Assembly: GCA_031459535.1 (NCBI GenBank)
Contig: JAVKIJ010000005.1
Span: 1-64,000, forward strand
Origin: Candidatus Fervidifonticultor quintus
GTDB taxonomy: Bacteria > Sysuimicrobiota > Sysuimicrobiia > Sysuimicrobiales > Humicultoraceae
Reading direction: 5' to 3'
DNA: 64,000 nt
In this document: positions 1 to 64,000 of the stretch, one piece after another
Layout of the letters: the number at the start of each line of letters is the position of its first letter
How positions within the stretch are numbered: the stretch's first letter is position 1
Position numbers and translations under genes: made by a program
The notes under the pieces: generated by a model
What the model was told of the DNA's origin: nothing
What the model saw: the letters and a program-made list of their open reading frames with translations, nothing else
Databases searched by the model: none

Positions 1-2470
<2,470 letters not shown>

Positions 2471-2478
2471 GCCTCACC

Positions 2479-3453
2479 TCACAGTCCGTAGGCAATGCGG
2501 ACCACGCCGCCCTGGAAGTCCAGCTCGGGTTCGGCGCGGATGGCGCCGTCCACGTTGCATTCCTTCCAGCAGATGCCGCACCCCTTGCAGTAGTCATAGT
2601 TGATCCAGATCTTCTCGCCGCCCGGCCCGGGCATGCTGATGGCCGCATCCGGACAGAAGATCCAGCAGATGCCGCACGCCGTGCAGCGTTCCAGGTTGAT
2701 GACCGGCCGCAGCACGCGGTAGTTCCCGCTGATATGACCGGGGTTCGTACCGTTGGGCGCCGGCGCCCTGATGATCAGGTCCACGCGACCCCGGAATCCC
2801 TCGGCGGGGCGTTCCTCTTCGGCCCGACCGCGGTAGGCCGGGTTGGCAAACATCCGGACGGCCTCGAAGCCGCGTCGCAGGCCGGCGTGATCGGCTTCGG
2901 CCTCCATCAGCGCGTCCAGGGTCACCAGGCCCGTGACCCGGGCCACGGCGCCCAGGAGCGCACCGGCCGGTCCGGGGTCGCGCAGCCTGGCCTCGGCGGT
3001 GCCTTCGCCGGCGCCGTAGGGCAGCAGCGGCCGTGCGCCCGGGCCCGCGTCCACCGTCGCGATGGTCTGGAGCGCACCGGTGTCCACGTCGGCGAGGAAC
3101 CCCAGCATCTGCTCGGGCGTGTGGTCGGTATTGATGATCAGGGCCCCGGGCGCCCGCATCCCGTGCACGACGTCGCAGCCCTTCACCAGGGTCGCCTCCG
3201 TGACGATCACCACGGACGGCGCCTCGTTGATGTACAGGTAGGGCTCCAGGATGGGCTCGGCGCTGATGCGGGCGTACGAGCGGCACGGCACGTTCACCCG
3301 ATCGGGCGAGTCAGCGTAGTTGTCGAAGGCCTGGACGAACTTCCCCTGGCGGGACGCCGCCGCGGCCAGATCGGTGACGAGCCTGCGCCCCAGCCGCGCC
3401 TCCGTGACGCCCCGGTACCAGACCGTCACCTCGGTGATGACTCCGTCCCTCAT
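2479..3453 (-). CDS. Oxalate:ferredoxin oxidoreductase-like delta subunit (gamma domain + 2x[4Fe-4S] ferredoxin)
   Basis: ATG at 3453 overlaps the upstream stop (ATGA); VTVWYRG, GKFVQAFDNYADSPDRVNVPCRSYARIS; CTACGICWIFCPD and CKGCGICWKEC. Confidence 0.88.
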   Translation of the reverse strand: MRDGVITEVTVWYRGVTEARLGRRLVTDLAAAASRQGKFVQAFDNYADSPDRVNVPCRSYARISAEPILEPYLYINEAPSVVIVTEATLVKGCDVVHGMRAPGALIINTDHTPEQMLGFLADVDTGALQTIATVDAGPGARPLLPYGAGEGTAEARLRDPGPAGALLGAVARVTGLVTLDALMEAEADHAGLRRGFEAVRMFANPAYRGRAEEERPAEGFRGRVDLIIRAPAPNGTNPGHISGNYRVLRPVINLERCTACGICWIFCPDAAISMPGPGGEKIWINYDYCKGCGICWKECNVDGAIRAEPELDFQGGVVRIAYGL

Positions 3454-5525
3454 GAACACCCTCCCTTCGCAACCGGCCGGGATGCCGGTCTCCGTCGTGC
3501 TCCGGCCGCGGCCAGGGCCTGCTCTAGGTGCGCCATCTCCACGGTGCCACCCAGCGCCAGCGCCGATGCGTGCCTGCAGACCGCCTCGATCTCTTCGCCG
3601 CTCATGCCTTCGCTGCCGGCGGCCAGGGCATCCCAGTCGAGGCCAGGACGCGCCTGGAGCTTCAGCGTGAAGATCGCTCTTCGTTCGGCCTCTGTCGGAA
3701 GCGCGAACGGCACCACGATCTCGAACGCCTGCGCCACCGCCGGGTCCACCAGCTCTGGACGGTCGGTGGTGGCCACGATGACGAGCCCCCACGTGCGCCT
3801 GGCCTCACGCATTTCGCGCAGGAGCTTGGTCACCAGGCGGACGCTGACCCCCGCGGCCTCGGACGAACGAGCCGGCGCGATGGCGTCCAGCCCCTCCAGC
3901 AGCAATAGGCATGGAGCGGCGTGGTGGCTCACCCGGAAGATCTCCGCGACAGCGCGTTCCGTCTCCCCGGGCCATCTGGAGAGGACCAGCGACGGTTCCA
4001 GCTCGATGACTGACATCCCCAGTTGTCCGGCGACCGCCCGGGCCAGCAGGTTCTTGCCCACCCCGGGAGGCCCGGAGAACAAGTACGTCTGTGGAAACAC
4101 CAGCGGCTCGCGCGCCAGTAGGGAGCGGCGCATGGGTTCGATGAGCGTGGCGGTCAGCCGGGTTTTCGTAGCCTCCAGCCCGGCTACATCGTCGAACGTC
4201 ACACCGGGACGCTCGGCACGCAACTCCCGGGTGGCGGCCGGCTCCACCTCGCGGAGGGCCTCCTCAAAATCGGCCGCGGCCACGGTAAGCCGCGCCGAGG
4301 TTTCTCCACCGTCCAGCTCAAGCGTGGGCAGCACGCGCCGCAGTGCTGCCATGGCCGCTTCTTTGCAGAGGATCTCTAGGTCGGCGCCCACGAATCCGCC
4401 GGAGACCTCAGCTAGGCGGCGCAGGTCGACATCGGAGGCCAGGGGCATGTCACGGGTGTGGATGCGCAGGATCTCCAGGCGCTCGTCTTCGTCCGGCACC
4501 CGGGTCACCAGCTCCCGATCGAAGCGCCCCGGGCGCCTCAGTGCCGGGTCCAGCAGGTCGGGCATGTTGGTGGCACCGATGACGATGACCTGCCCCCGGG
4601 CCACCAGGCCGTCCATGAGCGCCAGCAGCTGGCCGACGACGCGCTTCTCCACCTCGCCGGCCACCACCGTGCGCTTGGGCGCGATGGCATCGAGCTCGTC
4701 CAGGAAAATGATGGACGGCGCCTCGCGTTCGGCCTCTTCGAAGATGGCACGGAGTCGCGCTTCACTCTCGCCGTAGTACTTGTGCATGATCTCCGGCCCG
4801 TTGACGTGAATGAAGTGCGCCCGGACCTCATTGGCCAGCGCGCGGGCGATCAGGGTCTTGCCAGTACCGGGCGGGCCGCAGAGCAACAGACCCTTCGGTG
4901 GGTCGATGCCCAGTTTCAGGAACAGCTCGGGGTAACGGAGCGGCAGCTCCACCATCTCGCGCACGCGTTGCAGCTCACGCTTGAGTCCCCCGATATCTTC
5001 ATAGACACAAGTGGGACGCGGGGGTGTTTGCAGGTCGGCGGGCACAATGGCCACGGCGGTCGTCGGAGTGATGACGACCGTTCCTTCCGGCGCGGCGCCG
5101 GTGACGAGCAGCCGGACGCCTCGCCCGAAGCGGCGCACCGTGAGCTGGGTGCCGGGCATCACGGGACGTCCGGCCAGGAGCCGGGCCACATCCGGTCCCG
5201 GGGACACGTCCAGGTTGCCTGCGCCCGCCGCCGGCCCGAACCGCGTGAGCACCACGGCGGTGGCTGGCCGGGCCGGCTCGGGCGCCACCGTCACCACGCT
5301 CCCGATGGCCGCGTCGGCATCGGCGCGGAGATACCCGTCCACCCGGATAACGCCCTGCTCATCCCCGGCGACGGCGCGGGCGACGGCCGTGCCGCGCCCG
5401 CTGATCCGGATGACCAGGCCCTCCGCGTCGCCCACACCGCTCACGTCGGCGGGATGTACACGCGCGATGCCCCGATCGACATCCTCGACGCGGGCCTCGC
5501 GCACTCGCAATCTAGTGGCTGCCAT
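3450..5525 (-). CDS. Cdc48/VAT-family AAA+ ATPase (N-domain, intact D1, degenerate D2)
   Basis: N-domain LRVREARVEDVDRGIARV; D1 has GPPGTGKT, KYYGE, IIFLDELD, DPALRRPGRFDR; D2 has GPPGVGKN, LLLLEGLD, DPAVAQAFE. Confidence 0.92.
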   Translation of the reverse strand: MAATRLRVREARVEDVDRGIARVHPADVSGVGDAEGLVIRISGRGTAVARAVAGDEQGVIRVDGYLRADADAAIGSVVTVAPEPARPATAVVLTRFGPAAGAGNLDVSPGPDVARLLAGRPVMPGTQLTVRRFGRGVRLLVTGAAPEGTVVITPTTAVAIVPADLQTPPRPTCVYEDIGGLKRELQRVREMVELPLRYPELFLKLGIDPPKGLLLCGPPGTGKTLIARALANEVRAHFIHVNGPEIMHKYYGESEARLRAIFEEAEREAPSIIFLDELDAIAPKRTVVAGEVEKRVVGQLLALMDGLVARGQVIVIGATNMPDLLDPALRRPGRFDRELVTRVPDEDERLEILRIHTRDMPLASDVDLRRLAEVSGGFVGADLEILCKEAAMAALRRVLPTLELDGGETSARLTVAAADFEEALREVEPAATRELRAERPGVTFDDVAGLEATKTRLTATLIEPMRRSLLAREPLVFPQTYLFSGPPGVGKNLLARAVAGQLGMSVIELEPSLVLSRWPGETERAVAEIFRVSHHAAPCLLLLEGLDAIAPARSSEAAGVSVRLVTKLLREMREARRTWGLVIVATTDRPELVDPAVAQAFEIVVPFALPTEAERRAIFTLKLQARPGLDWDALAAGSEGMSGEEIEAVCRHASALALGGTVEMAHLEQALAAAGARRRPASRPVAKGGCS

Positions 5526-6270
5526 GAGCCCGCCGGGCCTCGCTGCTCAGGATAAACCGCGTCACCTCATCGAGGTGGGCCGCCATGGCCGCTTCCGCCG
5601 CAGCGGCATCGCCGTCCCGCACGGCGGCCAGGATGCGCCGGTGAGCTTCCAGCGAGGCCTGGTTCCTGGCCCGCGACTGCAACAGACGCCCGCGCGTGCT
5701 CTGGATCAGGTCCATGCAGCGCGCGGTGACCCGGACGAAGACCGGATTCTTGGTGGCCGCCGCCAGCGCGTGGTGGAACTGCGTGTCCTCGTCTGCAGCA
5801 GGCTCGCCGCGCTGCACCTTGCGGGCCGCACGTGCCAGGATCGCCTCCATGTCCCTGATCTCTGCGGAGGTGGCCCGTCGTGCAGCCGTGGCGGCGATCG
5901 ACGGCTCCAGGGCCTTGCGAAACTCCATGATGTCCAGCACCGACTGGCCGCCTGCCGACAGGACCGCCACCAGGGCGCCTGCGAGCTTCTCGGTGCTGGA
6001 CTCCCTGATCACGGTGCCCCGGCCGGGCCTGGGTTCCAGCACGCCCTTGATCGTCAGAATGCGGATCGCCTCGCGCAGCGACGCCCGGCTCACGCCCAGG
6101 GCGCGCGCTAGGTCACGCTCCGGCGGGAGCCTTGCGCCCTCGACGGTGCCTCGCTCCCGTACCAGAACCTCCAGGCGAGGCAGGATCTCTTCGTACAGCG
6201 GAGACTTGCGAACCGGTCGGAGCGCTCTCGACTTCAGGAGCACGTCGCGCGGAGCGGCGCGGGTACGCAT
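5512..6270 (-). CDS. FadR-subfamily GntR transcriptional regulator
   Basis: wHTH LPPERDLARALGVSRASLREA plus FCD domain (DTQFHHALA, EAHRRIL, HLDEV). Confidence 0.93.
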   Translation of the reverse strand: MRTRAAPRDVLLKSRALRPVRKSPLYEEILPRLEVLVRERGTVEGARLPPERDLARALGVSRASLREAIRILTIKGVLEPRPGRGTVIRESSTEKLAGALVAVLSAGGQSVLDIMEFRKALEPSIAATAARRATSAEIRDMEAILARAARKVQRGEPAADEDTQFHHALAAATKNPVFVRVTARCMDLIQSTRGRLLQSRARNQASLEAHRRILAAVRDGDAAAAEAAMAAHLDEVTRFILSSEARRAHGSH

Positions 6271-6272
6271 CG

Positions 6273-6292
6273 TGGTCAGACCTTCCGACCAA
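6273..6292. promoter_or_regulatory. Putative FadR operator TGGTC-N9-GACCA
   Basis: tggtcagaccttccgaccaa immediately upstream of the FadR start; a similar site is at 57073-57092. Confidence 0.65.
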
Positions 6293-6330
6293 GATGCTAG
6301 TGGGAGTGCGGCGCGGCTGGAATCGGGTCG

Positions 6331-6765
6331 CTAGTGTATGCAGCCTCGGTGGTGTCCCCGACGGGAGTAGCCTCGGCGCAGAGGCCCGGGTATAGCCCGG
6401 GGGCATGCATTGCGGACGAGCAGATCGAACTCTGAACCAGTGCACGGAGGTGGCGGTCCCCACGAGGGTGACAATGACGATTGCAGTGTTGAACGAGGCC
6501 GTCGATCTTGGCCACGAGGTCTCGGACGCTACGGAACGTCTCCCGACGACCGACACGCTGCATGATGACGTTGAACCAGCTTTCCACCCGGTTGAGCCAG
6601 GAGGCATAGGTCGGGGTGTAGGGCGCGTGACGAGCTTCTTGCGGACGGAGGCATCGATATGGTGCAAGAACTGCAAGAACTCCCGGTGACGATGCTGGCA
6701 CCTACACCGGGTGAGCGCCCGGCCAGGGGGCAATGTCCAGCGCCGCGAACAACGTAGTGGAGCGC
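6331..6765 (-). pseudogene. IS630 transposase C-terminal fragment (frameshifted, internally deleted)
   Basis: DDE_3 C-terminal signature TPTYASWLNRVExWF and R.TF.SV.DL; upstream motifs lie in other frames. Confidence 0.8.
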
Positions 6766-6858
6766 GCCGAAGTACGGCGCAAACTCTCTGAAATCGTCGA
6801 GGCAGGCACAGCAAGAGTGCCTCCGCGCGACAAGATCTCTCAACCGGGAGGTGTGCGA

Positions 6859-8238
6859 ATGTTCCCCCAATTCCACCGGTCGGTTCTCAGCGGGATCATC
6901 GCGGTGGCCGTGGCTTTGACGTGGACAGCGGGCCCAACGGTCAATCCCGCCGGCGCGCAGGCGCCGCCTGTCATAAAGGCCGGTGGCCTCTTCACGTTTC
7001 ACGGCGACTGGTCCAAGATCCCGGCGGCGACCATCACGGTCTTCTATCCGGCGCAGTCCTCCTGGCAATTCCTGACCAGCGGCTCGCACCCCGGCAATAA
7101 GGAGGTGCTCGCCGGTACCAGATGTCAGACCTGTCACCAGGATCAGGAGAAGACGCTCGGAGAACGGCTCGTCAAGGGTGGGGCCAGGGAGCCCGACCCG
7201 GTCGCGGGCAAACGAGGCTCCGTGGACGTGTCGGCCCGTGCCGCGTTCGACGACCAGTACATCTACTTACGATTCGAGTGGGCAGCCCCGCGACCGGGGG
7301 TGGGCCACGAGTTGTGGCGGTTCGACGGATCGCGATGGGTGCCGTGGGGCGGTCCGAAACCCGAAGCGACCAAGCGCAATATTCCCGCCAGTTATGAGGA
7401 TCGACTGGCGTTGATGCTCACTGAGCGGAATGTCCCGGCGGCTGATCACGCTCAGACTGGATTCAACCAGGCTGGATGCTTCATTGCCTGCCACAACAGC
7501 ATGCGCAACATGCCGAACGCGGTCACTGGCGATCGGGTGCGGAACCATCCGTACCTCGGCACGGGCGGGCTCGGCGTCTCGGACATCCGACATTACCTCC
7601 TCCTCACCCGGGCTGCGACCGACGAGACCGGCGGGTGGGACAAGGTCAAGACAGCAACTGAGATCGAACGGCTGAAGGCCGAGGGATCCTTCCTCGACCT
7701 GTGGCAGTGGCGAGCCTTCCGGTCGGGCCCGCTCGGGTACGCCACCGACGACTACGTGCTGGATTATCGCCTGACCGACGCGGGCAGGTACCCGTATACA
7801 ACTCCCGCGCGTCCCTCGTTCATGTACGATCAGACCAAGACGGGATTCCGGGCGATTCCCGAAGCCCGCTACACGGAATTACTGCCCCAGCTACCGTTGA
7901 TCATGGGAGTCAACGCAGTGCCACTCGATCCTTCCGCCAGTTTCGCAGTCGGGGATCTCCTGCCACGGCCCATCCTTCGCACCCCCGAAGGCAGCGCCGC
8001 TGATATCATGGCCAACGCGTCATGGCAGAACGGGCGATGGGTAGTAGAACTTCGCCGCAAACTCGTGACCGGCAACGCGGACGACAAACCGCTCAAACCC
8101 GGTCGCGTCTACAGGTTCGGGATAGCGTTGTTCGACGACAACGTGGAGAGTAGGTATCACCTCATCTCGTTCGTCCATACGCTCGGCTTGGGAGAGAAGA
8201 CGACCGCGACGGTGCGCGCCGTGCGGGTCGGCCGCTAA
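6859..8238 (+). CDS. Exported heme protein: c-type heme motif plus ethylbenzene-dehydrogenase-gamma-like (DOMON) domain
   Basis: GGGAGG RBS and ATG at 6859; signal peptide ending AGA-QA; CQTCH and CFIACH; YIYLRFEW, YEDRLALM, DLWQWRA and WVVELRRKL typical of the EB_dh family. Confidence 0.8.
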   Translation: MFPQFHRSVLSGIIAVAVALTWTAGPTVNPAGAQAPPVIKAGGLFTFHGDWSKIPAATITVFYPAQSSWQFLTSGSHPGNKEVLAGTRCQTCHQDQEKTLGERLVKGGAREPDPVAGKRGSVDVSARAAFDDQYIYLRFEWAAPRPGVGHELWRFDGSRWVPWGGPKPEATKRNIPASYEDRLALMLTERNVPAADHAQTGFNQAGCFIACHNSMRNMPNAVTGDRVRNHPYLGTGGLGVSDIRHYLLLTRAATDETGGWDKVKTATEIERLKAEGSFLDLWQWRAFRSGPLGYATDDYVLDYRLTDAGRYPYTTPARPSFMYDQTKTGFRAIPEARYTELLPQLPLIMGVNAVPLDPSASFAVGDLLPRPILRTPEGSAADIMANASWQNGRWVVELRRKLVTGNADDKPLKPGRVYRFGIALFDDNVESRYHLISFVHTLGLGEKTTATVRAVRVGR

Positions 8239-8441
8239 GGACTGCAGCGTCTGGTAGGGCACGGTGTGAGTCACTCGCGAGACGGCCATGAGAACGGATG
8301 ATCGAAACGAGCTGGTCCCGCTCGGAAGGCGACAACGTCAACTCGGGCATCGGTCGGCCTCTAGGTGTGGGCTGCTTCCTTCCCCCAACGAGGAGCCTAC
8401 GCCGGGCGACTAAATAGTCAGGTTATTCTCGGGACGCTACA

Positions 8442-8792
8442 CTAGGCCCGCGTGGCTTGCCGCCGTCCGCCGAGCCAGCGGTTGGCCCACCTCTGGACTT
8501 CGTCCACCACCCGCTTGAGATCGCGGCCCTTCTCGGTGAGCTCGTACTCAACCCGGACAGGGGTCTCAGGGTACACCCGGCGGGCGACGATGCCTTCGGC
8601 TTCGAGCTCTTTGAGGCGCTCGGACAGCAGCCGGTCATGGAGCCCCGGGACCACACCGAGGAGATCGGAGAACCGCCGAGGGCCGTCCAGCAGCGCACGG
8701 ATTAGAGCCCCGGTCCACCGTTTGCCGACCAGTTCGATGGCGCGGTGATAGAGTGGGCAGATCCGGTGCATCTTCTCTGTGCGACGGCCCAT
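8442..8792 (-). CDS. HxlR/YodB-family (DUF24) redox-sensing regulator
   Basis: ICPLYHRAIELVGKRW, RRFSDL, LSERLKELE, PVRVEYELTEKG; N-terminal sensor Cys. Confidence 0.92.
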   Translation of the reverse strand: MGRRTEKMHRICPLYHRAIELVGKRWTGALIRALLDGPRRFSDLLGVVPGLHDRLLSERLKELEAEGIVARRVYPETPVRVEYELTEKGRDLKRVVDEVQRWANRWLGGRRQATRA

Positions 8793-8830
8793 GTTGCCTC
8801 CACAGCGCAGGCTAACACAGGAGAAGAGAC

Positions 8831-8879
8831 TTGACAAGCAGAAGGAGCCTCGCCATAATGGGCCTACTAAACACAAGTA
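8831..8879 (+). promoter_or_regulatory. Sigma70 promoter with YodB-type operator
   Basis: TTGACA (8831) - N17 - CATAAT (8854); TACT-N7-AGTA at 8865-8879 over the predicted start site. Confidence 0.75.
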
Positions 8880-8923
8880 ACTACCTCCAAGAAAGTAGTC
8901 TCTGGCAGAGGAGGACGAGGAGC

Positions 8924-9454
8924 ATGCAGTGGACCATCGACCCCAGCCATACCAGCCTGGAGTTCGCGGTGCGGCATATGGGTCTCTCGACCGTGCGGGG
9001 GCGCTTCCGGAAGCTCAGCGGGGCCGTCCAGGTCGAGGATGGGACGCTGAGGGCCATCGAGGCGACAATCGATGCGGCCAGCATCGACACCGCAGAAGCG
9101 CAGCGGGACGATCACCTGCGTTCTCCGGATTTCCTCCACGTCGCCAAGTACCCCGTAATCACTTTTCGAAGTACGACAGTGGAAGCCCGGGGCCGGGGGC
9201 GGTATCTGGTGACCGGAGAACTCACGTTGCGGGGCGAGGCGCGCACCGTCACCTTTGACGTCGAGACCACAGAGCCTGTGACCAATCCCTGGGGGAACCG
9301 CCGGGCCGGGGCGACTGCCAGTGGCACGCTGAACCGGAAAGACTGGGGGCTCACCTGGAACAAAGTGCTCGAGTTCGGTGCCCTCCTGGTCGGCGAGGAG
9401 ATTCACTTCACTTTGAACGTCGAGGCGACGACACCGCTCCAGGTCGCGGCCTAG
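8924..9454 (+). CDS. yceI: YceI-family protein
   Basis: WTIDPSHTSLEFAVRHMGLSTVRGRF, RDDHLRSPDF, LNRKDWGLTWN; GAGGAG RBS. Confidence 0.93.
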   Translation: MQWTIDPSHTSLEFAVRHMGLSTVRGRFRKLSGAVQVEDGTLRAIEATIDAASIDTAEAQRDDHLRSPDFLHVAKYPVITFRSTTVEARGRGRYLVTGELTLRGEARTVTFDVETTEPVTNPWGNRRAGATASGTLNRKDWGLTWNKVLEFGALLVGEEIHFTLNVEATTPLQVAA

Positions 9455-9456
9455 GC

Positions 9457-10350
9457 ATGGCCACGCCCCGGTTGCCCGCACTTGCCCTTGGCGGCTCTGT
9501 ATCCCTGGGCCCGGTCAGCCTCACGGTGAGGTCACTCGAGCGGTCACTGGGGTTCTATTGCGACATCCTGGGGTGCCGCATCCGCCGACGCGACGCCACG
9601 ATGGTCGAGGTAGGCACCGAGCAGACCACGCTGCTCGAGCTCTGGGAGCGGCCTCAAGCCAAGCCGCGCCCGCCCCGCACCACGGGCCTCTACCATGTCG
9701 CGTTCCTCCTACCGACTCAGGCCGATCTGGCCCGTGCGCTCCAGCGTCTCGTGGCGCTGCGCTACCCGATCGAGGGAGCGTCCGACCATCTGGTCAGCGA
9801 GGCGGTCTATCTGGCCGACCCCGACGGGCATGGCATGGAGATTTACGCCGACCGGCCGCGGGATGCCTGGCCGTACCGGAACGGCCTGTTGGAGATGGCC
9901 ACGGTCGCCCTCGATGTGGACGACCTGATGAGCGCGTTGAAAGCCGATCCCCGGCCGTGGACCGGTCTGCCGGAGGGCACGCGCATCGGCCACGTCCACC
10001 TGCGGGTCGCCGATCTGGACGCGGCAGAGGCATTCTACCGCGACGTGCTCGGCTTCGACCTCATGGCGCGCTACGGTGAGGGCGCCTGCTTCCTCTCGGC
10101 TGGCGGGTACCACCACCACATCGGGCTGAACACCTGGGCAGGAGTCGGCGCGCCGCCCCCGCCGCGGGGCGCGATCGGGCTCAGACACTTCAGCGTCGTG
10201 CTGCCCGGCGAGGCACAGTTCGGCGCGGTGGCAGACCGGGTGCGAGCTGCAGGGATCACGGTCCTGGAGCATCCGAGTGGCCTGCTGGCCCGCGACCCGT
10301 CGCACAACGGCGTGCTCCTTACCACGCCGACGCGGGCAAGTCCCGCATAG
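9457..10350 (+). CDS. catE: CatE-like catechol 2,3-dioxygenase / VOC-family protein
   Basis: TGLYHVAFLLP, ASDHLVSEAVYLADPDGHGMEIYADRP, IGHVHL, AGGYHHHIGLNTW. Confidence 0.88.
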   Translation: MATPRLPALALGGSVSLGPVSLTVRSLERSLGFYCDILGCRIRRRDATMVEVGTEQTTLLELWERPQAKPRPPRTTGLYHVAFLLPTQADLARALQRLVALRYPIEGASDHLVSEAVYLADPDGHGMEIYADRPRDAWPYRNGLLEMATVALDVDDLMSALKADPRPWTGLPEGTRIGHVHLRVADLDAAEAFYRDVLGFDLMARYGEGACFLSAGGYHHHIGLNTWAGVGAPPPPRGAIGLRHFSVVLPGEAQFGAVADRVRAAGITVLEHPSGLLARDPSHNGVLLTTPTRASPA

Positions 10351-10361
10351 CCCGGGGCGGG

Positions 10362-11417
10362 TCAGGACAGCGTGAACGCCTCGTGGACCGCCGAGGGCTG
10401 GCTGCCGCCCGTCGTCAGGCCTCCTGCGGGGACGTAGATCGCGTTTCCCACGGTGACCGCGCCGGTGCCGTGCCGTGGCGTTCGCATGGGCGCCATCACG
10501 GTCCACCGATCCGTAGCGGGATCGTACGCCTCGTTGTCGGGGAACACGTGCCCCGTGGTCTCGCCGCCTACCACGAAGATGCGTCCGCCGAGTGCGGCTG
10601 CCGCCACGCCGCTGCGCGGGGTGGGCAACGGCGCCCGCAACTCCCACTTGTCGGTCCTTGGATCGTAGAGGTGGTGCAGACTGGTGTTGTTGGCGAACGT
10701 GGTGAATCGGCCACCGATGGCGTGGATCTTGCCATCCACCACGACCAGGCCGAGATGATCACGGCCGTTGGGCAGCGGAGCCCGCTCGCTCCACGAGTCG
10801 GTCTCTGGATCGTAGACATCGTGGGCTCCGACGCTGGCCTCGTCGCGTCCACCAACCAAGTGCAGTCGCCCGTCGAGCATGACCACGGACATGGCTCCGC
10901 GCCTCGCGCGGAGGGGCCTGATGGCCCGCCAGTGGTCCTGCGACGCGTCGTACTCATAGGCGTCGCTGATGGGGTTGCGGTTCTGCTCGATGAATCCCCC
11001 AAATGCGTAGATCCTGCCACGCAAGCCCACGACCCCCACGTGATTCAGCCCGCGCGGCATCGGAGCCAGGTCGCGCCACCGGTCGGTAGCCGGATCGTAT
11101 TCCTGATTGAACGGCTGATCCACACGGCCCATGGCATAGCCTCCGAGCACGTACACCTTCCCGTTGAGCTCCGCGACGCCCACCTCAGTACGAGGAAACG
11201 GAAGCTGCGCTCGTGGGAGCCATCGTCCACCGCCGGTCTGAGCCAGATCGAACGGAACCGCACCGGCTCGGACCGGGGCCACCGAGCCCTCTCGCCATCC
11301 CACCGGCAGTCCAGCGATCGCGGCGGTCCACGCCAGTGCGGCCGCGCGCCGCACGAACTCCCGGCGCGTCGCGCGGCTGTCATCGCGTCCGCTGCATCCA
11401 CACTCGAGGCTGTGCAT
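10362..11417 (-). CDS. Tat-exported kelch-repeat beta-propeller protein
   Basis: TRREFV Tat motif; six kelch repeats (G..Y..GG ... YDP.TD.W). Confidence 0.88.
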   Translation of the reverse strand: MHSLECGCSGRDDSRATRREFVRRAAALAWTAAIAGLPVGWREGSVAPVRAGAVPFDLAQTGGGRWLPRAQLPFPRTEVGVAELNGKVYVLGGYAMGRVDQPFNQEYDPATDRWRDLAPMPRGLNHVGVVGLRGRIYAFGGFIEQNRNPISDAYEYDASQDHWRAIRPLRARRGAMSVVMLDGRLHLVGGRDEASVGAHDVYDPETDSWSERAPLPNGRDHLGLVVVDGKIHAIGGRFTTFANNTSLHHLYDPRTDKWELRAPLPTPRSGVAAAALGGRIFVVGGETTGHVFPDNEAYDPATDRWTVMAPMRTPRHGTGAVTVGNAIYVPAGGLTTGGSQPSAVHEAFTLS

Positions 11418-11560
11418 GCGACTCACCCCCCGTTTGGCCATCCCTGTTCACCGTGCGGGCGGCTGGCCCTCCTGGCGGGGCTCCACGGCCAGACCACCTT
11501 GCGTCGTCCGAGCGGGCAGGAAATGAGTGGATCACTGATCTGGTGTGGTACGCTTCAAGG

Positions 11561-12706
11561 GTGACCAAACACGTCGATGTGGCCGTCGTCGGCGCAGGGA
11601 TCCTCGGCCTGAGTGTCGGTTACCACCTGCTGTCGCGACAGCGATCCCTGCGGGTGGTGATCGTTGAGCAGGCCCCGGTCGCGGGGGCCGGCAGCACCGG
11701 CAAGGCCACCGGCGGGATTCGCTGTCAGCATGCCTCGGAGGTGCTCGTCCGCCTCTCGATGGCAAGCATCGACGAGTACCGGAACTTCGAGCGGCTGACC
11801 GGCGTAGACGTCGAGTTCGACGATGTGGGGTATCTCCTTTTCGCGTCCACCCCGCATGCGGCCGAGCAGCTCGCCGAGACTGTGGCCATCATGCGCCGGT
11901 GCGGGGTCGCGGTGGAGGCACTCGACGCCGGCGCGATCGCCAGGCGGTGGCCGCATCTGCGCACCGAGGGCATTCGCCTCGGCTCCTGGACGCCCGGGGA
12001 TGGCCACGCCTCGCCGCATGCGGCCGTGACCGGGTACCTCCAGGCCTACCGCAGACTCGGTGGCCGCATCGTCTTCGGAGAAAAGGTCGTGGGCATCGAG
12101 GTCGCGTCCGGTTCGGTCACGGGTCTGCGCACGGCAGATCGGACCATCGAGACGCCGGTCATCGCGAACGTCGCTGGGGTCGAGGCGGCCCAGCTGGCGC
12201 GATCGGCCGGCCTCGACCTGCCAGTGAGACCCTACCGCAGACAGGTCGCAGTGCTGGCACCGCTGCGGCTCGGAGACGGCCGGGTCCCCTTGACGATGGA
12301 CGTCGACTCAGGATGGTACCTCCATCAGCAGCGTGACGGCACCATGCTGCTGGGTGGCATAGACAAGGACACGCACCCCGGGACGCAGGAGGTCGTGGAT
12401 GCCGGGGTGATCGACCGGCTCCTGGAACTCGGGATGCGGCTCATCCCGCGCCTGGCGGCGGCGCGCCTGGTTCGCTCGTACGCGGGGCTTCGGGCGCTCA
12501 CCCCCGACGACCTGCCGATCCTCGGCCCCGCACCATGGCCCCGGGGGCTGTTCTGCGCGTGCGGGTTCGCCGGCCACGGCTTCATGCACGCGCCTGCGGT
12601 CGGAGACCTGCTGGCGCGGTGGATCCTCGACGGCGACCCGGGGATGTCAGGGCTTGACGCCTGCCTTCCTGACCGGTTCCTCAGGACGAGTACGAGCCTG
12701 CAATAA
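11561..12706 (+). CDS. FAD-dependent amine/amino-acid oxidoreductase (DAO / sarcosine oxidase beta family)
   Basis: VVGAGILG Rossmann motif, GSTGKATGGIR, TPDDLPILG, GFAGHGFMHAP; GTG 6 nt after a TGnTACGCT -10 element. Confidence 0.9.
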   Translation: MTKHVDVAVVGAGILGLSVGYHLLSRQRSLRVVIVEQAPVAGAGSTGKATGGIRCQHASEVLVRLSMASIDEYRNFERLTGVDVEFDDVGYLLFASTPHAAEQLAETVAIMRRCGVAVEALDAGAIARRWPHLRTEGIRLGSWTPGDGHASPHAAVTGYLQAYRRLGGRIVFGEKVVGIEVASGSVTGLRTADRTIETPVIANVAGVEAAQLARSAGLDLPVRPYRRQVAVLAPLRLGDGRVPLTMDVDSGWYLHQQRDGTMLLGGIDKDTHPGTQEVVDAGVIDRLLELGMRLIPRLAAARLVRSYAGLRALTPDDLPILGPAPWPRGLFCACGFAGHGFMHAPAVGDLLARWILDGDPGMSGLDACLPDRFLRTSTSLQ

Positions 12707-12761
12707 TCCAGACGGCCGAGACCGTCTTTATGACCGGACGGCACACCGACGGGGGGAAAGG

Positions 12762-13307
12762 TTGCCGCAGCCAGCGGGTTGGCCGCGCCGGGGGTTCGAA
12801 GAAGTCGTCCGCCCTCATCTGGAGTACCTGTACGCGCTCAGCGTGCGGCTGACCGGCAATCACACCGATGCTGAAGACCTGGTACAGGACGCGCTGCTCC
12901 GGGCGTTCCGTGGTTTCGCCCGGCTGCGCAACCACCAGCAGCCCCGATTGTGGCTGACCCGGGTGCTGACCACCGCCTTCTACGACCGACCACATGGCAG
13001 TCGTGAGCATACTGCGGTCAACGTGGATGAGGCGTTCGACCTCTTCGACACCATCGTTGAAAAAGACCGATTTCCGTACTCCGACAGGGTTCACCTGGAC
13101 TTTCTGGACCTGTTCGACGACACGAAGGTGATCGAGGTCTTGCAAAGGATCCACCCCTCGCACCGTGCCGCCCTGATTCTGGCCTACGTATACGCCTACA
13201 AGACACGGGAGATCGCCAAGATCACCGGTGCCCCGTTGGGCAGGAGGCGATCATGGCCTCGGTCCGCGAGGCCTACCGTGCGGTCATCGGGGCACGGAGC
13301 ACTGTAG
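12762..13307 (+). pseudogene. ECF sigma factor with truncated region 4
   Basis: Region 2 DAEDLVQDALLRAF...WLTRV is present; region 4 reads REIAKITGAPLG and then diverges where TV.SRL.R is expected, running into the next gene's RBS. Start is uncertain. Confidence 0.7.
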
Positions 13308-14011
13308 CGGAACGGCTCTACGATCCCGAACAGCTGGCCCTGCTGCCGCGCGGGGCCATCGAGCAGGCGCTGGGCGTGGGCAATCCCGTGCGCGCCGCCG
13401 GGCTGCAACCAGGGGAGATTGTGGTGGACCTGGGCTGCGGTGGGGGCATCGACACCATCCTGGCCGCACATGCCGTGGCACCCGAAGGCAAGGCCATCGG
13501 GCTGAACATGCTGCCGGAGATGCTGGAGGTCGCGGCGCGCAATGCCCGGGAGGCCGGTGTGCGCAATGTGGAATGGCTGCGCGGGGAGATCGAAGCGATT
13601 CCTCTGCCCGACGCCAGCGTCGACGTCGTCATCAGCAACGGGGTGGTCAACCTCTCACCGCTCAAGTCGCGGGTGTTCGCCGAGATCTTTCGCATCGTGC
13701 GCGCGGGCGGGCGCATGGTCGTGGCCGACATCATGGTGGATGAGGATCTTCCCACAGAGATCCTGACCAGCGCCGCCGCCTGGGCGGGGTGACTGTCCGG
13801 TGCCCTGGCGGAGCGTGTCTTCGTCAACAAGCTGCAGAAGATCGGGTTCGCTGAGATTGAACGCGGAGAGGAGTCGCCGTTCGGCGTGGACGAGTGCGAG
13901 CAGTATCCGCTGTTCACACCGGAATTGATTGCGCTGATGCGGCGGCTCATCCCGCCAGAACGCCAGTCGAAGACGGCAAAGTCGGTCATCTTCACCGCGA
14001 GAAAGCCATAG
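13253..14011 (+). CDS. ArsM-like SAM-dependent methyltransferase, probable selenoprotein (UGA at 13790-13792)
   Basis: AGGAGG RBS; VVDLGCGGGID SAM motif; AWAG-TGA-LSGAL aligns with the ArsM W.GC..GAL motif; frame stays open to ...VIFTARKP-TAG at 14011; hairpin at 13806-13826. Confidence 0.78.
13806..13826 (+). promoter_or_regulatory. Candidate bacterial SECIS element
   Basis: 8-bp stem UGGCGGAG/CUUCGUCA (two G-U pairs) with loop CGUGU, which has G at position 2 and begins 21 nt after the UGA. Confidence 0.55.
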
Positions 14012-14058
14012 CTCACACTGCCCGTCTCTTTAGGGAGCGTGGACAATGGAAATGCACC

Positions 14059-14166
14059 ATGGCCTGGATCAAGACGCTGGATGAAGGCGAGGTCGGCGGG
14101 TTGCTGCGCCAAGTCTATGAAGCCGAACTGGCCCGACTGGGATTCGTCATGAGAAGACCTGCTTGA
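14059..14166 (+). pseudogene. AhpD/CMD-like (peroxidase-related) protein, N-terminal fragment
   Basis: MAWIKTLDEGEVGGLLRQVYEAELARLGFV resembles N-termini of this family; ends abruptly about 200 nt before the IS481. Confidence 0.5.
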
Positions 14167-14374
14167 CGGCGGTGGTGAAGGAGTCGAAGGGCCTGTGCCA
14201 GATCCGGCTTGATGGACAGCGCCTTGGTAGCCTCCATGAGGTGGCCAATGCCATCGTGCCCGTGGGCTGGCCGCCGATGAAGGATCTGATGGCGAAGTCA
14301 TCGAGTACAGGGTTCCAATCTACGTCTGAGGTGGCTGTTCGGCCGCCCGTGCGGTGACCGAGCAGGACCTAGAG

Positions 14375-15372
14375 TGTCCTGTTTCACATTAGTGTTGACA
14401 GTGAAGGAGGGTCAGATGACGTATCCTTCCCGTTGGATACGAACCCCTCATGGGGTGACGGGGAGGACCGGCCATGACCCTCGACGACAGTGTACACGGA
14501 TTCCGCCTGCGGGTGATAGCCCGCGCGCAGGCGCTGGGGAACGTCAGCCAGGCCTGCCGGGAGGCGGGGATCTCCCGCACGCTGTTCTATCGCTGGCGGA
14601 AACGGTACGTGGCCTACGGCCCCGACGGCTTGCATCCCCGCCGTCAGGGGCCACGACCCGGTCGGCCTCCGTCTCTGAGTGTGCACGTCGAGCGGGCGAT
14701 CCTGGCGCTGGCCCTGGCTTGGCCTCCGTGGGGGCCAGCTCGGCTGGCGGCCCAACTGGCGCGGCCTGAGTACGGCGGGTGGCGCGTGGCGCCGGCCACG
14801 ATCTACCGGCTGCTGCGGCGCCGCGGCCTGCAGACCCGCTGGGAGCGCCTGGCCGTGCTCGAGGTCCACAGTGCTCGGAGCGCCGGGCTCCTCACGGAAC
14901 CGACGCGCCGACACCTGGCGCGGTCCTACCAGCACATCGAGGCGACCACGCCCGGCGAGTTGGTCTGCCTGGACACGTTCTACATCGGCAAGCTCAAAGG
15001 GGTCGGCAGGGTCTGGCAGTACACGGCCTGCGATGCCGCCTGCTCGTATGCCGTGGCGCAGGTCTCGACGGAGTTCTCGGCCCGCGCGGCGGCGCGCTTC
15101 CTGACGACCCGGGTACTGCCCGCCTATCGCGCGGCCGGCTGGCCAGTACAGCGCCTCCTGACCGATCGGGGCAACGAGTACCGCGGCGTCTTCGATCAGG
15201 CCTGTCGGGCACACCGCATCCCGCACACGCGGACCCAACCGCGCCATGCCTGGACCAACGGCTTCGTCGAGCGCCTGCAAGGCACCATCTTGAGCGAGCT
15301 GTGGCGCATCGAATTTCGTCGGTGCTTCTTCACCCGCGTGGCGACAATGCAGAATGTCTTGGACCGATACCT
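14375..15372 (+). mobile_element. IS481-family element, right end missing
   Basis: Left end TGTCCTGTTTCACATTAGTGTTGACA at 14375. Transposase from 14474 has HTH GNVSQACREAGISRTLFYRW and DDE residues (LDT, TDRGNEY, TNGFVER). Homology stops at VLDRYL before the YN..RPH motif; no right IR was found. Confidence 0.85.
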
Positions 15373-15376
15373 GGCA

Positions 15377-17161
15377 TCACCGGGAAGCGAGGCCCAGTGT
15401 CCTCGCCAGGAAGGCCGCCAGATCGGCTACGGCGTCCCAGCCGAATCGCGGGACGCCGCCGGCGATATCGAGATCAGGACCGGCCCCATCGGCCACCACT
15501 GCGATGATGGGACCGGCCGGCGCCGGCCGGTCCGAGCGCACGCCTGCGCGCACCACCAAGACCTTGGGCAGGGCGGATCGGCTGTAGCCCTCGACCAACA
15601 CGCACCCGGCACCGGTGATGTCGGACAGCAGTGCTTCCAGCGGCACCTCGGCGCCGTCACTGCGCCGGACGACGGCGCCGCCTGGTCCGGCCAGCACGGT
15701 CTGGACGGCCCCGGCCCGCGCCGCGCGGGCGGTATCGGTGCCTTCCGTCTCTGCGGCGTCGAAGTGGACGTGGTGCTTGACCACGGCGACGGAGATTCCC
15801 AGCCGTCGGAACTCTGGAATCAACCGCTCGATGAGCGCCGTCTTGCCGGCCCCGGTCGCGCCGACGACGCCGATCGCCACTGGTGTGGGTTGCGGTGCGA
15901 CGGGGAGCGCTCCCGGGATCAGCAGACGCACCGTCACTGGCGCGCCCGCAGCCAGGTCGGCGTCCTCGGGCCCGATCTCGATCAGCGCGTTGGCGTCGCT
16001 GGCCGAGCGGAGCGTCGCCGTCCCCTGCCCCGGGAGAGGTGTAACCGTCACCCCGCGCTCCCCGAGGACGGCCCGGGCCCACAGGTGACGCTTGCGCCCC
16101 GTCCTCACCCGTAACGGCGCCGCCAGCCAGCCCCGCACCGCGGGCCGGTGCAGGTCGGGACAGCCTAGCATGGCACGCAGGGCCGGCCTGACCAGGACCT
16201 CGAACGCGATGCGAGCGGCCCCGGGCGTGCCGGGCAGGGCAAACACCGCACAGCCCCCCGCGGTGCCAAAGGCGACCGGCGCGCCCGGCTTCATGGCCAC
16301 GCCAGCGAAACGCAGCGTCACGCCCACGCGTCTCAGGGTCTGGCGCACATAGTCCCGTTCACCCACCGAGACGCCACCGCAGATTACGAACGCATCGGCG
16401 TCCAGCCCCTCTCTCACTTTGCGCTCCAGGTCCTCGGGGTGATCTCTGGCCACGCCCAGCAAGCGGGGCAGCGCGCCCGCCGCTCGGACTTCCGCGGCCA
16501 GCACGTAGGAGTTGCTTTCCCGAACCTGACCAGGGGCCAGAGACGCCTCTGGTGGGACGAGCTCATCGCCGGTGGCCAGGATGCTCACGCGAGGCCGACG
16601 CACCACGGGCACAACGCTACGTCCGAGCGCGGCCAGCAGGCCCAGGTGCCCGCTGGTCAGCTCAGTGCCGGCACGCAACACCGTCTCCCCGGCGCGCGCA
16701 TCTTCTCCGGAGGGGAAGACGTTGCGCCCGGACACTGCGGGGCCGGTGACGATCACCTCATCGTCGCGCCACTGGAGCAACTCGTTGGGGATCACCGCGT
16801 CGGCGTCCGCAGGGAGTGGTGTGCCGGTGGCGATGCGCACAGCCTCTCCGGGGCCGAGGGCGCGCGGCCACACCTGCCCCGAATAGATCGTCCCGACCAC
16901 CCTGAGCGTCACCGGCGCGTCCGGACCGGCACCGGCGACATCGGCAGAGCGCACGGCGATCCCGTCCATGGCCGCGCGGGGAAACGGGCAGAGGTCCTCG
17001 CCCGCCACCATGTCCTCGCCCAGGACGCGACCAGTGGCATCGGCCAGGGGAACGGTCTCGACCGGCTGGCGCGAGACGGAGTCCAGGACCAGGCGCAGCG
17101 CCACCTCGACGGGCGTCGCCCGCGGGGTCGAGGCTGGCTCGATTTCCACGCGTCCTACCAC
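15377..17161 (-). CDS. moeA: Molybdopterin molybdotransferase MoeA fused to MobB
   Basis: PFPRAAMDGIAV, ATGDEL, GGVSVGERDYV, MKPGAP, LPGTP; C-terminal GATGAGKTALIERL, VVKHH and LVEGY of MobB. Confidence 0.93.
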   Translation of the reverse strand: MVGRVEIEPASTPRATPVEVALRLVLDSVSRQPVETVPLADATGRVLGEDMVAGEDLCPFPRAAMDGIAVRSADVAGAGPDAPVTLRVVGTIYSGQVWPRALGPGEAVRIATGTPLPADADAVIPNELLQWRDDEVIVTGPAVSGRNVFPSGEDARAGETVLRAGTELTSGHLGLLAALGRSVVPVVRRPRVSILATGDELVPPEASLAPGQVRESNSYVLAAEVRAAGALPRLLGVARDHPEDLERKVREGLDADAFVICGGVSVGERDYVRQTLRRVGVTLRFAGVAMKPGAPVAFGTAGGCAVFALPGTPGAARIAFEVLVRPALRAMLGCPDLHRPAVRGWLAAPLRVRTGRKRHLWARAVLGERGVTVTPLPGQGTATLRSASDANALIEIGPEDADLAAGAPVTVRLLIPGALPVAPQPTPVAIGVVGATGAGKTALIERLIPEFRRLGISVAVVKHHVHFDAAETEGTDTARAARAGAVQTVLAGPGGAVVRRSDGAEVPLEALLSDITGAGCVLVEGYSRSALPKVLVVRAGVRSDRPAPAGPIIAVVADGAGPDLDIAGGVPRFGWDAVADLAAFLARTLGLASR

Positions 17162-17180
17162 GGAGGGAGCGATTCCCCGC

Positions 17181-20100
17181 TTACGCTGGAACCACCTTCA
17201 CCTTGGTGTCGTAGAAGACCGCGCTGGCACCCACCTGATCGGTCAGGCAGGTGTTGGTCAGCTTTGGGTCGGTACGGAAGACGGCGTTGGCGTGGACGCC
17301 CGCCCGCCGCCGGGGATCACCGGGGATCCGACGGCCGTCGATGACCACGTCGGAAGCCCCGCTGGCCCACATGCCGTAACCCACCGGGAATGCGATCACG
17401 CCGGGCCGGATGCCCTCGGAGACCTTGACCCGGCCGACGATGGGGATCTTCTGGCCGTTCTTCAGGTCCCACTCACCGGTAGGGTTGGTCGCGGACAGCA
17501 CGCGAACGCGGTCGCCGTCCCGGAGTTTGCGGGCCTCAGCATCCCTGGGATGCATGACGATGTAGTTCTCAGGCAGGACGCCGGTGAGCCAGTAGTTGGT
17601 GATCGTCCGGCTCTTGGTGTGCAGGATGATGCGGTTGGTGATGAGGTGCAGGTCGTAACCCCAGGCTTCGTCGCGGATCGGCCGATCCTGGCTGTCCGCC
17701 ACCGGGTGGTAGCCCGGCGCACCGGAGTAGTACCACCCCGTGAAGGCGCTCTTGCTGGTCGCCGCCTTCTCGAGGTAGAGGTTGACCATACTGCCGTAGT
17801 GGCCGCGTAGCTTGTCACCGTCGAAGGCCTGCTGATGATCCATGAAGCGCCCGCCACGGTTGAGCACATAGACGACCTTCCGCCACCAGCGCTCTCCTAG
17901 GATCGCGCGCCACCGGGCAGGGTCGAAGACCGACCGGGGCAGGTGCTGGCGCGCCGCGAGGAAGATCTGTTCCTCTTCCGGCGAGGCATCCGGCACCTCA
18001 TCGCCGGCCCGGTCGCCGAACGCGACGTTGGCCACAGCCCGAATGTAGAGGTCATCGGGGCGCACGAGATCCTGACCCGGCCCGAAGGCGTCTCTGCCGA
18101 ACCCGGACAGACCTAGCCGCTCGGCGATAGCCAGCATCAATGCTTCGAATGAGGCCGGCATCTCCTCACCAAAGACCCGCACGGGCCGCACAAGCGGTGC
18201 GATGACCGGGCTGTAGACCGGCGCCACCTTGGGCAGCACGTTGGGGTGCGTCCCGTGAAAGTCCCAGCGCTCCAGGAACGACAGGTCGGGGAAGATGTAG
18301 TCGGCGTACATCGAGGTGGGGCCGATGAGGATGTCGCAGGCGATAAACAGCGGGATCTTGTTGGGATCCGCCAGGATCTCGATGTTGGTGTGCCCCGCCG
18401 GCAGGGCGTAGGTGGGCGCGCCGCAGTAGAGCAGCAGGATCTTGATCGGGTACGGGTACCCCTCGGCTGCGGACGGGAGCAGCTCCTGGTAGATGTCGCT
18501 GGCCAGCGGGTACCACTGGCGCTTCGCCGGGTAGCCTGCGAACAGGGTGGAGTCTTCGTACTTCTCCTCCTGACGGATCAACCCCGTCCCAAACGGCGTC
18601 ATCCGATTGGCGTGCATCGCGCGCAAATTGAACGGTGCACCGGGGCGACTGCCTCCTTGATCGTAGGCACTCGCCCAGGTGGCTCCGCCCTTCCAGTCGT
18701 AGTTGCCGATCAATGTGTTGAGTGCCAGCCAGGCGAGCACGTTGTAGAACCCGTTGGTATGCTGGCTGCAGCCGCGGTGCACGTCTACGACGGCGCGCTT
18801 ACCATGGCTGGTGAACTCCCGGGCCAGCTCGACGACGTCCTCGGGCCTCACGCCTGCCAGCCCGGCCCATCCGGCGATGGAGCGCTTCCGGGACTCCTCG
18901 TAAAGGATTTGCAGGGCGCTCTTGACCGGGATGCCGCTGACGAAGGCATCGACCAGCAGGTCGCCCTCGACCGGAACCCGTGCATCATACGGGTCCACAG
19001 CGACTGGCCGGCCGTCCCGGAGCACCACGAACAGGTCGCGGTCGGAGACCCCCGCCTCGGCCGCGCGCAGGAACCGGCCGGGCCGCCCGTCCTCGATCTT
19101 CACCAGCCAGGCTCCGTTGCTCCACGTGGGCTCACCGTCCGCCGCGGCGGCGGCCCGGTTGGCGTTGGCGAGATATCTGGCATCGTAGCGCCGGTTCTCA
19201 ATGATCCAGCGGATCATGCCCATGGCGATGGCCGCCTCGGTGCCGGGCTTGTTCGGGAGCCACTTCCAGGCCTTGCTGGCCGATCGCGAGAATCGCGGGT
19301 CCACCACCGCGATCCTCAGCCGGCCGTCGGCGATCCCCTTGGTCAGCTTGGCCGCCCGCAGCGGCGGGCCGTAGTTGGCTTCGAGGGGGTTGGCGCCCAC
19401 GAAGATGATGAACTCGGCGTGTTCGGTGTCGCCCTGCCAGTAGAACTTGCGGCCACCGGTCCAGGCGCCGCTGACGTACTGGTCGCTCATCGCCTTGCTG
19501 GCAAAGTACAGCGAGCCTTGGCAGACCGTGGTGTGGCCGTGGCGGTTGACCGTCCCGAAGGCATCGGCGGCGAACCGTGTCACGAAGTCGCCGCGACCGC
19601 CCTTCTCGCGGCCCTTCCAGTAGACGAACTGGTTGTTCTTGGGTCCGAGGTCGGGGTGGTCGGGATCGATCAAGGTGTGGAGATAGGCGCGGTACTTGGT
19701 CTTGAACTGCTCCACGGTCATGGCCTTGCGCTTGATCTGCGCCACGTCCGCCGCCATGGCTCGCATGACGCCGGGGTCGCGTAGGGCGTAGACGTCCTTG
19801 AAGCCCTCGACCACCCGGTTCTCCTCTCCGGGGATGTCGGCGAACAGCCGACCGCCGTTGACGATCTCGGTGATGGCCTGATCCCAGGGGATGCTCTTCC
19901 ACCTGTTCGAACCTCTGGGGCCGGCGCGCTTGAGCACCGTCCGGATCCGGTAGGGGTCGTAGACGGACTGGATGCCAGCCTGCCCTTTAGGGCAGATCGC
20001 CCCGTTGACCCCGGCCAGATCGGCCACCGGCGTGCGATACGGCAGGTGGGGGACCAGAGTCCATGGACTCAGCGGATTGCCTTCGATCTTGACGGCCACA

Positions 20101-20336
20101 CCCCGCTCCAGGTACACCTTGATCCCGCACCCCGTGTTGCACTGCAGGCAGACCGAATACAGGGTGCTCTCGGGCCGCCCGTAGGGGTACGGTGCGCCTC
20201 CCGCGGGCGCCGCTTCCGCAGGCTGTGCACGGAGCAACGTCTCGGCGATGCGGCAGTAAGCCGCCGCGCCTCCCAGAAGGGCGGCGGAGGCCAGCAGCCC
20301 GCGGCGCGTGGTCGGTACAGACGTGTGCGCTGGCAT
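17181..20336 (-). CDS. Tat-exported molybdopterin oxidoreductase catalytic subunit, TtrA/SrdA-like clade
   Basis: GAGGAGG RBS; TRRGLL Tat motif; FS0 CLQCNTGC...[41 protein letters not shown] (probable Cys ligand), [14 protein letters not shown]. Confidence 0.88.
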
Positions 20337-20349
20337 CGCAATCCCTCCT

Positions 20350-21309
20350 CTACTTCCCATGGCAGGCCTGGCAGGATGCGGGTGTGCTTACGGCCATTGT
20401 CTTGCGGGATGCCGCGCCGATGTAGTAGACCCGCGGTTCGGTCTGCGCCGATTCGTTGAGCCGCATGGGCTGCTGTTGACTCCGCAACTCGGCCACCAGG
20501 CTCTCGCGGTCGTTGGCGTCCCCGAAGTACATGGCCCCGCCGATGCAGGTGCACACGCAGGCCGGTAGCAGTCCGGCCTCGATGCGGGACAGACAGAAGT
20601 GGCACTTGCGCCCGGCACCGATGGGCAGGGCGCCGTCAACCCGGGTCCAGAGGCGGCCGTACTCCACCCTGGGACGCGTCTCATACGCCTGGAGGGCCGG
20701 CGTGCCCTGGGTCCAGTACCGGCCGTGGTCGAACGAGAGCGCACCCTTGTAGGGGCATGCCTTCGCCGCGGCCTCAAACGCCTTCCGGTTGAACTTCTCG
20801 TAATCCACGGCCACGATACCGTCGGGGCGCTTCGTGATGGCGCCGGGGCTGGCGGCGTTGGCGGCGGGCAGACACGGCGGTCTGTCGCACTGCTGGCAGT
20901 TGGTCGGCATGAACCAGGCCTCGACGTCGGGGAACGTGCCCGATTCGACCTTCGGAACCGTCCGGTACGACACCCCGGGGGGCAGGCCGTTCTCGGCGGT
21001 ACACGCGATGGTGCACGCATCGCACCCGATGCAGCGCCGGGTGTCGATGACCATGATCCACTTTCGCTGCTCGGGGGGCTTGGCGAGAGCCCGGTACAAT
21101 TCGCGCTGCATGCGGATGAGCTGGTGCTCCCCCGGCCGAGGCTCGCGGATGGCCGCCGGGGGCGCCGCGGCAGCCCGCACTCGCCGACCCGACGCCCCTG
21201 CGGAGAGCGCGCCGCCGGTGCCGATCGCCACCGCCGCCGAGACGCTCTTCTTCAGGAAGGCGCGCCGCCCCACTGCCGGCGGCGCCGGAGAAGTGCCCGT
21301 CGCACACAC
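20350..21309 (-). CDS. Tat-exported TtrB/DmsB-like Fe-S subunit (three clusters predicted) with C-terminal CxxCH
   Basis: GRRAFLK Tat motif; CIGCDACTIAC, CQQCDRPPCLPAA, KFNRKAFEAAAKACPY, KCHFC...PACVCTC; ends SCQACHGK. Confidence 0.88.
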   Translation of the reverse strand: MCATGTSPAPPAVGRRAFLKKSVSAAVAIGTGGALSAGASGRRVRAAAAPPAAIREPRPGEHQLIRMQRELYRALAKPPEQRKWIMVIDTRRCIGCDACTIACTAENGLPPGVSYRTVPKVESGTFPDVEAWFMPTNCQQCDRPPCLPAANAASPGAITKRPDGIVAVDYEKFNRKAFEAAAKACPYKGALSFDHGRYWTQGTPALQAYETRPRVEYGRLWTRVDGALPIGAGRKCHFCLSRIEAGLLPACVCTCIGGAMYFGDANDRESLVAELRSQQQPMRLNESAQTEPRVYYIGAASRKTMAVSTPASCQACHGK

Positions 21310-21367
21310 GGTCCCACCACCTCCTGCGCGATGCCCGCCTTTGAGGCCAGCCTAGTAGGTGATGTCC

Positions 21368-21997
21368 CTAGGAAGGTATAGGGTCGGTACCCGATTTGGG
21401 CGTACGGCCTGCACCGTGGGCCTTGAGGCTGCTGTAGTCCTCGGGGGTGTTGATGTTGCGGAGGGTCTCCAGGCCCGGGCTGAGCACGGCCAGCTCCGCC
21501 TCTTCGATGCGCCGGACCCGCAACTCGCCCAGCACCTCGGACATTCGGAGGCCCCCCGCCGCGAGCCGCCGCTCGAGCGCGGCCAGGGCCGAGGTCGCGT
21601 AGACTGCGTGCAGGGGATGCCATCGGCCGCCCGCCCACGGGACGACCGCGTCGTATCCACGGGCCAGCGAGGTCATCCAGGTGACCACGCCCGCCGATAG
21701 ATGCGGAAGATCGCAGGCAGCCACGAAGGCCAGGGGTGTGGCGACAGCCCGCAGGCCGGTGCAGAGGCCCACGAGTGCGGCCCGGCGCGGGTCGGCATCG
21801 GTCACGACGCGCACACCCAGGGACGCGTAGCGAAGCGGCGTCTTGGTGACGACCATCAGATCGACGCAGGCGGGGCGGAGCGCCTCAATCACGTGTCGCA
21901 CTAGGGGCAGGCCGGCGAACTCGAGAAATGCTTTGTCGCGGCCCATGCGGTGGCTGTCGCCACCGGCCAGCACGACGCCCGTGACAGCAGGAGCCAT
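21368..21997 (-). CDS. mobA: Molybdenum cofactor guanylyltransferase
   Basis: VTGVVLAGGDSHRMGRDKA, AACDLP, HPLHAVY, NINTPED. Confidence 0.93.
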   Translation of the reverse strand: MAPAVTGVVLAGGDSHRMGRDKAFLEFAGLPLVRHVIEALRPACVDLMVVTKTPLRYASLGVRVVTDADPRRAALVGLCTGLRAVATPLAFVAACDLPHLSAGVVTWMTSLARGYDAVVPWAGGRWHPLHAVYATSALAALERRLAAGGLRMSEVLGELRVRRIEEAELAVLSPGLETLRNINTPEDYSSLKAHGAGRTPKSGTDPIPS

Positions 21998-22206
21998 TGG
22001 CGCACCACGGTACCGGCTTGGGTTGCTCCTCGCGCGCACCGCCAGCATCAGCGTAGCACGGCCGGGGCCGCCGCGGCCGGGTGAGAGGCCGCCAAGTCGT
22101 CCATGCATCCATGATCGGTCGGCCACCCGATGTCCGCCAGCGGCGAGACGGTGTAGACTGCCATCGAATGCAGAAGTTTGAATACTATTCGAGTCGGAGC
22201 GCAGGC

Positions 22207-22584
22207 ATGAAGTCGCGGTTTGCAGCGGAGGCCACGATCTTGCGAGCCCTGGGCCATCCAGCCCGTCTGGCGATCCTGGAGGTGCTCCGCCACCGGCCGG
22301 CGTGCGTCTGTCATCTGACTGCGGCATTGCACCGTCCGCAGGCGTACGTCTCGCAGCAACTGGGGGTGCTGCGCGACGCCGGCCTCATCGAGGGTCAGCG
22401 AGACGGCGCCTTCGTCTACTACTACTACCGGCTCAGGAACTACGGCGTGCTTGGCATGCTGGACCTCGCCACCCGGCTTCTGGGCCGCGCACCTGAGGCC
22501 ACCCCGGCGGCGGGGCCGCTCGCCGGGTGTGAATGCCCCCAGTGCGCCGTCGGCGAGGCTCCCGCGAAAGGAGCCGGTGCGTGA
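22207..22584 (+). CDS. arsR: ArsR/SmtB-family regulator
   Basis: LRALGHPARLAIL, ACVCHL (alpha3 Cys pair), VSQQLGVLRDAGL, C-terminal CECPQC; palindrome GAATA-C-TATTC at 22180-22190 upstream. Confidence 0.88.
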   Translation: MKSRFAAEATILRALGHPARLAILEVLRHRPACVCHLTAALHRPQAYVSQQLGVLRDAGLIEGQRDGAFVYYYYRLRNYGVLGMLDLATRLLGRAPEATPAAGPLAGCECPQCAVGEAPAKGAGA

Positions 22585-23633
22585 TTACCGATCTGCTCAC
22601 CGCAGGCCTGGTAGCCCTGCGCGACTACGTGGCCCTGCACGTCTTGACCTGTCTGATCCCGGCCTTCCTGCTGGCCGGCGCCATTGTCGCCTTCGTCTCA
22701 AAGGATGCCGTCATGCAGCGACTGGGAGCGGCCGCCTCCAAGACCGCGAGTTTCTCCACCGCCGCGGGCGCCAGCTTTTTCCTCGCTGCGTGCTCGTGCA
22801 CCGTGATCCCGGTCTCTGCGGGGCTCTACTACGGGGGCGCCGGGGTCGGTGCGGCGTTCATCTTGCTGTGGGTCGCTCCGGCGTCTAACCTGTTGTCCCT
22901 CATTTACACGGGGAGCATCCTGGGTGCCACGATGGCCTGGGTACGATTGCTTGCGGCCCTGCTGATGGCGTTCGTGGTGGGATGGGTCATGATCCTGGCC
23001 TTCGGGAAGAAAGAGGTTCGGCGCGCAAGCACCCCCTCAGGCGACCCCAGGGCGCGAATCCTCAGCACGACCGATCTCGTGCTCCTGGGGCTGCTGGTCC
23101 TCTCCCTGCTGGCTCCCAACTACCTGGTCCCACGTGGCCCCTACAGTCAGAAGGTGCTGCTCTGGGCGGTGGCCACCGCAGGGGTTATGGCCTACGCCAG
23201 GTGGTTCAAGACGAAAGAGGAGATCCGCCGCTGGCTGGGCGAGACCTGGTGGTTCGTCCGGATCATCTTCCCTCTGTTGTTGCTCGGCGTCTTCATCGTG
23301 GGCGTCATCGGCGCCGCACTGCCCCGCTCGTGGATCGAAGCGTACCTCGGCGGCTCCGGACTGCGCGCCTCGTTCTTCGCGACGATGCTGGGCAGCATCA
23401 GCTATTTCGCCACGATGACCGAGGCCCCGTTCGTGCACAAGTTGCTCGGACTGGGCATGGGAAAGGGGCCGGCCCTGGCGCTACTGCTCACTGGACCGGG
23501 GTTGAGCCTCCCCAACTGGCTGGCCATCGGGCGGGTGTTCGGGGCCGCGAAGGCCGTCGTGTACGTGGGCACCATCATCGTCCTGGGCACCATCGGCGGC
23601 TGGGTGGCCGGGATGTTCGTCTTCGGTCAGTGA
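22581..23633 (+). CDS. DUF318/ArsP-family permease
   Basis: HVLTCLIPAFLLAGAI, ACSCTVIP, YFATMTEAP, GMGKGPALALLLTGPGLSLP; GTGA overlap with arsR. Confidence 0.88.
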   Translation: MITDLLTAGLVALRDYVALHVLTCLIPAFLLAGAIVAFVSKDAVMQRLGAAASKTASFSTAAGASFFLAACSCTVIPVSAGLYYGGAGVGAAFILLWVAPASNLLSLIYTGSILGATMAWVRLLAALLMAFVVGWVMILAFGKKEVRRASTPSGDPRARILSTTDLVLLGLLVLSLLAPNYLVPRGPYSQKVLLWAVATAGVMAYARWFKTKEEIRRWLGETWWFVRIIFPLLLLGVFIVGVIGAALPRSWIEAYLGGSGLRASFFATMLGSISYFATMTEAPFVHKLLGLGMGKGPALALLLTGPGLSLPNWLAIGRVFGAAKAVVYVGTIIVLGTIGGWVAGMFVFGQ

Positions 23634-23639
23634 GGAGGT

Positions 23640-23906
23640 GTGCGTGTGATTACCGTCGAGGTCTTCGGCCCGGGCTGCGCGCGCTGCCAGGCGACCCTGA
23701 AGGCGGTCCAGCAGAGCGTGCGGGCGTTGGGGATCGAGGCGACCGTGCTGGAGATCCACGACCCCAAGGAGATCGCGCGGGCGCGTGTGATGTTCACGCC
23801 AGCAGTACGCATCAACGGAGAGATCAAGTGCTCCGGCCGCGTCCCCGAGATCTCTGAGGTCACGGCCTGGCTGGCCACAGCCGCGGCCGCTTCCGAAGGG
23901 GCCTAG
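23640..23906 (+). CDS. Small thioredoxin-like redox-active disulfide protein
   Basis: VFGPGCARC...MFTPAVRINGE...SGRVP. Confidence 0.88.
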   Translation: MRVITVEVFGPGCARCQATLKAVQQSVRALGIEATVLEIHDPKEIARARVMFTPAVRINGEIKCSGRVPEISEVTAWLATAAAASEGA

Positions 23907-23949
23907 CGCCCCCGCGGGCGCACCGCCGGCCCGGGGCTCAACCGATCCG

Positions 23950-24939
23950 TCAGTCGATTACCAGCACCGCAGCGCCCTGCATCTCGCCGCGGCGCAGCCG
24001 GTCGAGAGCGTCGTTGGCGCCTTCCAGCGGGAACGGCACGACCTCGGTCCTGATCGGCACCTGGGGCGCAACCCCAAGCAGCGCCTCACCGTCCTGGCGT
24101 GTGAGATTGGCCACCGATCGCACCACCCGTTCGTGCCACAGGATCTCGTATGGAAAGGCCGGGATCTCGCTCATGTGGATGCCGGCGCAGACCACGTTCC
24201 CGCCCCTGGCGGTGGCGCGCAGGGCGGCCGGGATCAGGGCACCCACCGGCGCGTAGATGATGGCGGCATCGAGGGCTTCGGGCGGGCGCTGATCCGAATC
24301 GCCGGCCCACACCGCGCCAAGCCGGCGCGCGAAGGCCTGTGAGGCGCTGTCGCCGGGCCGGGTAAACGCGAAGACCTGCTTGCCTTCGAAGGCGGCGATC
24401 TGCGCCACGATGTGGGCGGCGGCGCCGAAACCGTACAGCCCGAGCCGCTGTACACCTTCCCCGATCATGCGGTACGACCGGTAGCCGATCAGACCGGCGC
24501 ACAGCAGAGGTGCGGCGTCAGCGTACTCGTAGCCGGCCGGCAGCCGGAAGCAATATCGCTGGTCGGCCACGGTGTATTGCGCGTAGCCGCCGTCGAGCGT
24601 GTAGCCCGTGAATCGGGCGTTCTCACACAGATTCTCCCGGCCGCGCACGCAGTACCGGCAGCGGCCGCACGTCCAGCCCAGCCACGGGACGCCCACACGG
24701 TCGCCGGGCCGGAACCGGTGCACGCCCGGGCCCACCTCTACCACATCACCGGCGATCTCGTGGCCGGGGATCAGCGGCAACGCGGGATGGGGAAGCTCGC
24801 CGTCGACGATGTGGAGGTCGGTCCGGCACACCCCGCACGCGCGGACCCGGACGAGGACCTGGCCGGGGCCGGGTCGCGGGGTGGGCACGTCCCGCAGCCG
24901 CAACGGGACTCGGGAGGCGTCGAGCACCATGGCCTGCAT
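23950..24939 (-). CDS. Zinc-dependent alcohol dehydrogenase
   Basis: CGVCRTDLH, GHE, CGRCRYC...ENLC, GLYGFG; start at 24939 or 24954. Confidence 0.95.
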   Translation of the reverse strand: MQAMVLDASRVPLRLRDVPTPRPGPGQVLVRVRACGVCRTDLHIVDGELPHPALPLIPGHEIAGDVVEVGPGVHRFRPGDRVGVPWLGWTCGRCRYCVRGRENLCENARFTGYTLDGGYAQYTVADQRYCFRLPAGYEYADAAPLLCAGLIGYRSYRMIGEGVQRLGLYGFGAAAHIVAQIAAFEGKQVFAFTRPGDSASQAFARRLGAVWAGDSDQRPPEALDAAIIYAPVGALIPAALRATARGGNVVCAGIHMSEIPAFPYEILWHERVVRSVANLTRQDGEALLGVAPQVPIRTEVVPFPLEGANDALDRLRRGEMQGAAVLVID

Positions 24940-25050
24940 CGTGGACGGGCGCACATTTGGGGGTTCTACGCGTGCCCCGAAATTCCCAGGGCCCGTGCAG
25001 GCGTTTGAAAGCCCGGTCGCTACTGGCTACGATGGGATGTGAGGCGAGCG

Positions 25051-26262
25051 ATGCGTATGGTGCTTCCCCGTCTGCGTCCGTCGCTGGATGCCTATCCCGT
25101 CCGTGTCAACGGCCGTGACTTCGTGGCCCTCCACGACCCAGAGGGCGTGGCGGACAGCCCAGTGGTGATCCCATCGAGGGCCTTTCTGATTGCCACCCTG
25201 TTGGACGGCCGCAGGGACCTGCGCGACATCCAGGTGGAGTACGCCCGCTGGTCAGGCGGGGACCTGCTCTTCTCATGGGACCTCCAGCGACTGATCGACG
25301 ACCTCGACCGCCATGGGCTGCTCGAGAGCGAAACGCTCCAGGCCAGACGTGAAGCCATCGAGGCCGCGTTCCGCGCCGCGCCGGTTCGTCAACCGGCGCA
25401 TGCCGGCACGGCCTATCCGGCCGATCCGGATGCCTTGCGCAAGACGCTGGCCGGACACCTCGCGGAGGTCCGAACCGAGGAACTGGCCGATCTCCGCCCT
25501 CGGGGTATCATTGCCCCGCACATCGACCTGGCTCGAGGCGGGGGGTGCTACGGGTGGGCGTACGCCGCGCTCGCACCGCACCTCCCGCCAGCCTGCCTGC
25601 TGCTCGGCGTAGCCCACGCCGCGCCCCCGACGCCGGTCGTCCTCACGGCGAAACCCTTTGCCACGCCTTTGGGCGAGCTCCCGGTGGACGGCGTGGCCGT
25701 GGACTACCTGCAGGAGAGGCTCGGTGACCTGACCGTCCACGAGATCACCCATCGCACTGAGCACTCACTGGAGTTCCAGATGGTCTTCCTGCGCGCCATC
25801 GCTGGCGACCGGCCGGTGGCGGTGGTCCCGCTCCTCGTCTCGGCCTTCGAGCGGTGGGTGCCGCCAGGACGGACGCCCCGCGACGTCCCTGAGCTGGAGC
25901 GGGTCGTCGGGGCCATCTGCGACCTGGTCCGGCGCCGCGACGGCGGCATGGCGGTGATTGCCGGCGTGGACTTCAGCCACGTGGGCCCGCGGTTCGGCGA
26001 CCGGGAACCGCCTGGGCCCGTACTCCAGTCGCGGACCTCGGTTCGAGACCGGGAGGTGCTCGACGCCATCGTGCAGGGAGACGCCGAGGCGTTCTGGCAG
26101 CGGGCTACCGCAGACGGCAACCGTCAGCGGATCGACGCGCTCTCGGCGGTGTATGTGACGCTGCGCGCCCTGGCGCCCACTTGCGGCAGACTCCTGCGCT
26201 ACGGCCAGGCCGACGATCCCGCCGGCGGGATCGTCTCGTTCGCCGCCGTGGCGTTGCTGTAG
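25051..26262 (+). CDS. MEMO1-family protein (AmmeMemoRadiSam protein B) with N-terminal extension
   Basis: RQPAHAGTAYP, IIAPHID, HRTEHSLEFQ, DFSHVGPRFGD, VSFAA. Confidence 0.88.
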   Translation: MRMVLPRLRPSLDAYPVRVNGRDFVALHDPEGVADSPVVIPSRAFLIATLLDGRRDLRDIQVEYARWSGGDLLFSWDLQRLIDDLDRHGLLESETLQARREAIEAAFRAAPVRQPAHAGTAYPADPDALRKTLAGHLAEVRTEELADLRPRGIIAPHIDLARGGGCYGWAYAALAPHLPPACLLLGVAHAAPPTPVVLTAKPFATPLGELPVDGVAVDYLQERLGDLTVHEITHRTEHSLEFQMVFLRAIAGDRPVAVVPLLVSAFERWVPPGRTPRDVPELERVVGAICDLVRRRDGGMAVIAGVDFSHVGPRFGDREPPGPVLQSRTSVRDREVLDAIVQGDAEAFWQRATADGNRQRIDALSAVYVTLRALAPTCGRLLRYGQADDPAGGIVSFAAVALL

Positions 26263-26287
26263 CTACTGCTGCTGGAGAGGACGGTCC

Positions 26288-26707
26288 ATGTTCTCAACCA
26301 TACTGTACGCGACCGATGGCTCACCCCACGCCCGCAGGGCGCTCGACGTCGCCACGGACCTGGCGCGCCGCTACGGCGCCCGCGTCATCGTCGTGACAGC
26401 CTACGAGCCCCTGCCGCGCGACCTGGGCTCTCCGTACCTGGAGGAGCTGATGGCGAAGCGTCTGGCAGCCGCCGAAGCCCTGGCCCGCGAGGCCGCCAGC
26501 GTGCTGCAGGCGCAGGGTGTGTCGCACTCGGTCGAGGTGCTGGAAGGGCCAGCCGCCAGGGCCATCCTGGACGTCTCCCGGGTCCGCACCTGTGACCTGA
26601 TTGTCATGGGGTCGCGGGGCCTCGGGCCGCTGGGGGCCGCTCTGCTCGGGTCGGTGAGCCTGAAGGTGGTGCAGGAGGCCTCCTGCCCGGTCCTGATCAC
26701 CCGATAG
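26288..26707 (+). CDS. Universal stress protein
   Basis: ILYATDGS...DLIVMGSRGLG...LLGSVS..VV..ASCPVL. Confidence 0.95.
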   Translation: MFSTILYATDGSPHARRALDVATDLARRYGARVIVVTAYEPLPRDLGSPYLEELMAKRLAAAEALAREAASVLQAQGVSHSVEVLEGPAARAILDVSRVRTCDLIVMGSRGLGPLGAALLGSVSLKVVQEASCPVLITR

Positions 26708-26720
26708 CGGGATCGCGCCA

Positions 26721-27113
26721 TTGCCCGGGCGGCGGATTCTGCTGATCATCCCCGACACGCGATTCCGGGCCCTGGCCCTGGCGCAGTTGCAGGAAGCGGG
26801 CTATGAGATGGTCGCGGTGCCGCGCCTGCACCATGCTCTGGCCCTGCTGCGTAGCGGCGCGTCTTTCGAGCTGGTGGCCGTTGACCTGTTCGGGGTTCGG
26901 GAGCGGGAGGGGGACCTGCACGACCTGCGTCGACAAGCCGGCTGCCCGATCCTGGTCATGGTCGGGGCAGCCGAGCTCCCACGCTGCCAGGCACTCGGCT
27001 TCACCGAGGTCCTAGCCCGGCCCTTCACCGTGGGCCAACTGGTTGCCCGAGCCGCGGGGTTGCTGGCGCAGGACCAGGAAGGCGGGTCTAGGCGCGAGCC
27101 TGCCAGGGAATAA
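26721..27113 (+). CDS. Atypical single-domain receiver-like protein
   Basis: CheY-like pattern (RILLI, LVAVDL, PILVM, LARPF) but the acidic pair and conserved Lys are degenerate; TTG start. Confidence 0.55.
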   Translation: MPGRRILLIIPDTRFRALALAQLQEAGYEMVAVPRLHHALALLRSGASFELVAVDLFGVREREGDLHDLRRQAGCPILVMVGAAELPRCQALGFTEVLARPFTVGQLVARAAGLLAQDQEGGSRREPARE

Positions 27114-27124
27114 TCTCTCCGAAA

Positions 27125-27220
27125 CCTCCGATAAACGGCAAACCCGCCGCGAGGCGGGGACGCAAAGCCGCGGGACCGGCTAGATGGGCACGCCTTTCCG
27201 GTTGGCTGGGTTGCCGAAGA
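27125..27220 (+). ncRNA. c-di-GMP-I (GEMM) riboswitch
   Basis: GGCAAACCCGCC-GCGA-GGCGGGGACGCAAAGCC...GGCTGGGTTGCCG matches the GEMM-I consensus (GNRA-capped P2, GGACGCAAAGC junction, 3' GGGTTRCC). Confidence 0.88.
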
Positions 27221-27258
27221 GGATCTCCGTGTCTATGCGGGTCCTCTTCGTCATTTCT
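27215..27258 (+). terminator. Riboswitch expression-platform hairpin
   Basis: CGAAGAGGATC (27215-27225) pairs with GGTCCTCTTCG (27240-27250), followed by TCATTTCT; overlaps the aptamer 3' end. Confidence 0.6.
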
Positions 27259-27289
27259 CCGCCCGGCCGTGGAGGATCGGGGTGGGGCG

Positions 27290-28360
27290 ATGGACACCGA
27301 AGGCACGATCCTCGTCATCGACGATGACGAGCCCACGCGGGCGCTGCTCCGCCGGTTGCTGGCGCCGCGCGGCTACGTGCTGAGACTGGCCAGCACCCTG
27401 GAAGAGGGCCTGGCCGCAGTCGCCGATAGCCCCCCGGACCTCATCTTGCTCGACATCAAGATGCCTGATGGCGACGGCCGGCAAGCGTGCCGTCGTCTGC
27501 GCGCTCACCCTGACACGGCCGACCTGCCCATCATCCTCATGACGGCTCACCCCGAGAGCGGCAGACTGTGGCTCTTTGTCGGCGCCGACGCCATCCTGTA
27601 CAAACCCCTGAGGCACGATGAGCTGCTCTCATGGGTGAGGGCCTTCGTCGGCGCCCGGCGCGCTCGGGCGAAGCTGGACCGGATCGAAACCATGCTCGTC
27701 TCGCTGGCGGCCTCGATCGAAGCGCGCAGTGAGCATCGCAGGGAGCACCTGAGCCGCGTTGCCTGGTACAGCCAGCAGCTCGCTCAGGCCATGGGGGTGG
27801 ATCCCGAGGAGATCCCGATCATCCGACGGGCGGCCTTGCTGCACGACATCGGGATGATTGCCGTGTCGGACGCGGTGCTGCATCAGCCCCGTTCGCTGAC
27901 CCCGGCCGAATTCGCGCAGGTCAAGCAGCATCCGGTGGTGGGCGCGGAGTTGTGCCAGTCTCTGCCCGACGGCGAGAAGGTGGCTGCCCTCATTCGGCAC
28001 CACCATGAGCGGTGGCACGGCGGGGGGTACCCGGACGGGCTGTCGGGCAAGGACATCCCGATCGGCGCCCGCATCATCGCCGTGGCGGACGCGTTCGATA
28101 CGTTGACCTCGGATCGCCCCTACCGCTCGGCGCTGACCGCCGACGGCGCGCTCGACGTGCTGGTCATGGGTGCTGGGGCGCAGTGGGATCCCGACGTGGT
28201 GGAGAAACTGGCCGAGATCGTCCGCCGTGGAGCCAGAGATGGCGCCGCGCCCGCTCAACCCATCGAGGGGCCCGCGCCAGACGCCGCTGCAGGCCCCTCG
28301 TCTTATCATCATCTGGAAGCGTTTATCAAGTACCTGCAGCTCACCGGCGACCGGCCCTAG
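27290..28360 (+). CDS. REC-HD-GYP cyclic dinucleotide phosphodiesterase (RpfG-like)
   Basis: Receiver IDDD, LLDIKMP, MTA, YKP; LHDIG, HHERWHGGGYP, ADAFD...RPY. Confidence 0.93.
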   Translation: MDTEGTILVIDDDEPTRALLRRLLAPRGYVLRLASTLEEGLAAVADSPPDLILLDIKMPDGDGRQACRRLRAHPDTADLPIILMTAHPESGRLWLFVGADAILYKPLRHDELLSWVRAFVGARRARAKLDRIETMLVSLAASIEARSEHRREHLSRVAWYSQQLAQAMGVDPEEIPIIRRAALLHDIGMIAVSDAVLHQPRSLTPAEFAQVKQHPVVGAELCQSLPDGEKVAALIRHHHERWHGGGYPDGLSGKDIPIGARIIAVADAFDTLTSDRPYRSALTADGALDVLVMGAGAQWDPDVVEKLAEIVRRGARDGAAPAQPIEGPAPDAAAGPSSYHHLEAFIKYLQLTGDRP

Positions 28361-28366
28361 GCTTGC

Positions 28367-28711
28367 CTACTTGCCGCCCTCAGTCCGCCGCTTGAGCCAG
28401 TCGCGCAGGTCGTCCACCTCCATCTTGTGCGCCCGCATGACTTCCTTCAACGTCTTGCTCGGAGGTGTGTCGGCGGGCAAATTCAACCCGGCGTAGATCT
28501 CCGAGACGGGAATGTTGAACGCCTTGGAGACGTCGGCGAAGATCATCCAGCCCTTCACCGTGTCCACGTCGTTGACGTTGATGGTGACTGCCTCGCCGGA
28601 CTCGGTGACGCGGTCGCTGGTGTGCCACAGGCCGGCGGCCTTGGCGCCGTAGATCACACCCAGGAACAGCACCACGGCCAGCAGGCCGTAGACGTACGGA
28701 TTGAGACGCAT
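28367..28711 (-). CDS. Small membrane-anchored hypothetical protein (VKGWM motif)
   Basis: AAGGAG RBS; N-terminal TM helix; VKGWMIFADVSKAFNIP. Confidence 0.75.
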   Translation of the reverse strand: MRLNPYVYGLLAVVLFLGVIYGAKAAGLWHTSDRVTESGEAVTINVNDVDTVKGWMIFADVSKAFNIPVSEIYAGLNLPADTPPSKTLKEVMRAHKMEVDDLRDWLKRRTEGGK

Positions 28712-28761
28712 GGCAAGATCACTCCTTCGCTCAATAGTGTCGATGCTCACGCCGCCGTCGA

Positions 28762-29709
28762 TCACTTCCCCGCAGGCAGACTGACTACCAGCGGAGGGGT
28801 CGGCGCCACGCGGGGCTTGGACCACGGCCACCGCAGCACCAGGTCCAGCGCGCCGCCGCGTGGGCAGGTGTCGATGCACTTCAGACAGTTGTTGCAGTCC
28901 ACTGCGCTGATCCGATCGGCGGTGGCCACCGGCAGGTTCATCGGGCACCTGGCCTCACAGATACTGCAGCCCTTGCAGTAACTGGCGGTGCGCTCGATCT
29001 TCACCGGCGCGAGCTTGCCCACCAGGCCGATGATCGGTGAGAGGGGGCAGGCGTACCGGCACCACGGCCGCTCCACGAAGAACGACAGTACCACCACCGC
29101 TGCCAGGATGATCAGGCCGGGGCCCAGCGTGGCCTCCGCAATGTCCAGTGCCGTGATGTACGGATCGTAGGGCCGAAACACCATCCGGCCGACGACGATC
29201 GTCCCCCAGAGCAGGTAGGCGAGTACCACGTACTTGCCCCAACGGAGGTAGCGGTCGGCCCGTGCCAGCCCCGTCGCGCGTGCTCGGGCCTTGAGGGCCT
29301 TGGCGAACCTGGCCACGGGCTTGAATCGGCGCTCGAGAAGGCGCGTGAAGCCCATCAGCGCCTCCTGCAGCGTGCCGAAGGGGCAGATCCAGCCGCAAAA
29401 AGATGACTTGAGGAGGATCGCGCTGAGCAGCACGCCACACAGGACGATCAGATTCGAGGCATGGGCATGATGGATGTACTTGCCGGTCGCCAGCCACTGG
29501 TAGAGCGTCTCGATCCCCCCGAACGGACAGTACGCTTCAGGCGATGGAGGAGCGTTCAGGCTCCCCTCGGGTACCAGAGCATGGCGGACCGCCATGATCA
29601 CGACGGTGGCCAGGAATCCGGCTTGCACCAGGTGTCGGGCGTTCTGAACGTTCCACAAGGCGGCGGGCCCCTTGGGTTTCCGCTTGATGGCTCCGAGCTG
29701 CACTCCCAT
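28762..29709 (-). CDS. NapH/YccM-family membrane 4Fe-4S protein
   Basis: EAYCPFGG, FCGWICPFG, RPWCRYACP, CKGCSICEARCP, CNNCLKCIDTCP. Confidence 0.9.
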   Translation of the reverse strand: MGVQLGAIKRKPKGPAALWNVQNARHLVQAGFLATVVIMAVRHALVPEGSLNAPPSPEAYCPFGGIETLYQWLATGKYIHHAHASNLIVLCGVLLSAILLKSSFCGWICPFGTLQEALMGFTRLLERRFKPVARFAKALKARARATGLARADRYLRWGKYVVLAYLLWGTIVVGRMVFRPYDPYITALDIAEATLGPGLIILAAVVVLSFFVERPWCRYACPLSPIIGLVGKLAPVKIERTASYCKGCSICEARCPMNLPVATADRISAVDCNNCLKCIDTCPRGGALDLVLRWPWSKPRVAPTPPLVVSLPAGK

Positions 29710-29721
29710 CCTCGTGCTCCT

Positions 29722-30204
29722 TCACCGCGCGCAGCGCTGGAACGCCGGGAGGTGCGCCTTGATCGAGGCGTCACGCAGTCGGCTGAAGACCGCGATGATG
29801 TCGGGCTCCTTGACTGTCTTCTGGAGCCGGTCGTAGAGGGCGGCGTTTTGGATCTCCGCCTGGGCGGCGACCCTGCAGGCCTCGCCGATGGACGCCGGCG
29901 CCTGGACCTTCCCTGCCGCGGTGTCCGGCGGCACCGGGATGCCGTAGGCCGCAAAGAGCGCCGTCAACTCCGCGATGTGCTGTTCCTCGGCCCGCACGAT
30001 GTTCGCAAATGGCCGCACCTCTCCAAACCTGACGATGACGGCCTGGTAGAGCGCACGCGTATGGTACTCGTCGTTGATCGCGGCGATGAGCGCCTGTCTC
30101 GTCTGGTCATCAACGGCGGCGCGGGTCGGTATCGCCGTGCCGGTCAGTATCAGCACCGCAGCGAGCAGACCCGCTGCCATCTTCACAGGGCTGACGCTGG
30201 CCAT
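29722..30204 (-). CDS. Exported ferritin-like (DUF2202-type) protein
   Basis: Signal peptide; DEYHTRALY, RPFANIVRAEEQH, AEIQNAALY, HLPAFQRC; AAAGGAGG RBS. Confidence 0.82.
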   Translation of the reverse strand: MASVSPVKMAAGLLAAVLILTGTAIPTRAAVDDQTRQALIAAINDEYHTRALYQAVIVRFGEVRPFANIVRAEEQHIAELTALFAAYGIPVPPDTAAGKVQAPASIGEACRVAAQAEIQNAALYDRLQKTVKEPDIIAVFSRLRDASIKAHLPAFQRCAR

Positions 30205-30311
30205 GATCATCCCTCCTTTGTTTGCCTGTCGCTGAGTCCCCCATCCGCCATGGTGGCCGGGGCCCCGGCGGGGCAGAGGCGGTCTGCCCCGCCGGGTGGT
30301 GCCGCTCGGGG

Positions 30312-30881
30312 CTAGCGCCCCGGGCCGGGACGACGCACTCCCCACCGCATGTGGCCAGGACGGCGCGCCATGGCGGGGTGTGGCCCAAATCCGGGGCCCA
30401 TCCCCAAACGCGGGCCCATTGCCGGCGCTTGGCCTGGCCCGGACGCTCGGCCGAACCACGGGCCGGCCCGCAGCAGGGCGTCTGCCTGCGCCTTGTTGAT
30501 CCGACCGGCCGCCAGAGCCTGGTTGATGGCAAACTTCCGGGCGTTGGCCATCGCGGTCTGGACGGTACCGAGCGGCACGTTCGTGGCTGCGGCCAGGGCT
30601 GCGAGCGTCCTGCCGGCAACCCGCTCCTTCTCGAATTCCTCCGGCGTCATCTTCAGGACCCGAGCCGCAGCCGCGCGGACTGCGGTCTCGATGGCCTCGC
30701 GGACGTCGGCCGGAATGGTCGCAGACACCCCGGCGCCGAGCCCGTATCCGGGCCTCGGTCCGGCGACTGGGATCCGACCCGTGGGACCCGGACCCCAGGG
30801 CGGCCCCGCAGCCAGCGCAGGCGCCACGGAGATGACCAGCAGCGCCAGGGCCACAGCCCCGGCCACAAGCATCGCCTTCAT
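30312..30881 (-). CDS. Exported hypothetical protein with Gly/Pro-rich ends and helical core
   Basis: GGAGGGAGG RBS; signal peptide ending ALA-A; AARVLKMTPEEF...GRTLAALAA...GRINKAQAD. Confidence 0.78.
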   Translation of the reverse strand: MKAMLVAGAVALALLVISVAPALAAGPPWGPGPTGRIPVAGPRPGYGLGAGVSATIPADVREAIETAVRAAAARVLKMTPEEFEKERVAGRTLAALAAATNVPLGTVQTAMANARKFAINQALAAGRINKAQADALLRAGPWFGRASGPGQAPAMGPRLGMGPGFGPHPAMARRPGHMRWGVRRPGPGR

Positions 30882-30969
30882 CGTTCCTCCCTCCTCGCTG
30901 CCCTCTCCGGACCTGGGCGGTTCCGCGTCCGGCGGGCGGGTTGTTCAACGACCAGCGTAGAGCCCGCTC

Positions 30970-31012
30970 GTGAGGCGGGGATGAGGCGTCCGTGAAGCCT
31001 GGATGAAGATCT
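30970..31012 (-). promoter_or_regulatory. Four 11-bp-period direct repeats, putative OmpR-family binding site (copy 1)
   Basis: Plus strand GTGAGG (30970), ATGAGG (30981), GTGAAG (30992), ATGAAG (31003). Confidence 0.7.
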
Positions 31013-31029
31013 GCGGGAGGATCATGGGG

Positions 31030-31067
31030 CGGAAAACCGAAGCCCGGGGAGGGCGTCCTCCCCGGGC
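31030..31067 (-). terminator. Intrinsic terminator downstream of gene 31096-31848
   Basis: Perfect 11-bp stem GCCCGGGGAGG-gcgt-CCTCCCCGGGC (31042-31067) followed on the minus strand by TTCGGTTTT. Confidence 0.72.
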
Positions 31068-31095
31068 CCGGGGTAGGCGGCGCGGTCCGATCTGG

Positions 31096-31848
31096 CTACT
31101 TGAGACTGTCGAAGTCCCCAAAGATCATGAAGAGCTTGGCGAAGTTCACCTTTAGGGTCACGGCGTTCTTGATAATATCCTCTTTGCTGTTGTCCGTCAC
31201 CGCCTGATCCAGGGCGTGCAGGATCTCAGTGCCGGCCTGCAGGGCCTGCTGGCGTTGCGCGAGTTTGGCTGCGCTCAGTTCAAACACCTCGTTGTCCAGG
31301 GGGGCATGCACGACCAGCAGCCACGTTCGCCAGGCCTCGGGCAGTGTCTGGGCAATTCTGGCGACGTCCGTGTCGATCAGCGTCGCCGGCGTCTTGTCCT
31401 TGGCCGCCAGCACAATCTCTTCCATGGGGCCATGGAACTCCGTGAGGTAGTCCACGTAGTACTCCAGGCCGATGCGCCGCCTCGTCTCCAGCAGCCGCAG
31501 GCGGATCCCTTCCAGCGTCTCATGCGCGTCGACTAGATGTTCGCCGGTGCGCACGATGGCGTCGGCCTTGTGGATCTGCTCGTCGACGTACACCAGGTCC
31601 GCCTGCCACAGGGCGTCGGCGACGATGTAACCGGCGTACTTGCTCTTGAACACCTGCCACTGGCTCACCAGGATCGCCATGGCCTTCACCGACAGTAGAA
31701 CATTCGCCTGGCTGGTCAGCGCCAGGGCCGGGATGTACGCCCGGTCCAGCGCCGCCATGTCCCTGGCAAGGCCCGGGCTCGAGGCTCCGGCGGGCCCCAT
31801 AGCCAGCCCTAGCACCAGCGCACTCAGGATCACTGCGACCGTCCTCAT
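31096..31848 (-). CDS. Exported helical hypothetical protein
   Basis: GGAGGGGG RBS; signal peptide; LDRAYIPALALT, AHETLE, LTEFHGPME motifs. Confidence 0.8.
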   Translation of the reverse strand: MRTVAVILSALVLGLAMGPAGASSPGLARDMAALDRAYIPALALTSQANVLLSVKAMAILVSQWQVFKSKYAGYIVADALWQADLVYVDEQIHKADAIVRTGEHLVDAHETLEGIRLRLLETRRRIGLEYYVDYLTEFHGPMEEIVLAAKDKTPATLIDTDVARIAQTLPEAWRTWLLVVHAPLDNEVFELSAAKLAQRQQALQAGTEILHALDQAVTDNSKEDIIKNAVTLKVNFAKLFMIFGDFDSLK

Positions 31849-31930
31849 GATCTGCTCCCCCTCCAGCGCCCTGTCCGGAGTTCCCGTGCAGGGTCATCAT
31901 ACAGTACCTGGTATGGTATAATGCCCGTGC

Positions 31931-31973
31931 ATGAAAGCGACGCGAGGCGTCTGTGAAGCTTGGATGAAGATCT
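31931..31973 (-). promoter_or_regulatory. Four 11-bp-period direct repeats, putative OmpR-family binding site (copy 2)
   Basis: ATGAAA (31931), GCGAGG (31942), GTGAAG (31953), ATGAAG (31964); shares GAGGCGTCYGTGAAGCYTGGATGAAGATCT with copy 1. Confidence 0.7.
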
Positions 31974-33103
31974 CAGCGAGCGATGGGCAGGGTGAAGGAG
32001 AACGTGCTGCCCCGGCCGGGACCGGGACTGGAGGCCCAGATGCGGCCGCCGTGCGCCTCGACCAGATAGCGGGCGATGGTGAGGCCCAGCCCGCTCCCGC
32101 CGCCGGCTCGGGTCCGTGAGCGCTCCACCCGGAAGAATCGCTCGAACACATGCGGCAGGTGCTCGGGGGCGATCCCGATGCCCGTGTCCGTCACATCCAC
32201 CTGCACGACGTTGCCGGTCGCACGCGCGCTGACCGCAATGTGGCCCGGCGCGGGGGTGTACTGGATGGCGTTGCCGATGACGTTGATCAACACCTGCTGG
32301 ATGCGGTCGGCGTCCACCTCGACGTCCGGCAAGGATGCGGCCACATCGACGTCAATGGTCAGCCCCTTACCCTCGGCCTGCGGCTGCAGGCGCTCGATGA
32401 CGGTGCGGATCAGCGCAGCCGGGGCCATGCGGCGACGCGTGAGCACCACGATCCCCGCATCCAACCGGGAAAGTTCTTCCAGATCGGCTGTCAGTCGCTG
32501 GAGCCGGTCAACGTCCGTCGCGATCCGGTTGAACACCTCGGGATCGGCCGGCAGCACACCGTCGGTCAGCGCCTCCATGTACCCCTTGATGCCCGACAGC
32601 GGCGTGCGCAGTTCGTGGGCGACATCGGCCACGAGCGCCCGGCGCCGGGTCTCGGTCTGCTCCAGCGCCTCGGCCATGGCATTGAAACTGTCGGCAAGCG
32701 CGCCAATCTCGTCTCTGCCGTGCGAGGGAACCCGCTCGCCGTAGTGCCCCTCGGCGATGCGCCGGGTGGCCGCAGCCAGAGCCTGGACCGGCCGCACGAT
32801 CCGCCTGGACACGTACAGACTCAAGACCCCGGCCGCCAGGAGGGCCGCCAGGCCCGAGATGAGCAGCGCGCTGGACAGGCCGGATCGGTAGAGGTGTTCG
32901 AGGGTCGTGGCCGGCGGACCGAGCCCGCGGCCCGGACCCCAGCCGCCTGGTCCCAACCCGTGGATGCGTCGCTGGAACTGGCGCGGGGCGATCAGGCTGG
33001 CCGACCCCACCAATACCGCGATCCCCACGATAATTACAACCAGGTAGGTCGCAAAGAGCTTGAGTCCGAGCGCAGACCGCATCATTGGCGCCAATCGCCT
33101 CAT
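31973..33103 (-). CDS. HAMP-domain sensor histidine kinase (BaeS-like)
   Basis: Two TM helices, HAMP, VAHELRTPL H-box, N-box NAIQY, DTGIGI, GGSGLGL. Confidence 0.95.
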   Translation of the reverse strand: MRRLAPMMRSALGLKLFATYLVVIIVGIAVLVGSASLIAPRQFQRRIHGLGPGGWGPGRGLGPPATTLEHLYRSGLSSALLISGLAALLAAGVLSLYVSRRIVRPVQALAAATRRIAEGHYGERVPSHGRDEIGALADSFNAMAEALEQTETRRRALVADVAHELRTPLSGIKGYMEALTDGVLPADPEVFNRIATDVDRLQRLTADLEELSRLDAGIVVLTRRRMAPAALIRTVIERLQPQAEGKGLTIDVDVAASLPDVEVDADRIQQVLINVIGNAIQYTPAPGHIAVSARATGNVVQVDVTDTGIGIAPEHLPHVFERFFRVERSRTRAGGGSGLGLTIARYLVEAHGGRIWASSPGPGRGSTFSFTLPIAR

Positions 33104-33789
33104 TCGGCCTCGAACCGGTAGCCCACCCCTCGCACTGTGGAGATGAACGCCGGCCGGCTGGGGTCATCCTCGAGCTTCTTGCGCAGCTCCTTGATGTGGA
33201 CGTCCACGACGCGCTCGTCACCGAAGAAATCAGCGCCCCAGACGCGCTCGATGAGCTGCGCCCGGTTGAACACCAGACGCGGATGGCTGGCCAGCACCAG
33301 GAGCAGGTCGAACTCCAGCGATGTGAGGTCGACTTGGGCGTTGTCCTTCCAGACCCGGCGCTCGCCTGGATCGATGCGCAGGCGCCCCAACACCAACGGC
33401 TGAGGCCGCTCGGGCGCGCCGCGGCCGCGACGCAGGATGGCCTTGACGCGTGCCACCAGCTCGCGCGGGCTGAAGGGTTTGGTCAGGTAGTCATCGGCCC
33501 CGACGCTGAGGCCGACCACCTTGTCCGTCTCATCCGTCCGCGCCGTCAGGAGCAGGACGTACACTTGCGACCACTCGCGAAGGCGCCGCAGGACCTCAAT
33601 CCCATCTACCCCCGGCAGCATCACATCGAGGATCACCAGGTCAGGTCGGAGCTGTCGCGCCATGGCCAGGGCCGCCTCGCCATCAGCTGCCGCGTGGACC
33701 ACGAACCCCTCACGGGACAGATAGCGGGAGACGAGATCGCGCACCGACGGCTCGTCGTCGACCACGAGTACTGTGCGGCTGGATGCCAT
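33100..33789 (-). CDS. OmpR-family response regulator
   Basis: VVDDE, LDVMLP, LTA, KPF; wHTH VDVHIKELRKKL, TVRGVGY. Confidence 0.96.
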   Translation of the reverse strand: MASSRTVLVVDDEPSVRDLVSRYLSREGFVVHAAADGEAALAMARQLRPDLVILDVMLPGVDGIEVLRRLREWSQVYVLLLTARTDETDKVVGLSVGADDYLTKPFSPRELVARVKAILRRGRGAPERPQPLVLGRLRIDPGERRVWKDNAQVDLTSLEFDLLLVLASHPRLVFNRAQLIERVWGADFFGDERVVDVHIKELRKKLEDDPSRPAFISTVRGVGYRFEAE

Positions 33790-33827
33790 GTCTCCTGCAC
33801 CGAGGGTGGGCCCGAGCGCCGCGTCCC

Positions 33828-34721
33828 CTAGCGGGTCACCGTATACGGGTTCGCGCCCGGGTGCGTACCGCCTGCCCCAATGAAGATCAGGTTCGGAGAG
33901 ATCGGCGCCCCGTTCACCAGAAGGGTGAAGTGCAGCCGCCGGCCGGTGGTGCGAAAGTCCACCCCGTCGGCGTCGCCGCTCGCGGACGCCTCCCAGGCGA
34001 TCAGGCCGCGGCCGCGTGCCAACAGGTCGTCGCCTTCCAGGCGGACGCGCCCCACCTCATGAAACCGGCCGTCGGTGGACACCAGACCCGAGAGGCGACC
34101 CCACCCGCGCCCCTGCCACCGAATGTGCCACTCGTCACCATCGTGCCAGATGTAGTAGCCGAAACCGAAGAACGGCGGTTGACCGCGGTGGTGAGGCGGC
34201 CATCCCCCGCCCCCGGTCTCGCTCACGAAGACGAAGAACGGGTTGTCCGGCGGGTGGGTGCCGCGATGCCCGATGAAGATGGCGCCTGGACTGGCCAGCC
34301 TGCCGTCCATCGACAGGGCAAATCGCACCCATCCGGACGACTCCGCCAGGGTGAAGTCGAACCCCTCGGTGCCGACGGTGCGCGCGCGCCAGGTGACGGT
34401 ATTCCCGCCCCGGCGGAGCACCTCGCCGGTCTCGGCGCCCACCAGGATCAGGGCCCGGATGCCTCCGTCAGAGATGATCTCGCCGCTGAAGAGCCGGTGG
34501 ACGGCGATCGCCGTCCACCGCACATGGAAGCGGTCGCCATCGGCCCAGATGAAGTAGCCCTCGCGGGCCCAGAGGCTAGTGGACGGTGCGCCTATCGCGC
34601 TGCCGCGCGGCAGGCCCGGCTCCGACTGTGCCCCGGCCGGCAACGCGGTCAGTGCGGCCAGGGCTCCTGCTACCGCTGCTGCCGCCGCCAATCCCAGACG
34701 CTGTCGCATGCCGCTCACCAC
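33828..34721 (-). CDS. Exported protein with two tandem beta-rich repeats
   Basis: Signal peptide; GYFIWADGDRFHVRW...IFIGHRGTHPPDNPF and GYYIWHDGDEWHIRW...IFIGAGGTHPGANPY. Confidence 0.8.
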   Translation of the reverse strand: MVSGMRQRLGLAAAAAVAGALAALTALPAGAQSEPGLPRGSAIGAPSTSLWAREGYFIWADGDRFHVRWTAIAVHRLFSGEIISDGGIRALILVGAETGEVLRRGGNTVTWRARTVGTEGFDFTLAESSGWVRFALSMDGRLASPGAIFIGHRGTHPPDNPFFVFVSETGGGGWPPHHRGQPPFFGFGYYIWHDGDEWHIRWQGRGWGRLSGLVSTDGRFHEVGRVRLEGDDLLARGRGLIAWEASASGDADGVDFRTTGRRLHFTLLVNGAPISPNLIFIGAGGTHPGANPYTVTR

Positions 34722-34821
34722 CTTGCCCGTCTATGTGCACCATGTCATACGGAGGGCCCCCACGAGGCGGTTCCGAACCCTCTGAGGACAGTCTCTGGGG
34801 GTCTGGTGATGATCACCGGCG

Positions 34822-35040
34822 TTGACGATGTGGAGAGAACACCCACGCTGGGGCACCGAGAACGCGTTGATTGCGCTCGCAGACGGAGTCTATCTCGAGT
34901 TGCTGGCCGCGCGCGACCGGATGGGCAGCATATCAGCTGGCGGCTGGCGTTTGCAGACCACTGCGACCCCCCGGCGCTCATCGAAGGCGAGACGCCCCGC
35001 ACCCTGCGCGTCCCGGCACCTGTGGGGTTGAACCGGGAGA
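34822..35040 (+). pseudogene. Glyoxalase-like (VOC) gene remnant
   Basis: HPRWGTENALIALADGVYLELLA followed in another frame by PALIEGETPRTLRVP; much too short for the family. Confidence 0.55.
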
Positions 35041-35071
35041 TACGCCGCGCTGAAGTCGGCGTGCTGCGGGG

Positions 35072-35824
35072 TCAGGGTTCCGTTCGGCGGCTCGATCCTG
35101 GCAGGACCGGCGGCGTCCCTATCTTGGTGACCGAGCGACTCGGGGCGGGTTGACCACCCCCGCTGGCGCTCAGATGAGCCAGCACCGCACGGCTGGCCTG
35201 GCGCACATGATGGCGCATAGCCGCCTCGGCAGCCTGGGCGTCGCCGGCCTTGAGCGCGCGGACAACGGACACGTGCTCCTGTAGAGACGATGACAGGCGA
35301 CCGGGCAACTGCGCCGACGTACTGATGAGCAACCGGATCTGCCCGTCGAAGGACTCGGCGACCCGGGCGAGGCGGCTGTTGTCCGACGCCTGCCGCAGGA
35401 GCCGGTGGAACGCCATGTCCAGGTCCCCGTAGTGCTGCACGTCCCCCTCCTGCACGCACGCGCGCTGCTGCTCCAGCAGCCGGTCGAGGTGCGCGGCCAG
35501 CCGCTGGTTAATCCGCTGCGCCGCGCGGCTGGCGGCCAGCCCCTCGACGACCTCCCGGAGGGCGTACAACTCCTCCGCGTCCCGGGGCGTGATCTCGGGT
35601 ACGAAGTATCCCCGGTGAGGTACGGCGACGACGAGTCCCTCCCGCTCGAGTGCAGCCAGGGCCTCCTTGATCGGCGTGGGAGACAGACCCAGATCCTCGG
35701 AGAGGACCCGGACGATGAGCTTGCTGCCGGCCGGCAGCCGGCGGTCGAGGATCGCCGATCGAAGCGCCCGATAGGCCTCCCGGGACAGGGTCGTGCGGCC
35801 GATAGCCACGCGGTGACGGCGCAC
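35072..35824 (-). CDS. GntR-family regulator (FCD domain)
   Basis: AYRALRSAILD, LSEDLGLSPTPIKEAL, LYALREVVE, DMAFH, EH; GTG 6 nt after TATAGT. Confidence 0.92.
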   Translation of the reverse strand: MRRHRVAIGRTTLSREAYRALRSAILDRRLPAGSKLIVRVLSEDLGLSPTPIKEALAALEREGLVVAVPHRGYFVPEITPRDAEELYALREVVEGLAASRAAQRINQRLAAHLDRLLEQQRACVQEGDVQHYGDLDMAFHRLLRQASDNSRLARVAESFDGQIRLLISTSAQLPGRLSSSLQEHVSVVRALKAGDAQAAEAAMRHHVRQASRAVLAHLSASGGGQPAPSRSVTKIGTPPVLPGSSRRTEP

Positions 35825-35830
35825 GTCTCC

Positions 35831-35877
35831 ACTATAGCCGAACGCGTCTTGACCGGTCAAGATTTTAGATTTAGAAT
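35831..35877. promoter_or_regulatory. Overlapping divergent sigma70 promoters sharing a 16-bp palindrome
   Basis: TCTTGACCGGTCAAGA at 35847-35862; plus strand TTGACC-N17-TAGAAT (35849-35877); minus strand TTGACC-N18-TATAGT. Confidence 0.7.
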
Positions 35878-35919
35878 TCAATTTACGACCCACCCATCCC
35901 GATCGGTCAGGAGGACCCA

Positions 35920-36207
35920 GTGGCATACAGGGCGATTGCACATCGCAGGGGCGATGTCGTGGCGGTGGCCGTCGGCGACCTCAGCCCCGGCGAGACGATT
36001 CAGGTTCGCCTGCTGGACGGTTCGCCGCCGGTGACGGTCACGATCCGGGAACCGGTGCCGCTCGGGCACAAGGTCGCCCTCGCCGACCTAGTGCCCGGGC
36101 AGGACGTGATCGAATACGGCGAGCGCATCGGGCGCGCGACACAGCCCATCGTGGCCGGCGCGCACGTGCACGTCCACAACATCAAGAGCGCGAGGTGGTC
36201 GGCGTGA
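35920..36207 (+). CDS. suyA: Sulfolactate sulfo-lyase alpha subunit-like (UxaA SAF domain)
   Basis: H..GDVVAVAV.DL, VPLGHKVAL.DL, YGERIG, HVHVHNIKSARW; GTGA overlap with the next gene. Confidence 0.75.
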   Translation: MAYRAIAHRRGDVVAVAVGDLSPGETIQVRLLDGSPPVTVTIREPVPLGHKVALADLVPGQDVIEYGERIGRATQPIVAGAHVHVHNIKSARWSA

Positions 36208-37352
36208 CGCTTGTGGGCTACCGCCGTAAGGACGGCAGCGTGGGTGTCCGCAACCACGTGGTCATCCTGCCTCTGGACGACCTGTCCAACGCCGCAGCGG
36301 AGGGCGTGGGCAAGTTGATCCCGGGCACCCTTCCGCTCCCTCATCCCTACGGCCGGCTGCAGTTTGGCGAGGATCTCGACCTCTTCTTTCGCACCATGAT
36401 CGGGAACGGCGCCAATGCCAACGTGGCCGCGGTGGTGGTGATCGGCATCGAGCCCAAGTGGACGCAGCGCCTGGCCGACGGCATCGCCAGGACGGGCAAG
36501 CCGGTCGAGGCGTTCTCGATCGAGGGTGCAGGCGACCTGCGCACGGTCGAACGCGCCGCGCGCGCGGCCAAGGCCATGCTGCAGGACGCCACCGAGCTGC
36601 AGCGGGAGCCCATCGAGGTGCGGGACCTGGTGCTCTCCATCAAGTGCGGGGAGTCGGACACGACGCTGGGGGCAGCCGGAAACCCGGCGCTGGGGCGCGC
36701 GGTCGACGTGCTGCTGGACGCCGGCGCGACAGTGATCTTCGGGGAGACCTCCGAGCTGACCGGCGGCGAGCACCTGATCGCCGCGCGCTGCGCGACGCCT
36801 GCCGTGCGCGAAGCCTTCATGCGCACGTACGCCGCCTACGTGGCGTTCATCCAGTCCACGGGTGCGGACCTGATGGGTTCGCAGCCCACCGAGGGCAACA
36901 TCAAGGGCGGGCTGTCCACCATTGAGGAAAAGGCGTTGGGCAACATCCAGAAGACAGGCACGAGACCCGTGCAGTCGGTGCTGGGCCCGGCCGAGCGACC
37001 GCGCGGGCCGGGCCTCCACTTCATGGACACCTCCAGCGCCGCGGCAGAGATGATCACCCTGGCGGCGGCCGGCGGCTCGGTGCTCCACTTCTTCACCACC
37101 GGGCAGGGGAACGTGGTCGGGAACCCGATCGTTCCCGTGATCAAGATCTCGCCCAATCCCAGGACCGTGGCAGCCATGCGCGAGCACATCGATGTGGACC
37201 TATCGGAGCTGCTGGCCGGCGAGATCAGCCTGGAGCAGGCGGCCTCGCGCATCCTCGACGCGTTCGAGCGCACGGTGCGCGGTCGGTTGACCGCGGCCGA
37301 GGCACTGGCACACCGCGAGTTCGTGCTGACCAGGCTCTACCGCAGCGCCTGA
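36204..37352 (+). CDS. suyB: Sulfolactate sulfo-lyase beta subunit-like (UxaA family)
   Basis: LPLDDLSNAAAE, LPHPYGRLQFG, KCGESDTT, FMDTSSAAAEM and HREFVLTRLYRSA, recalled as SuyB-type rather than altronate/galactarate dehydratase-type segments. Confidence 0.8.
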   Translation: MTLVGYRRKDGSVGVRNHVVILPLDDLSNAAAEGVGKLIPGTLPLPHPYGRLQFGEDLDLFFRTMIGNGANANVAAVVVIGIEPKWTQRLADGIARTGKPVEAFSIEGAGDLRTVERAARAAKAMLQDATELQREPIEVRDLVLSIKCGESDTTLGAAGNPALGRAVDVLLDAGATVIFGETSELTGGEHLIAARCATPAVREAFMRTYAAYVAFIQSTGADLMGSQPTEGNIKGGLSTIEEKALGNIQKTGTRPVQSVLGPAERPRGPGLHFMDTSSAAAEMITLAAAGGSVLHFFTTGQGNVVGNPIVPVIKISPNPRTVAAMREHIDVDLSELLAGEISLEQAASRILDAFERTVRGRLTAAEALAHREFVLTRLYRSA

Positions 37353-37366
37353 TCGGGGGGTCCGCC

Positions 37367-38782
37367 GTGCAGATGTACGTGGCCGGGCAGTGGGTCGGGG
37401 GACCGCGCAGCCAGCCGGTGATCAATCCGTACGACGGCTCGGTAGTGGACACCGTGCCGCTGGCCGGGCCCGACGAGGTGGAGCGGGCGCTGGCCAGCGC
37501 CGAGCGCGGCGCGCGGGTCATGCGGCGGCTGGGCGGCTACCAGCGGTCCACGATCCTCCAGAAGGCCGCGCGCCTCCTGGAGCAGCGCGCCGAGCAGTTC
37601 GCTGCAACCATCACCCTCGAGGAAGGCAAGACCATCCGGGAAGCCCGCGCGGAGGTGGTGCGGGCTGTGGAGGTCCTGGCCCTCTCCGCCGAGGAGGCCA
37701 AACGACTGGCTGGCGAGACAGTACCGCTGGACGGCGCTCCGGGTGTGACCCAGCAGTTTGGGTTCACGATCCGGGTACCGTGCGGGATCGTGGTCGCCAT
37801 CAGCCCGTTCAACTTCCCGCTCATCCTGGTAGCGCACAAGGTAGGCCCGGCGCTAGCCGCGGGCAACAGCGTCATCCTCAAGCCAGCGACCGATACGCCG
37901 CTGTCGGCGCTACGGCTGGTCGAGGTCCTGCTGGAGGCCGGCCTCCCGGCTGAGGCGATCCAGTGCGTGATCGGCTCCGGACGCGAGATCGGTGAGCCGC
38001 TGTGCGCCGACCGACGGGTGCGCAAGATCACCTTCACCGGCAGCCGCGACGTGGGCGAGCGGATCTGCCGGGTCGCCGGCATCAAGAAGGTCACCATGGA
38101 GCTGGGGAGCAACTCACCCGTGGTCGTAATGCCCGATGCGGACCTGGAGGAGGTCGCGGGGGCCATCGCGGCCACAGGCTACAGCAATGCCGGACAGGTC
38201 TGCATCAGCGCCCAGCGTATCATCGGTTTGCGACCTATCTACGGGGACCTGATCGAGGCCTTGAAACCCAGGGTGGCGGCTATCACCACGGGCGACCCGC
38301 TCGACGAACATACGATGATGGGTCCCATGGTCAAGGAATCGGAGGCGAAGCGCGTGGAGATTTGGGTGCAAGAGGCCGTCGCGGGCGGCGCCCGCCTGGT
38401 GCTGGGCGGCGAACGCCAGGGCGCCATCTTTGCGCCCACGGCGGTGGCCGACGTGAGCCCCCGGATGCGCATCTCGTGCGAAGAGCTGTTCGGCCCGGCC
38501 GTAGCCCTCACGCCCGTCGACACCATCGATGAAGCCTTGGCGCTGACCAACAATTCACACTACGGGCTCTCGGCCGCCATCTTCACCAAGAACATCGAGT
38601 GGGCTATGCGGTATGCCAAAGAGGCCGATGCCGGCAACATCCACATCAACTGGGGACCCCAGTGGCGCGCCGACCTGATGCCCTATGGCGGCCTCAAGGA
38701 CAGCGGGTTCGGCAAGGAAGGCCCCAGGTATGCCGTGGCGGAGATGACCGAGCTCAAGATGGTGGTCATGCATCTCAAGTAG
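37367..38782 (+). CDS. Aldehyde dehydrogenase (lactaldehyde / sulfolactaldehyde dehydrogenase SlaB-like clade)
   Basis: SPFNFP, FTGS, MELGSN, NAGQVCISAQR, EELFGP, MPYGGLKDSGFGKEG. Confidence 0.9.
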   Translation: MQMYVAGQWVGGPRSQPVINPYDGSVVDTVPLAGPDEVERALASAERGARVMRRLGGYQRSTILQKAARLLEQRAEQFAATITLEEGKTIREARAEVVRAVEVLALSAEEAKRLAGETVPLDGAPGVTQQFGFTIRVPCGIVVAISPFNFPLILVAHKVGPALAAGNSVILKPATDTPLSALRLVEVLLEAGLPAEAIQCVIGSGREIGEPLCADRRVRKITFTGSRDVGERICRVAGIKKVTMELGSNSPVVVMPDADLEEVAGAIAATGYSNAGQVCISAQRIIGLRPIYGDLIEALKPRVAAITTGDPLDEHTMMGPMVKESEAKRVEIWVQEAVAGGARLVLGGERQGAIFAPTAVADVSPRMRISCEELFGPAVALTPVDTIDEALALTNNSHYGLSAAIFTKNIEWAMRYAKEADAGNIHINWGPQWRADLMPYGGLKDSGFGKEGPRYAVAEMTELKMVVMHLK

Positions 38783-38832
38783 GTCCCGGCCGCGACCGCG
38801 GCCGGACGCGAAACGCGAGGGGGGAGAAGATC

Positions 38833-40098
<1,266 letters not shown>

Positions 40099-40113
40099 CA
40101 GCGGGAGCGGCGC

Positions 40114-41052
40114 GTGACCGCGCCCTGGCTGGTCCGACCCGGGGCGGGATCGCGGGTCCTCCGCCGCTGGATGAGCGGCCAGCTCACGCAAGGTGAGCTG
40201 GCCGCGCTGCTCATTCTGCCGTGCTTGCTCTTCCTGGCGGTCTTCGCCGCCTACCCCATCGTCAACGCGGTGTGGACCGCGCTCCACACCCTGCGCCTGG
40301 ATCAGCCGCATCTGGGGACACCGTTCGTGGGGCTGCGCAACTTCGCCAAGGCCCTGGGCGACCCGGAGGCGTGGCACGCCATCCGGGTGACCTTCCTCTA
40401 CGCCGGGGTCACGGTGGCCGCCCAGTTCGCGCTGGGCCTGGCCGTGGCCCTGATCATCCACCCCATGGGGCGGGGCAGGGGGTTCGTGCGGGCCGCGGCC
40501 CTGCTGCCCTGGACCATGGCGCCGGTGCTGGCTGGGCAGATGTGGAGGTGGTTGTTCAACGACCAGGCCGGCGTGGTCAACGACCTGCTGAACCGCCTGG
40601 GGCTGATCAGCAGCCAGATCATCTGGCTCGGGGTACCAGCTCTGGCGTTCTTTGCGGTGACCGTCGCCGCCACCTGGGGCGCGGCTTCGTACATGGCGCT
40701 CATCCTGCTGGCCGGTCTCCAGGGCATTCCCGACGAGCTCTACGAAGCTGCCAGCCTGGACGGCGCCTCGCCCGTCCGATCGTTCCTCGCGGTGACGCTG
40801 CCGCTCCTGCGCCCTGCCATCATGGTCTCCCTGGTGCTCCGCACCCTGGGCGCCCTGCAGGCCCTGGACCTGCCGTTCGCCATGACCGGCGGCGGCCCGG
40901 GCAACGCCACGGAGACGTTCGCGCTCTTCATCTATAAGAACACCTTCCAGTTCCTGGACTTCGGGTACGGGGCCGCGCTCTCGGTGATCCTGGTTGTCAT
41001 CGCGCTGGCCTTGGCCGGCACGTACTACCGCGTGCTGGCCCCGCGGGACTAG
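40114..41052 (+). CDS. Carbohydrate ABC transporter permease (MalF-like)
   Basis: FVGLRNF; EAA loop LYEAASLDGA; TGGGPG. Confidence 0.93.
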   Translation: MTAPWLVRPGAGSRVLRRWMSGQLTQGELAALLILPCLLFLAVFAAYPIVNAVWTALHTLRLDQPHLGTPFVGLRNFAKALGDPEAWHAIRVTFLYAGVTVAAQFALGLAVALIIHPMGRGRGFVRAAALLPWTMAPVLAGQMWRWLFNDQAGVVNDLLNRLGLISSQIIWLGVPALAFFAVTVAATWGAASYMALILLAGLQGIPDELYEAASLDGASPVRSFLAVTLPLLRPAIMVSLVLRTLGALQALDLPFAMTGGGPGNATETFALFIYKNTFQFLDFGYGAALSVILVVIALALAGTYYRVLAPRD

Positions 41053-41054
41053 CC

Positions 41055-41888
41055 ATGGCGGGCCGACGGCGCCTCGGGGGGATCGGGCACTGGCTGCTGA
41101 TCGGCCTGGTCGTGGCGTGGTCGCTGGCGCCGTATGCCTGGACCCTGTTCACGTCGTTCAAGACCGAGCGCGAGCTCTACCAGTTCCCGGTGACCTACTG
41201 GCCGCACCGGCCGACATTCATCAACTACGCGCAGGTCTTCACCCAGAACCCGTTCGGCCGCTTCTTGCTCAACAGCGCCATCGTCACGGTGACCTCGACG
41301 GTGCTGTGCCTGTTCATCGCATCCCTGGCCGCCTATGCGTTCGCCCGGCTCCAGTTCCGCGGTCGCGAGGTGTTGCTGGTGGGCCTGCTGGTGGTGGCCA
41401 TGGTCCCGCTCATCACGGTGATCGTGCCTCTCTACATCCTGGTGCGCAACCTGGGTCTGCTCAACTCGTATGCCGGGCTCATCGCGCCGTACGTCACGTA
41501 CTCCCTGCCGGTGGCGATCTTCATCCTCGCGGCGTTCTTCCGGGAGATTCCCCCCGAACTCGAGGAAGCCGCGCTCATCGACGGCTGCACCCGGCTGAAC
41601 ACCCTGTGGCGGATCATCGCGCCGCTGGCGGCGCCGGGGTTGATCACGGCCGGGATCATCGTGTTCGTCTACACCTGGAACGAGTTCCTGGTGGCGCTGA
41701 CGTTGACCAGCACCACAGAGGTCCGCACGATCACCGTGGGGATCGCGCTCTACCGCGGCGAATTCACCTTCCCGTGGGGCGTGATCTCCGCCGCGGTGAT
41801 GCTGGCCACGATCCCGATCATGACCTTGATCCTGTTGGGCCAGCGCCTGGTCATCCGCGGACTGACGGCCGGCGCGGTCAAGGGGTAG
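41055..41888 (+). CDS. Carbohydrate ABC transporter permease (MalG-like)
   Basis: TSFK, ELEEAALIDG, WNEF, GLTAGAVKG. Confidence 0.94.
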   Translation: MAGRRRLGGIGHWLLIGLVVAWSLAPYAWTLFTSFKTERELYQFPVTYWPHRPTFINYAQVFTQNPFGRFLLNSAIVTVTSTVLCLFIASLAAYAFARLQFRGREVLLVGLLVVAMVPLITVIVPLYILVRNLGLLNSYAGLIAPYVTYSLPVAIFILAAFFREIPPELEEAALIDGCTRLNTLWRIIAPLAAPGLITAGIIVFVYTWNEFLVALTLTSTTEVRTITVGIALYRGEFTFPWGVISAAVMLATIPIMTLILLGQRLVIRGLTAGAVKG

Positions 41889-41890
41889 AC

Positions 41891-43297
41891 GTGGGCAGCT
41901 CGCAGGCGGCGGACGGCCGGCCGGGGGCCTTTGGGGGCCCGATTCGCTTGGGACTGGTCCCCATCGTGCGGCCGCTGTTCCGCGGCGCGCACATGGGCCT
42001 GGTCACCTCGAGCCGCCACGCCCTCGCCAGCCTGGCCGTGCCCCTGGGGTTCGAGCTGGCGTACGTGGCCGACCCGGTCACCGATGCCACCGAAGCCCAG
42101 GCGAGGGCCCGCGAGCTGCAGGCACGGTGGAGCGCGGGAACCCTGGACCTGCTGGTGGTCGAGCACGTCACCTTCGCCACCGGCGATCTGGTTGCCCCGT
42201 TCCTGGAGCTGGCGATGCCGCTGGGCCTCTGGGCCCTGCCCGAGGCCACCACGGAGGGCCCACTGCCGCAGAACGCCCTGTGCGGACTCAATCTCAGCCT
42301 CAGCCTGCTCACACCGCGGACGCTGCCCGTGAAGTGGTTCTACGGCGAGGCGGCAGACGCGCAGTTCCAGACGCGGCTTCGGGTGACCATCCAGGCGCTC
42401 CGCGGCGTCAGGGCCGTCCGGGAGGGACGCCTGCTCTGGGTCGGCGGGACCGCGCCCGGGTTCTATCGGCTGGAATCGCTGCCCGATCTGCCCCTGCGGA
42501 TCTACCGCCTGCCGCTGGAGGCGGCGTTCGATGCGCTGCGCCAGGTGGACGCCGCGCAGGTCGAGGAGCGGCTTGGCACCTGCGACGAGCCCACGGCCAT
42601 GGGGCGTGAAGAGCTGCGCGCCATGGTCAGGCTCGAGATCGCCCTGGAACGGCTGGCCCGGGGCTACGACGGCGTCGCGCTGCGCTGCTGGCCCGAGCTC
42701 CCCGAGCGGGCTGGCAGCATGGCCTGCGCGCCGTGTGGCCGCCTGGCCGACCGTGGGTGTCACATTGCGTGCGAAGGCGACATGGCCGGTCTGGTCTCGA
42801 TGCTGGCCACCGCCGCCGTCACCGGCCGACCGGCGGTGCTCCTCGATCTGTCCCGCAAGGACGACGACGCCCTGCTCTTCTGGCACTGCGGCAACGCGGC
42901 GCGAGCGTGGGCGGCCGGTGGCGAGACCCGTCTCGACCCACACTTCAACCGGGGCCTGCCCGCCGTGCGCCAGATGCGCCTGGAGCCCGGCCCGGCCAGC
43001 GGCCTGCGGTTCCTCGAGCACCGCCGGGCCGCGGTCTACGCCGGTCGCGTGCTCGAGCGCCCGAACGGCTACGACGGTGTCTTCGGCTGGATGGGAGAGC
43101 TGCGCTGGGCCGGCCGCGCCGTCACCGCGGAAGGGTTCCTCGCCAGCGTGCTCAACTACCGGCTGCCGCACCATCTGGTCTGGGGCAGAGGGGATGCCGA
43201 GGCCGCGCTGCTAGAACTGTGCCAGTGGCTCGGGCACGAACCGCTGGCCCCCGACCCGGAGATCACCGTGCTGAGGTGGCCCGCCCGTGGACGTTGA
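41891..43297 (+). CDS. L-fucose/L-arabinose isomerase-like protein (candidate sulfoquinovose isomerase)
   Basis: TFATG, QNALCGLN, ALRCWPE, ACEGD, FWHCG, PHH; GTG 2 nt after the permease stop. Confidence 0.78.
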   Translation: MGSSQAADGRPGAFGGPIRLGLVPIVRPLFRGAHMGLVTSSRHALASLAVPLGFELAYVADPVTDATEAQARARELQARWSAGTLDLLVVEHVTFATGDLVAPFLELAMPLGLWALPEATTEGPLPQNALCGLNLSLSLLTPRTLPVKWFYGEAADAQFQTRLRVTIQALRGVRAVREGRLLWVGGTAPGFYRLESLPDLPLRIYRLPLEAAFDALRQVDAAQVEERLGTCDEPTAMGREELRAMVRLEIALERLARGYDGVALRCWPELPERAGSMACAPCGRLADRGCHIACEGDMAGLVSMLATAAVTGRPAVLLDLSRKDDDALLFWHCGNAARAWAAGGETRLDPHFNRGLPAVRQMRLEPGPASGLRFLEHRRAAVYAGRVLERPNGYDGVFGWMGELRWAGRAVTAEGFLASVLNYRLPHHLVWGRGDAEAALLELCQWLGHEPLAPDPEITVLRWPARGR

Positions 43298-45455
43298 CCT
43301 CAATGCGCTTCGCCCGCTGGAGGACCTGTCGCTACGGTCGGCGGCTGCGGCCAGCGCGCAGCTCACCACCGAGGCCGCCGCGCTGGCGGCCGAGTGCTAC
43401 GCGCCCGGCACCTTCCGGCTCCGGTTCGCCGCCAGCCCTGACCAGGCGGGACCAGACTACGGGCTCCTGATCGCGAAACCGTCCCCTCCACCGCAAGCAC
43501 GGTTCGAGGTCGCGGGAGGCGTCTTTCGCCTGACGGCTGAAGAGGTGTCACTGGAGTTGATCCCGCGGCCGGTCCGGCTGCGGCTGGTGCGCGGCGGTAG
43601 CACGCTGCTCGAGTCCACCGGCGACGGGCACATCCGCGGCGGCCTGCGCATCCCGGCGCTCGCCACGGAGACCGGCGGCGCGGCCTGGTGGATGGCGCTC
43701 GGCCTTGGCAGCTGCGAGCCGGTCTACGGCCTGGGCGAAAAGTTCGGCCCCCTGAATCACCGCAGTCAGCTGGTCATCTCGTGGAATGAAGACGCGCTGG
43801 GCACGAACACCGAGCGGTCCTACAAGAACGCGCCGTTCGCCTGGAGCCCGCAGGGCTGGGGGGTGTTCGTCCACACCACGGCCCGCGTCCTCCACGGCGT
43901 CGGCTATCCGCAGTGGTCGCAGCGGAGCTACATCGTGCGCGTGGCGGACCCGGTGCTGGACGTGTTCCTGGTGACCGGCGCGTCGCCAGCGGAGATCCTC
44001 GAGCGCTACACCCACCTGGTCGGCCGGCCGCCGCTACTGCCCCGGTGGAGTTACGGCGTGTGGATGTCGCGGTGCTACTATCGCACAGCCGATGAGGCCA
44101 TGGAGGCCGCGCGCGGGCTGCGCGAGCGTCGCATCCCCGCCGACGTGCTCGTGCTGGACGGCCGGGCGTGGTTGAAGGTCGAGACCCGATTCGCGTTTGA
44201 ATGGGACCGCCAGCGATATCCCGATCCCGCGGCGTTCGCCCGCCAGCTCCGGGCCCTGAACTTCCGGCTGTGCGTGTGGGAGTATCCATACGTCTCGGTG
44301 CACCACCCGCTCTTCTCAGAACTGGCGAAGAAGGGCTACCTGCTGCGCACCGGCCAGGGAGACCCCTATGTCTACCAGTGGGATCCGGAACCGTTCGGCG
44401 AGTTCCTCACCCCGCTGCCGCCCAGCGGCATAGTGGACTTCACCAACCCCGAGGCCTACGCATGGTACCGGGACGCCCACCAGCAGCTCTTCGCGCAGGG
44501 CGTGGACGTCATCAAGACCGACTTCGGAGAGCAGGTCCCCGTTGATGCCCTGGCCGCCAACGGCGATGGCGGTGCACGGCTGCACAACGCCTACTCCCTG
44601 CTCTACAACCGCTGCGTGTTCGAGGCGACCGCGAAGCATGCTCCGGGCGGCGCGTTGGTCTGGGGCCGGTCGGGCTGGGCCGGGAGCCAGCGCTATCCCA
44701 TCCAGTGGGGCGGTGATCCGCAGGCCGATTGGGAAGGCCTCGCCGCCAGCATCCGGGGCGGGCTCTCGTGGGGCGCCTCGGGCGTCCCGTTCTACAGCCA
44801 CGATATCGGTGGATTCTACCATACGACGCCCGGCGCCATGCCCGATGCCGAACTCTACATCCGTTGGACACAGGCCGGCGTCATGGCATCCCATACGCGC
44901 TTTCACGGCACCAGCCCGCGGGAGCCGTGGCACTACGGCCAGGTGGCTGAAGAGATCGTGCGGCGCTGGCTCCAGTGGCGGTACCGTCTGATTCCATACC
45001 TGGAGGCGTGCGCATTCGAGGCGCACCGCACCGGACTGCCGGTGATGCGGGCGATGCCCATCGCCGTGCCCGACGATCCGGCGTCTTGGGCGTTCGAGCA
45101 CCAGTACCTGCTCGGGCCGTCGCTGCTGGTAGCACCGGTCATCGAACCTGGCGGGGTGGTGCGCCTCTACCTGCCCGCAGGCGGATGGTGCGATCTCAAC
45201 AACGGCGAGTGGTTCGAGGGGCCGGCGGTGCTGGAACGCGCCGTGCCGCTGGACAAGATGCCGGTCTACGGCCGCGAGGGACACATGTTGCCCCTGGGCC
45301 CGGTCGTCCAGCATACGGGCGAGCTGGGCGAGGGCGTTCAGCTCGAGGAGCTGTGGCTCTTTGGGACGCCGCAGGTAGGGGTAGCGTGGCCCGACCTGGC
45401 CATCGAGCCGGACCTGCGCGGGGTGCCTCCAGGCGTGCGCGTCTGGCGCTGGTAA
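43287..45455 (+). CDS. GH31 alpha-glycosidase (YicI-like motifs)
   Basis: YGLGEKFG, YKNAPF, nucleophile IKTDFGE, acid/base WGGD, SHDIGGF, RFHG..PREPW. Confidence 0.92.
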   Translation: MDVDLNALRPLEDLSLRSAAAASAQLTTEAAALAAECYAPGTFRLRFAASPDQAGPDYGLLIAKPSPPPQARFEVAGGVFRLTAEEVSLELIPRPVRLRLVRGGSTLLESTGDGHIRGGLRIPALATETGGAAWWMALGLGSCEPVYGLGEKFGPLNHRSQLVISWNEDALGTNTERSYKNAPFAWSPQGWGVFVHTTARVLHGVGYPQWSQRSYIVRVADPVLDVFLVTGASPAEILERYTHLVGRPPLLPRWSYGVWMSRCYYRTADEAMEAARGLRERRIPADVLVLDGRAWLKVETRFAFEWDRQRYPDPAAFARQLRALNFRLCVWEYPYVSVHHPLFSELAKKGYLLRTGQGDPYVYQWDPEPFGEFLTPLPPSGIVDFTNPEAYAWYRDAHQQLFAQGVDVIKTDFGEQVPVDALAANGDGGARLHNAYSLLYNRCVFEATAKHAPGGALVWGRSGWAGSQRYPIQWGGDPQADWEGLAASIRGGLSWGASGVPFYSHDIGGFYHTTPGAMPDAELYIRWTQAGVMASHTRFHGTSPREPWHYGQVAEEIVRRWLQWRYRLIPYLEACAFEAHRTGLPVMRAMPIAVPDDPASWAFEHQYLLGPSLLVAPVIEPGGVVRLYLPAGGWCDLNNGEWFEGPAVLERAVPLDKMPVYGREGHMLPLGPVVQHTGELGEGVQLEELWLFGTPQVGVAWPDLAIEPDLRGVPPGVRVWRW

Positions 45456-45496
45456 CGCGATGTCTGACCAACATCAGGCGCAGGGTTGGCCTGCGC

Positions 45497-46651
45497 TCAG
45501 GCCGCCTGGAGAGCCTCGATCAATGCGTCTATGTCCTCCGGCGCGTTGTACAGATGGGGTGACACCCGAATCCCGTAGGGACGCAGCGCGGTGATCACGT
45601 CCCTCTGCAAGAGATGGGCGCGCAGCGCCTCATCGCGCTCGAGGTCGCCCGTCGTGAAGCTCAGGATGGTCGAGCGCGTCTGTAGCCGCAGGGACGACGT
45701 GACGGTGAACCCGAGCCGCCGCAGCCCGGCGGTCAACCGGTCCAGCAGTGCCACGACATGGGCGTGGATGCGCTCCACGCCGGCTTCGACCAGCAGCCCC
45801 AGCGACCGTTCCAGGACCACCTGCGCCGCCGTGCAGTCGCCGCCGACCTGGTAGCGCATCGCGTCCTCTTTCCAGACCAGGGCGGGACGATCCATCAGCG
45901 ACGTGCAGACGCTCTCCTGCCCGGCCCGGTCCGGCACCAGGGCGGGCATCGCGTCCCGCCGCACGTAGAAGACCGCCGCCCCGGGAATGCCCATCAGCCA
46001 CTTGTAGCACCCGGCCACGAGCACGTCGGCCTGCATCTGTTGCACGTCCACCGGGGTGGCGCCCAGGCTCTGGATCGCATCCACCACGAGCAGGATGCCA
46101 CGGGACCGACATATCTGCCCCAGTCGCCCCACATCCACGAGATATCCCGAGGCCCACTGGACGTGGCTGATGGACACGGCGCGGGTGCGGCTGTCGATCG
46201 CGGCGCACAGCGCGTCCATGTCCACGTGTCCCAGCGGCGCAGGCACAAGGCGCGCCTCGACGCCGCGGCGGGCCAGGTTCAGCCAGGGGTAGACCACCCC
46301 GGGATACTCGCACTCCGGCAGCACCACGTTATCGCCGGGCCGCCAGTCTATGGCGTTGGCCGCGATGGCGACCCCGTCGCAGGTCGACGGCACGAAGGTG
46401 ACCTCTGAGGGGTCGGCGTTGATGGTCGCCGCCACCAGCCGGCGCAGCGGGCCGCAGTCGTAGTCCTCGGCGTTGGCCTTGTAGCGCAGGTGCTTGCGCT
46501 GGGCACGGGCGGCATAGGCGGCCAGCGCCTGGGCAGACCGGGCCGGCAGCGGCGAGGAGCCGGCATGGTTGAGGAAGGCACACTCGGCGGCAAGGGGAAA
46601 TTCCCGGAACCGCAGGTGCTGAAAGTCAATGCCCGGCGAGATGGTCGTCAC
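45497..46651 (-). CDS. Class V PLP-dependent aminotransferase-fold enzyme
   Basis: FLNHAGSSP, VDAIQSLG, GCYKWLMG (PLP Lys), IRVSPHLYN; no desulfurase Cys loop is evident. Confidence 0.9.
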   Translation of the reverse strand: MTTISPGIDFQHLRFREFPLAAECAFLNHAGSSPLPARSAQALAAYAARAQRKHLRYKANAEDYDCGPLRRLVAATINADPSEVTFVPSTCDGVAIAANAIDWRPGDNVVLPECEYPGVVYPWLNLARRGVEARLVPAPLGHVDMDALCAAIDSRTRAVSISHVQWASGYLVDVGRLGQICRSRGILLVVDAIQSLGATPVDVQQMQADVLVAGCYKWLMGIPGAAVFYVRRDAMPALVPDRAGQESVCTSLMDRPALVWKEDAMRYQVGGDCTAAQVVLERSLGLLVEAGVERIHAHVVALLDRLTAGLRRLGFTVTSSLRLQTRSTILSFTTGDLERDEALRAHLLQRDVITALRPYGIRVSPHLYNAPEDIDALIEALQAA

Positions 46652-46720
46652 GGCTTCACCCCTTTGCGTGCACAAGACTCTTTGGTACAACCCAGCCCGA
46701 AGGATCCGCCCGCGCTGAAC

Positions 46721-49234
46721 CTATCCGTGAGCGCGCGGTACCCAGGCCAGCCCGAGCGCGCGCACGGTGACGCCGGCCCGCTTTGGCCTCACGACCACGG
46801 TTTCCAGCGGATCGCTGGCGGGATCGAAGGCGCCGATTGCGTTGTCGGTTTCGGCAGTGATCTGCGCCTCGAGCTCGGCGAGCTGCTGGCGAAGTACAGC
46901 GACCGTCTCCTGTGCCCGTCGCACATCCTGTGCCTCTTTGTACGACCGGCTGGCTCCACGGGCCGTGGTGGTCGCGCGCCCCAGCGTGCCCGCGGTCGCC
47001 GCCCGGCGGCCCATCAACGCCCCAAGCAAGGTCGCGCCCAACGACACCGCAGTCTGGATCTGCTGCTGCTGGACCTGGAGTTTCTCCCGCTCGACGGCCT
47101 CCTGAGCCCGCCGCAGGCGCTCGGTCAGCGAGGCCACCTTCTGCCCGTACTTCTGGCGCAGGCGTTCCACCACCTGATCGCGCTTCTCCCGTACTACGGT
47201 CTGCAGCCGGATGCGGAAATCGCGCTCCGACTCCCCGGGCTGAGACGTTTCGCCTGACGGCGGATGGCGGTACAGCACCAGCGACTGCGCCTGGAGCAGC
47301 CACCGCGCGAACTCTTTGCCCCACACCTCGTAGCTCTTGGGCCTGGCGGCCGGTGGCGGGAGGTCGCCAAAGGTCGCCGGCTGCGTTGGCTCAGTGTGCA
47401 GCTCGTGCACGCCGAAGCTGGCCGTCTGAGAGGCGGCCCAGTCCACCGCCACGACGCCGCGCCCGAGCGGTGCCAGGGCCACGAACTCCCGGACCAGATC
47501 GACCCCAAGCTTGGGGTCGTGGAACCGCACCTGGGCGGCGCCCAGCAACATCGGCTCATATCGAATAAGCCCAGACCCCTCCCCCGGAACGAAGTATTGC
47601 GGAATGTCCGGCGGCAGCAGGGGACGGCCAAGGCCTGCAGCCAGGGGCGCCGGGGGAATCGTGGCTGCCGGCTCCGCAGCGGCGGCGGTCACGGAGGACG
47701 CAGGGGCCGGCGCAGCCGCCGGCGTGGGTGCGCTGGGCCCCTCCGCGGCCTTGAATGCGGGTCGCAGTGGATCCATCAGGCGCTTGATCTGGTCCTGGGT
47801 GAGCGGACCGCGCAGATACGACATCGCCCACCGCGTCTGGAAGACGACCGGCGCGTCCCCGTGCACGTTGTGCAGTAGGAAGATGCGCCTCCCCAATCCT
47901 GAGAGCAGCGTGTCCATGCGGGCCCGGTCAAACGACCCGCCGGCGGTGGCGGCTACTCCCTCCAGGCCTTCCAGGACGCGGACCTTGTCGCGTTCCGTCT
48001 GCAGCCGACCGAGGAACCAGGTGCCGGCGTTGGCGAGGCCCTTGTAGTCCAGATCGACCGGATTCTGCGTCGCCAGCAGCACGCCCAGTCCGAAGGCCCG
48101 AGCCTGCTTGAGGAGGGCCAGCAGCGGCGGCTTCGACGGAGGGTTGGCCACCGGGGGGAAGAACCCGAAGATTTCGTCCATGTAGAGCACCGCCCGCAGG
48201 CTGGTGGTCCCCGATTGTCCGCGGACCCACCCGAGCACCTGATTGAGCAGGAGCGAGACGAAAAACATGCGCTCGGCATCGGTCAGATGGGCAATCGAAA
48301 AGATGGCAACGCGGGGCTTGCCGGCCGGCGTGTACAGGAACCGACCCACGTCCATCGGCTCGCCCTCGGTCCAGACGGTGAAGTCCGGCGAGGCCAGCAA
48401 GTTGTTGAGGCGGATCGCCAGTTCGAACCGCTGCGCGGACGGATAGAACGTCTCCAGGTCCAACACGCCCACCCGCTGGACCGGCGGGTTCTGAATCTGA
48501 TGGATCAGGCCGGCCAGGTCGAGATCCGCGCCGGCCCGCCAGGCCGCATCGAGGATCGTGGAGATCAGGATGTGTTCACGACTCTGCAGCGGATCCGACT
48601 GCACGCCCACCAGCGCCAGCAGACCCGTCACCGTGCCGCTGACACGGTCGGCCAGCGCTTCCCGATCCTCCCGCACCGCAGGCGGCGGGGCCTGGAGTGA
48701 GCTGAGGACCGAGACCGGGACGCCCGCGGTGCTGCCGGGTGTGTAGATGACGAACTCAGCCGCCTCCCGCAGGCGTCGGATGCGGCCGCCGTCCTGTCCC
48801 CACTCGGCCAACCCCTTCGCCCACATGGCGGCCTGCTGCCTGGCGAACTCCAGAGGCGCGAGGTTGGCCGCACGGGCGTCGTCCTCGTCAATCCATGGCA
48901 GGAAGTCTTCGGGGCGCAGGTCGGGAAACGCCAGCAGCAGGTTGCCGAGATCGCCCTTGGGGTCGATGGCGATGGCCGGCACACCGTCCAGCGCGGCTTC
49001 CTCTAACAGCGCGAGGCACAGGCCGGTCTTGCCGCTCCCGGTCATACCCACGCACACCGCGTGGGTCACCAGATCCTTCGCGTCGTAGAGGATGAAGCCA
49101 TCTGTGGGTCTCCCCTGGTCGATGTCGTAGGGGCGCCCCAGGTAAAACACGCCCAGCCCCTCGAAGGAGTGTGGCGCATCGGGTCGGGGTGCAGCTCCCT
49201 CCGTCTGGCGCAGCTGGCGGCGACGTGTCGGCAC
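46721..49234 (-). CDS. HerA/FtsK-superfamily ATPase (DUF87/DUF853-like) with C-terminal coiled coil
   Basis: THAVCVGMTGSGKT, IDPKGD, YMDEIFG, KQARAFG, LATQNPVDLDYK. Confidence 0.88.
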   Translation of the reverse strand: MPTRRRQLRQTEGAAPRPDAPHSFEGLGVFYLGRPYDIDQGRPTDGFILYDAKDLVTHAVCVGMTGSGKTGLCLALLEEAALDGVPAIAIDPKGDLGNLLLAFPDLRPEDFLPWIDEDDARAANLAPLEFARQQAAMWAKGLAEWGQDGGRIRRLREAAEFVIYTPGSTAGVPVSVLSSLQAPPPAVREDREALADRVSGTVTGLLALVGVQSDPLQSREHILISTILDAAWRAGADLDLAGLIHQIQNPPVQRVGVLDLETFYPSAQRFELAIRLNNLLASPDFTVWTEGEPMDVGRFLYTPAGKPRVAIFSIAHLTDAERMFFVSLLLNQVLGWVRGQSGTTSLRAVLYMDEIFGFFPPVANPPSKPPLLALLKQARAFGLGVLLATQNPVDLDYKGLANAGTWFLGRLQTERDKVRVLEGLEGVAATAGGSFDRARMDTLLSGLGRRIFLLHNVHGDAPVVFQTRWAMSYLRGPLTQDQIKRLMDPLRPAFKAAEGPSAPTPAAAPAPASSVTAAAAEPAATIPPAPLAAGLGRPLLPPDIPQYFVPGEGSGLIRYEPMLLGAAQVRFHDPKLGVDLVREFVALAPLGRGVVAVDWAASQTASFGVHELHTEPTQPATFGDLPPPAARPKSYEVWGKEFARWLLQAQSLVLYRHPPSGETSQPGESERDFRIRLQTVVREKRDQVVERLRQKYGQKVASLTERLRRAQEAVEREKLQVQQQQIQTAVSLGATLLGALMGRRAATAGTLGRATTTARGASRSYKEAQDVRRAQETVAVLRQQLAELEAQITAETDNAIGAFDPASDPLETVVVRPKRAGVTVRALGLAWVPRAHG

Positions 49235-49253
49235 CGTCGGGCCCTCCCGATGA

Positions 49254-49688
49254 CTATGACGACAACTGAGACGTGCAGTGCGGGCAGCGCTTGGCCACCA
49301 GCGGAATGCTCATCCCGCACTGGGGGCACTCCTTGGCGGCGGGCGCGGCGACCGGGGCCTCGCGCCTGAAGCGGTTGGTGATCCTGACCACCTGGAAGAC
49401 GGCAAACGCGACGATCAGGAAGTTGACGACCGCATTGAGAAACGCCCCATACGCGATCACCGCAGCGCCGGCTTCCCTGGCGGCCTTGAGGCTGGGGTAG
49501 GTCTGACCCGAGAGGTTGATGAACAGGTTGGAGAAGTCGACCCTCCCAAGGGCCAGCCCGACGGGCGGCATGACGATGTCGCTGACGAACGAGTTGACAA
49601 TGGCGCCAAACGCTGCGCCGATAATGATGCCCACCGCGAGATCCACCACACTCCCTCGCAGGGCGAACTCCTTGAACTCTTTCCACAC
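49254..49688 (-). CDS. mscL: Large-conductance mechanosensitive channel with C-terminal zinc ribbon
   Basis: [44 protein letters not shown]...CPHC tail. Confidence 0.95.
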
Positions 49689-49865
49689 GGCCGCTCACCT
49701 CCTGGCGATGGCGCCGTCGCCATCGTGCTTCGCCCCGCCCCCCGTCGTCCCCTACAGGTGCCGGGCCGTATGATCACGTACTACAATCCAGGTAATGCAG
49801 GCTTTTCCGCAGCCGCACAGGCGGCTTGGTGCAGGAATTCTCAGGAGCCGCAGGGAGGGCTCGGC

Positions 49866-50564
49866 GTGAACACCATCGCGATGATCACCGTGGGCCAGGC
49901 GCCGCGCGACGACCTGGTGCCGCACATGGCCCAGGTCTTCAGCCGCAAAGTGACCATCTGGCAGGCGGGGGTGCTCGACGGGCTCTCGCGGGAGGCCATG
50001 GCCGACCTCGCTCCCGACCTCGGTGAGGTGGGCATCGTCGCCCGGCTGCTGGACGGCTCCAATGTCCTGCTCTCCCACGGAAAGATCCTCCCCAGGGTGC
50101 AGGCGCTGGTCGACCGGGCGGTGGCCCAGGGCGCCGGGCTCATCGTTATCCTCTGCGGCGCCGACTGGTCAGCGCTGCGCTCGCCTACGCTGATCGTCAA
50201 CCCGGGCAAGGTCTTCCCGGCCGTCGTCTCGGCCCTGGCCTCGGGGTGGAGGCTCGGGGTGATCAAACCTTCGCCAGGACAGATCCAGCAGGCCCGCAGG
50301 CAGTTTGCCGAGCGCGGCATCCAGGCCGTGGTCACGGCGGCATCGCCGTACACGGGCGAGCAGCGCCTGCGGGATGTCCGCGCGGCGGCCGAGGAGCTCC
50401 GGGCCGCGGGTGTGGACCTGGTCTGGATGACCTGTGTGGGGATGGACGAAGCGATGCGCGCCGTCGTGCGGGAGGTCACCGGCAAACCGGTCATCCTGGC
50501 CCGCACGATTCTCGCCCGCATCATCGACGAGTTCCTGACCGCGGAACGGGTGCCGGTCCGGTAG
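49866..50564 (+). CDS. AroM-family protein
   Basis: ITVGQAPRDDL, GVLDGLS, RLLDGS, ILCG, AASPY, MTCVG. Confidence 0.85.
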   Translation: MNTIAMITVGQAPRDDLVPHMAQVFSRKVTIWQAGVLDGLSREAMADLAPDLGEVGIVARLLDGSNVLLSHGKILPRVQALVDRAVAQGAGLIVILCGADWSALRSPTLIVNPGKVFPAVVSALASGWRLGVIKPSPGQIQQARRQFAERGIQAVVTAASPYTGEQRLRDVRAAAEELRAAGVDLVWMTCVGMDEAMRAVVREVTGKPVILARTILARIIDEFLTAERVPVR

Positions 50565-50622
50565 CCGCGCTCCAGTTGTTTGATCTTTCGTGTCGTCTCA
50601 TACACCATGAGGAGGGTCCTGC

Positions 50623-52437
50623 ATGGCCATCGCACGCACGGCATCGTCGTTCGAAGAGCGCATGCGCCGCGCTGTGTCCGTGCGGCGCCTGCGGGCGCAC
50701 CTGGAGAAGTTCTCGACGTTGCACCGCGAGGCCGGCAGCGCCGACGAGCGCGCCGCCGTGGACTATATCGCCGAGACCCTGCGGACCGATGGCGTGGAGG
50801 TGGCGATCCACGAGTTTCGCGGTTTCGTGAGCTTGCCGCGGGACGCCTCGCTGGACGTGCTGACGCCTGACCCGATGAGCATCCCCTGCCGGCCCAGGTC
50901 GTTTGGGGCCAACACGCCGCCCGGCGGGCTGGAGGGCGAGCTGGTCTTCGCCGGCTCGCTGGAGGAAGACCGCAGCAAGATGATCTTCGCCCGCACAGGC
51001 GAAGACCGCGACTACGAGGGCATCGACGCCCGAGGCAAAGTCGTCCTGGGCACGGCCGGTGGCCCCGACGGCGTCAAACGCGCTTCCGACCACGGCGCCA
51101 TCGCCTACATCCACATGTGGCCCTCGGGCGAAGACGCCATTCATGAGATGATCGTCACCAGCATCTGGGGCACGCCGACACCCGAGTCCATCGGCCGGCT
51201 GCCCAGGATCCCGGCGCTCTCCATCAAGAAGGCCGACGGCCAACGGCTGCGGGCGATGATGGCCGGGGGCCCGGTGCGCGTGCGCATCCACGCCAGGGCC
51301 GAGACCGGCTGGCGCACGTTGCCCCTGGCCGTAGCAGACATCAGGGGCGCGGAGCCCGAGTTCCTGCTGGTGGGCGCCCACATTGACTCGTGGTACGAGG
51401 GCGTCACCGACAATGCCACGGGCGACGCGTGCCTGCTGGAGATGGCGCGGGTACTGAACACGCAGCGGGCCAGGCTGCGCCGCGGCGTGCGCTTCGCCTG
51501 GTGGCCGGGCCACTCCCACGGCCGGTACGCCGGCTCGACCTGGTATGCCGACCACGCCTTCGACGACCTGCGCCGGTACGCGCTGGGTTATCTCAACATC
51601 GACTCTCCCGGCGTGCGCGAGACCGCCATCTTCGACTGCCGCTACAACATGGGGGAAGTCGAGGATTTGATGAAGCGCACGGTGCCCGAGGTCACCGGGC
51701 AGTCACCCAACATCCGCCGGCCCTTCAAGGCCGGCGACCAGTCGTTCTGGGGCATCGGGCTCCCCTCGCTGGGCGCCTTCCGGATGCTGCCCCTCGATCA
51801 CCCCGAGCGGGCCACGGTGGGCGGGTCAGGCGCCGGCTGGTGGTGGCACACGCCCGCCGACACGCTGGAACAGGCCGATCCGGCCATCCTGGCCGGCGAC
51901 ACGCAGCTCTATCTCACCATCGCGGCCCGGGTGGTCATGCCGCCGGTGCTGCCGTTCAACTTCGCACCGACCGCCCGGGACTTCTCCACCCTGCTCGTCG
52001 AGCTGCGCGAGGCGGCCGGCGGCGGAGGGGTGTCGCTCGACGATCTGGTTGTGAGAGCGCAGCGCCTCGAGGAACTGGCCGAACGGCTCGAACGCGCCCG
52101 CGCGGCACTGGCCGACGCCGCCGGGGAACGCAAGCCAGGCCGCCGGGCGAGCCAGCGGATCGCGCGCCTCAACCGGGGCCTGATGGCGCTCTCGCGCATC
52201 CTGAACCCGGTCCTCTACACGGTGGAGGGCCCCTACGACCACGACCCGGCTCTGCAGATTCCCATGCTGCCCGGGTTGCAAGGGGTGAGGAGACTGGCTT
52301 CGCTCGACCCCGACTCAGACGAATACGGCTTCCTGCGGACCCGCCTGGTGCGGGAGCGCAACCGGGTCGCCGACGCGCTGGCCAGCGCCGCCGACCACGT
52401 GGAGTGGCTCCTGGCGGATAGCGGCGCCCCGGCGTGA
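50623..52437 (+). CDS. M28-family metallopeptidase with PA domain
   Basis: GAHIDSW, DNATG, WPGHSHGRYAGS, NIDSPG, WWHTPAD. Confidence 0.88.
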   Translation: MAIARTASSFEERMRRAVSVRRLRAHLEKFSTLHREAGSADERAAVDYIAETLRTDGVEVAIHEFRGFVSLPRDASLDVLTPDPMSIPCRPRSFGANTPPGGLEGELVFAGSLEEDRSKMIFARTGEDRDYEGIDARGKVVLGTAGGPDGVKRASDHGAIAYIHMWPSGEDAIHEMIVTSIWGTPTPESIGRLPRIPALSIKKADGQRLRAMMAGGPVRVRIHARAETGWRTLPLAVADIRGAEPEFLLVGAHIDSWYEGVTDNATGDACLLEMARVLNTQRARLRRGVRFAWWPGHSHGRYAGSTWYADHAFDDLRRYALGYLNIDSPGVRETAIFDCRYNMGEVEDLMKRTVPEVTGQSPNIRRPFKAGDQSFWGIGLPSLGAFRMLPLDHPERATVGGSGAGWWWHTPADTLEQADPAILAGDTQLYLTIAARVVMPPVLPFNFAPTARDFSTLLVELREAAGGGGVSLDDLVVRAQRLEELAERLERARAALADAAGERKPGRRASQRIARLNRGLMALSRILNPVLYTVEGPYDHDPALQIPMLPGLQGVRRLASLDPDSDEYGFLRTRLVRERNRVADALASAADHVEWLLADSGAPA

Positions 52438-52447
52438 GGCTTCAGGC

Positions 52448-53560
52448 ATGGACGAAGGCCACCTCATCGCCCACGCCCGGGCCCGCCTCATCGAGCGGCC
52501 GGCGTCCAGTCGTTTGACGACCTCCTACGGCGAGGCGCCGGCGGTGCGGCCGCACGTCATCGTGGAGATCGTCACCGCCGGCGGACTGCGGGGGTTGGGG
52601 GAAGCGGCTCCTCTACCGGAATTTACCGGCGAGACGGCCGGCAGCGTGCTGTTCGCGCTGAACCAGACGTACCTGGCACCCCTGGTGGGGCGCGACCCCA
52701 CGCCTATCGGGGCCATCATGGCTGACCTGGATCGCACCCTGCCGGGCAACCCCTCGGCGAAGGCCGCGGTGGACATGGCACTACACGACCTGGTCGGAAA
52801 GCTGCTGGGGGTGCCCGTGGCCACATTGCTGGGCGGCGCGCGCCGGCCGTCCGTGCGACTGGCGCGCGCTGTAGGCATCGGCACCGTGGCTGAAACCGTG
52901 GCCGCAGCCGAACGGTACGCCGCGGCCGGCTTCGGCACCATCAAGATGAAGGTCGGGCAGGATCCCCGCGCCGACGTGGAGCGGGTGCGGGCCGTCCGGG
53001 CCGCAATCGGCCCGGACGTGCGGATCCGGATTGACGGCAACCAGGGCTACGATCCGGCCACAGCCGTCGCCGTGCTCCGGAAGCTCGAATCGTGCGACCT
53101 CGAGTACATCGAGCAGCCCGTCCCGGCGTGGGATCACGCTGGCATGGCATTTGTGCGGCGCGCCACCGGCGCGCGGGTGCTGGCCGATGAGGCCCTCCAC
53201 TCCCCCCAGGACGCGCTCAACCTGATCCGGGCCGAAGCGGCCGACCTCTTCGCCATCAAGTTCGTGAAGACGGCAGGCCTGACCCGCGCGCGGGAGATCG
53301 CGGCCATGGCGGATGCAGCCGGCATCGCCTGCGTGGTCATCAGCCCGTTCGAAACCCAGATCGGCGCCGCCGCCGGCCTGCACATGGCACTGGCGCTGCC
53401 CGCCGGCCGTCATGCGCACGAGCTGACCGTTTTCGCCACCCAGCCCGAGCTCGCCCGCACCGGCATCCGCCTGGAACGCGACACGTTGATCCCGGCGCCG
53501 CAGCCGGGGCTGGGGGTGGAGAGTATCGCGGAGATCGAGCCCGCGGAGGCGGCCCGGTGA
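52448..53560 (+). CDS. Enolase-superfamily enzyme (MLE / dipeptide epimerase subgroup)
   Basis: KMK, DGNQ, EQP, ADE and second Lys in AIKFVK. Confidence 0.9.
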   Translation: MDEGHLIAHARARLIERPASSRLTTSYGEAPAVRPHVIVEIVTAGGLRGLGEAAPLPEFTGETAGSVLFALNQTYLAPLVGRDPTPIGAIMADLDRTLPGNPSAKAAVDMALHDLVGKLLGVPVATLLGGARRPSVRLARAVGIGTVAETVAAAERYAAAGFGTIKMKVGQDPRADVERVRAVRAAIGPDVRIRIDGNQGYDPATAVAVLRKLESCDLEYIEQPVPAWDHAGMAFVRRATGARVLADEALHSPQDALNLIRAEAADLFAIKFVKTAGLTRAREIAAMADAAGIACVVISPFETQIGAAAGLHMALALPAGRHAHELTVFATQPELARTGIRLERDTLIPAPQPGLGVESIAEIEPAEAAR

Positions 53561-54504
53561 GCCGGTATCTGCTGGTGCGGGTGTTACAGGGCGCAGCGCT
53601 GTTGTTCATCGTGAGCGCGGTGATCTTCCTGATCGTGCACAGCGCGCCCGGCGGGCCGGCCATCCTGAACAACCCGGACGTGGACCCGCAAACCGCCCAG
53701 GCCATTGCCCGCGACCTGGGGCTCACCGATCCGGTGCCGGTGCAGTACGCGCGGTGGGTGGGGCGGGCCATCCGGGGCAACCTCGGCCGCTCGTATCAGC
53801 ACCAGATCCCGGTGGTCCAGCTCATTGCCAACCGCATTCCCAATACGCTGATCCTGGCGGGGACGGCCCTGGCCCTGGCGGTGCTGGCAGCAATCCCCCT
53901 GGGCGTCATCTCCGCCGTGCGGCGGTACTCGGCAGTGGACTACGCGGCCACCGTGGGCGCGTTCTTCGGCGTGTCCATCCCGACGTTCTGGCTCGGCATC
54001 ATGTTCATCGTGCTCTTCTCGGTCACGCTGGGCTGGCTGCCGTCGGCGGGGATGCGGACGGCCGGCGTGGCGGCCGGGGCAGGGGATCTGCTGCGTCACC
54101 TGATCATGCCCGCCGTGGTCCTCTCCACGTTCCCCCTGGCCCAGTTGATGCGCTACGCGCGGTCCAGCATGGTCGAGGTGCTCAGCCAGGACTACGTCCG
54201 GACGGCGCAGGCCAAGGGTCTGGCCCCCGGGCGGGTGCTGGGCGTGCACGCGCTGCGCAACGCGTTGATCCCGGTGGTGACCGTCCTGGGCGTGATCATC
54301 CCGCGCCTGCTCTCGGGGGCGGTCATCACCGAGACGATCTTCGCTTGGCCCGGCCTGGGCCGGCTGGCGGTGGACGCGGCGGTCACGCGCGACTATCCAG
54401 TCATCATGGGGCTGACCATGACCACGGCCGTGCTGGTCATCGCCTGCAACCTGCTGACCGACGTGGCGTACGTGAGCCTCGATCCCAGGATCTCGCTGAG
54501 GTAG
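53557..54504 (+). CDS. Opp/Dpp ABC permease (OppB-like)
   Basis: QDYVRTAQAKGL, HALRNA, ETIFAWPGLG, RDYP. Confidence 0.95.
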   Translation: MSRYLLVRVLQGAALLFIVSAVIFLIVHSAPGGPAILNNPDVDPQTAQAIARDLGLTDPVPVQYARWVGRAIRGNLGRSYQHQIPVVQLIANRIPNTLILAGTALALAVLAAIPLGVISAVRRYSAVDYAATVGAFFGVSIPTFWLGIMFIVLFSVTLGWLPSAGMRTAGVAAGAGDLLRHLIMPAVVLSTFPLAQLMRYARSSMVEVLSQDYVRTAQAKGLAPGRVLGVHALRNALIPVVTVLGVIIPRLLSGAVITETIFAWPGLGRLAVDAAVTRDYPVIMGLTMTTAVLVIACNLLTDVAYVSLDPRISLR

Positions 54505-54507
54505 CCG

Positions 54508-55413
54508 ATGGCCCAGGACGCGGTCTCGCCTGCCCTCCCGCCGCTGGCGGCGCCACGCGGCCGCGGTGGCCTGGCTGTCTTCTGGACCCGCTTCCGGCGC
54601 AACCGGCTGGCGGTGGTGGCCCTGGGCTTTCTCGTGGCCATCCACCTCGTGGCGCTCGCCGCCGACGCCCTGGCCCCGCACGATCCGGCGGCGCTGGATC
54701 TGCTCAACCAGTTCGCCGATTTCTCCCGTGAGCATCCTCTGGGGACCGACGAGGCCGGTCGCGACGTGCTCTCCCGGTTGATCGTCGGATCGCGGGTCTC
54801 GCTGGCAGTAGGGCTGCTGGCCATGCTGGTCTCGGTCGGCGTCGGCAGCGTGATCGGTGCGCTGGCGGGGTTCTACGGCCGCCTGACCGACGGGGTCTTG
54901 ATGCGGGTCACCGACGGGATGTTGACCATCCCCACGTTCTTCCTGGCCCTGCTCGTCCTGGCGGCGTTCGGCTCGAGCCTGACCAACCTGATCCTGGTCA
55001 TCGGGCTCACGGGCTGGATGGTCGTGGCGCGCGTGGTACGGGCCGAAGTGTTGCGCACACTCCCGCAGGAGTTCGTGCTGGCGGCCCGGGCGGTGGGCTC
55101 CTCAGATGGCCGCCTGCTGGTCCGGCACGTGGTGCCCCAGGCCTGGGCGTCGGTTATTGTGGCGGCCACCCTGGGCGTGGCCCATGCGATCCTGGTGGAG
55201 TCGTCGCTCTCCTACCTGGGGCTCGGGGTCCAGCCCCCGACGCCGACCTGGGGCAACATGCTCTCGGGCGCGCAGCAGTATGTGTGGACGAAACCTCACC
55301 TGGCCATCTATCCTGGGTTGCTGATCATGCTGTGCGTGCTCGGCTACAATGTCGTGGGCGATGCCCTGCGGGATGCGCTTGACCCGAGGGCCAGCCGTGC
55401 CCGAATCGCGTAG
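54508..55413 (+). CDS. Opp/Dpp ABC permease (OppC-like)
   Basis: HPLGTDEAGRD, FVLAARAVG, LSYLGLG, GDALRDALDP. Confidence 0.95.
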   Translation: MAQDAVSPALPPLAAPRGRGGLAVFWTRFRRNRLAVVALGFLVAIHLVALAADALAPHDPAALDLLNQFADFSREHPLGTDEAGRDVLSRLIVGSRVSLAVGLLAMLVSVGVGSVIGALAGFYGRLTDGVLMRVTDGMLTIPTFFLALLVLAAFGSSLTNLILVIGLTGWMVVARVVRAEVLRTLPQEFVLAARAVGSSDGRLLVRHVVPQAWASVIVAATLGVAHAILVESSLSYLGLGVQPPTPTWGNMLSGAQQYVWTKPHLAIYPGLLIMLCVLGYNVVGDALRDALDPRASRARIA

Positions 55414-55450
55414 GAGGCGCCTAGTGGCCAACCGTAAAGGGGGTGTGGAG

Positions 55451-57019
55451 ATGAGTCGAGCTCTGGTCTTCGTGCTGGTCGCCGTCCTGGCGGCCGCGGC
55501 GGTACCTGCCGGTGTACGCGCCGGCCCGGCGAGTGGGAACGTCCTGCGCCTGTCCATCAACGGGGATGTGACGATCAATCCCCTGACGTTCCCGCAGCAG
55601 TTGCCGACGACCCAGGTCATCAAGGTGCTGTTCAACACCCTGACCAAGTACAACCCCGGTGACCTCAAGGTGGTGCCCGACCTGGCCACGCTGTGGACGC
55701 CGGCGGAGTCGGGCCGCATCTGGATCTTCAAGTTGCGCCGGGGCGTCAGCTGGCACGACGGCCGGCCGTTCACCGCCGCCGACGTGAAGTTCACGTTCGA
55801 CGCCATCGTAGACCCCCGCACCCGCGCGCTGTACCGCACCACGTTCACCGGCCTGCAGTCGGTCCAGGTCGTCGACGACTACACGGTCCGATTCGAGTTC
55901 GACCGCCCCTACCCGTCGCTGCCCATCGTGGTCGGTTTCAACATTCCCATCGTCCCCCGGCACCTGCTGGAGGGCAAGAACCTGGCCGAGATGCCCGAGT
56001 TCATCCGCAATCCCGTCGGCACCGGCCCCTTCAAGTGGAAGGAGTACGTGGAGGGTTCGCACCTGACCCTGGAGGCCAACCCCAGCTACTACGCGGGCAG
56101 GCCGCCGCTCGACGCCGTGGTCATCAAGATCATCCCGGACATCAACACGGTGGTGGCGCAGCTGCGGACGGGTGAGCTCGACGTGGGTATCATCGAGCCG
56201 GTCCACCTGGACAGCCTGCGCGGCCAGGGCCACCTGCGGTTCCAGACTACCGAGCTACCCAGCGCCTTCTACATCGCGCTCAACGCCACGCGCTGGCCAT
56301 TTGGCGACAGGCGGGTGCGCCAGGCGCTCATGTACGGGCTCAACCGCCAGCAGATCGTCGAGCGCATCTTGAAGGGCACGGCCAACCTGGCGACCGGCCC
56401 GTACGCCCGGGCGTTCGGGAAGTACTACAATCCCAACCTCAAGCCGTATCCCTACGACGTCAACAGGGCCAAGGCGCTGCTGGCCGAGGCCGGGTTCCGG
56501 CCCGGGACCGGCGGCCTCCTCGAGAAGGACGGCCGCCCCTTCTCGTTTGAGCTGATGGTGGACAAGGGGAACCCGACGAGGGAACAGATCGCGCTGGTGG
56601 CCCAGCAGCAGTGGCGGCAGCTCGGCGCCGAGGTGAAGCTCAACGTGGTCGAGTGGTCGGTCTACATCCGCCGCGGCAACCAGCGACCGGGCGACTACGA
56701 GGCGCGTACCAGCTGGCGCATCACCTCGCCGGATCCGGACAAGACGCCCGAATACACCACCGGGGGCACGGTCAACCACTACATGTACTCCAACCCGGAG
56801 GTGGACCGGTTGATGGCCGAGGCCAGAGCGACATTCGACCCCACGCTACGACCCAAGCTCTACCACAAGATCCAGGAACTGATCTACGACGACGTGCCGG
56901 TCCTGTGGATCTTCTACAACTCGGAGATCCTGGCCATCAACAAGCGCGTGCAGGGGTTCCCGGTCCTCGGGCTGCGCGACGCGTTGACCTGGCTCAACGT
57001 GGTGTCCGTCGCCAAGTAG
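55451..57019 (+). CDS. Family 5 (OppA/DppA) substrate-binding protein
   Basis: Signal peptide; PDLA, WHDGRPFTAADVKFT, PVGTGPF, YSNPEVD. Confidence 0.94.
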   Translation: MSRALVFVLVAVLAAAAVPAGVRAGPASGNVLRLSINGDVTINPLTFPQQLPTTQVIKVLFNTLTKYNPGDLKVVPDLATLWTPAESGRIWIFKLRRGVSWHDGRPFTAADVKFTFDAIVDPRTRALYRTTFTGLQSVQVVDDYTVRFEFDRPYPSLPIVVGFNIPIVPRHLLEGKNLAEMPEFIRNPVGTGPFKWKEYVEGSHLTLEANPSYYAGRPPLDAVVIKIIPDINTVVAQLRTGELDVGIIEPVHLDSLRGQGHLRFQTTELPSAFYIALNATRWPFGDRRVRQALMYGLNRQQIVERILKGTANLATGPYARAFGKYYNPNLKPYPYDVNRAKALLAEAGFRPGTGGLLEKDGRPFSFELMVDKGNPTREQIALVAQQQWRQLGAEVKLNVVEWSVYIRRGNQRPGDYEARTSWRITSPDPDKTPEYTTGGTVNHYMYSNPEVDRLMAEARATFDPTLRPKLYHKIQELIYDDVPVLWIFYNSEILAINKRVQGFPVLGLRDALTWLNVVSVAK

Positions 57020-57059
57020 GAGGCACCAGGGCAGCAGGACTTCTCAAGGTGGCGGGCGA

Positions 57060-57839
57060 ATGGCGTCCAAAATGGTCAGATCATTAGACCAATCTCCCAT
57101 CACCCGAGCCGTTGCGCAGGACCCCGTGCGTCGCACCCGGGTCTACGAAGAGGTGGCCCAGCGCATCCGGGAGCTGATCATCTCCCGGGCGTTGAAGCCG
57201 GGGGACCGACTGCCTGCCGAGCGCGACCTGGCCGTGGCACTGGGCGTGAGCCGGGCGTCGGTCCGCGACGCGATTCGCACCCTGGAGGCCGCCGGACTGG
57301 TCGAGCCGCGGCAGGGGGACGGCACCTTAGTGCAGCAGCCCTCCACCGACAGCCTGATGGCCCCGCTGGCCACGGCGCTGCTGGTACGCAGCGATCTGCT
57401 CGCCGACCTGCTCGCGGTGCGCAAGATGATCGAACCGCCCATCGCCCGCAAGGCGGCGGTGCACGCGACTCCTGACGAGGTCCGGCAGATGGACGCCATT
57501 CTGGCCCGCCAGGCCGCGCGGGTCGAGGCCGGCGAACTCGCCGTCGAAGAGGACACCGCCTTCCACGACGCCATCGCACGGGCCTCCCGCAACCAGGTGG
57601 TCCTGAAGGTCGCCGGGGTGCTGATGGACCTGATGCGTGAGAGCCGGCGGCGCGCCCTGCAGATCAGAGGACGGCCGCAGCGGTCGCTGCGCGGACACCG
57701 CCGGATCCTCGAGGCGATCCGCCGGCGTGACGGGGAGGCCGCCTACCGCGCCATGCTAGATCATCTGGACCAGATCGAGGAGATGGTGCTGTCAGAGCGG
57801 CGAGGGCCGCCGGTCGCCGCCGCAGCCAGGGGGGAGTAG
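57060..57839 (+). CDS. FadR-subfamily GntR regulator
   Basis: LKPGDRLPAERDLAVALGVSRASVRDA; DTAFHDAIA; HRRIL; clear paralog of 5512-6270. The true start may be downstream. Confidence 0.92.
   Translation: MASKMVRSLDQSPITRAVAQDPVRRTRVYEEVAQRIRELIISRALKPGDRLPAERDLAVALGVSRASVRDAIRTLEAAGLVEPRQGDGTLVQQPSTDSLMAPLATALLVRSDLLADLLAVRKMIEPPIARKAAVHATPDEVRQMDAILARQAARVEAGELAVEEDTAFHDAIARASRNQVVLKVAGVLMDLMRESRRRALQIRGRPQRSLRGHRRILEAIRRRDGEAAYRAMLDHLDQIEEMVLSERRGPPVAAAARGE
57073..57092. promoter_or_regulatory. Putative FadR operator TGGTC-N9-GACCA
   Basis: tggtcagatcattagaccaa; 16 of 20 positions match the site at 6273-6292. Confidence 0.65.
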
Positions 57840-57842
57840 CCC

Positions 57843-59072
57843 ATGCAGCGCAGCTACGCCGTGGAGATCGTCTACCGCGGCATCTTTCAGAAGACGCTGG
57901 CCAAGCACATCAGTCGGGGACTGGTCCTGGCCGCGGCCAAGGAAGGCAAGACAGGCATCTCGTTCGGCCGCTACGGCGACTCCCCCGAGCGAAACGGCAT
58001 TCCGGCCAAGAACTTCGCCATCGTGGCCCCTGATGAGGACACGCTGGAGGAGAGCATGGCCCAATACGAACCCAAGAGCGTGGACGTCACCATCGTGACA
58101 GACGACACGCTGTGCAAGGGGGTAGAGTCCTGGGCCTGGTACGGCCTCCAACCCATCAACCGGCTGCTCCGTCCGGGCGGGCATCTGATCGTGACCTCCA
58201 TGCTCGGCTTCGACGACCTGCTGAAGATGACCCACGCCAGGTCCACCCCCTACCACCTGGCGATCCTCCGGGCCATCCCCAGTTTCAGCGGTCTGTGGGT
58301 CTACAAGGACGACCACACCGACGTCCGGCTGCTGGGGGCGATTGCCCGACTCGTCCCCGATATGGTCAGCCTGAGGGCCATCGAGCAGGCTATCCTGCAG
58401 GAGTGGAACGACGAGCTCAAGATGCTCTCGGCCCGCAAGGCCCACGAACGGCTCGAGGTCATTGACGTCCCTCCCGGCGTGGGCGTCACCGACGTGCCCT
58501 ACGCGTTCACGCTCCCCGGCTGGAAGGAGATGCGGGATGGCGTCACCATCGAAAACACCGGCCTGGGAGGTGGGTTTGCCGACCCGACGACCGGCGTAGC
58601 CGGCGGCTACCGGCCGGCCCGCAACCCGTACTTCAAGAAGTTCAGCACGCGGACCATGCGGCCGGTGGTGAATTTCGACACATGCATTAAGTGCACGCTG
58701 TGCTGGCTCCAGTGCCCGGACTCGTGCTTCGATGTAACACCCGACGGCTATTACGACGCCAGCATGGAGGCCTGCTGCGGATGCGGTGTGTGCGAGGCGG
58801 TCTGCCCCATTGATGGCTGCATCACCATGGTCAATGAATCGGCGTTCGCCGACAACGCCAGTCAGTGGGAAATGTGGAAGGCCGACAAGACCGGATACCA
58901 GGCCTGGGTGGCCCAGAAGATCCAGCACCGGCCCGATCGCTCCCACGGGTTCCGCTATCGTGGCCAGTACGCGGAGCAGGTTAAGGCCATGGCGGCCGTG
59001 GGCATGGCGAAGGGCGGCGAGGAAAAGGTCGGCGGCGAGGACACCACCGAGGCCAGCGCGGGAGGAGCCTAG
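57843..59072 (+). CDS. 2-oxoacid:ferredoxin oxidoreductase gamma/delta fusion subunit (OOR-related)
   Basis: VEIVYRG, YGDSPERNGIP; CIKCTLCWLQCPD, CCGCGVCEAVCP. Confidence 0.9.
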   Translation: MQRSYAVEIVYRGIFQKTLAKHISRGLVLAAAKEGKTGISFGRYGDSPERNGIPAKNFAIVAPDEDTLEESMAQYEPKSVDVTIVTDDTLCKGVESWAWYGLQPINRLLRPGGHLIVTSMLGFDDLLKMTHARSTPYHLAILRAIPSFSGLWVYKDDHTDVRLLGAIARLVPDMVSLRAIEQAILQEWNDELKMLSARKAHERLEVIDVPPGVGVTDVPYAFTLPGWKEMRDGVTIENTGLGGGFADPTTGVAGGYRPARNPYFKKFSTRTMRPVVNFDTCIKCTLCWLQCPDSCFDVTPDGYYDASMEACCGCGVCEAVCPIDGCITMVNESAFADNASQWEMWKADKTGYQAWVAQKIQHRPDRSHGFRYRGQYAEQVKAMAAVGMAKGGEEKVGGEDTTEASAGGA

Positions 59073-59073
59073 T

Positions 59074-60297
59074 ATGGCACAGGTTCGGGAACCTGCAGTC
59101 GCCCTCGGCGAGACCGAGGCGCTGATCAGCGGCAGCGAGGCGATCGCGGTGGCCTGCAAGCTGGCCGATGTGGACGTGATCACCGCGTACCCCATCCGTC
59201 CCTACGACACCGTGATGCAGTACGTGGCCAAGCTGGTCAGCAACGGGGAGCTGGACTGCGAGTACATCGTGGCCGAGAGTGAGCACTCGCAGTTCGAGAT
59301 CGTCAAGCACGCGTCTGCGGTGGGCGCCCGGGTGTTCGTGGGCTCCAGCGGTGTGGGGTGGATGTACGCCTTCGAGGCGCTCACCGTCACCCCGGCGCTA
59401 CGGATTCCCATGGTGGCCATGGTCGGCAACCGGGCCCTGGATGATCCGGGGGCCTTTGGCGTCGAGCACAACGACGCCCTGGCCGTGCGCGACCTGGGGT
59501 GGATGCTCGTCTGGGTGGACACCGCCCAGGAGGCCCTGGACACCGCCCTGCTGGCCTGGCGCATCGCGGAAGACCGCCGGGTCTTCCTGCCCTGTGCCAT
59601 CGGCTGCGATGGAGCCTTTCTCACTCACTCCCAGTCCCTGGTAAAGATCCCGCCCCAGGAGTGGGTGAACGAGTTCCTGCCCCGCTACCATCGGGCGGAG
59701 CTGACCCTCCATCCCGACAATCCCATCACCGTGGCGCCCCAGGCCAACGAGGACTGGGTCATGGAGATCCGCAAGCAGAACGACGCGGCGATGCGCGGAG
59801 CGGCGGTGGTCATCGCCGAAGCCTACGCCGACTTCGAGCGGATCTTCGGCCGCCGGTACGGCAACCCGTTCTTCGAGGAGTACGACACCGAGGATGCCGA
59901 CGTGGTCCTGGTCGGGATGGGCACCCTGTCCATGCCCGTGAAGGTCGCCATCCGCAAGATGCGCGCCGAGGGCAAGAAGGTCGGGTTCGTCCGCCTGCGC
60001 TGGTTCCGGCCGTTTCCGACCGAGGCGCTGCAGGCGGCGCTGGGCAGGTTCGCAGCGGTGGGTGTCATCGACCGCGATTACTCGTTCGGGTCGCCGTACT
60101 TCAACGGCGTGCTGGCCAACGAGGTGCGCACGGCCCTCTACGGCGCGCCGCAACGCCCGCCGGTGGTCGGGTTCATCTGCGGCCTGGGCGGCCGCGAGGT
60201 CACCGTGCCCAACGTGCGGGAGATCACCGACATCGTCCTGCGCGCGGCCGAGGGCGAGCGGTTGACCGACACCTACTGGATCGGGCTGCGCGAGTAA
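59074..60297 (+). CDS. 2-oxoacid:ferredoxin oxidoreductase alpha subunit (YPIRP type)
   Basis: AYPIRPYD, ESEHS, NRALDDPGAFG, FRPFP, GLGGRE. Confidence 0.92.
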   Translation: MAQVREPAVALGETEALISGSEAIAVACKLADVDVITAYPIRPYDTVMQYVAKLVSNGELDCEYIVAESEHSQFEIVKHASAVGARVFVGSSGVGWMYAFEALTVTPALRIPMVAMVGNRALDDPGAFGVEHNDALAVRDLGWMLVWVDTAQEALDTALLAWRIAEDRRVFLPCAIGCDGAFLTHSQSLVKIPPQEWVNEFLPRYHRAELTLHPDNPITVAPQANEDWVMEIRKQNDAAMRGAAVVIAEAYADFERIFGRRYGNPFFEEYDTEDADVVLVGMGTLSMPVKVAIRKMRAEGKKVGFVRLRWFRPFPTEALQAALGRFAAVGVIDRDYSFGSPYFNGVLANEVRTALYGAPQRPPVVGFICGLGGREVTVPNVREITDIVLRAAEGERLTDTYWIGLRE

Positions 60298-60313
60298 GCT
60301 GGGGGGAAGCCTC

Positions 60314-61339
60314 ATGGATGACACAGTGGAGACCTATCCGGTGCCCGTCCTCGAACCCTTCCGGGGGGTCAAGAAAGTTCCGCTGGAGGAGTACTTCACC
60401 TCCGGTCACCGCACGTGCCAGGGCTGCGAGTCCGCGCTGGTCATGAAACTCATGGTCAAGGCTGCGGGCCCCCGGACCATCGTCCTGGGCAGCACGGGGT
60501 GCATGTACGTGGCCAACACCACGTACTACAGCACCTCTTGGGTAGTGCCCTGGATGCACACACAGCTCGGCAGCAGCGGCTCGGCGGCCCTGGGGACGGC
60601 CGCCGGGCTTCGGGCGCTGATGCGCAAGGGCAGGATCGCCTCGGAGCCGATTAACGTCATCGCGTTCTGCGGTGATGGCGGCGGCGCTGATATGGGTCTC
60701 TCGGCCATCTCAGCGGCGCTGACGCACACCGACTACAACCTCCTGATCCTGCTCTACGACAACGAGTCCTATGCCAACACCGACATCCAGCTCTCCGGCG
60801 TGACCCCATGGGGCGCCCACACCACCTTCAGCCCGCCAGGCAAGATGAAGCGCATCCTGCACAGGCGGTGGAAGAAGAACGTGGCCGGCATGCTGGCTGC
60901 CGGGCACCCGGAGTGCCGGTACATCGCCACCGTGTGCGCGTCATATGCCGTGGAGATGATGAACCGGGTGCGCAAGGCCCTGTCCATCGGGGGCCCGACG
61001 TTCATCCACTCGCTGGACCCGTGTCCCAAGGGCTGGGACTACGACCCCATGCTCTCCCACGAACTGGGCGAGCTCGCGGTCAACTGCGGCATCTGGCCGC
61101 TGTACGAGGTCGAGAATCACACACTGCGGCTCTACGGCCGGTCGAAGGGCATTGCCGAGGGCCGCAGCAGGCGCCTGCCCGTGCGCGAGTACCTGCTCAA
61201 GCAGGGACGCTTCGCGCACTTCACCGACGACGACATCGACTACTTCCAGAGCAAGGTGGACGAGATGTGGGAACGGTGGCTGGTGCCAGGAGTCATCCCG
61301 TTCGCCAGCGAACTGCAGAACGACAATCCGCCGGCGTAA
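60314..61339 (+). CDS. 2-oxoacid:ferredoxin oxidoreductase beta subunit
   Basis: [21 protein letters not shown]...YDNESYANT, PCPKGW. Confidence 0.92.
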   Translation: MDDTVETYPVPVLEPFRGVKKVPLEEYFTSGHRTCQGCESALVMKLMVKAAGPRTIVLGSTGCMYVANTTYYSTSWVVPWMHTQLGSSGSAALGTAAGLRALMRKGRIASEPINVIAFCGDGGGADMGLSAISAALTHTDYNLLILLYDNESYANTDIQLSGVTPWGAHTTFSPPGKMKRILHRRWKKNVAGMLAAGHPECRYIATVCASYAVEMMNRVRKALSIGGPTFIHSLDPCPKGWDYDPMLSHELGELAVNCGIWPLYEVENHTLRLYGRSKGIAEGRSRRLPVREYLLKQGRFAHFTDDDIDYFQSKVDEMWERWLVPGVIPFASELQNDNPPA

Positions 61340-61496
61340 GGGACGGTGCCGGAATCGGCCCGGCGGTTGTGGGTGGCTTCCAATCGGCACGCGCAGGCTG
61401 GTGAGAGAGCGCTGCGGTTCCCTCCCCATGGGGGTCAGGGAGCCGCAGCGTCATTGTTGACCAGAATCATCATCATCTCCTAAGGGGGGAGGAGAT

Positions 61497-62504
61497 GTGA
61501 GATACACAGCTCACCGCGTCCTGGTCGTCTGGCTCGTCAGCACGGTGCTCATCAGCGGGTCCGCCCAGGGCGGGCCCGCGTTCGTTCCCCGCAGGCCCAT
61601 CGAGTGGACGATTCCCGCCGGCACCGGCGGAGGCGCCGACGTGCAGGCGCGGTTCATGACGCCGCTCATCGCCCAGCACAACCTGTCGCCGCAGCCGCTG
61701 ATCCCGGTGAACCGGCCGGCCGGCGCCGGCGCCCAGGCGTTCCTGTGGATGATTGACAAGACGGGCGATCCCCACACCATTCTTATCACCCTGGACAACC
61801 TCTTCGCGACGCCGCTCGCGCAGATCATCCGGAAGCGCGACGGCACCCGGTTCACCTGGCGCGACCTGACCCCGATCGCCCGGCTCCTGCTCGACCACTT
61901 CATCCTGTGGGTCCACGCGGACTCGCCGTGGAGGACGGTGGCCGACTTCCAGCGTGCGGTGCGGGCGGCGCTCCCGGCGACGATCAAGATGGCCGGCACC
62001 GGCTCCAAGCAAGAGGACGAGATCATCATGGCCATGCTGGAGCAGGCCTGGGGCGTCAAGTTCACCTACGTGCCCTTCCCCGGCGGCGGCGCCGTGGCTG
62101 CTGCCCTGGTCGGCAAACAGGTCGACTTCACGGTGAACAACCCCATCGAGGCCATCGGCCACTGGGACGCAGGCCGCGTACGGCCGCTGGCCTTCTTCGC
62201 CAGCGAGCGCGTGCCCTTCCCCAAGTGGAAGGACGTCCCCACGATGAAGGAGCTGGGCTTCCCGCTCGAGTACCAGATGCTTCGCGGCGTCTTCGGCCCT
62301 CCGGAGATGCCGTCCGAGGCTGTGGCGTTCTACCAGGGCCTCTTCCGCCGCCTGATCGATACGCCCGAGATGGCCGACTTCATCGAGCGGGGTGCCTATA
62401 CCAAGGCGTTCCTCACCGGGCCCGACTTCGTGCGCTGGCTGGAACAGAAGGACGCGGCGGTCCGCACCCTGATGGTCAAGGGCGGTATGGTTCCCAAGGA
62501 CTGA
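61497..62504 (+). CDS. tctC: Tripartite tricarboxylate transporter substrate-binding protein
   Basis: PAGTGGGAD, NRPAGAG, VPFPGGG, VPTMKELG, RGVFGP. Confidence 0.9.
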   Translation: MRYTAHRVLVVWLVSTVLISGSAQGGPAFVPRRPIEWTIPAGTGGGADVQARFMTPLIAQHNLSPQPLIPVNRPAGAGAQAFLWMIDKTGDPHTILITLDNLFATPLAQIIRKRDGTRFTWRDLTPIARLLLDHFILWVHADSPWRTVADFQRAVRAALPATIKMAGTGSKQEDEIIMAMLEQAWGVKFTYVPFPGGGAVAAALVGKQVDFTVNNPIEAIGHWDAGRVRPLAFFASERVPFPKWKDVPTMKELGFPLEYQMLRGVFGPPEMPSEAVAFYQGLFRRLIDTPEMADFIERGAYTKAFLTGPDFVRWLEQKDAAVRTLMVKGGMVPKD

Positions 62505-62525
62505 GGCTCGGCCCTGCTCGCACCG

Positions 62526-62999
62526 ATGCGTCGTGCCGAGACCGCTGTGGCCCTCCTACTCCTGGCAGGGTCGATCCTGCTGGCGCAGGAGGCACTGCGG
62601 CTGCCGGTTGCCTGGACCACGACCGGTCCGGGGTCGGGGTTCTTTCCCTTGGCGTTGTCCGTCGGCATGGCCTTCAACGCCGCTCTGATCTTGATCAAGA
62701 GCCTGCGGGTACCGCTGAACCCGGGAGCGCCGTTCATCCCGGTCGCGGCCCGCAGGCCGCTATTGATCGTGTCCCTGCCAATTGTGGCGGTGCTGGCCCT
62801 GATGAACGTCCTGGGCATCTACCTGGGCGGGGCGATCTACCTGGCGGGCTATATGCGACTCGTGGGCCACCACCGCTGGTCCCAGGTGGCGCTGGTCGCA
62901 GTGGGGATTCCCCTGGCACTCTTCTTGCTCTTCGAGCGCTGGTTTCTCCTCCCCCTGCCGAAGGGGTCAGTGCTTGAGCTGCTGCTCTACGGGCGGTAG
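62526..62999 (+). CDS. tctB: Tripartite tricarboxylate transporter small membrane subunit
   Basis: GPGSGFFP, four TM helices, FLLPLPKG. Confidence 0.88.
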   Translation: MRRAETAVALLLLAGSILLAQEALRLPVAWTTTGPGSGFFPLALSVGMAFNAALILIKSLRVPLNPGAPFIPVAARRPLLIVSLPIVAVLALMNVLGIYLGGAIYLAGYMRLVGHHRWSQVALVAVGIPLALFLLFERWFLLPLPKGSVLELLLYGR

Positions 63000-63002
63000 C
63001 CG

Positions 63003-64000
63003 ATGGCCTTCTTTGATGTCTTCCGCGACCTGGCATACGGTCTGGGGGTGGCTTTGGCCCCGACCAACATCACTATCGCCCTCATCGGGCTGGCACTCGG
63101 CACGGCCATCGGAGTGTTGCCCGGCCTGGGGGGAACCAACGGCATCGCGCTGCTGCTGCCCCTAACATTCAAGATGGCGCCCACGGCGGCCGTGATCCTG
63201 CTGGCCTCGGTGTATTGGGGCGCGATCTTCGGCGGTGCGATCACCTCCATCCTGTTCAACATTCCCGGGGAGCCCTGGTCAGTGGCCACGACGTTCGACG
63301 GCTATCCCCTGGCCAAGCAGGGCAAGCCTGGCGTGGCGCTGGCGGCGGCGTTCACCTCGTCGTTCATCGGCGCGCTGGTCTCCATCGTTCTGTTCACCTT
63401 CTTTGCGCCGCCGCTGGCCGACCTGGCGCTGAAGTTCGGACCACCTGAGAACTTCGCGGTCCTGCTGCTGGCATTCGCCACCTTTGCCGGCCTGGAGAGC
63501 GGCGATCCGGCCAAGACCATCCTGATGACCCTGCTGGGCCTGCTACTGGCCACGGTGGGATTCGACATCGTCACGGGGCAGCCGCGCATGAACTTCGGCT
63601 TCGTGGAACTCCAGGGCGGGGTCAGCTTCGTGGTCATCGCCATCGGCCTGTTCGGACTGGGCGAGATCTTCCTGACCGTCGAGGAAGGGTTGCGCCTGGA
63701 GGGGATCCGTGCGCGGCTTGGGTTGGGGGACGTGTGGGAGACGTGGAAGCTGCTCCCGCGGTACGTGGCGACCATGGTCCGCGCTACCATCCTGGGATTC
63801 TGGATCGGCGTGCTGCCTGGCACGGGAGCCACGCCGGCCTCGTTCATGAGCTACGGCCTGGCACGAAAGTTCAGCAGACACCCCGAGCGGTTCGGCAACG
63901 GGGAAGTGGAAGGGGTGGTGGCGCCGGAAACGGCGGCCCATGCCGCGGGCATCGGGGCGCTGCTGCCCATGGTGACACTGGGGATCCCGGGATCGCCCAC
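63003..64000 (+). CDS. tctA: Tripartite tricarboxylate transporter large membrane subunit (3' end outside window)
   Basis: From ATG 63003: GTAIGVLPGLGG, YWGAIFGGAITSILFNIPG, TTFDGYP, GVLPGTGAT, APETA, TLGIPGS; open to the window end. Confidence 0.93.
   Translation, partial: MAFFDVFRDLAYGLGVALAPTNITIALIGLALGTAIGVLPGLGGTNGIALLLPLTFKMAPTAAVILLASVYWGAIFGGAITSILFNIPGEPWSVATTFDGYPLAKQGKPGVALAAAFTSSFIGALVSIVLFTFFAPPLADLALKFGPPENFAVLLLAFATFAGLESGDPAKTILMTLLGLLLATVGFDIVTGQPRMNFGFVELQGGVSFVVIAIGLFGLGEIFLTVEEGLRLEGIRARLGLGDVWETWKLLPRYVATMVRATILGFWIGVLPGTGATPASFMSYGLARKFSRHPERFGNGEVEGVVAPETAAHAAGIGALLPMVTLGIPGSP

What the first reader, a model, noticed from the sequence alone, without database searches (positions are those of the whole stretch)
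35072..45455. Candidate sulfosugar catabolism operon joining upper sulfoglycolysis genes to desulfonation (suyAB, ALDH, ABC transporter, isomerase, GH31)
Seen: one tightly coupled run of suyA, suyB, ALDH, sugar ABC genes, a fucose-isomerase-fold protein and GH31, divergent from a GntR. Established: SuyAB cleaves (R)-sulfolactate to pyruvate and sulfite. The transaldolase-type sulfoglycolysis of Bacillus uses a GH31 sulfoquinovosidase, an isomerase I recall as fucose-isomerase family (SqvD/SftI) and an SLA dehydrogenase (SlaB), and normally excretes sulfolactate for other organisms. Inference: this organism may import a sulfo-glycoside and take it all the way to sulfite in one cell. No aldolase, transaldolase, transketolase or kinase gene is in the cluster, so the C6-to-C3 cleavage must be encoded elsewhere or be done by an unknown activity.
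Basis: partly seen in the sequence, partly recalled or inferred. Interest (0 to 1): 0.82.

Follow-up and report, generated by a model that had tools for sequence, protein, structure and literature searches.

The report
Sulfosugar-to-sulfite operon in a thermophile
One operon in a hot-spring bacterium appears to import a sulfonated sugar glycoside, break it down and release its sulfur as sulfite inside a single cell, something normally shared between two organisms, although the enzyme that splits the six-carbon sugar is not in the operon.

Summary
Window 35072-45455 has a GntR/FCD regulator divergent from eight tightly packed genes: suyA, suyB, an aldehyde dehydrogenase (ALDH), a sugar-binding protein, two permeases, a FucI/AraA-fold isomerase and a GH31 glycosidase.

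- **SuyB** is a true ortholog: 62% identical to the C. pinatubonensis protein in the hpsN-hpsO-suyAB locus, in a 100/100 clade that excludes UxaA, GarD and other split UxaA-family proteins.
- **The isomerase** matches only NCBI's sulfoquinovose isomerase model SftI, well below its cut-off.
- **In relatives:** in 51 of 59 related loci with enough downstream DNA, mostly Deinococcota, the isomerase gene is followed by a YihV-like sulfofructose-type kinase, usually with a LacD-type aldolase. Thermaceae also carry suyAB plus ComC/SlcC-like dehydrogenases.
- **The GH31** is not YihQ-type. It is a YicI-like subfamily with extra conserved arginines, possibly like the recently characterised SqgH.
- **The gap:** the window's lineage lacks the kinase and aldolase genome-wide (8 genomes), so the C6-to-C3 step is unresolved. 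Candidates are the housekeeping TalC/FSA-type enzyme or a class I aldolase.

The sulfoglycolysis-plus-SuyAB reading is supported but not proven. It is a new variant of a known kind. Interest 0.72.

The parts
35072..35824 (-). GntR/FCD (FadR-subfamily) transcriptional regulator, divergent from the operon. The ORF is open to 35941, but the likely start is GTG 35824 or 35809.
   Evidence: Pfam GntR and FCD. Start candidates and promoter-like site. Orthologs sit in the same position in relatives.
35849..35877 (.). Candidate operator and divergent promoters. The palindrome TTGACCGGTCAA (35849-35860) forms both -35 boxes. It abuts a 17-nt AT-rich element GATTTTAGATTTAGAAT (35861-35877), which overlaps the -10 box of the suyA promoter.
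   Evidence: Promoter-like sites. The palindrome occurs once in the window and also in the GntR-suyA spacer of L002, L056 and L109. The degenerate 17-mer occurs once in the window (0 expected by chance) and once in each of 17 loci. In the loci whose spacers I read or whose gene coordinates I compared, it lies in the GntR-suyA spacer.
35920..36207 (+). suyA: small SAF-domain subunit of sulfolactate sulfo-lyase.
   Evidence: Pfam SAF. 45% identical to the small subunit in the C. pinatubonensis hpsN-hpsO-suyAB locus.
36195..37352 (+). suyB: large subunit of sulfolactate sulfo-lyase (GD_AH_second + GD_AH_C domains).
   Evidence: Pfam. 62.4% identical to C. pinatubonensis SuyB and 58.5% to the P. 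versutus protein; the next clade is at 40% or below. 100/100 clade in the tree.
37367..38782 (+). NAD(P)-dependent aldehyde dehydrogenase, the proposed sulfolactaldehyde dehydrogenase.
   Evidence: Pfam Aldedh 509 bits. Best NCBIfam hit is lactaldehyde dehydrogenase, 480 bits, below its 650 cut-off. The motifs ELGSNSP and GQVCISAQR, which I take from memory to hold the catalytic Glu and Cys, are visible. The gene keeps this position in L002, L056, L108-L110.
38833..40098 (+). CUT1-type sugar ABC substrate-binding protein with a signal peptide.
   Evidence: Pfam SBP_bac_1. Start and signal peptide. PDB hits: MalE3 352 bits, TMBP 292 bits, the SQGro-binding protein SmoF 251 bits.
40114..41052 (+). 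ABC permease 1 (UgpA/MalF-like).
   Evidence: Pfam BPD_transp_1 and NCBIfam hits.
41055..41888 (+). ABC permease 2 (MalG/UgpE-like).
   Evidence: Pfam BPD_transp_1 and NCBIfam hits.
41891..43297 (+). FucI/AraA-fold aldose-ketose isomerase, the proposed sulfosugar isomerase. It is a distant relative of SftI/SqvD.
   Evidence: No Pfam hit. The only NCBIfam hit is SftI: E 2.5e-25, 89 bits, cut-off 700. AlphaFold model pLDDT 92.1. Foldseek TM 0.77 to L-arabinose isomerase and 0.67-0.69 to L-fucose isomerase.
43287..45455 (+). GH31 alpha-glycosidase of a YicI-like subfamily with the motif LDGRAWL..TR, the proposed sulfoquinovosidase-type enzyme.
   Evidence: Pfam GH31 domains. YicI 397 bits against YihQ 171 bits. 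Catalytic D412 and D477 are conserved; the YihQ residues R301/W304/Y508 are not. The motif is specific to the cluster-linked copies.

Best explanation
This is a GntR-repressed operon for complete catabolism of a 6-sulfo sugar glycoside, most likely sulfoquinovosyl glycerol or sulfoquinovose.

Proposed route, with every step inferred from homology and gene context and none shown biochemically:
1. The CUT1 ABC system (binding protein plus two permeases, with the ATPase encoded elsewhere) imports the glycoside.
2. The YicI-like GH31 releases the free sulfosugar.
3. The FucI/AraA-fold isomerase converts the aldose to the 6-sulfo-ketose.
4. The ketose is split into a C3 glycolytic unit and sulfolactaldehyde by an enzyme that is not in the operon. 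Candidates are the genome's single TalC/FSA-type transaldolase/aldolase (a sulfo-TAL-like route), or housekeeping PfkB kinases with the class I aldolase (a sulfo-EMP-like route).
5. The ALDH oxidises sulfolactaldehyde to sulfolactate.
6. SuyAB cleaves sulfolactate to pyruvate and sulfite.

The cell would thereby gain all six carbons and free the sulfur without a partner organism.
For: **SuyAB identity.** SuyB is 62.4% identical to the large subunit in the annotated hpsN-hpsO-...-suyAB locus of C. pinatubonensis, and 58.5% identical to the P. versutus protein that sits next to a GntR regulator and a sulfate-exporter-family gene. All other plasmid-borne relatives are at 40% or below. In the tree, a 100/100 clade on a long stem (1.66) unites these with the window and Thermaceae proteins. 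It excludes split UxaA-family proteins of Bacillus and Haloferax and E. coli UxaA and GarD. SuyA is 45% identical to the C. pinatubonensis small subunit.

**Isomerase.** Its only family hit is the sulfoquinovose isomerase model SftI. The fold is AraA/FucI.

**Context in relatives** (66 loci; 64 scored, because 2 had no isomerase match at my coverage filter).
- 51 of 59 loci with at least 1.2 kb downstream have a PfkB kinase directly after the isomerase.
- 34 of 49 loci with at least 4 kb downstream have both the kinase and a LacD/DeoC aldolase.
- The kinase's best solved relative is the sulfofructose kinase YihV (133.8 bits against 96.7 for the next hit; 38% identity).
- suyB lies upstream in 19 of 42 loci with at least 7.5 kb upstream. 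Eighteen of these also have a 2-hydroxyacid dehydrogenase plus an Ldh_2 protein whose best NCBIfam hit is L-sulfolactate dehydrogenase ComC.
- The plasmid pDEIPE01 of the cultured Deinococcus peraridilitoris DSM 19664 carries GabD-like ALDH, GntR, SBP, two permeases, isomerase, PfkB, LacD-type aldolase, GH31 and an AEC exporter. That covers every role of a sulfolactate-excreting sulfo-EMP pathway.

**One regulon.** A 17-nt element next to the suyA promoter is conserved between the window's phylum and Thermaceae.

**GH31.** Every cluster-linked copy carries extra conserved arginines (R293, R301) and T375, in the loop where YicI has C307/F308 and in an inserted loop. Only 10 of 145 representative homologs have all three. 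A YicI-like GH31 sulfoquinovosidase, SqgH, has been characterised, with predicted binding residues R302/T377/K412/F513 (PMC12780224, section 7 read). The window has R301 (or R293), T375, K410 and F510 at nearly the same spacing.

**No other source of sulfolactate.** The operon has no transporter for C3 sulfonates, so SuyAB's substrate must be made from the imported sugar.
Against: - No step is shown biochemically.
- The C6-to-C3 enzyme is missing. No LacD-type aldolase ortholog was found with the queries used in G000 (88.9% complete), G001-G004, G013, G031 or G034. G000 has only weak PfkB matches at 27-32% identity. The only TAL_FSA gene in G000 sits among housekeeping genes (rho, argS).
- The sugar module also occurs without SuyAB. 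G001, whose sugar-module proteins are 94-98% identical to the window's, has no SuyB at E <= 1e-50. G067 and G082 have only 40% paralogs.
- The GH31 lacks the YihQ Q/E-RWY motif. Its match to SqgH could not be checked against the SqgH sequence.
- The isomerase scores far below the SftI cut-off (89 against 700 bits).
- The ALDH is only 31% identical to the ALDH next to suyAB in Rhodococcus. It ranks the solved sulfolactaldehyde dehydrogenase 8c54 tenth among PDB hits.
- Stereochemistry is unexplained. Reviews state that sulfoglycolysis gives (S)-sulfolactate and that SuyAB takes the (R)-form (PMC13436972, passages). The window operon has no ComC/SlcC pair, and G000 has only 30-34% Ldh_2 homologs.
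- The binding protein's SmoF-type sulfonate pocket is only partly kept.
Confidence: 0.68

Rival explanations
1. The pathway logic is the same, but the sugar is not sulfoquinovose. It would be another 6-sulfo sugar such as sulfofucose (6-deoxy-6-sulfo-D-galactose), isomerised to a sulfotagatose-type ketose.
For: In relatives, the cluster's aldolase passes NCBI's tagatose-1,6-diphosphate aldolase subfamily model (233 and 215 bits, cut-off 184). It is closer to solved LacD enzymes (about 116 bits) than to YihT (58 bits). The GH31 is not YihQ-type. A sulfofucose pathway coupled to SlcC/ComC-SuyAB exists in Paracoccus (PMC12421959; abstract and passages read).
Against: The kinase is closest to the sulfofructose kinase YihV, and the isomerase's only family hit is a sulfoquinovose isomerase. 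From memory, LacD-type aldolases discriminate poorly between ketohexose bisphosphate diastereomers. According to PMC12421959, sulfofucose has been reported only twice in nature, whereas sulfoquinovose is very abundant in phototroph mats.
Confidence: 0.15
2. Two unrelated modules happen to share one transcript. One is a neutral alpha-glycoside (xyloside-like) uptake, hydrolysis and isomerisation module. The other is a C3-sulfonate module (ALDH + SuyAB) fed from elsewhere.
For: The GH31 is nearest to the alpha-xylosidase YicI. The sugar module occurs without SuyAB in G001, G067 and G082. The window lineage has no dedicated cleavage enzymes. The GntR-suyAB-ALDH module also exists alone with an MFS transporter in Rhodococcus.
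Against: The two modules are fused in the same order in two phyla, using different linking enzymes (ALDH in one, ComC/SlcC-like dehydrogenases in the other) under a conserved regulator and operator. The operon has no C3-sulfonate transporter. The relatives' kinase is YihV-like. The Deinococcus cluster adds a GabD-like ALDH and an exporter, which neutral-sugar catabolism does not need. The cluster-linked GH31s replace YicI's xylose-specifying C307/F308 with G-R-A.
Confidence: 0.12
3. The split UxaA-type pair is a sugar-acid dehydratase, and the cluster is a hexuronate- or aldonate-like pathway. In relatives this would run isomerase, reductases, dehydratase, KDG-type kinase, aldolase.
For: The Pfam domains are those of altronate and galactarate dehydratases. 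FCD-type GntR regulators commonly control hexuronate genes; the ExuR model gives a weak hit. A split UxaA-family pair in Bacillus sp. F19 lies in a fucose-type oxidative sugar cluster.
Against: The tree puts the window protein inside the SuyB clade with 100/100 support, apart from UxaA, GarD and the Bacillus and Haloferax pairs. Identity to those proteins is 40% or less, against 58-63% to SuyB-clade proteins. The Ldh_2 partner in relatives is ComC-like, and the kinase is YihV-like rather than KDG-kinase-like.
Confidence: 0.04

Closest known systems
SuyAB (R)-sulfolactate sulfo-lyase of Paracoccus pantotrophus and Cupriavidus pinatubonensis JMP134
   Same: Two-subunit architecture with a roughly 95-aa SAF subunit and a roughly 385-aa GD_AH subunit. 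58-62% identity and a shared 100/100 clade. As in P. versutus, a divergent GntR-family regulator sits upstream.
   Different: Here the pair heads a sugar-uptake and glycosidase operon, rather than a DHPS (hpsNOP) or sulfolactate-uptake locus. No exporter (SuyZ/TauE) or ComC/SlcC gene lies in the operon. The regulator is not orthologous to the Paracoccus one.
Sulfo-EMP (E. coli yihQRSTUV), sulfo-EMP2 (SqvD-SqiK-SqiA) and their hybrid clusters
   Same: The relatives' clusters follow the sulfo-EMP logic. They use a FucI-fold isomerase as in sulfo-EMP2, a PfkB kinase 38% identical to YihV, and a class I DeoC/LacD-family aldolase as in sulfo-EMP. Hybrid clusters are described in PMC9594981 (passages read).
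   Different: The window has no kinase and no aldolase. The isomerase is only distantly related to SftI/SqvD. The aldolase of relatives is LacD-like rather than YihT-like. The glycosidase is not YihQ. The product is desulfonated in the same operon rather than excreted.
Sulfo-TAL pathway of Bacillus (SftI/SqvD isomerase, SftT/SqvA transaldolase, SlaB)
   Same: A FucI-family isomerase plus an aldehyde dehydrogenase with no kinase or aldolase, which matches the enzyme set present in the window. G000 encodes one short TalC/FSA-type protein of the same broad family as SF transaldolases.
   Different: No transaldolase gene is in or near the operon; the only one sits among housekeeping genes. In Bacillus, sulfolactate is excreted.
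Tandem sulfofucolytic ED plus SlcC/ComC-SuyAB pathway of Paracoccus wurundjeri (mBio 2025, PMC12421959)
   Same: One organism couples sulfosugar cleavage to SuyAB desulfonation and releases sulfite.
   Different: That upper pathway is Entner-Doudoroff-type (dehydrogenase, lactonase, dehydratase, aldolase) and acts on sulfofucose. The genes sit in a 24-gene region of a proteobacterium and its SLA dehydrogenase is unidentified. Here the upper part is isomerase-based, in thermophilic Sysuimicrobiota and Deinococcota, and forms a single compact operon.
SqgH, the YicI-like GH31 sulfoquinovosidase of Alteromonas macleodii (Nat Commun 2025, PMC12780224)
   Same: A GH31 close to subfamily 3 (YicI), about 27-28% identical to YihQ, lacking the Q/E-RWY motif. 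Its predicted binding residues R302/T377/K412/F513 match the window's R301 (or R293)/T375/K410/F510 in kind and spacing.
   Different: SqgH homologs were reported in marine gammaproteobacteria with the oxygenolytic sulfo-SDO pathway. I could not fetch the SqgH sequence, so membership of its clade is untested. Named members of the window's subfamily come from Rhodospirillales MAGs, Limnochorda and Galdieria.

Membership tests
SuyAB sulfolactate sulfo-lyase | Two separate subunits: a small SAF-domain protein and a large GD_AH (UxaA C-terminal) protein, encoded side by side | tested here: met
   Pfam SAF (95 aa) and GD_AH_second + GD_AH_C (385 aa), with a 13-nt overlap.
SuyAB sulfolactate sulfo-lyase | Groups with characterised SuyB, to the exclusion of UxaA, GarD and other split UxaA-family proteins | tested here: met
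   100/100 clade with the C. pinatubonensis and P. versutus proteins. 58-63% identity against 40% or less for all others. The loci were checked.
SuyAB sulfolactate sulfo-lyase | Releases sulfite and pyruvate from 3-sulfolactate | not testable with these tools
   Needs an enzyme assay.
YihQ-type (GH31_13) sulfoquinovosidase | Q/E-RWY sulfonate-recognition motif (E. coli Q288, R301, W304, Y508) | tested here: not met
   In the alignment with E. coli YihQ these positions read R281/E299/F302/F510 in the window. YihQ scores 171 bits against 397 bits for YicI. The motif definition comes from PMC12780224, section 7.
GH31 retaining alpha-glycosidase | Catalytic nucleophile Asp and acid/base Asp | tested here: met
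   D412 (KTDFGE) and D477 (WGGDP) align with YicI D416/D482 and YihQ D405/D472.
SqgH clade of GH31 sulfoquinovosidases | Predicted binding residues R302, T377, K412, F513 and clade membership | tested here: inconclusive
   The window has R301 (or R293), T375, K410 and F510 at similar spacing. The AmSqgH sequence could not be obtained, so there is no alignment or tree. The paper's Supplementary Fig. 3d was not seen.
SftI/SqvD sulfoquinovose isomerase | Passes the NCBIfam equivalog model NF048012 (cut-off 700 bits) | tested here: not met
   89-91 bits, E about 1e-25. It is the only family hit, so this is a distant relative rather than a member.
FucI/AraA aldose-ketose isomerase superfamily | Three-domain AraA/FucI fold | tested here: met
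   Model pLDDT 92.1, pTM 0.91. Foldseek E 5e-20 and TM 0.77 to L-arabinose isomerases, TM 0.67-0.69 to FucI. Metal ligands were not mapped.
Sulfo-EMP pathway | Dedicated sulfofructose kinase and SFP aldolase genes | tested here: not met
   Absent from the operon. In G000 the aldolase queries gave no match and the Meiothermus PfkB query gave only weak matches of 27-32% identity. The aldolase query found nothing in G001-G004, G013, G031 or G034 either. Both genes are present in most related loci.
Sulfo-TAL pathway | Dedicated sulfofructose transaldolase in the cluster | tested here: not met
   There is one strong TAL_FSA gene in G000, on contig C35 between rho and argS-side genes. It passes TIGR00875. 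Its activity on sulfofructose is unknown.
SmoF-type sulfoquinovosyl-binding protein | Sulfonate pocket Gln12-Ser43-Gly166-Thr220 (PMC8940949) | tested here: inconclusive
   In the phmmer alignment to 7nbz, S43 aligns with S, G166 with A and T220 with T, while Q12 lies outside the alignment. The sugar-binding residues D67, D113, W276 and R345 are kept, but they are also kept in MalE3 and TMBP. The paper itself reports poor conservation outside Rhizobiales.
GabD/SlaB-type sulfolactaldehyde dehydrogenase | ALDH-superfamily enzyme closely related to characterised SLA dehydrogenases | tested here: inconclusive
   An ALDH with motifs consistent with the catalytic Cys and Glu. Its best model is lactaldehyde dehydrogenase (480 bits, below cut-off). 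The solved SLA dehydrogenase 8c54 ranks tenth (293 bits). Identity to the Rhodococcus suyAB-linked ALDH is 31%.

The most novel reading that the evidence does not exclude
The window's lineage (family f1 of Sysuimicrobiota) runs a previously undescribed sulfoglycolytic route. The 6-sulfo-ketose would be split without any dedicated kinase, aldolase, transaldolase or transketolase. One possibility is direct cleavage or transfer by a housekeeping TalC/FSA-type enzyme; another is a wholly new activity. The resulting sulfolactate would then be desulfonated by a SuyAB that needs no ComC/SlcC racemase. That would make this the most compact known gene set for complete mineralisation of a sulfosugar by one cell, carried out by a new GH31 sulfoglycosidase subfamily and a new isomerase family.
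Probability: 0.25. Interest if true: 0.85.

Novelty: new variant of a known kind. Interest (0 to 1): 0.72.

Why it matters
[quoted passage not shown] Textbook sulfoglycolysis is a two-organism relay: a primary degrader excretes a C3 sulfonate, and a second organism desulfonates it. [quoted passage not shown]

A compact operon that physically joins uptake, glycosidase and isomerase to SuyAB therefore matters, as does its fuller version in cultured Meiothermus and Calidithermus strains. Together they make that question directly testable in thermophiles that live under cyanobacterial mats rich in sulfolipid.

The cluster also points to three further things:
- A new sulfosugar isomerase family.
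- A GH31 subfamily that annotation pipelines currently label alpha-xylosidase.
- In the window's lineage, an unidentified C6-cleaving step.

My literature searches found no paper that links sulfoquinovose catabolism with Meiothermus or Armatimonadota (titles and abstract starts only, and Sysuimicrobiota was not used as a search term).

Tried and rejected
- **Flanking genes.** I looked for the missing cleavage enzyme on both sides of the operon and found only unrelated functions: a two-component system, a cysteine-desulfurase-like protein, a HerA-like protein, AroM, an M28 peptidase, and further out a molybdoenzyme cluster and a peptide ABC system.
- **Own genome.** The aldolase queries gave no match. 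The Meiothermus PfkB query gave only weak matches of 27-32% identity on C66 and C35 (KDG-kinase-like and ribokinase-like by my reading; no family search was run). A class I aldolase-like gene lies on C68, and one TalC/FSA gene lies among housekeeping genes. None of them is linked to the operon.
- **YihQ-model search of G000.** It found only the window's own GH31.
- **ALDH orthology.** Orthology to a suyAB-linked ALDH in Rhodococcus is rejected at 31% identity. GntR orthology to the Paracoccus regulator is also rejected.
- **SmoF pocket comparison.** Uninformative.
- **Fetching the SqgH sequence.** A class-level genome search centred on an E. coli locus was not accepted. The record handle has no relatives. 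The plasmid search and the cluster look-up found no Alteromonas member.
- **Flanks of G082 and G067.** Nothing relevant.
- **Hairpin after the ALDH gene.** Not unusual for this composition (z = -1.58).
- **Terminator-like hits inside genes.** I treat them as noise.
- **RNA-library contigs.** Run X4 has depth in 29 of 30 bins, but these are contigs, partly from related strains, and DNA carry-over cannot be excluded. I do not count this as evidence of transcription.
- **Earlier findings of this scan.** Nothing on record.

Full report
**What is there**

The window is contig C84 of a 3.1-Mb MAG with 138 contigs, 88.9% complete and 5.2% contaminated. GC content is about 68%. Its nearest named relatives are Candidatus Fervidifonticultor MAGs from hot springs. 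They are labelled Armatimonadota in some records and Candidatus Sysuimicrobiota in the tree tool's lineage.

Between 35072 and 45455 lies a GntR/FCD regulator on the minus strand. Diverging from it are eight plus-strand genes separated by overlaps or short gaps:
- a SAF-domain protein (35920-36207),
- a GD_AH protein (36195-37352),
- an ALDH (37367-38782),
- an SBP_bac_1 binding protein (true start ATG 38833, with a signal peptide),
- two permeases (40114-41052 and 41055-41888),
- a 468-aa protein with no Pfam hit (41891-43297),
- a GH31 (43287-45455)

. The flanks are unrelated. The spacer between the regulator and suyA holds divergent sigma-70-like promoters. Their two -35 boxes are the two arms of the palindrome TTGACCGGTCAA.

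**SuyAB is real SuyAB**

A tblastn search of the large subunit against 72,556 plasmids gave a bimodal result. A small group of proteins is 58-63.5% identical: Rhodococcus, Cupriavidus pinatubonensis, Caballeronia, Sinorhizobium, Methylobacterium and Paracoccus. Everything else is at 40% or below.

The contexts of the close group point to sulfolactate metabolism:
- The C. pinatubonensis hit lies in an annotated hpsN-hpsO-MFS-dehydrogenase-small-large subunit locus. From memory, this is the arrangement of the characterised DHPS pathway of strain JMP134.
- The P. versutus hit has a divergent GntR regulator and a downstream sulfate-exporter-family gene.
- The Rhodococcus hit is followed by an ALDH, an MFS transporter, an NAD(P) oxidoreductase, a hydroxyacid dehydrogenase and an Ldh-family oxidoreductase.

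A maximum-likelihood tree of 17 sequences puts the window, Thermaceae, C. pinatubonensis, P. versutus and R. koreensis proteins in one clade. Support is 100/100 and the stem length is 1.66. The clade stands apart from the split UxaA-family pairs of Bacillus sp. F19 and Haloferax and from E. coli UxaA and GarD. The small subunit is 45% identical to its C. pinatubonensis counterpart.

**The isomerase**

The 468-aa protein has no Pfam or PDB sequence match. Its only NCBIfam hit is the sulfoquinovose isomerase model SftI (E 2.5e-25, 89 bits, cut-off 700).

An AlphaFold model built from a 17-sequence alignment has pLDDT 92.1. It matches L-arabinose isomerases (TM 0.77, E 5e-20) and L-fucose isomerases (TM 0.67-0.69) at 12-16% identity.

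It is therefore a FucI/AraA-fold sugar isomerase and a distant relative of SftI/SqvD, not a member of that family.

**What relatives show**

An alignment-based scan of one genome per species returned 66 loci that encode relatives of the isomerase. They come from Fervidifonticultor and allied MAGs, Meiothermus, Calidithermus, Deinococcus and many Trueperaceae. I mapped the window's proteins and the extra genes found in relatives onto these loci. Two loci gave no isomerase match at my coverage filter and were left out, which leaves 64.

- **Kinase.** Of 59 loci with at least 1.2 kb downstream, 51 have a PfkB kinase directly after the isomerase. Six of the other eight have the GH31 there instead (L001-L004, L007, L056: the window's type). 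Two (L043, L048) have neither.
- **Aldolase.** Of 49 loci with at least 4 kb downstream, 34 have both the kinase and a DeoC/LacD-family aldolase.
- **Kinase identity.** The Meiothermus kinase is 38% identical to E. coli YihV. YihV is its best solved relative: 133.8 bits against 96.7 for the next hit.
- **Aldolase identity.** The aldolase passes NCBI's tagatose-1,6-diphosphate aldolase subfamily model. It is nearer to LacD than to YihT.
- **SuyB.** Of 42 loci with at least 7.5 kb upstream, 19 have suyB upstream. Eighteen of these have a 2-hydroxyacid dehydrogenase and an Ldh_2 protein between suyB and the binding-protein gene. The Ldh_2 protein's best model is L-sulfolactate dehydrogenase ComC (194 bits, below its cut-off). 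PMC9594981 and PMC12421959 (passages read) describe the SlcC/ComC pair as the sulfolactate racemase that feeds SuyAB.
- **A cultured example.** Deinococcus peraridilitoris DSM 19664 carries on plasmid pDEIPE01 a GabD-like ALDH and GntR, divergent from SBP, two permeases, 'L-fucose isomerase', PfkB, 'tagatose 1,6-diphosphate aldolase', GH31 and an AEC-family transporter. That covers every role of a sulfolactate-excreting sulfo-EMP pathway.

A degenerate 17-mer, GATTTWRGATWTARRAT, overlaps the suyA -10 box. It occurs once in the window, with none in 100 shuffles, and once in each of 17 loci. In every locus I checked it lies in the GntR-suyA spacer, in both phyla. The regulator, the operator and the two halves of the cluster therefore travel together.

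**The GH31**

It scores 397 bits to YicI and 171 bits to YihQ. It comes close to NCBI's alpha-xylosidase model (516 bits, cut-off 606).

The catalytic aspartates D412 and D477 are present. The YihQ residues R301, W304 and Y508 are not conserved.

Where YicI has C307-F308, all 12 cluster-linked copies read G-R-A within LDGRAWL. I recall from the literature that these two YicI residues set xylose specificity. The cluster-linked copies also have a further conserved TR eight residues on and an inserted loop ending LTP (one copy reads LSQ).

Among the 150 best representative clusters, 145 were aligned and the 5 longest were dropped. Only 10 of the 145 have R, R and T at all three positions. These are among the closest relatives. 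In 94 genomes of the phylum, 11 of the 15 copies at 65% identity or more could be read, and all 11 carry the motif. Of the six copies at 42-48%, only two could be read, and neither carries it.

A December 2025 paper (PMC12780224; section 7 and passages read) characterised SqgH of Alteromonas macleodii. It is a sulfoquinovosidase that sits beside GH31 subfamilies 3 and 6, is 27.9% identical to YihQ and lacks the Q/E-RWY motif. Its predicted binding residues are R302, T377, K412 and F513. The window has R301 (or R293), T375, K410 and F510.

I could not obtain the SqgH sequence, so this is a lead and not a test. The figure that shows those residues is supplementary and was not seen.

**Binding protein and ALDH**

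The binding protein belongs to the TMBP-like group. SmoF, which binds sulfoquinovosyl glycerol, is its third-best solved relative (251 bits). Its sulfonate pocket is only partly kept, and the kept residues are shared with maltose and trehalose binders (PMC8940949 passages).

The ALDH is nearest to the Methanocaldococcus-type lactaldehyde dehydrogenase model and is not close to known SLA dehydrogenases. Both proteins are compatible with the proposal but do not argue for it.

**The gap in the window's lineage**

The window-type arrangement is GntR, then suyA, suyB, ALDH, SBP, two permeases, isomerase and GH31. It recurs in L002, L056, L108, L109 and L110 at 64-91% protein identity.

The LacD-type aldolase was not found with the queries used in G000, G001-G004, G013, G031 or G034. 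The last three are 91-96% complete. It is present in G005 in the cluster, in G067 elsewhere in the genome (57% identity), and weakly in G082 (36%).

G000 has only weak PfkB matches, a class I aldolase-like gene, and one TalC/FSA-type gene that passes TIGR00875 and lies between housekeeping genes.

L111 keeps the kinase but not the aldolase, and L112 keeps neither. That pattern suggests stepwise loss, with housekeeping enzymes taking over. It is equally compatible with a transaldolase route.

**Points against, or unexplained**

- The sugar module exists without SuyAB. L001 matches the window at 94-98% protein identity from the binding-protein gene onward. Its similarity to the window breaks off just after the ALDH stop, at a GC-rich hairpin. 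Its genome has no SuyB.
- Reviews state that sulfoglycolysis yields the (S)-enantiomer and that SuyAB takes the (R)-form (PMC13436972). The window has no racemase pair. The Desulfovibrio DF1 paper describes a DhpA-SlaB-SuyAB route using racemic substrates. My word search of it found 'racem' only in the chemicals section and the reference list, and no 'enantiomer' or 'stereo' (PMC6278857, word search only).
- No function here has been assayed.

**Comparison with the literature**

Sulfo-EMP, sulfo-EMP2 and hybrid clusters, sulfo-TAL and SuyAB are all known (PMC9594981). So is a tandem sulfofucose-ED plus SuyAB pathway in Paracoccus, which its authors call unusual (PMC12421959).

A 2026 review says that complete SQ catabolism by one organism outside the oxygenolytic routes has not been demonstrated (PMC13436972).

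Full-text searches for sulfoquinovos* together with Meiothermus (3 papers) or Armatimonad* (5 papers, 4 listed) listed only papers whose titles and abstract starts concern lipids or community surveys. I did not open them, and I did not search with Sysuimicrobiota. Supplementary tables of the cited papers, which may list further clusters, were not available to me.

**Verdict**

The most likely function is complete catabolism of a sulfosugar glycoside to pyruvate-level carbon and sulfite. The cleavage step in this lineage remains unidentified.

It is a new variant of known sulfoglycolysis-plus-desulfonation systems, and cultured relatives are available to test it.

Noticed in passing
window 35849-35877; also L002, L008, L010, L011, L013, L015-L017, L020, L021, L024-L027, L049, L062, L109: An AT-rich 17-nt element (GATTTWRGATWTARRAT) sits in the GntR-suyA spacer. 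In the window's lineage it abuts a perfect 12-nt palindrome that forms both -35 boxes. It is conserved across two phyla and is probably the GntR operator, which suggests the whole cluster moved between them by horizontal transfer.
   Followed up: partly
window 38783-38832 against L001 6300-7000: In L001 (Ca. Fervidifonticultor sextus MAG), proteins from the binding protein through the GH31 are 94-98% identical to the window's. Similarity ends just after the ALDH stop at a GC-rich hairpin (CCGGCCGC-GACC-GCGGCCGG). Upstream, L001 carries other genes, and its genome has no SuyB. This looks like strain-level gain or loss of the suyAB-ALDH module.
   Followed up: partly
L122 (Deinococcus peraridilitoris DSM 19664 plasmid pDEIPE01, record 88886-101607): A cultured strain carries a complete sulfo-EMP-like cluster: GabD-like ALDH, GntR, ABC importer, isomerase, PfkB, LacD-type aldolase, DGRAW-type GH31 and an AEC exporter. 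It is flanked by IS elements and an integrase, and RefSeq gives it neutral-sugar gene names.
   Followed up: partly
proteins P0244, P0245, P0406-P0408, P0392-P0395: Named members of the DGRAW-type GH31 subfamily occur in Limnochorda pilosa, in Rhodospirillales MAGs and in the thermoacidophilic red algae Galdieria partita and G. sulphuraria, where they are annotated as alpha-xylosidase. The algal copies hint at horizontal transfer into a eukaryote.
   Followed up: no
window 15377-22327, minus strand: A 1059-aa molybdopterin oxidoreductase with a 4Fe-4S subunit, next to a MoeA-MobB fusion and a MobA-like gene, followed by an ArsP-type permease (22533-23633). The substrate of the molybdoenzyme was not examined.
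   Followed up: no
L086 (Rhodococcus koreensis plasmid, record 247201-255570): GntR, then suyA, suyB, ALDH, MFS transporter, NAD(P) oxidoreductase, hydroxyacid dehydrogenase and Ldh-family oxidoreductase. This looks like a complete DHPS/sulfolactate desulfonation cluster in an actinomycete. Its suyB is the closest plasmid-borne relative of the window's (63.5%).
   Followed up: no
window 33783-35153: About 1.3 kb between the response regulator and the GntR gene holds only ORFs with no family hit: 456 aa on the plus strand (Pfam only) and 297 aa on the minus strand (NCBIfam only). Its coding status is unclear.
   Followed up: partly
G000:C129:6826-8028: A second, weaker SftI-model match (39.7 bits) elsewhere in the genome, which indicates another FucI/AraA-family gene. 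Its context was not examined.
   Followed up: no
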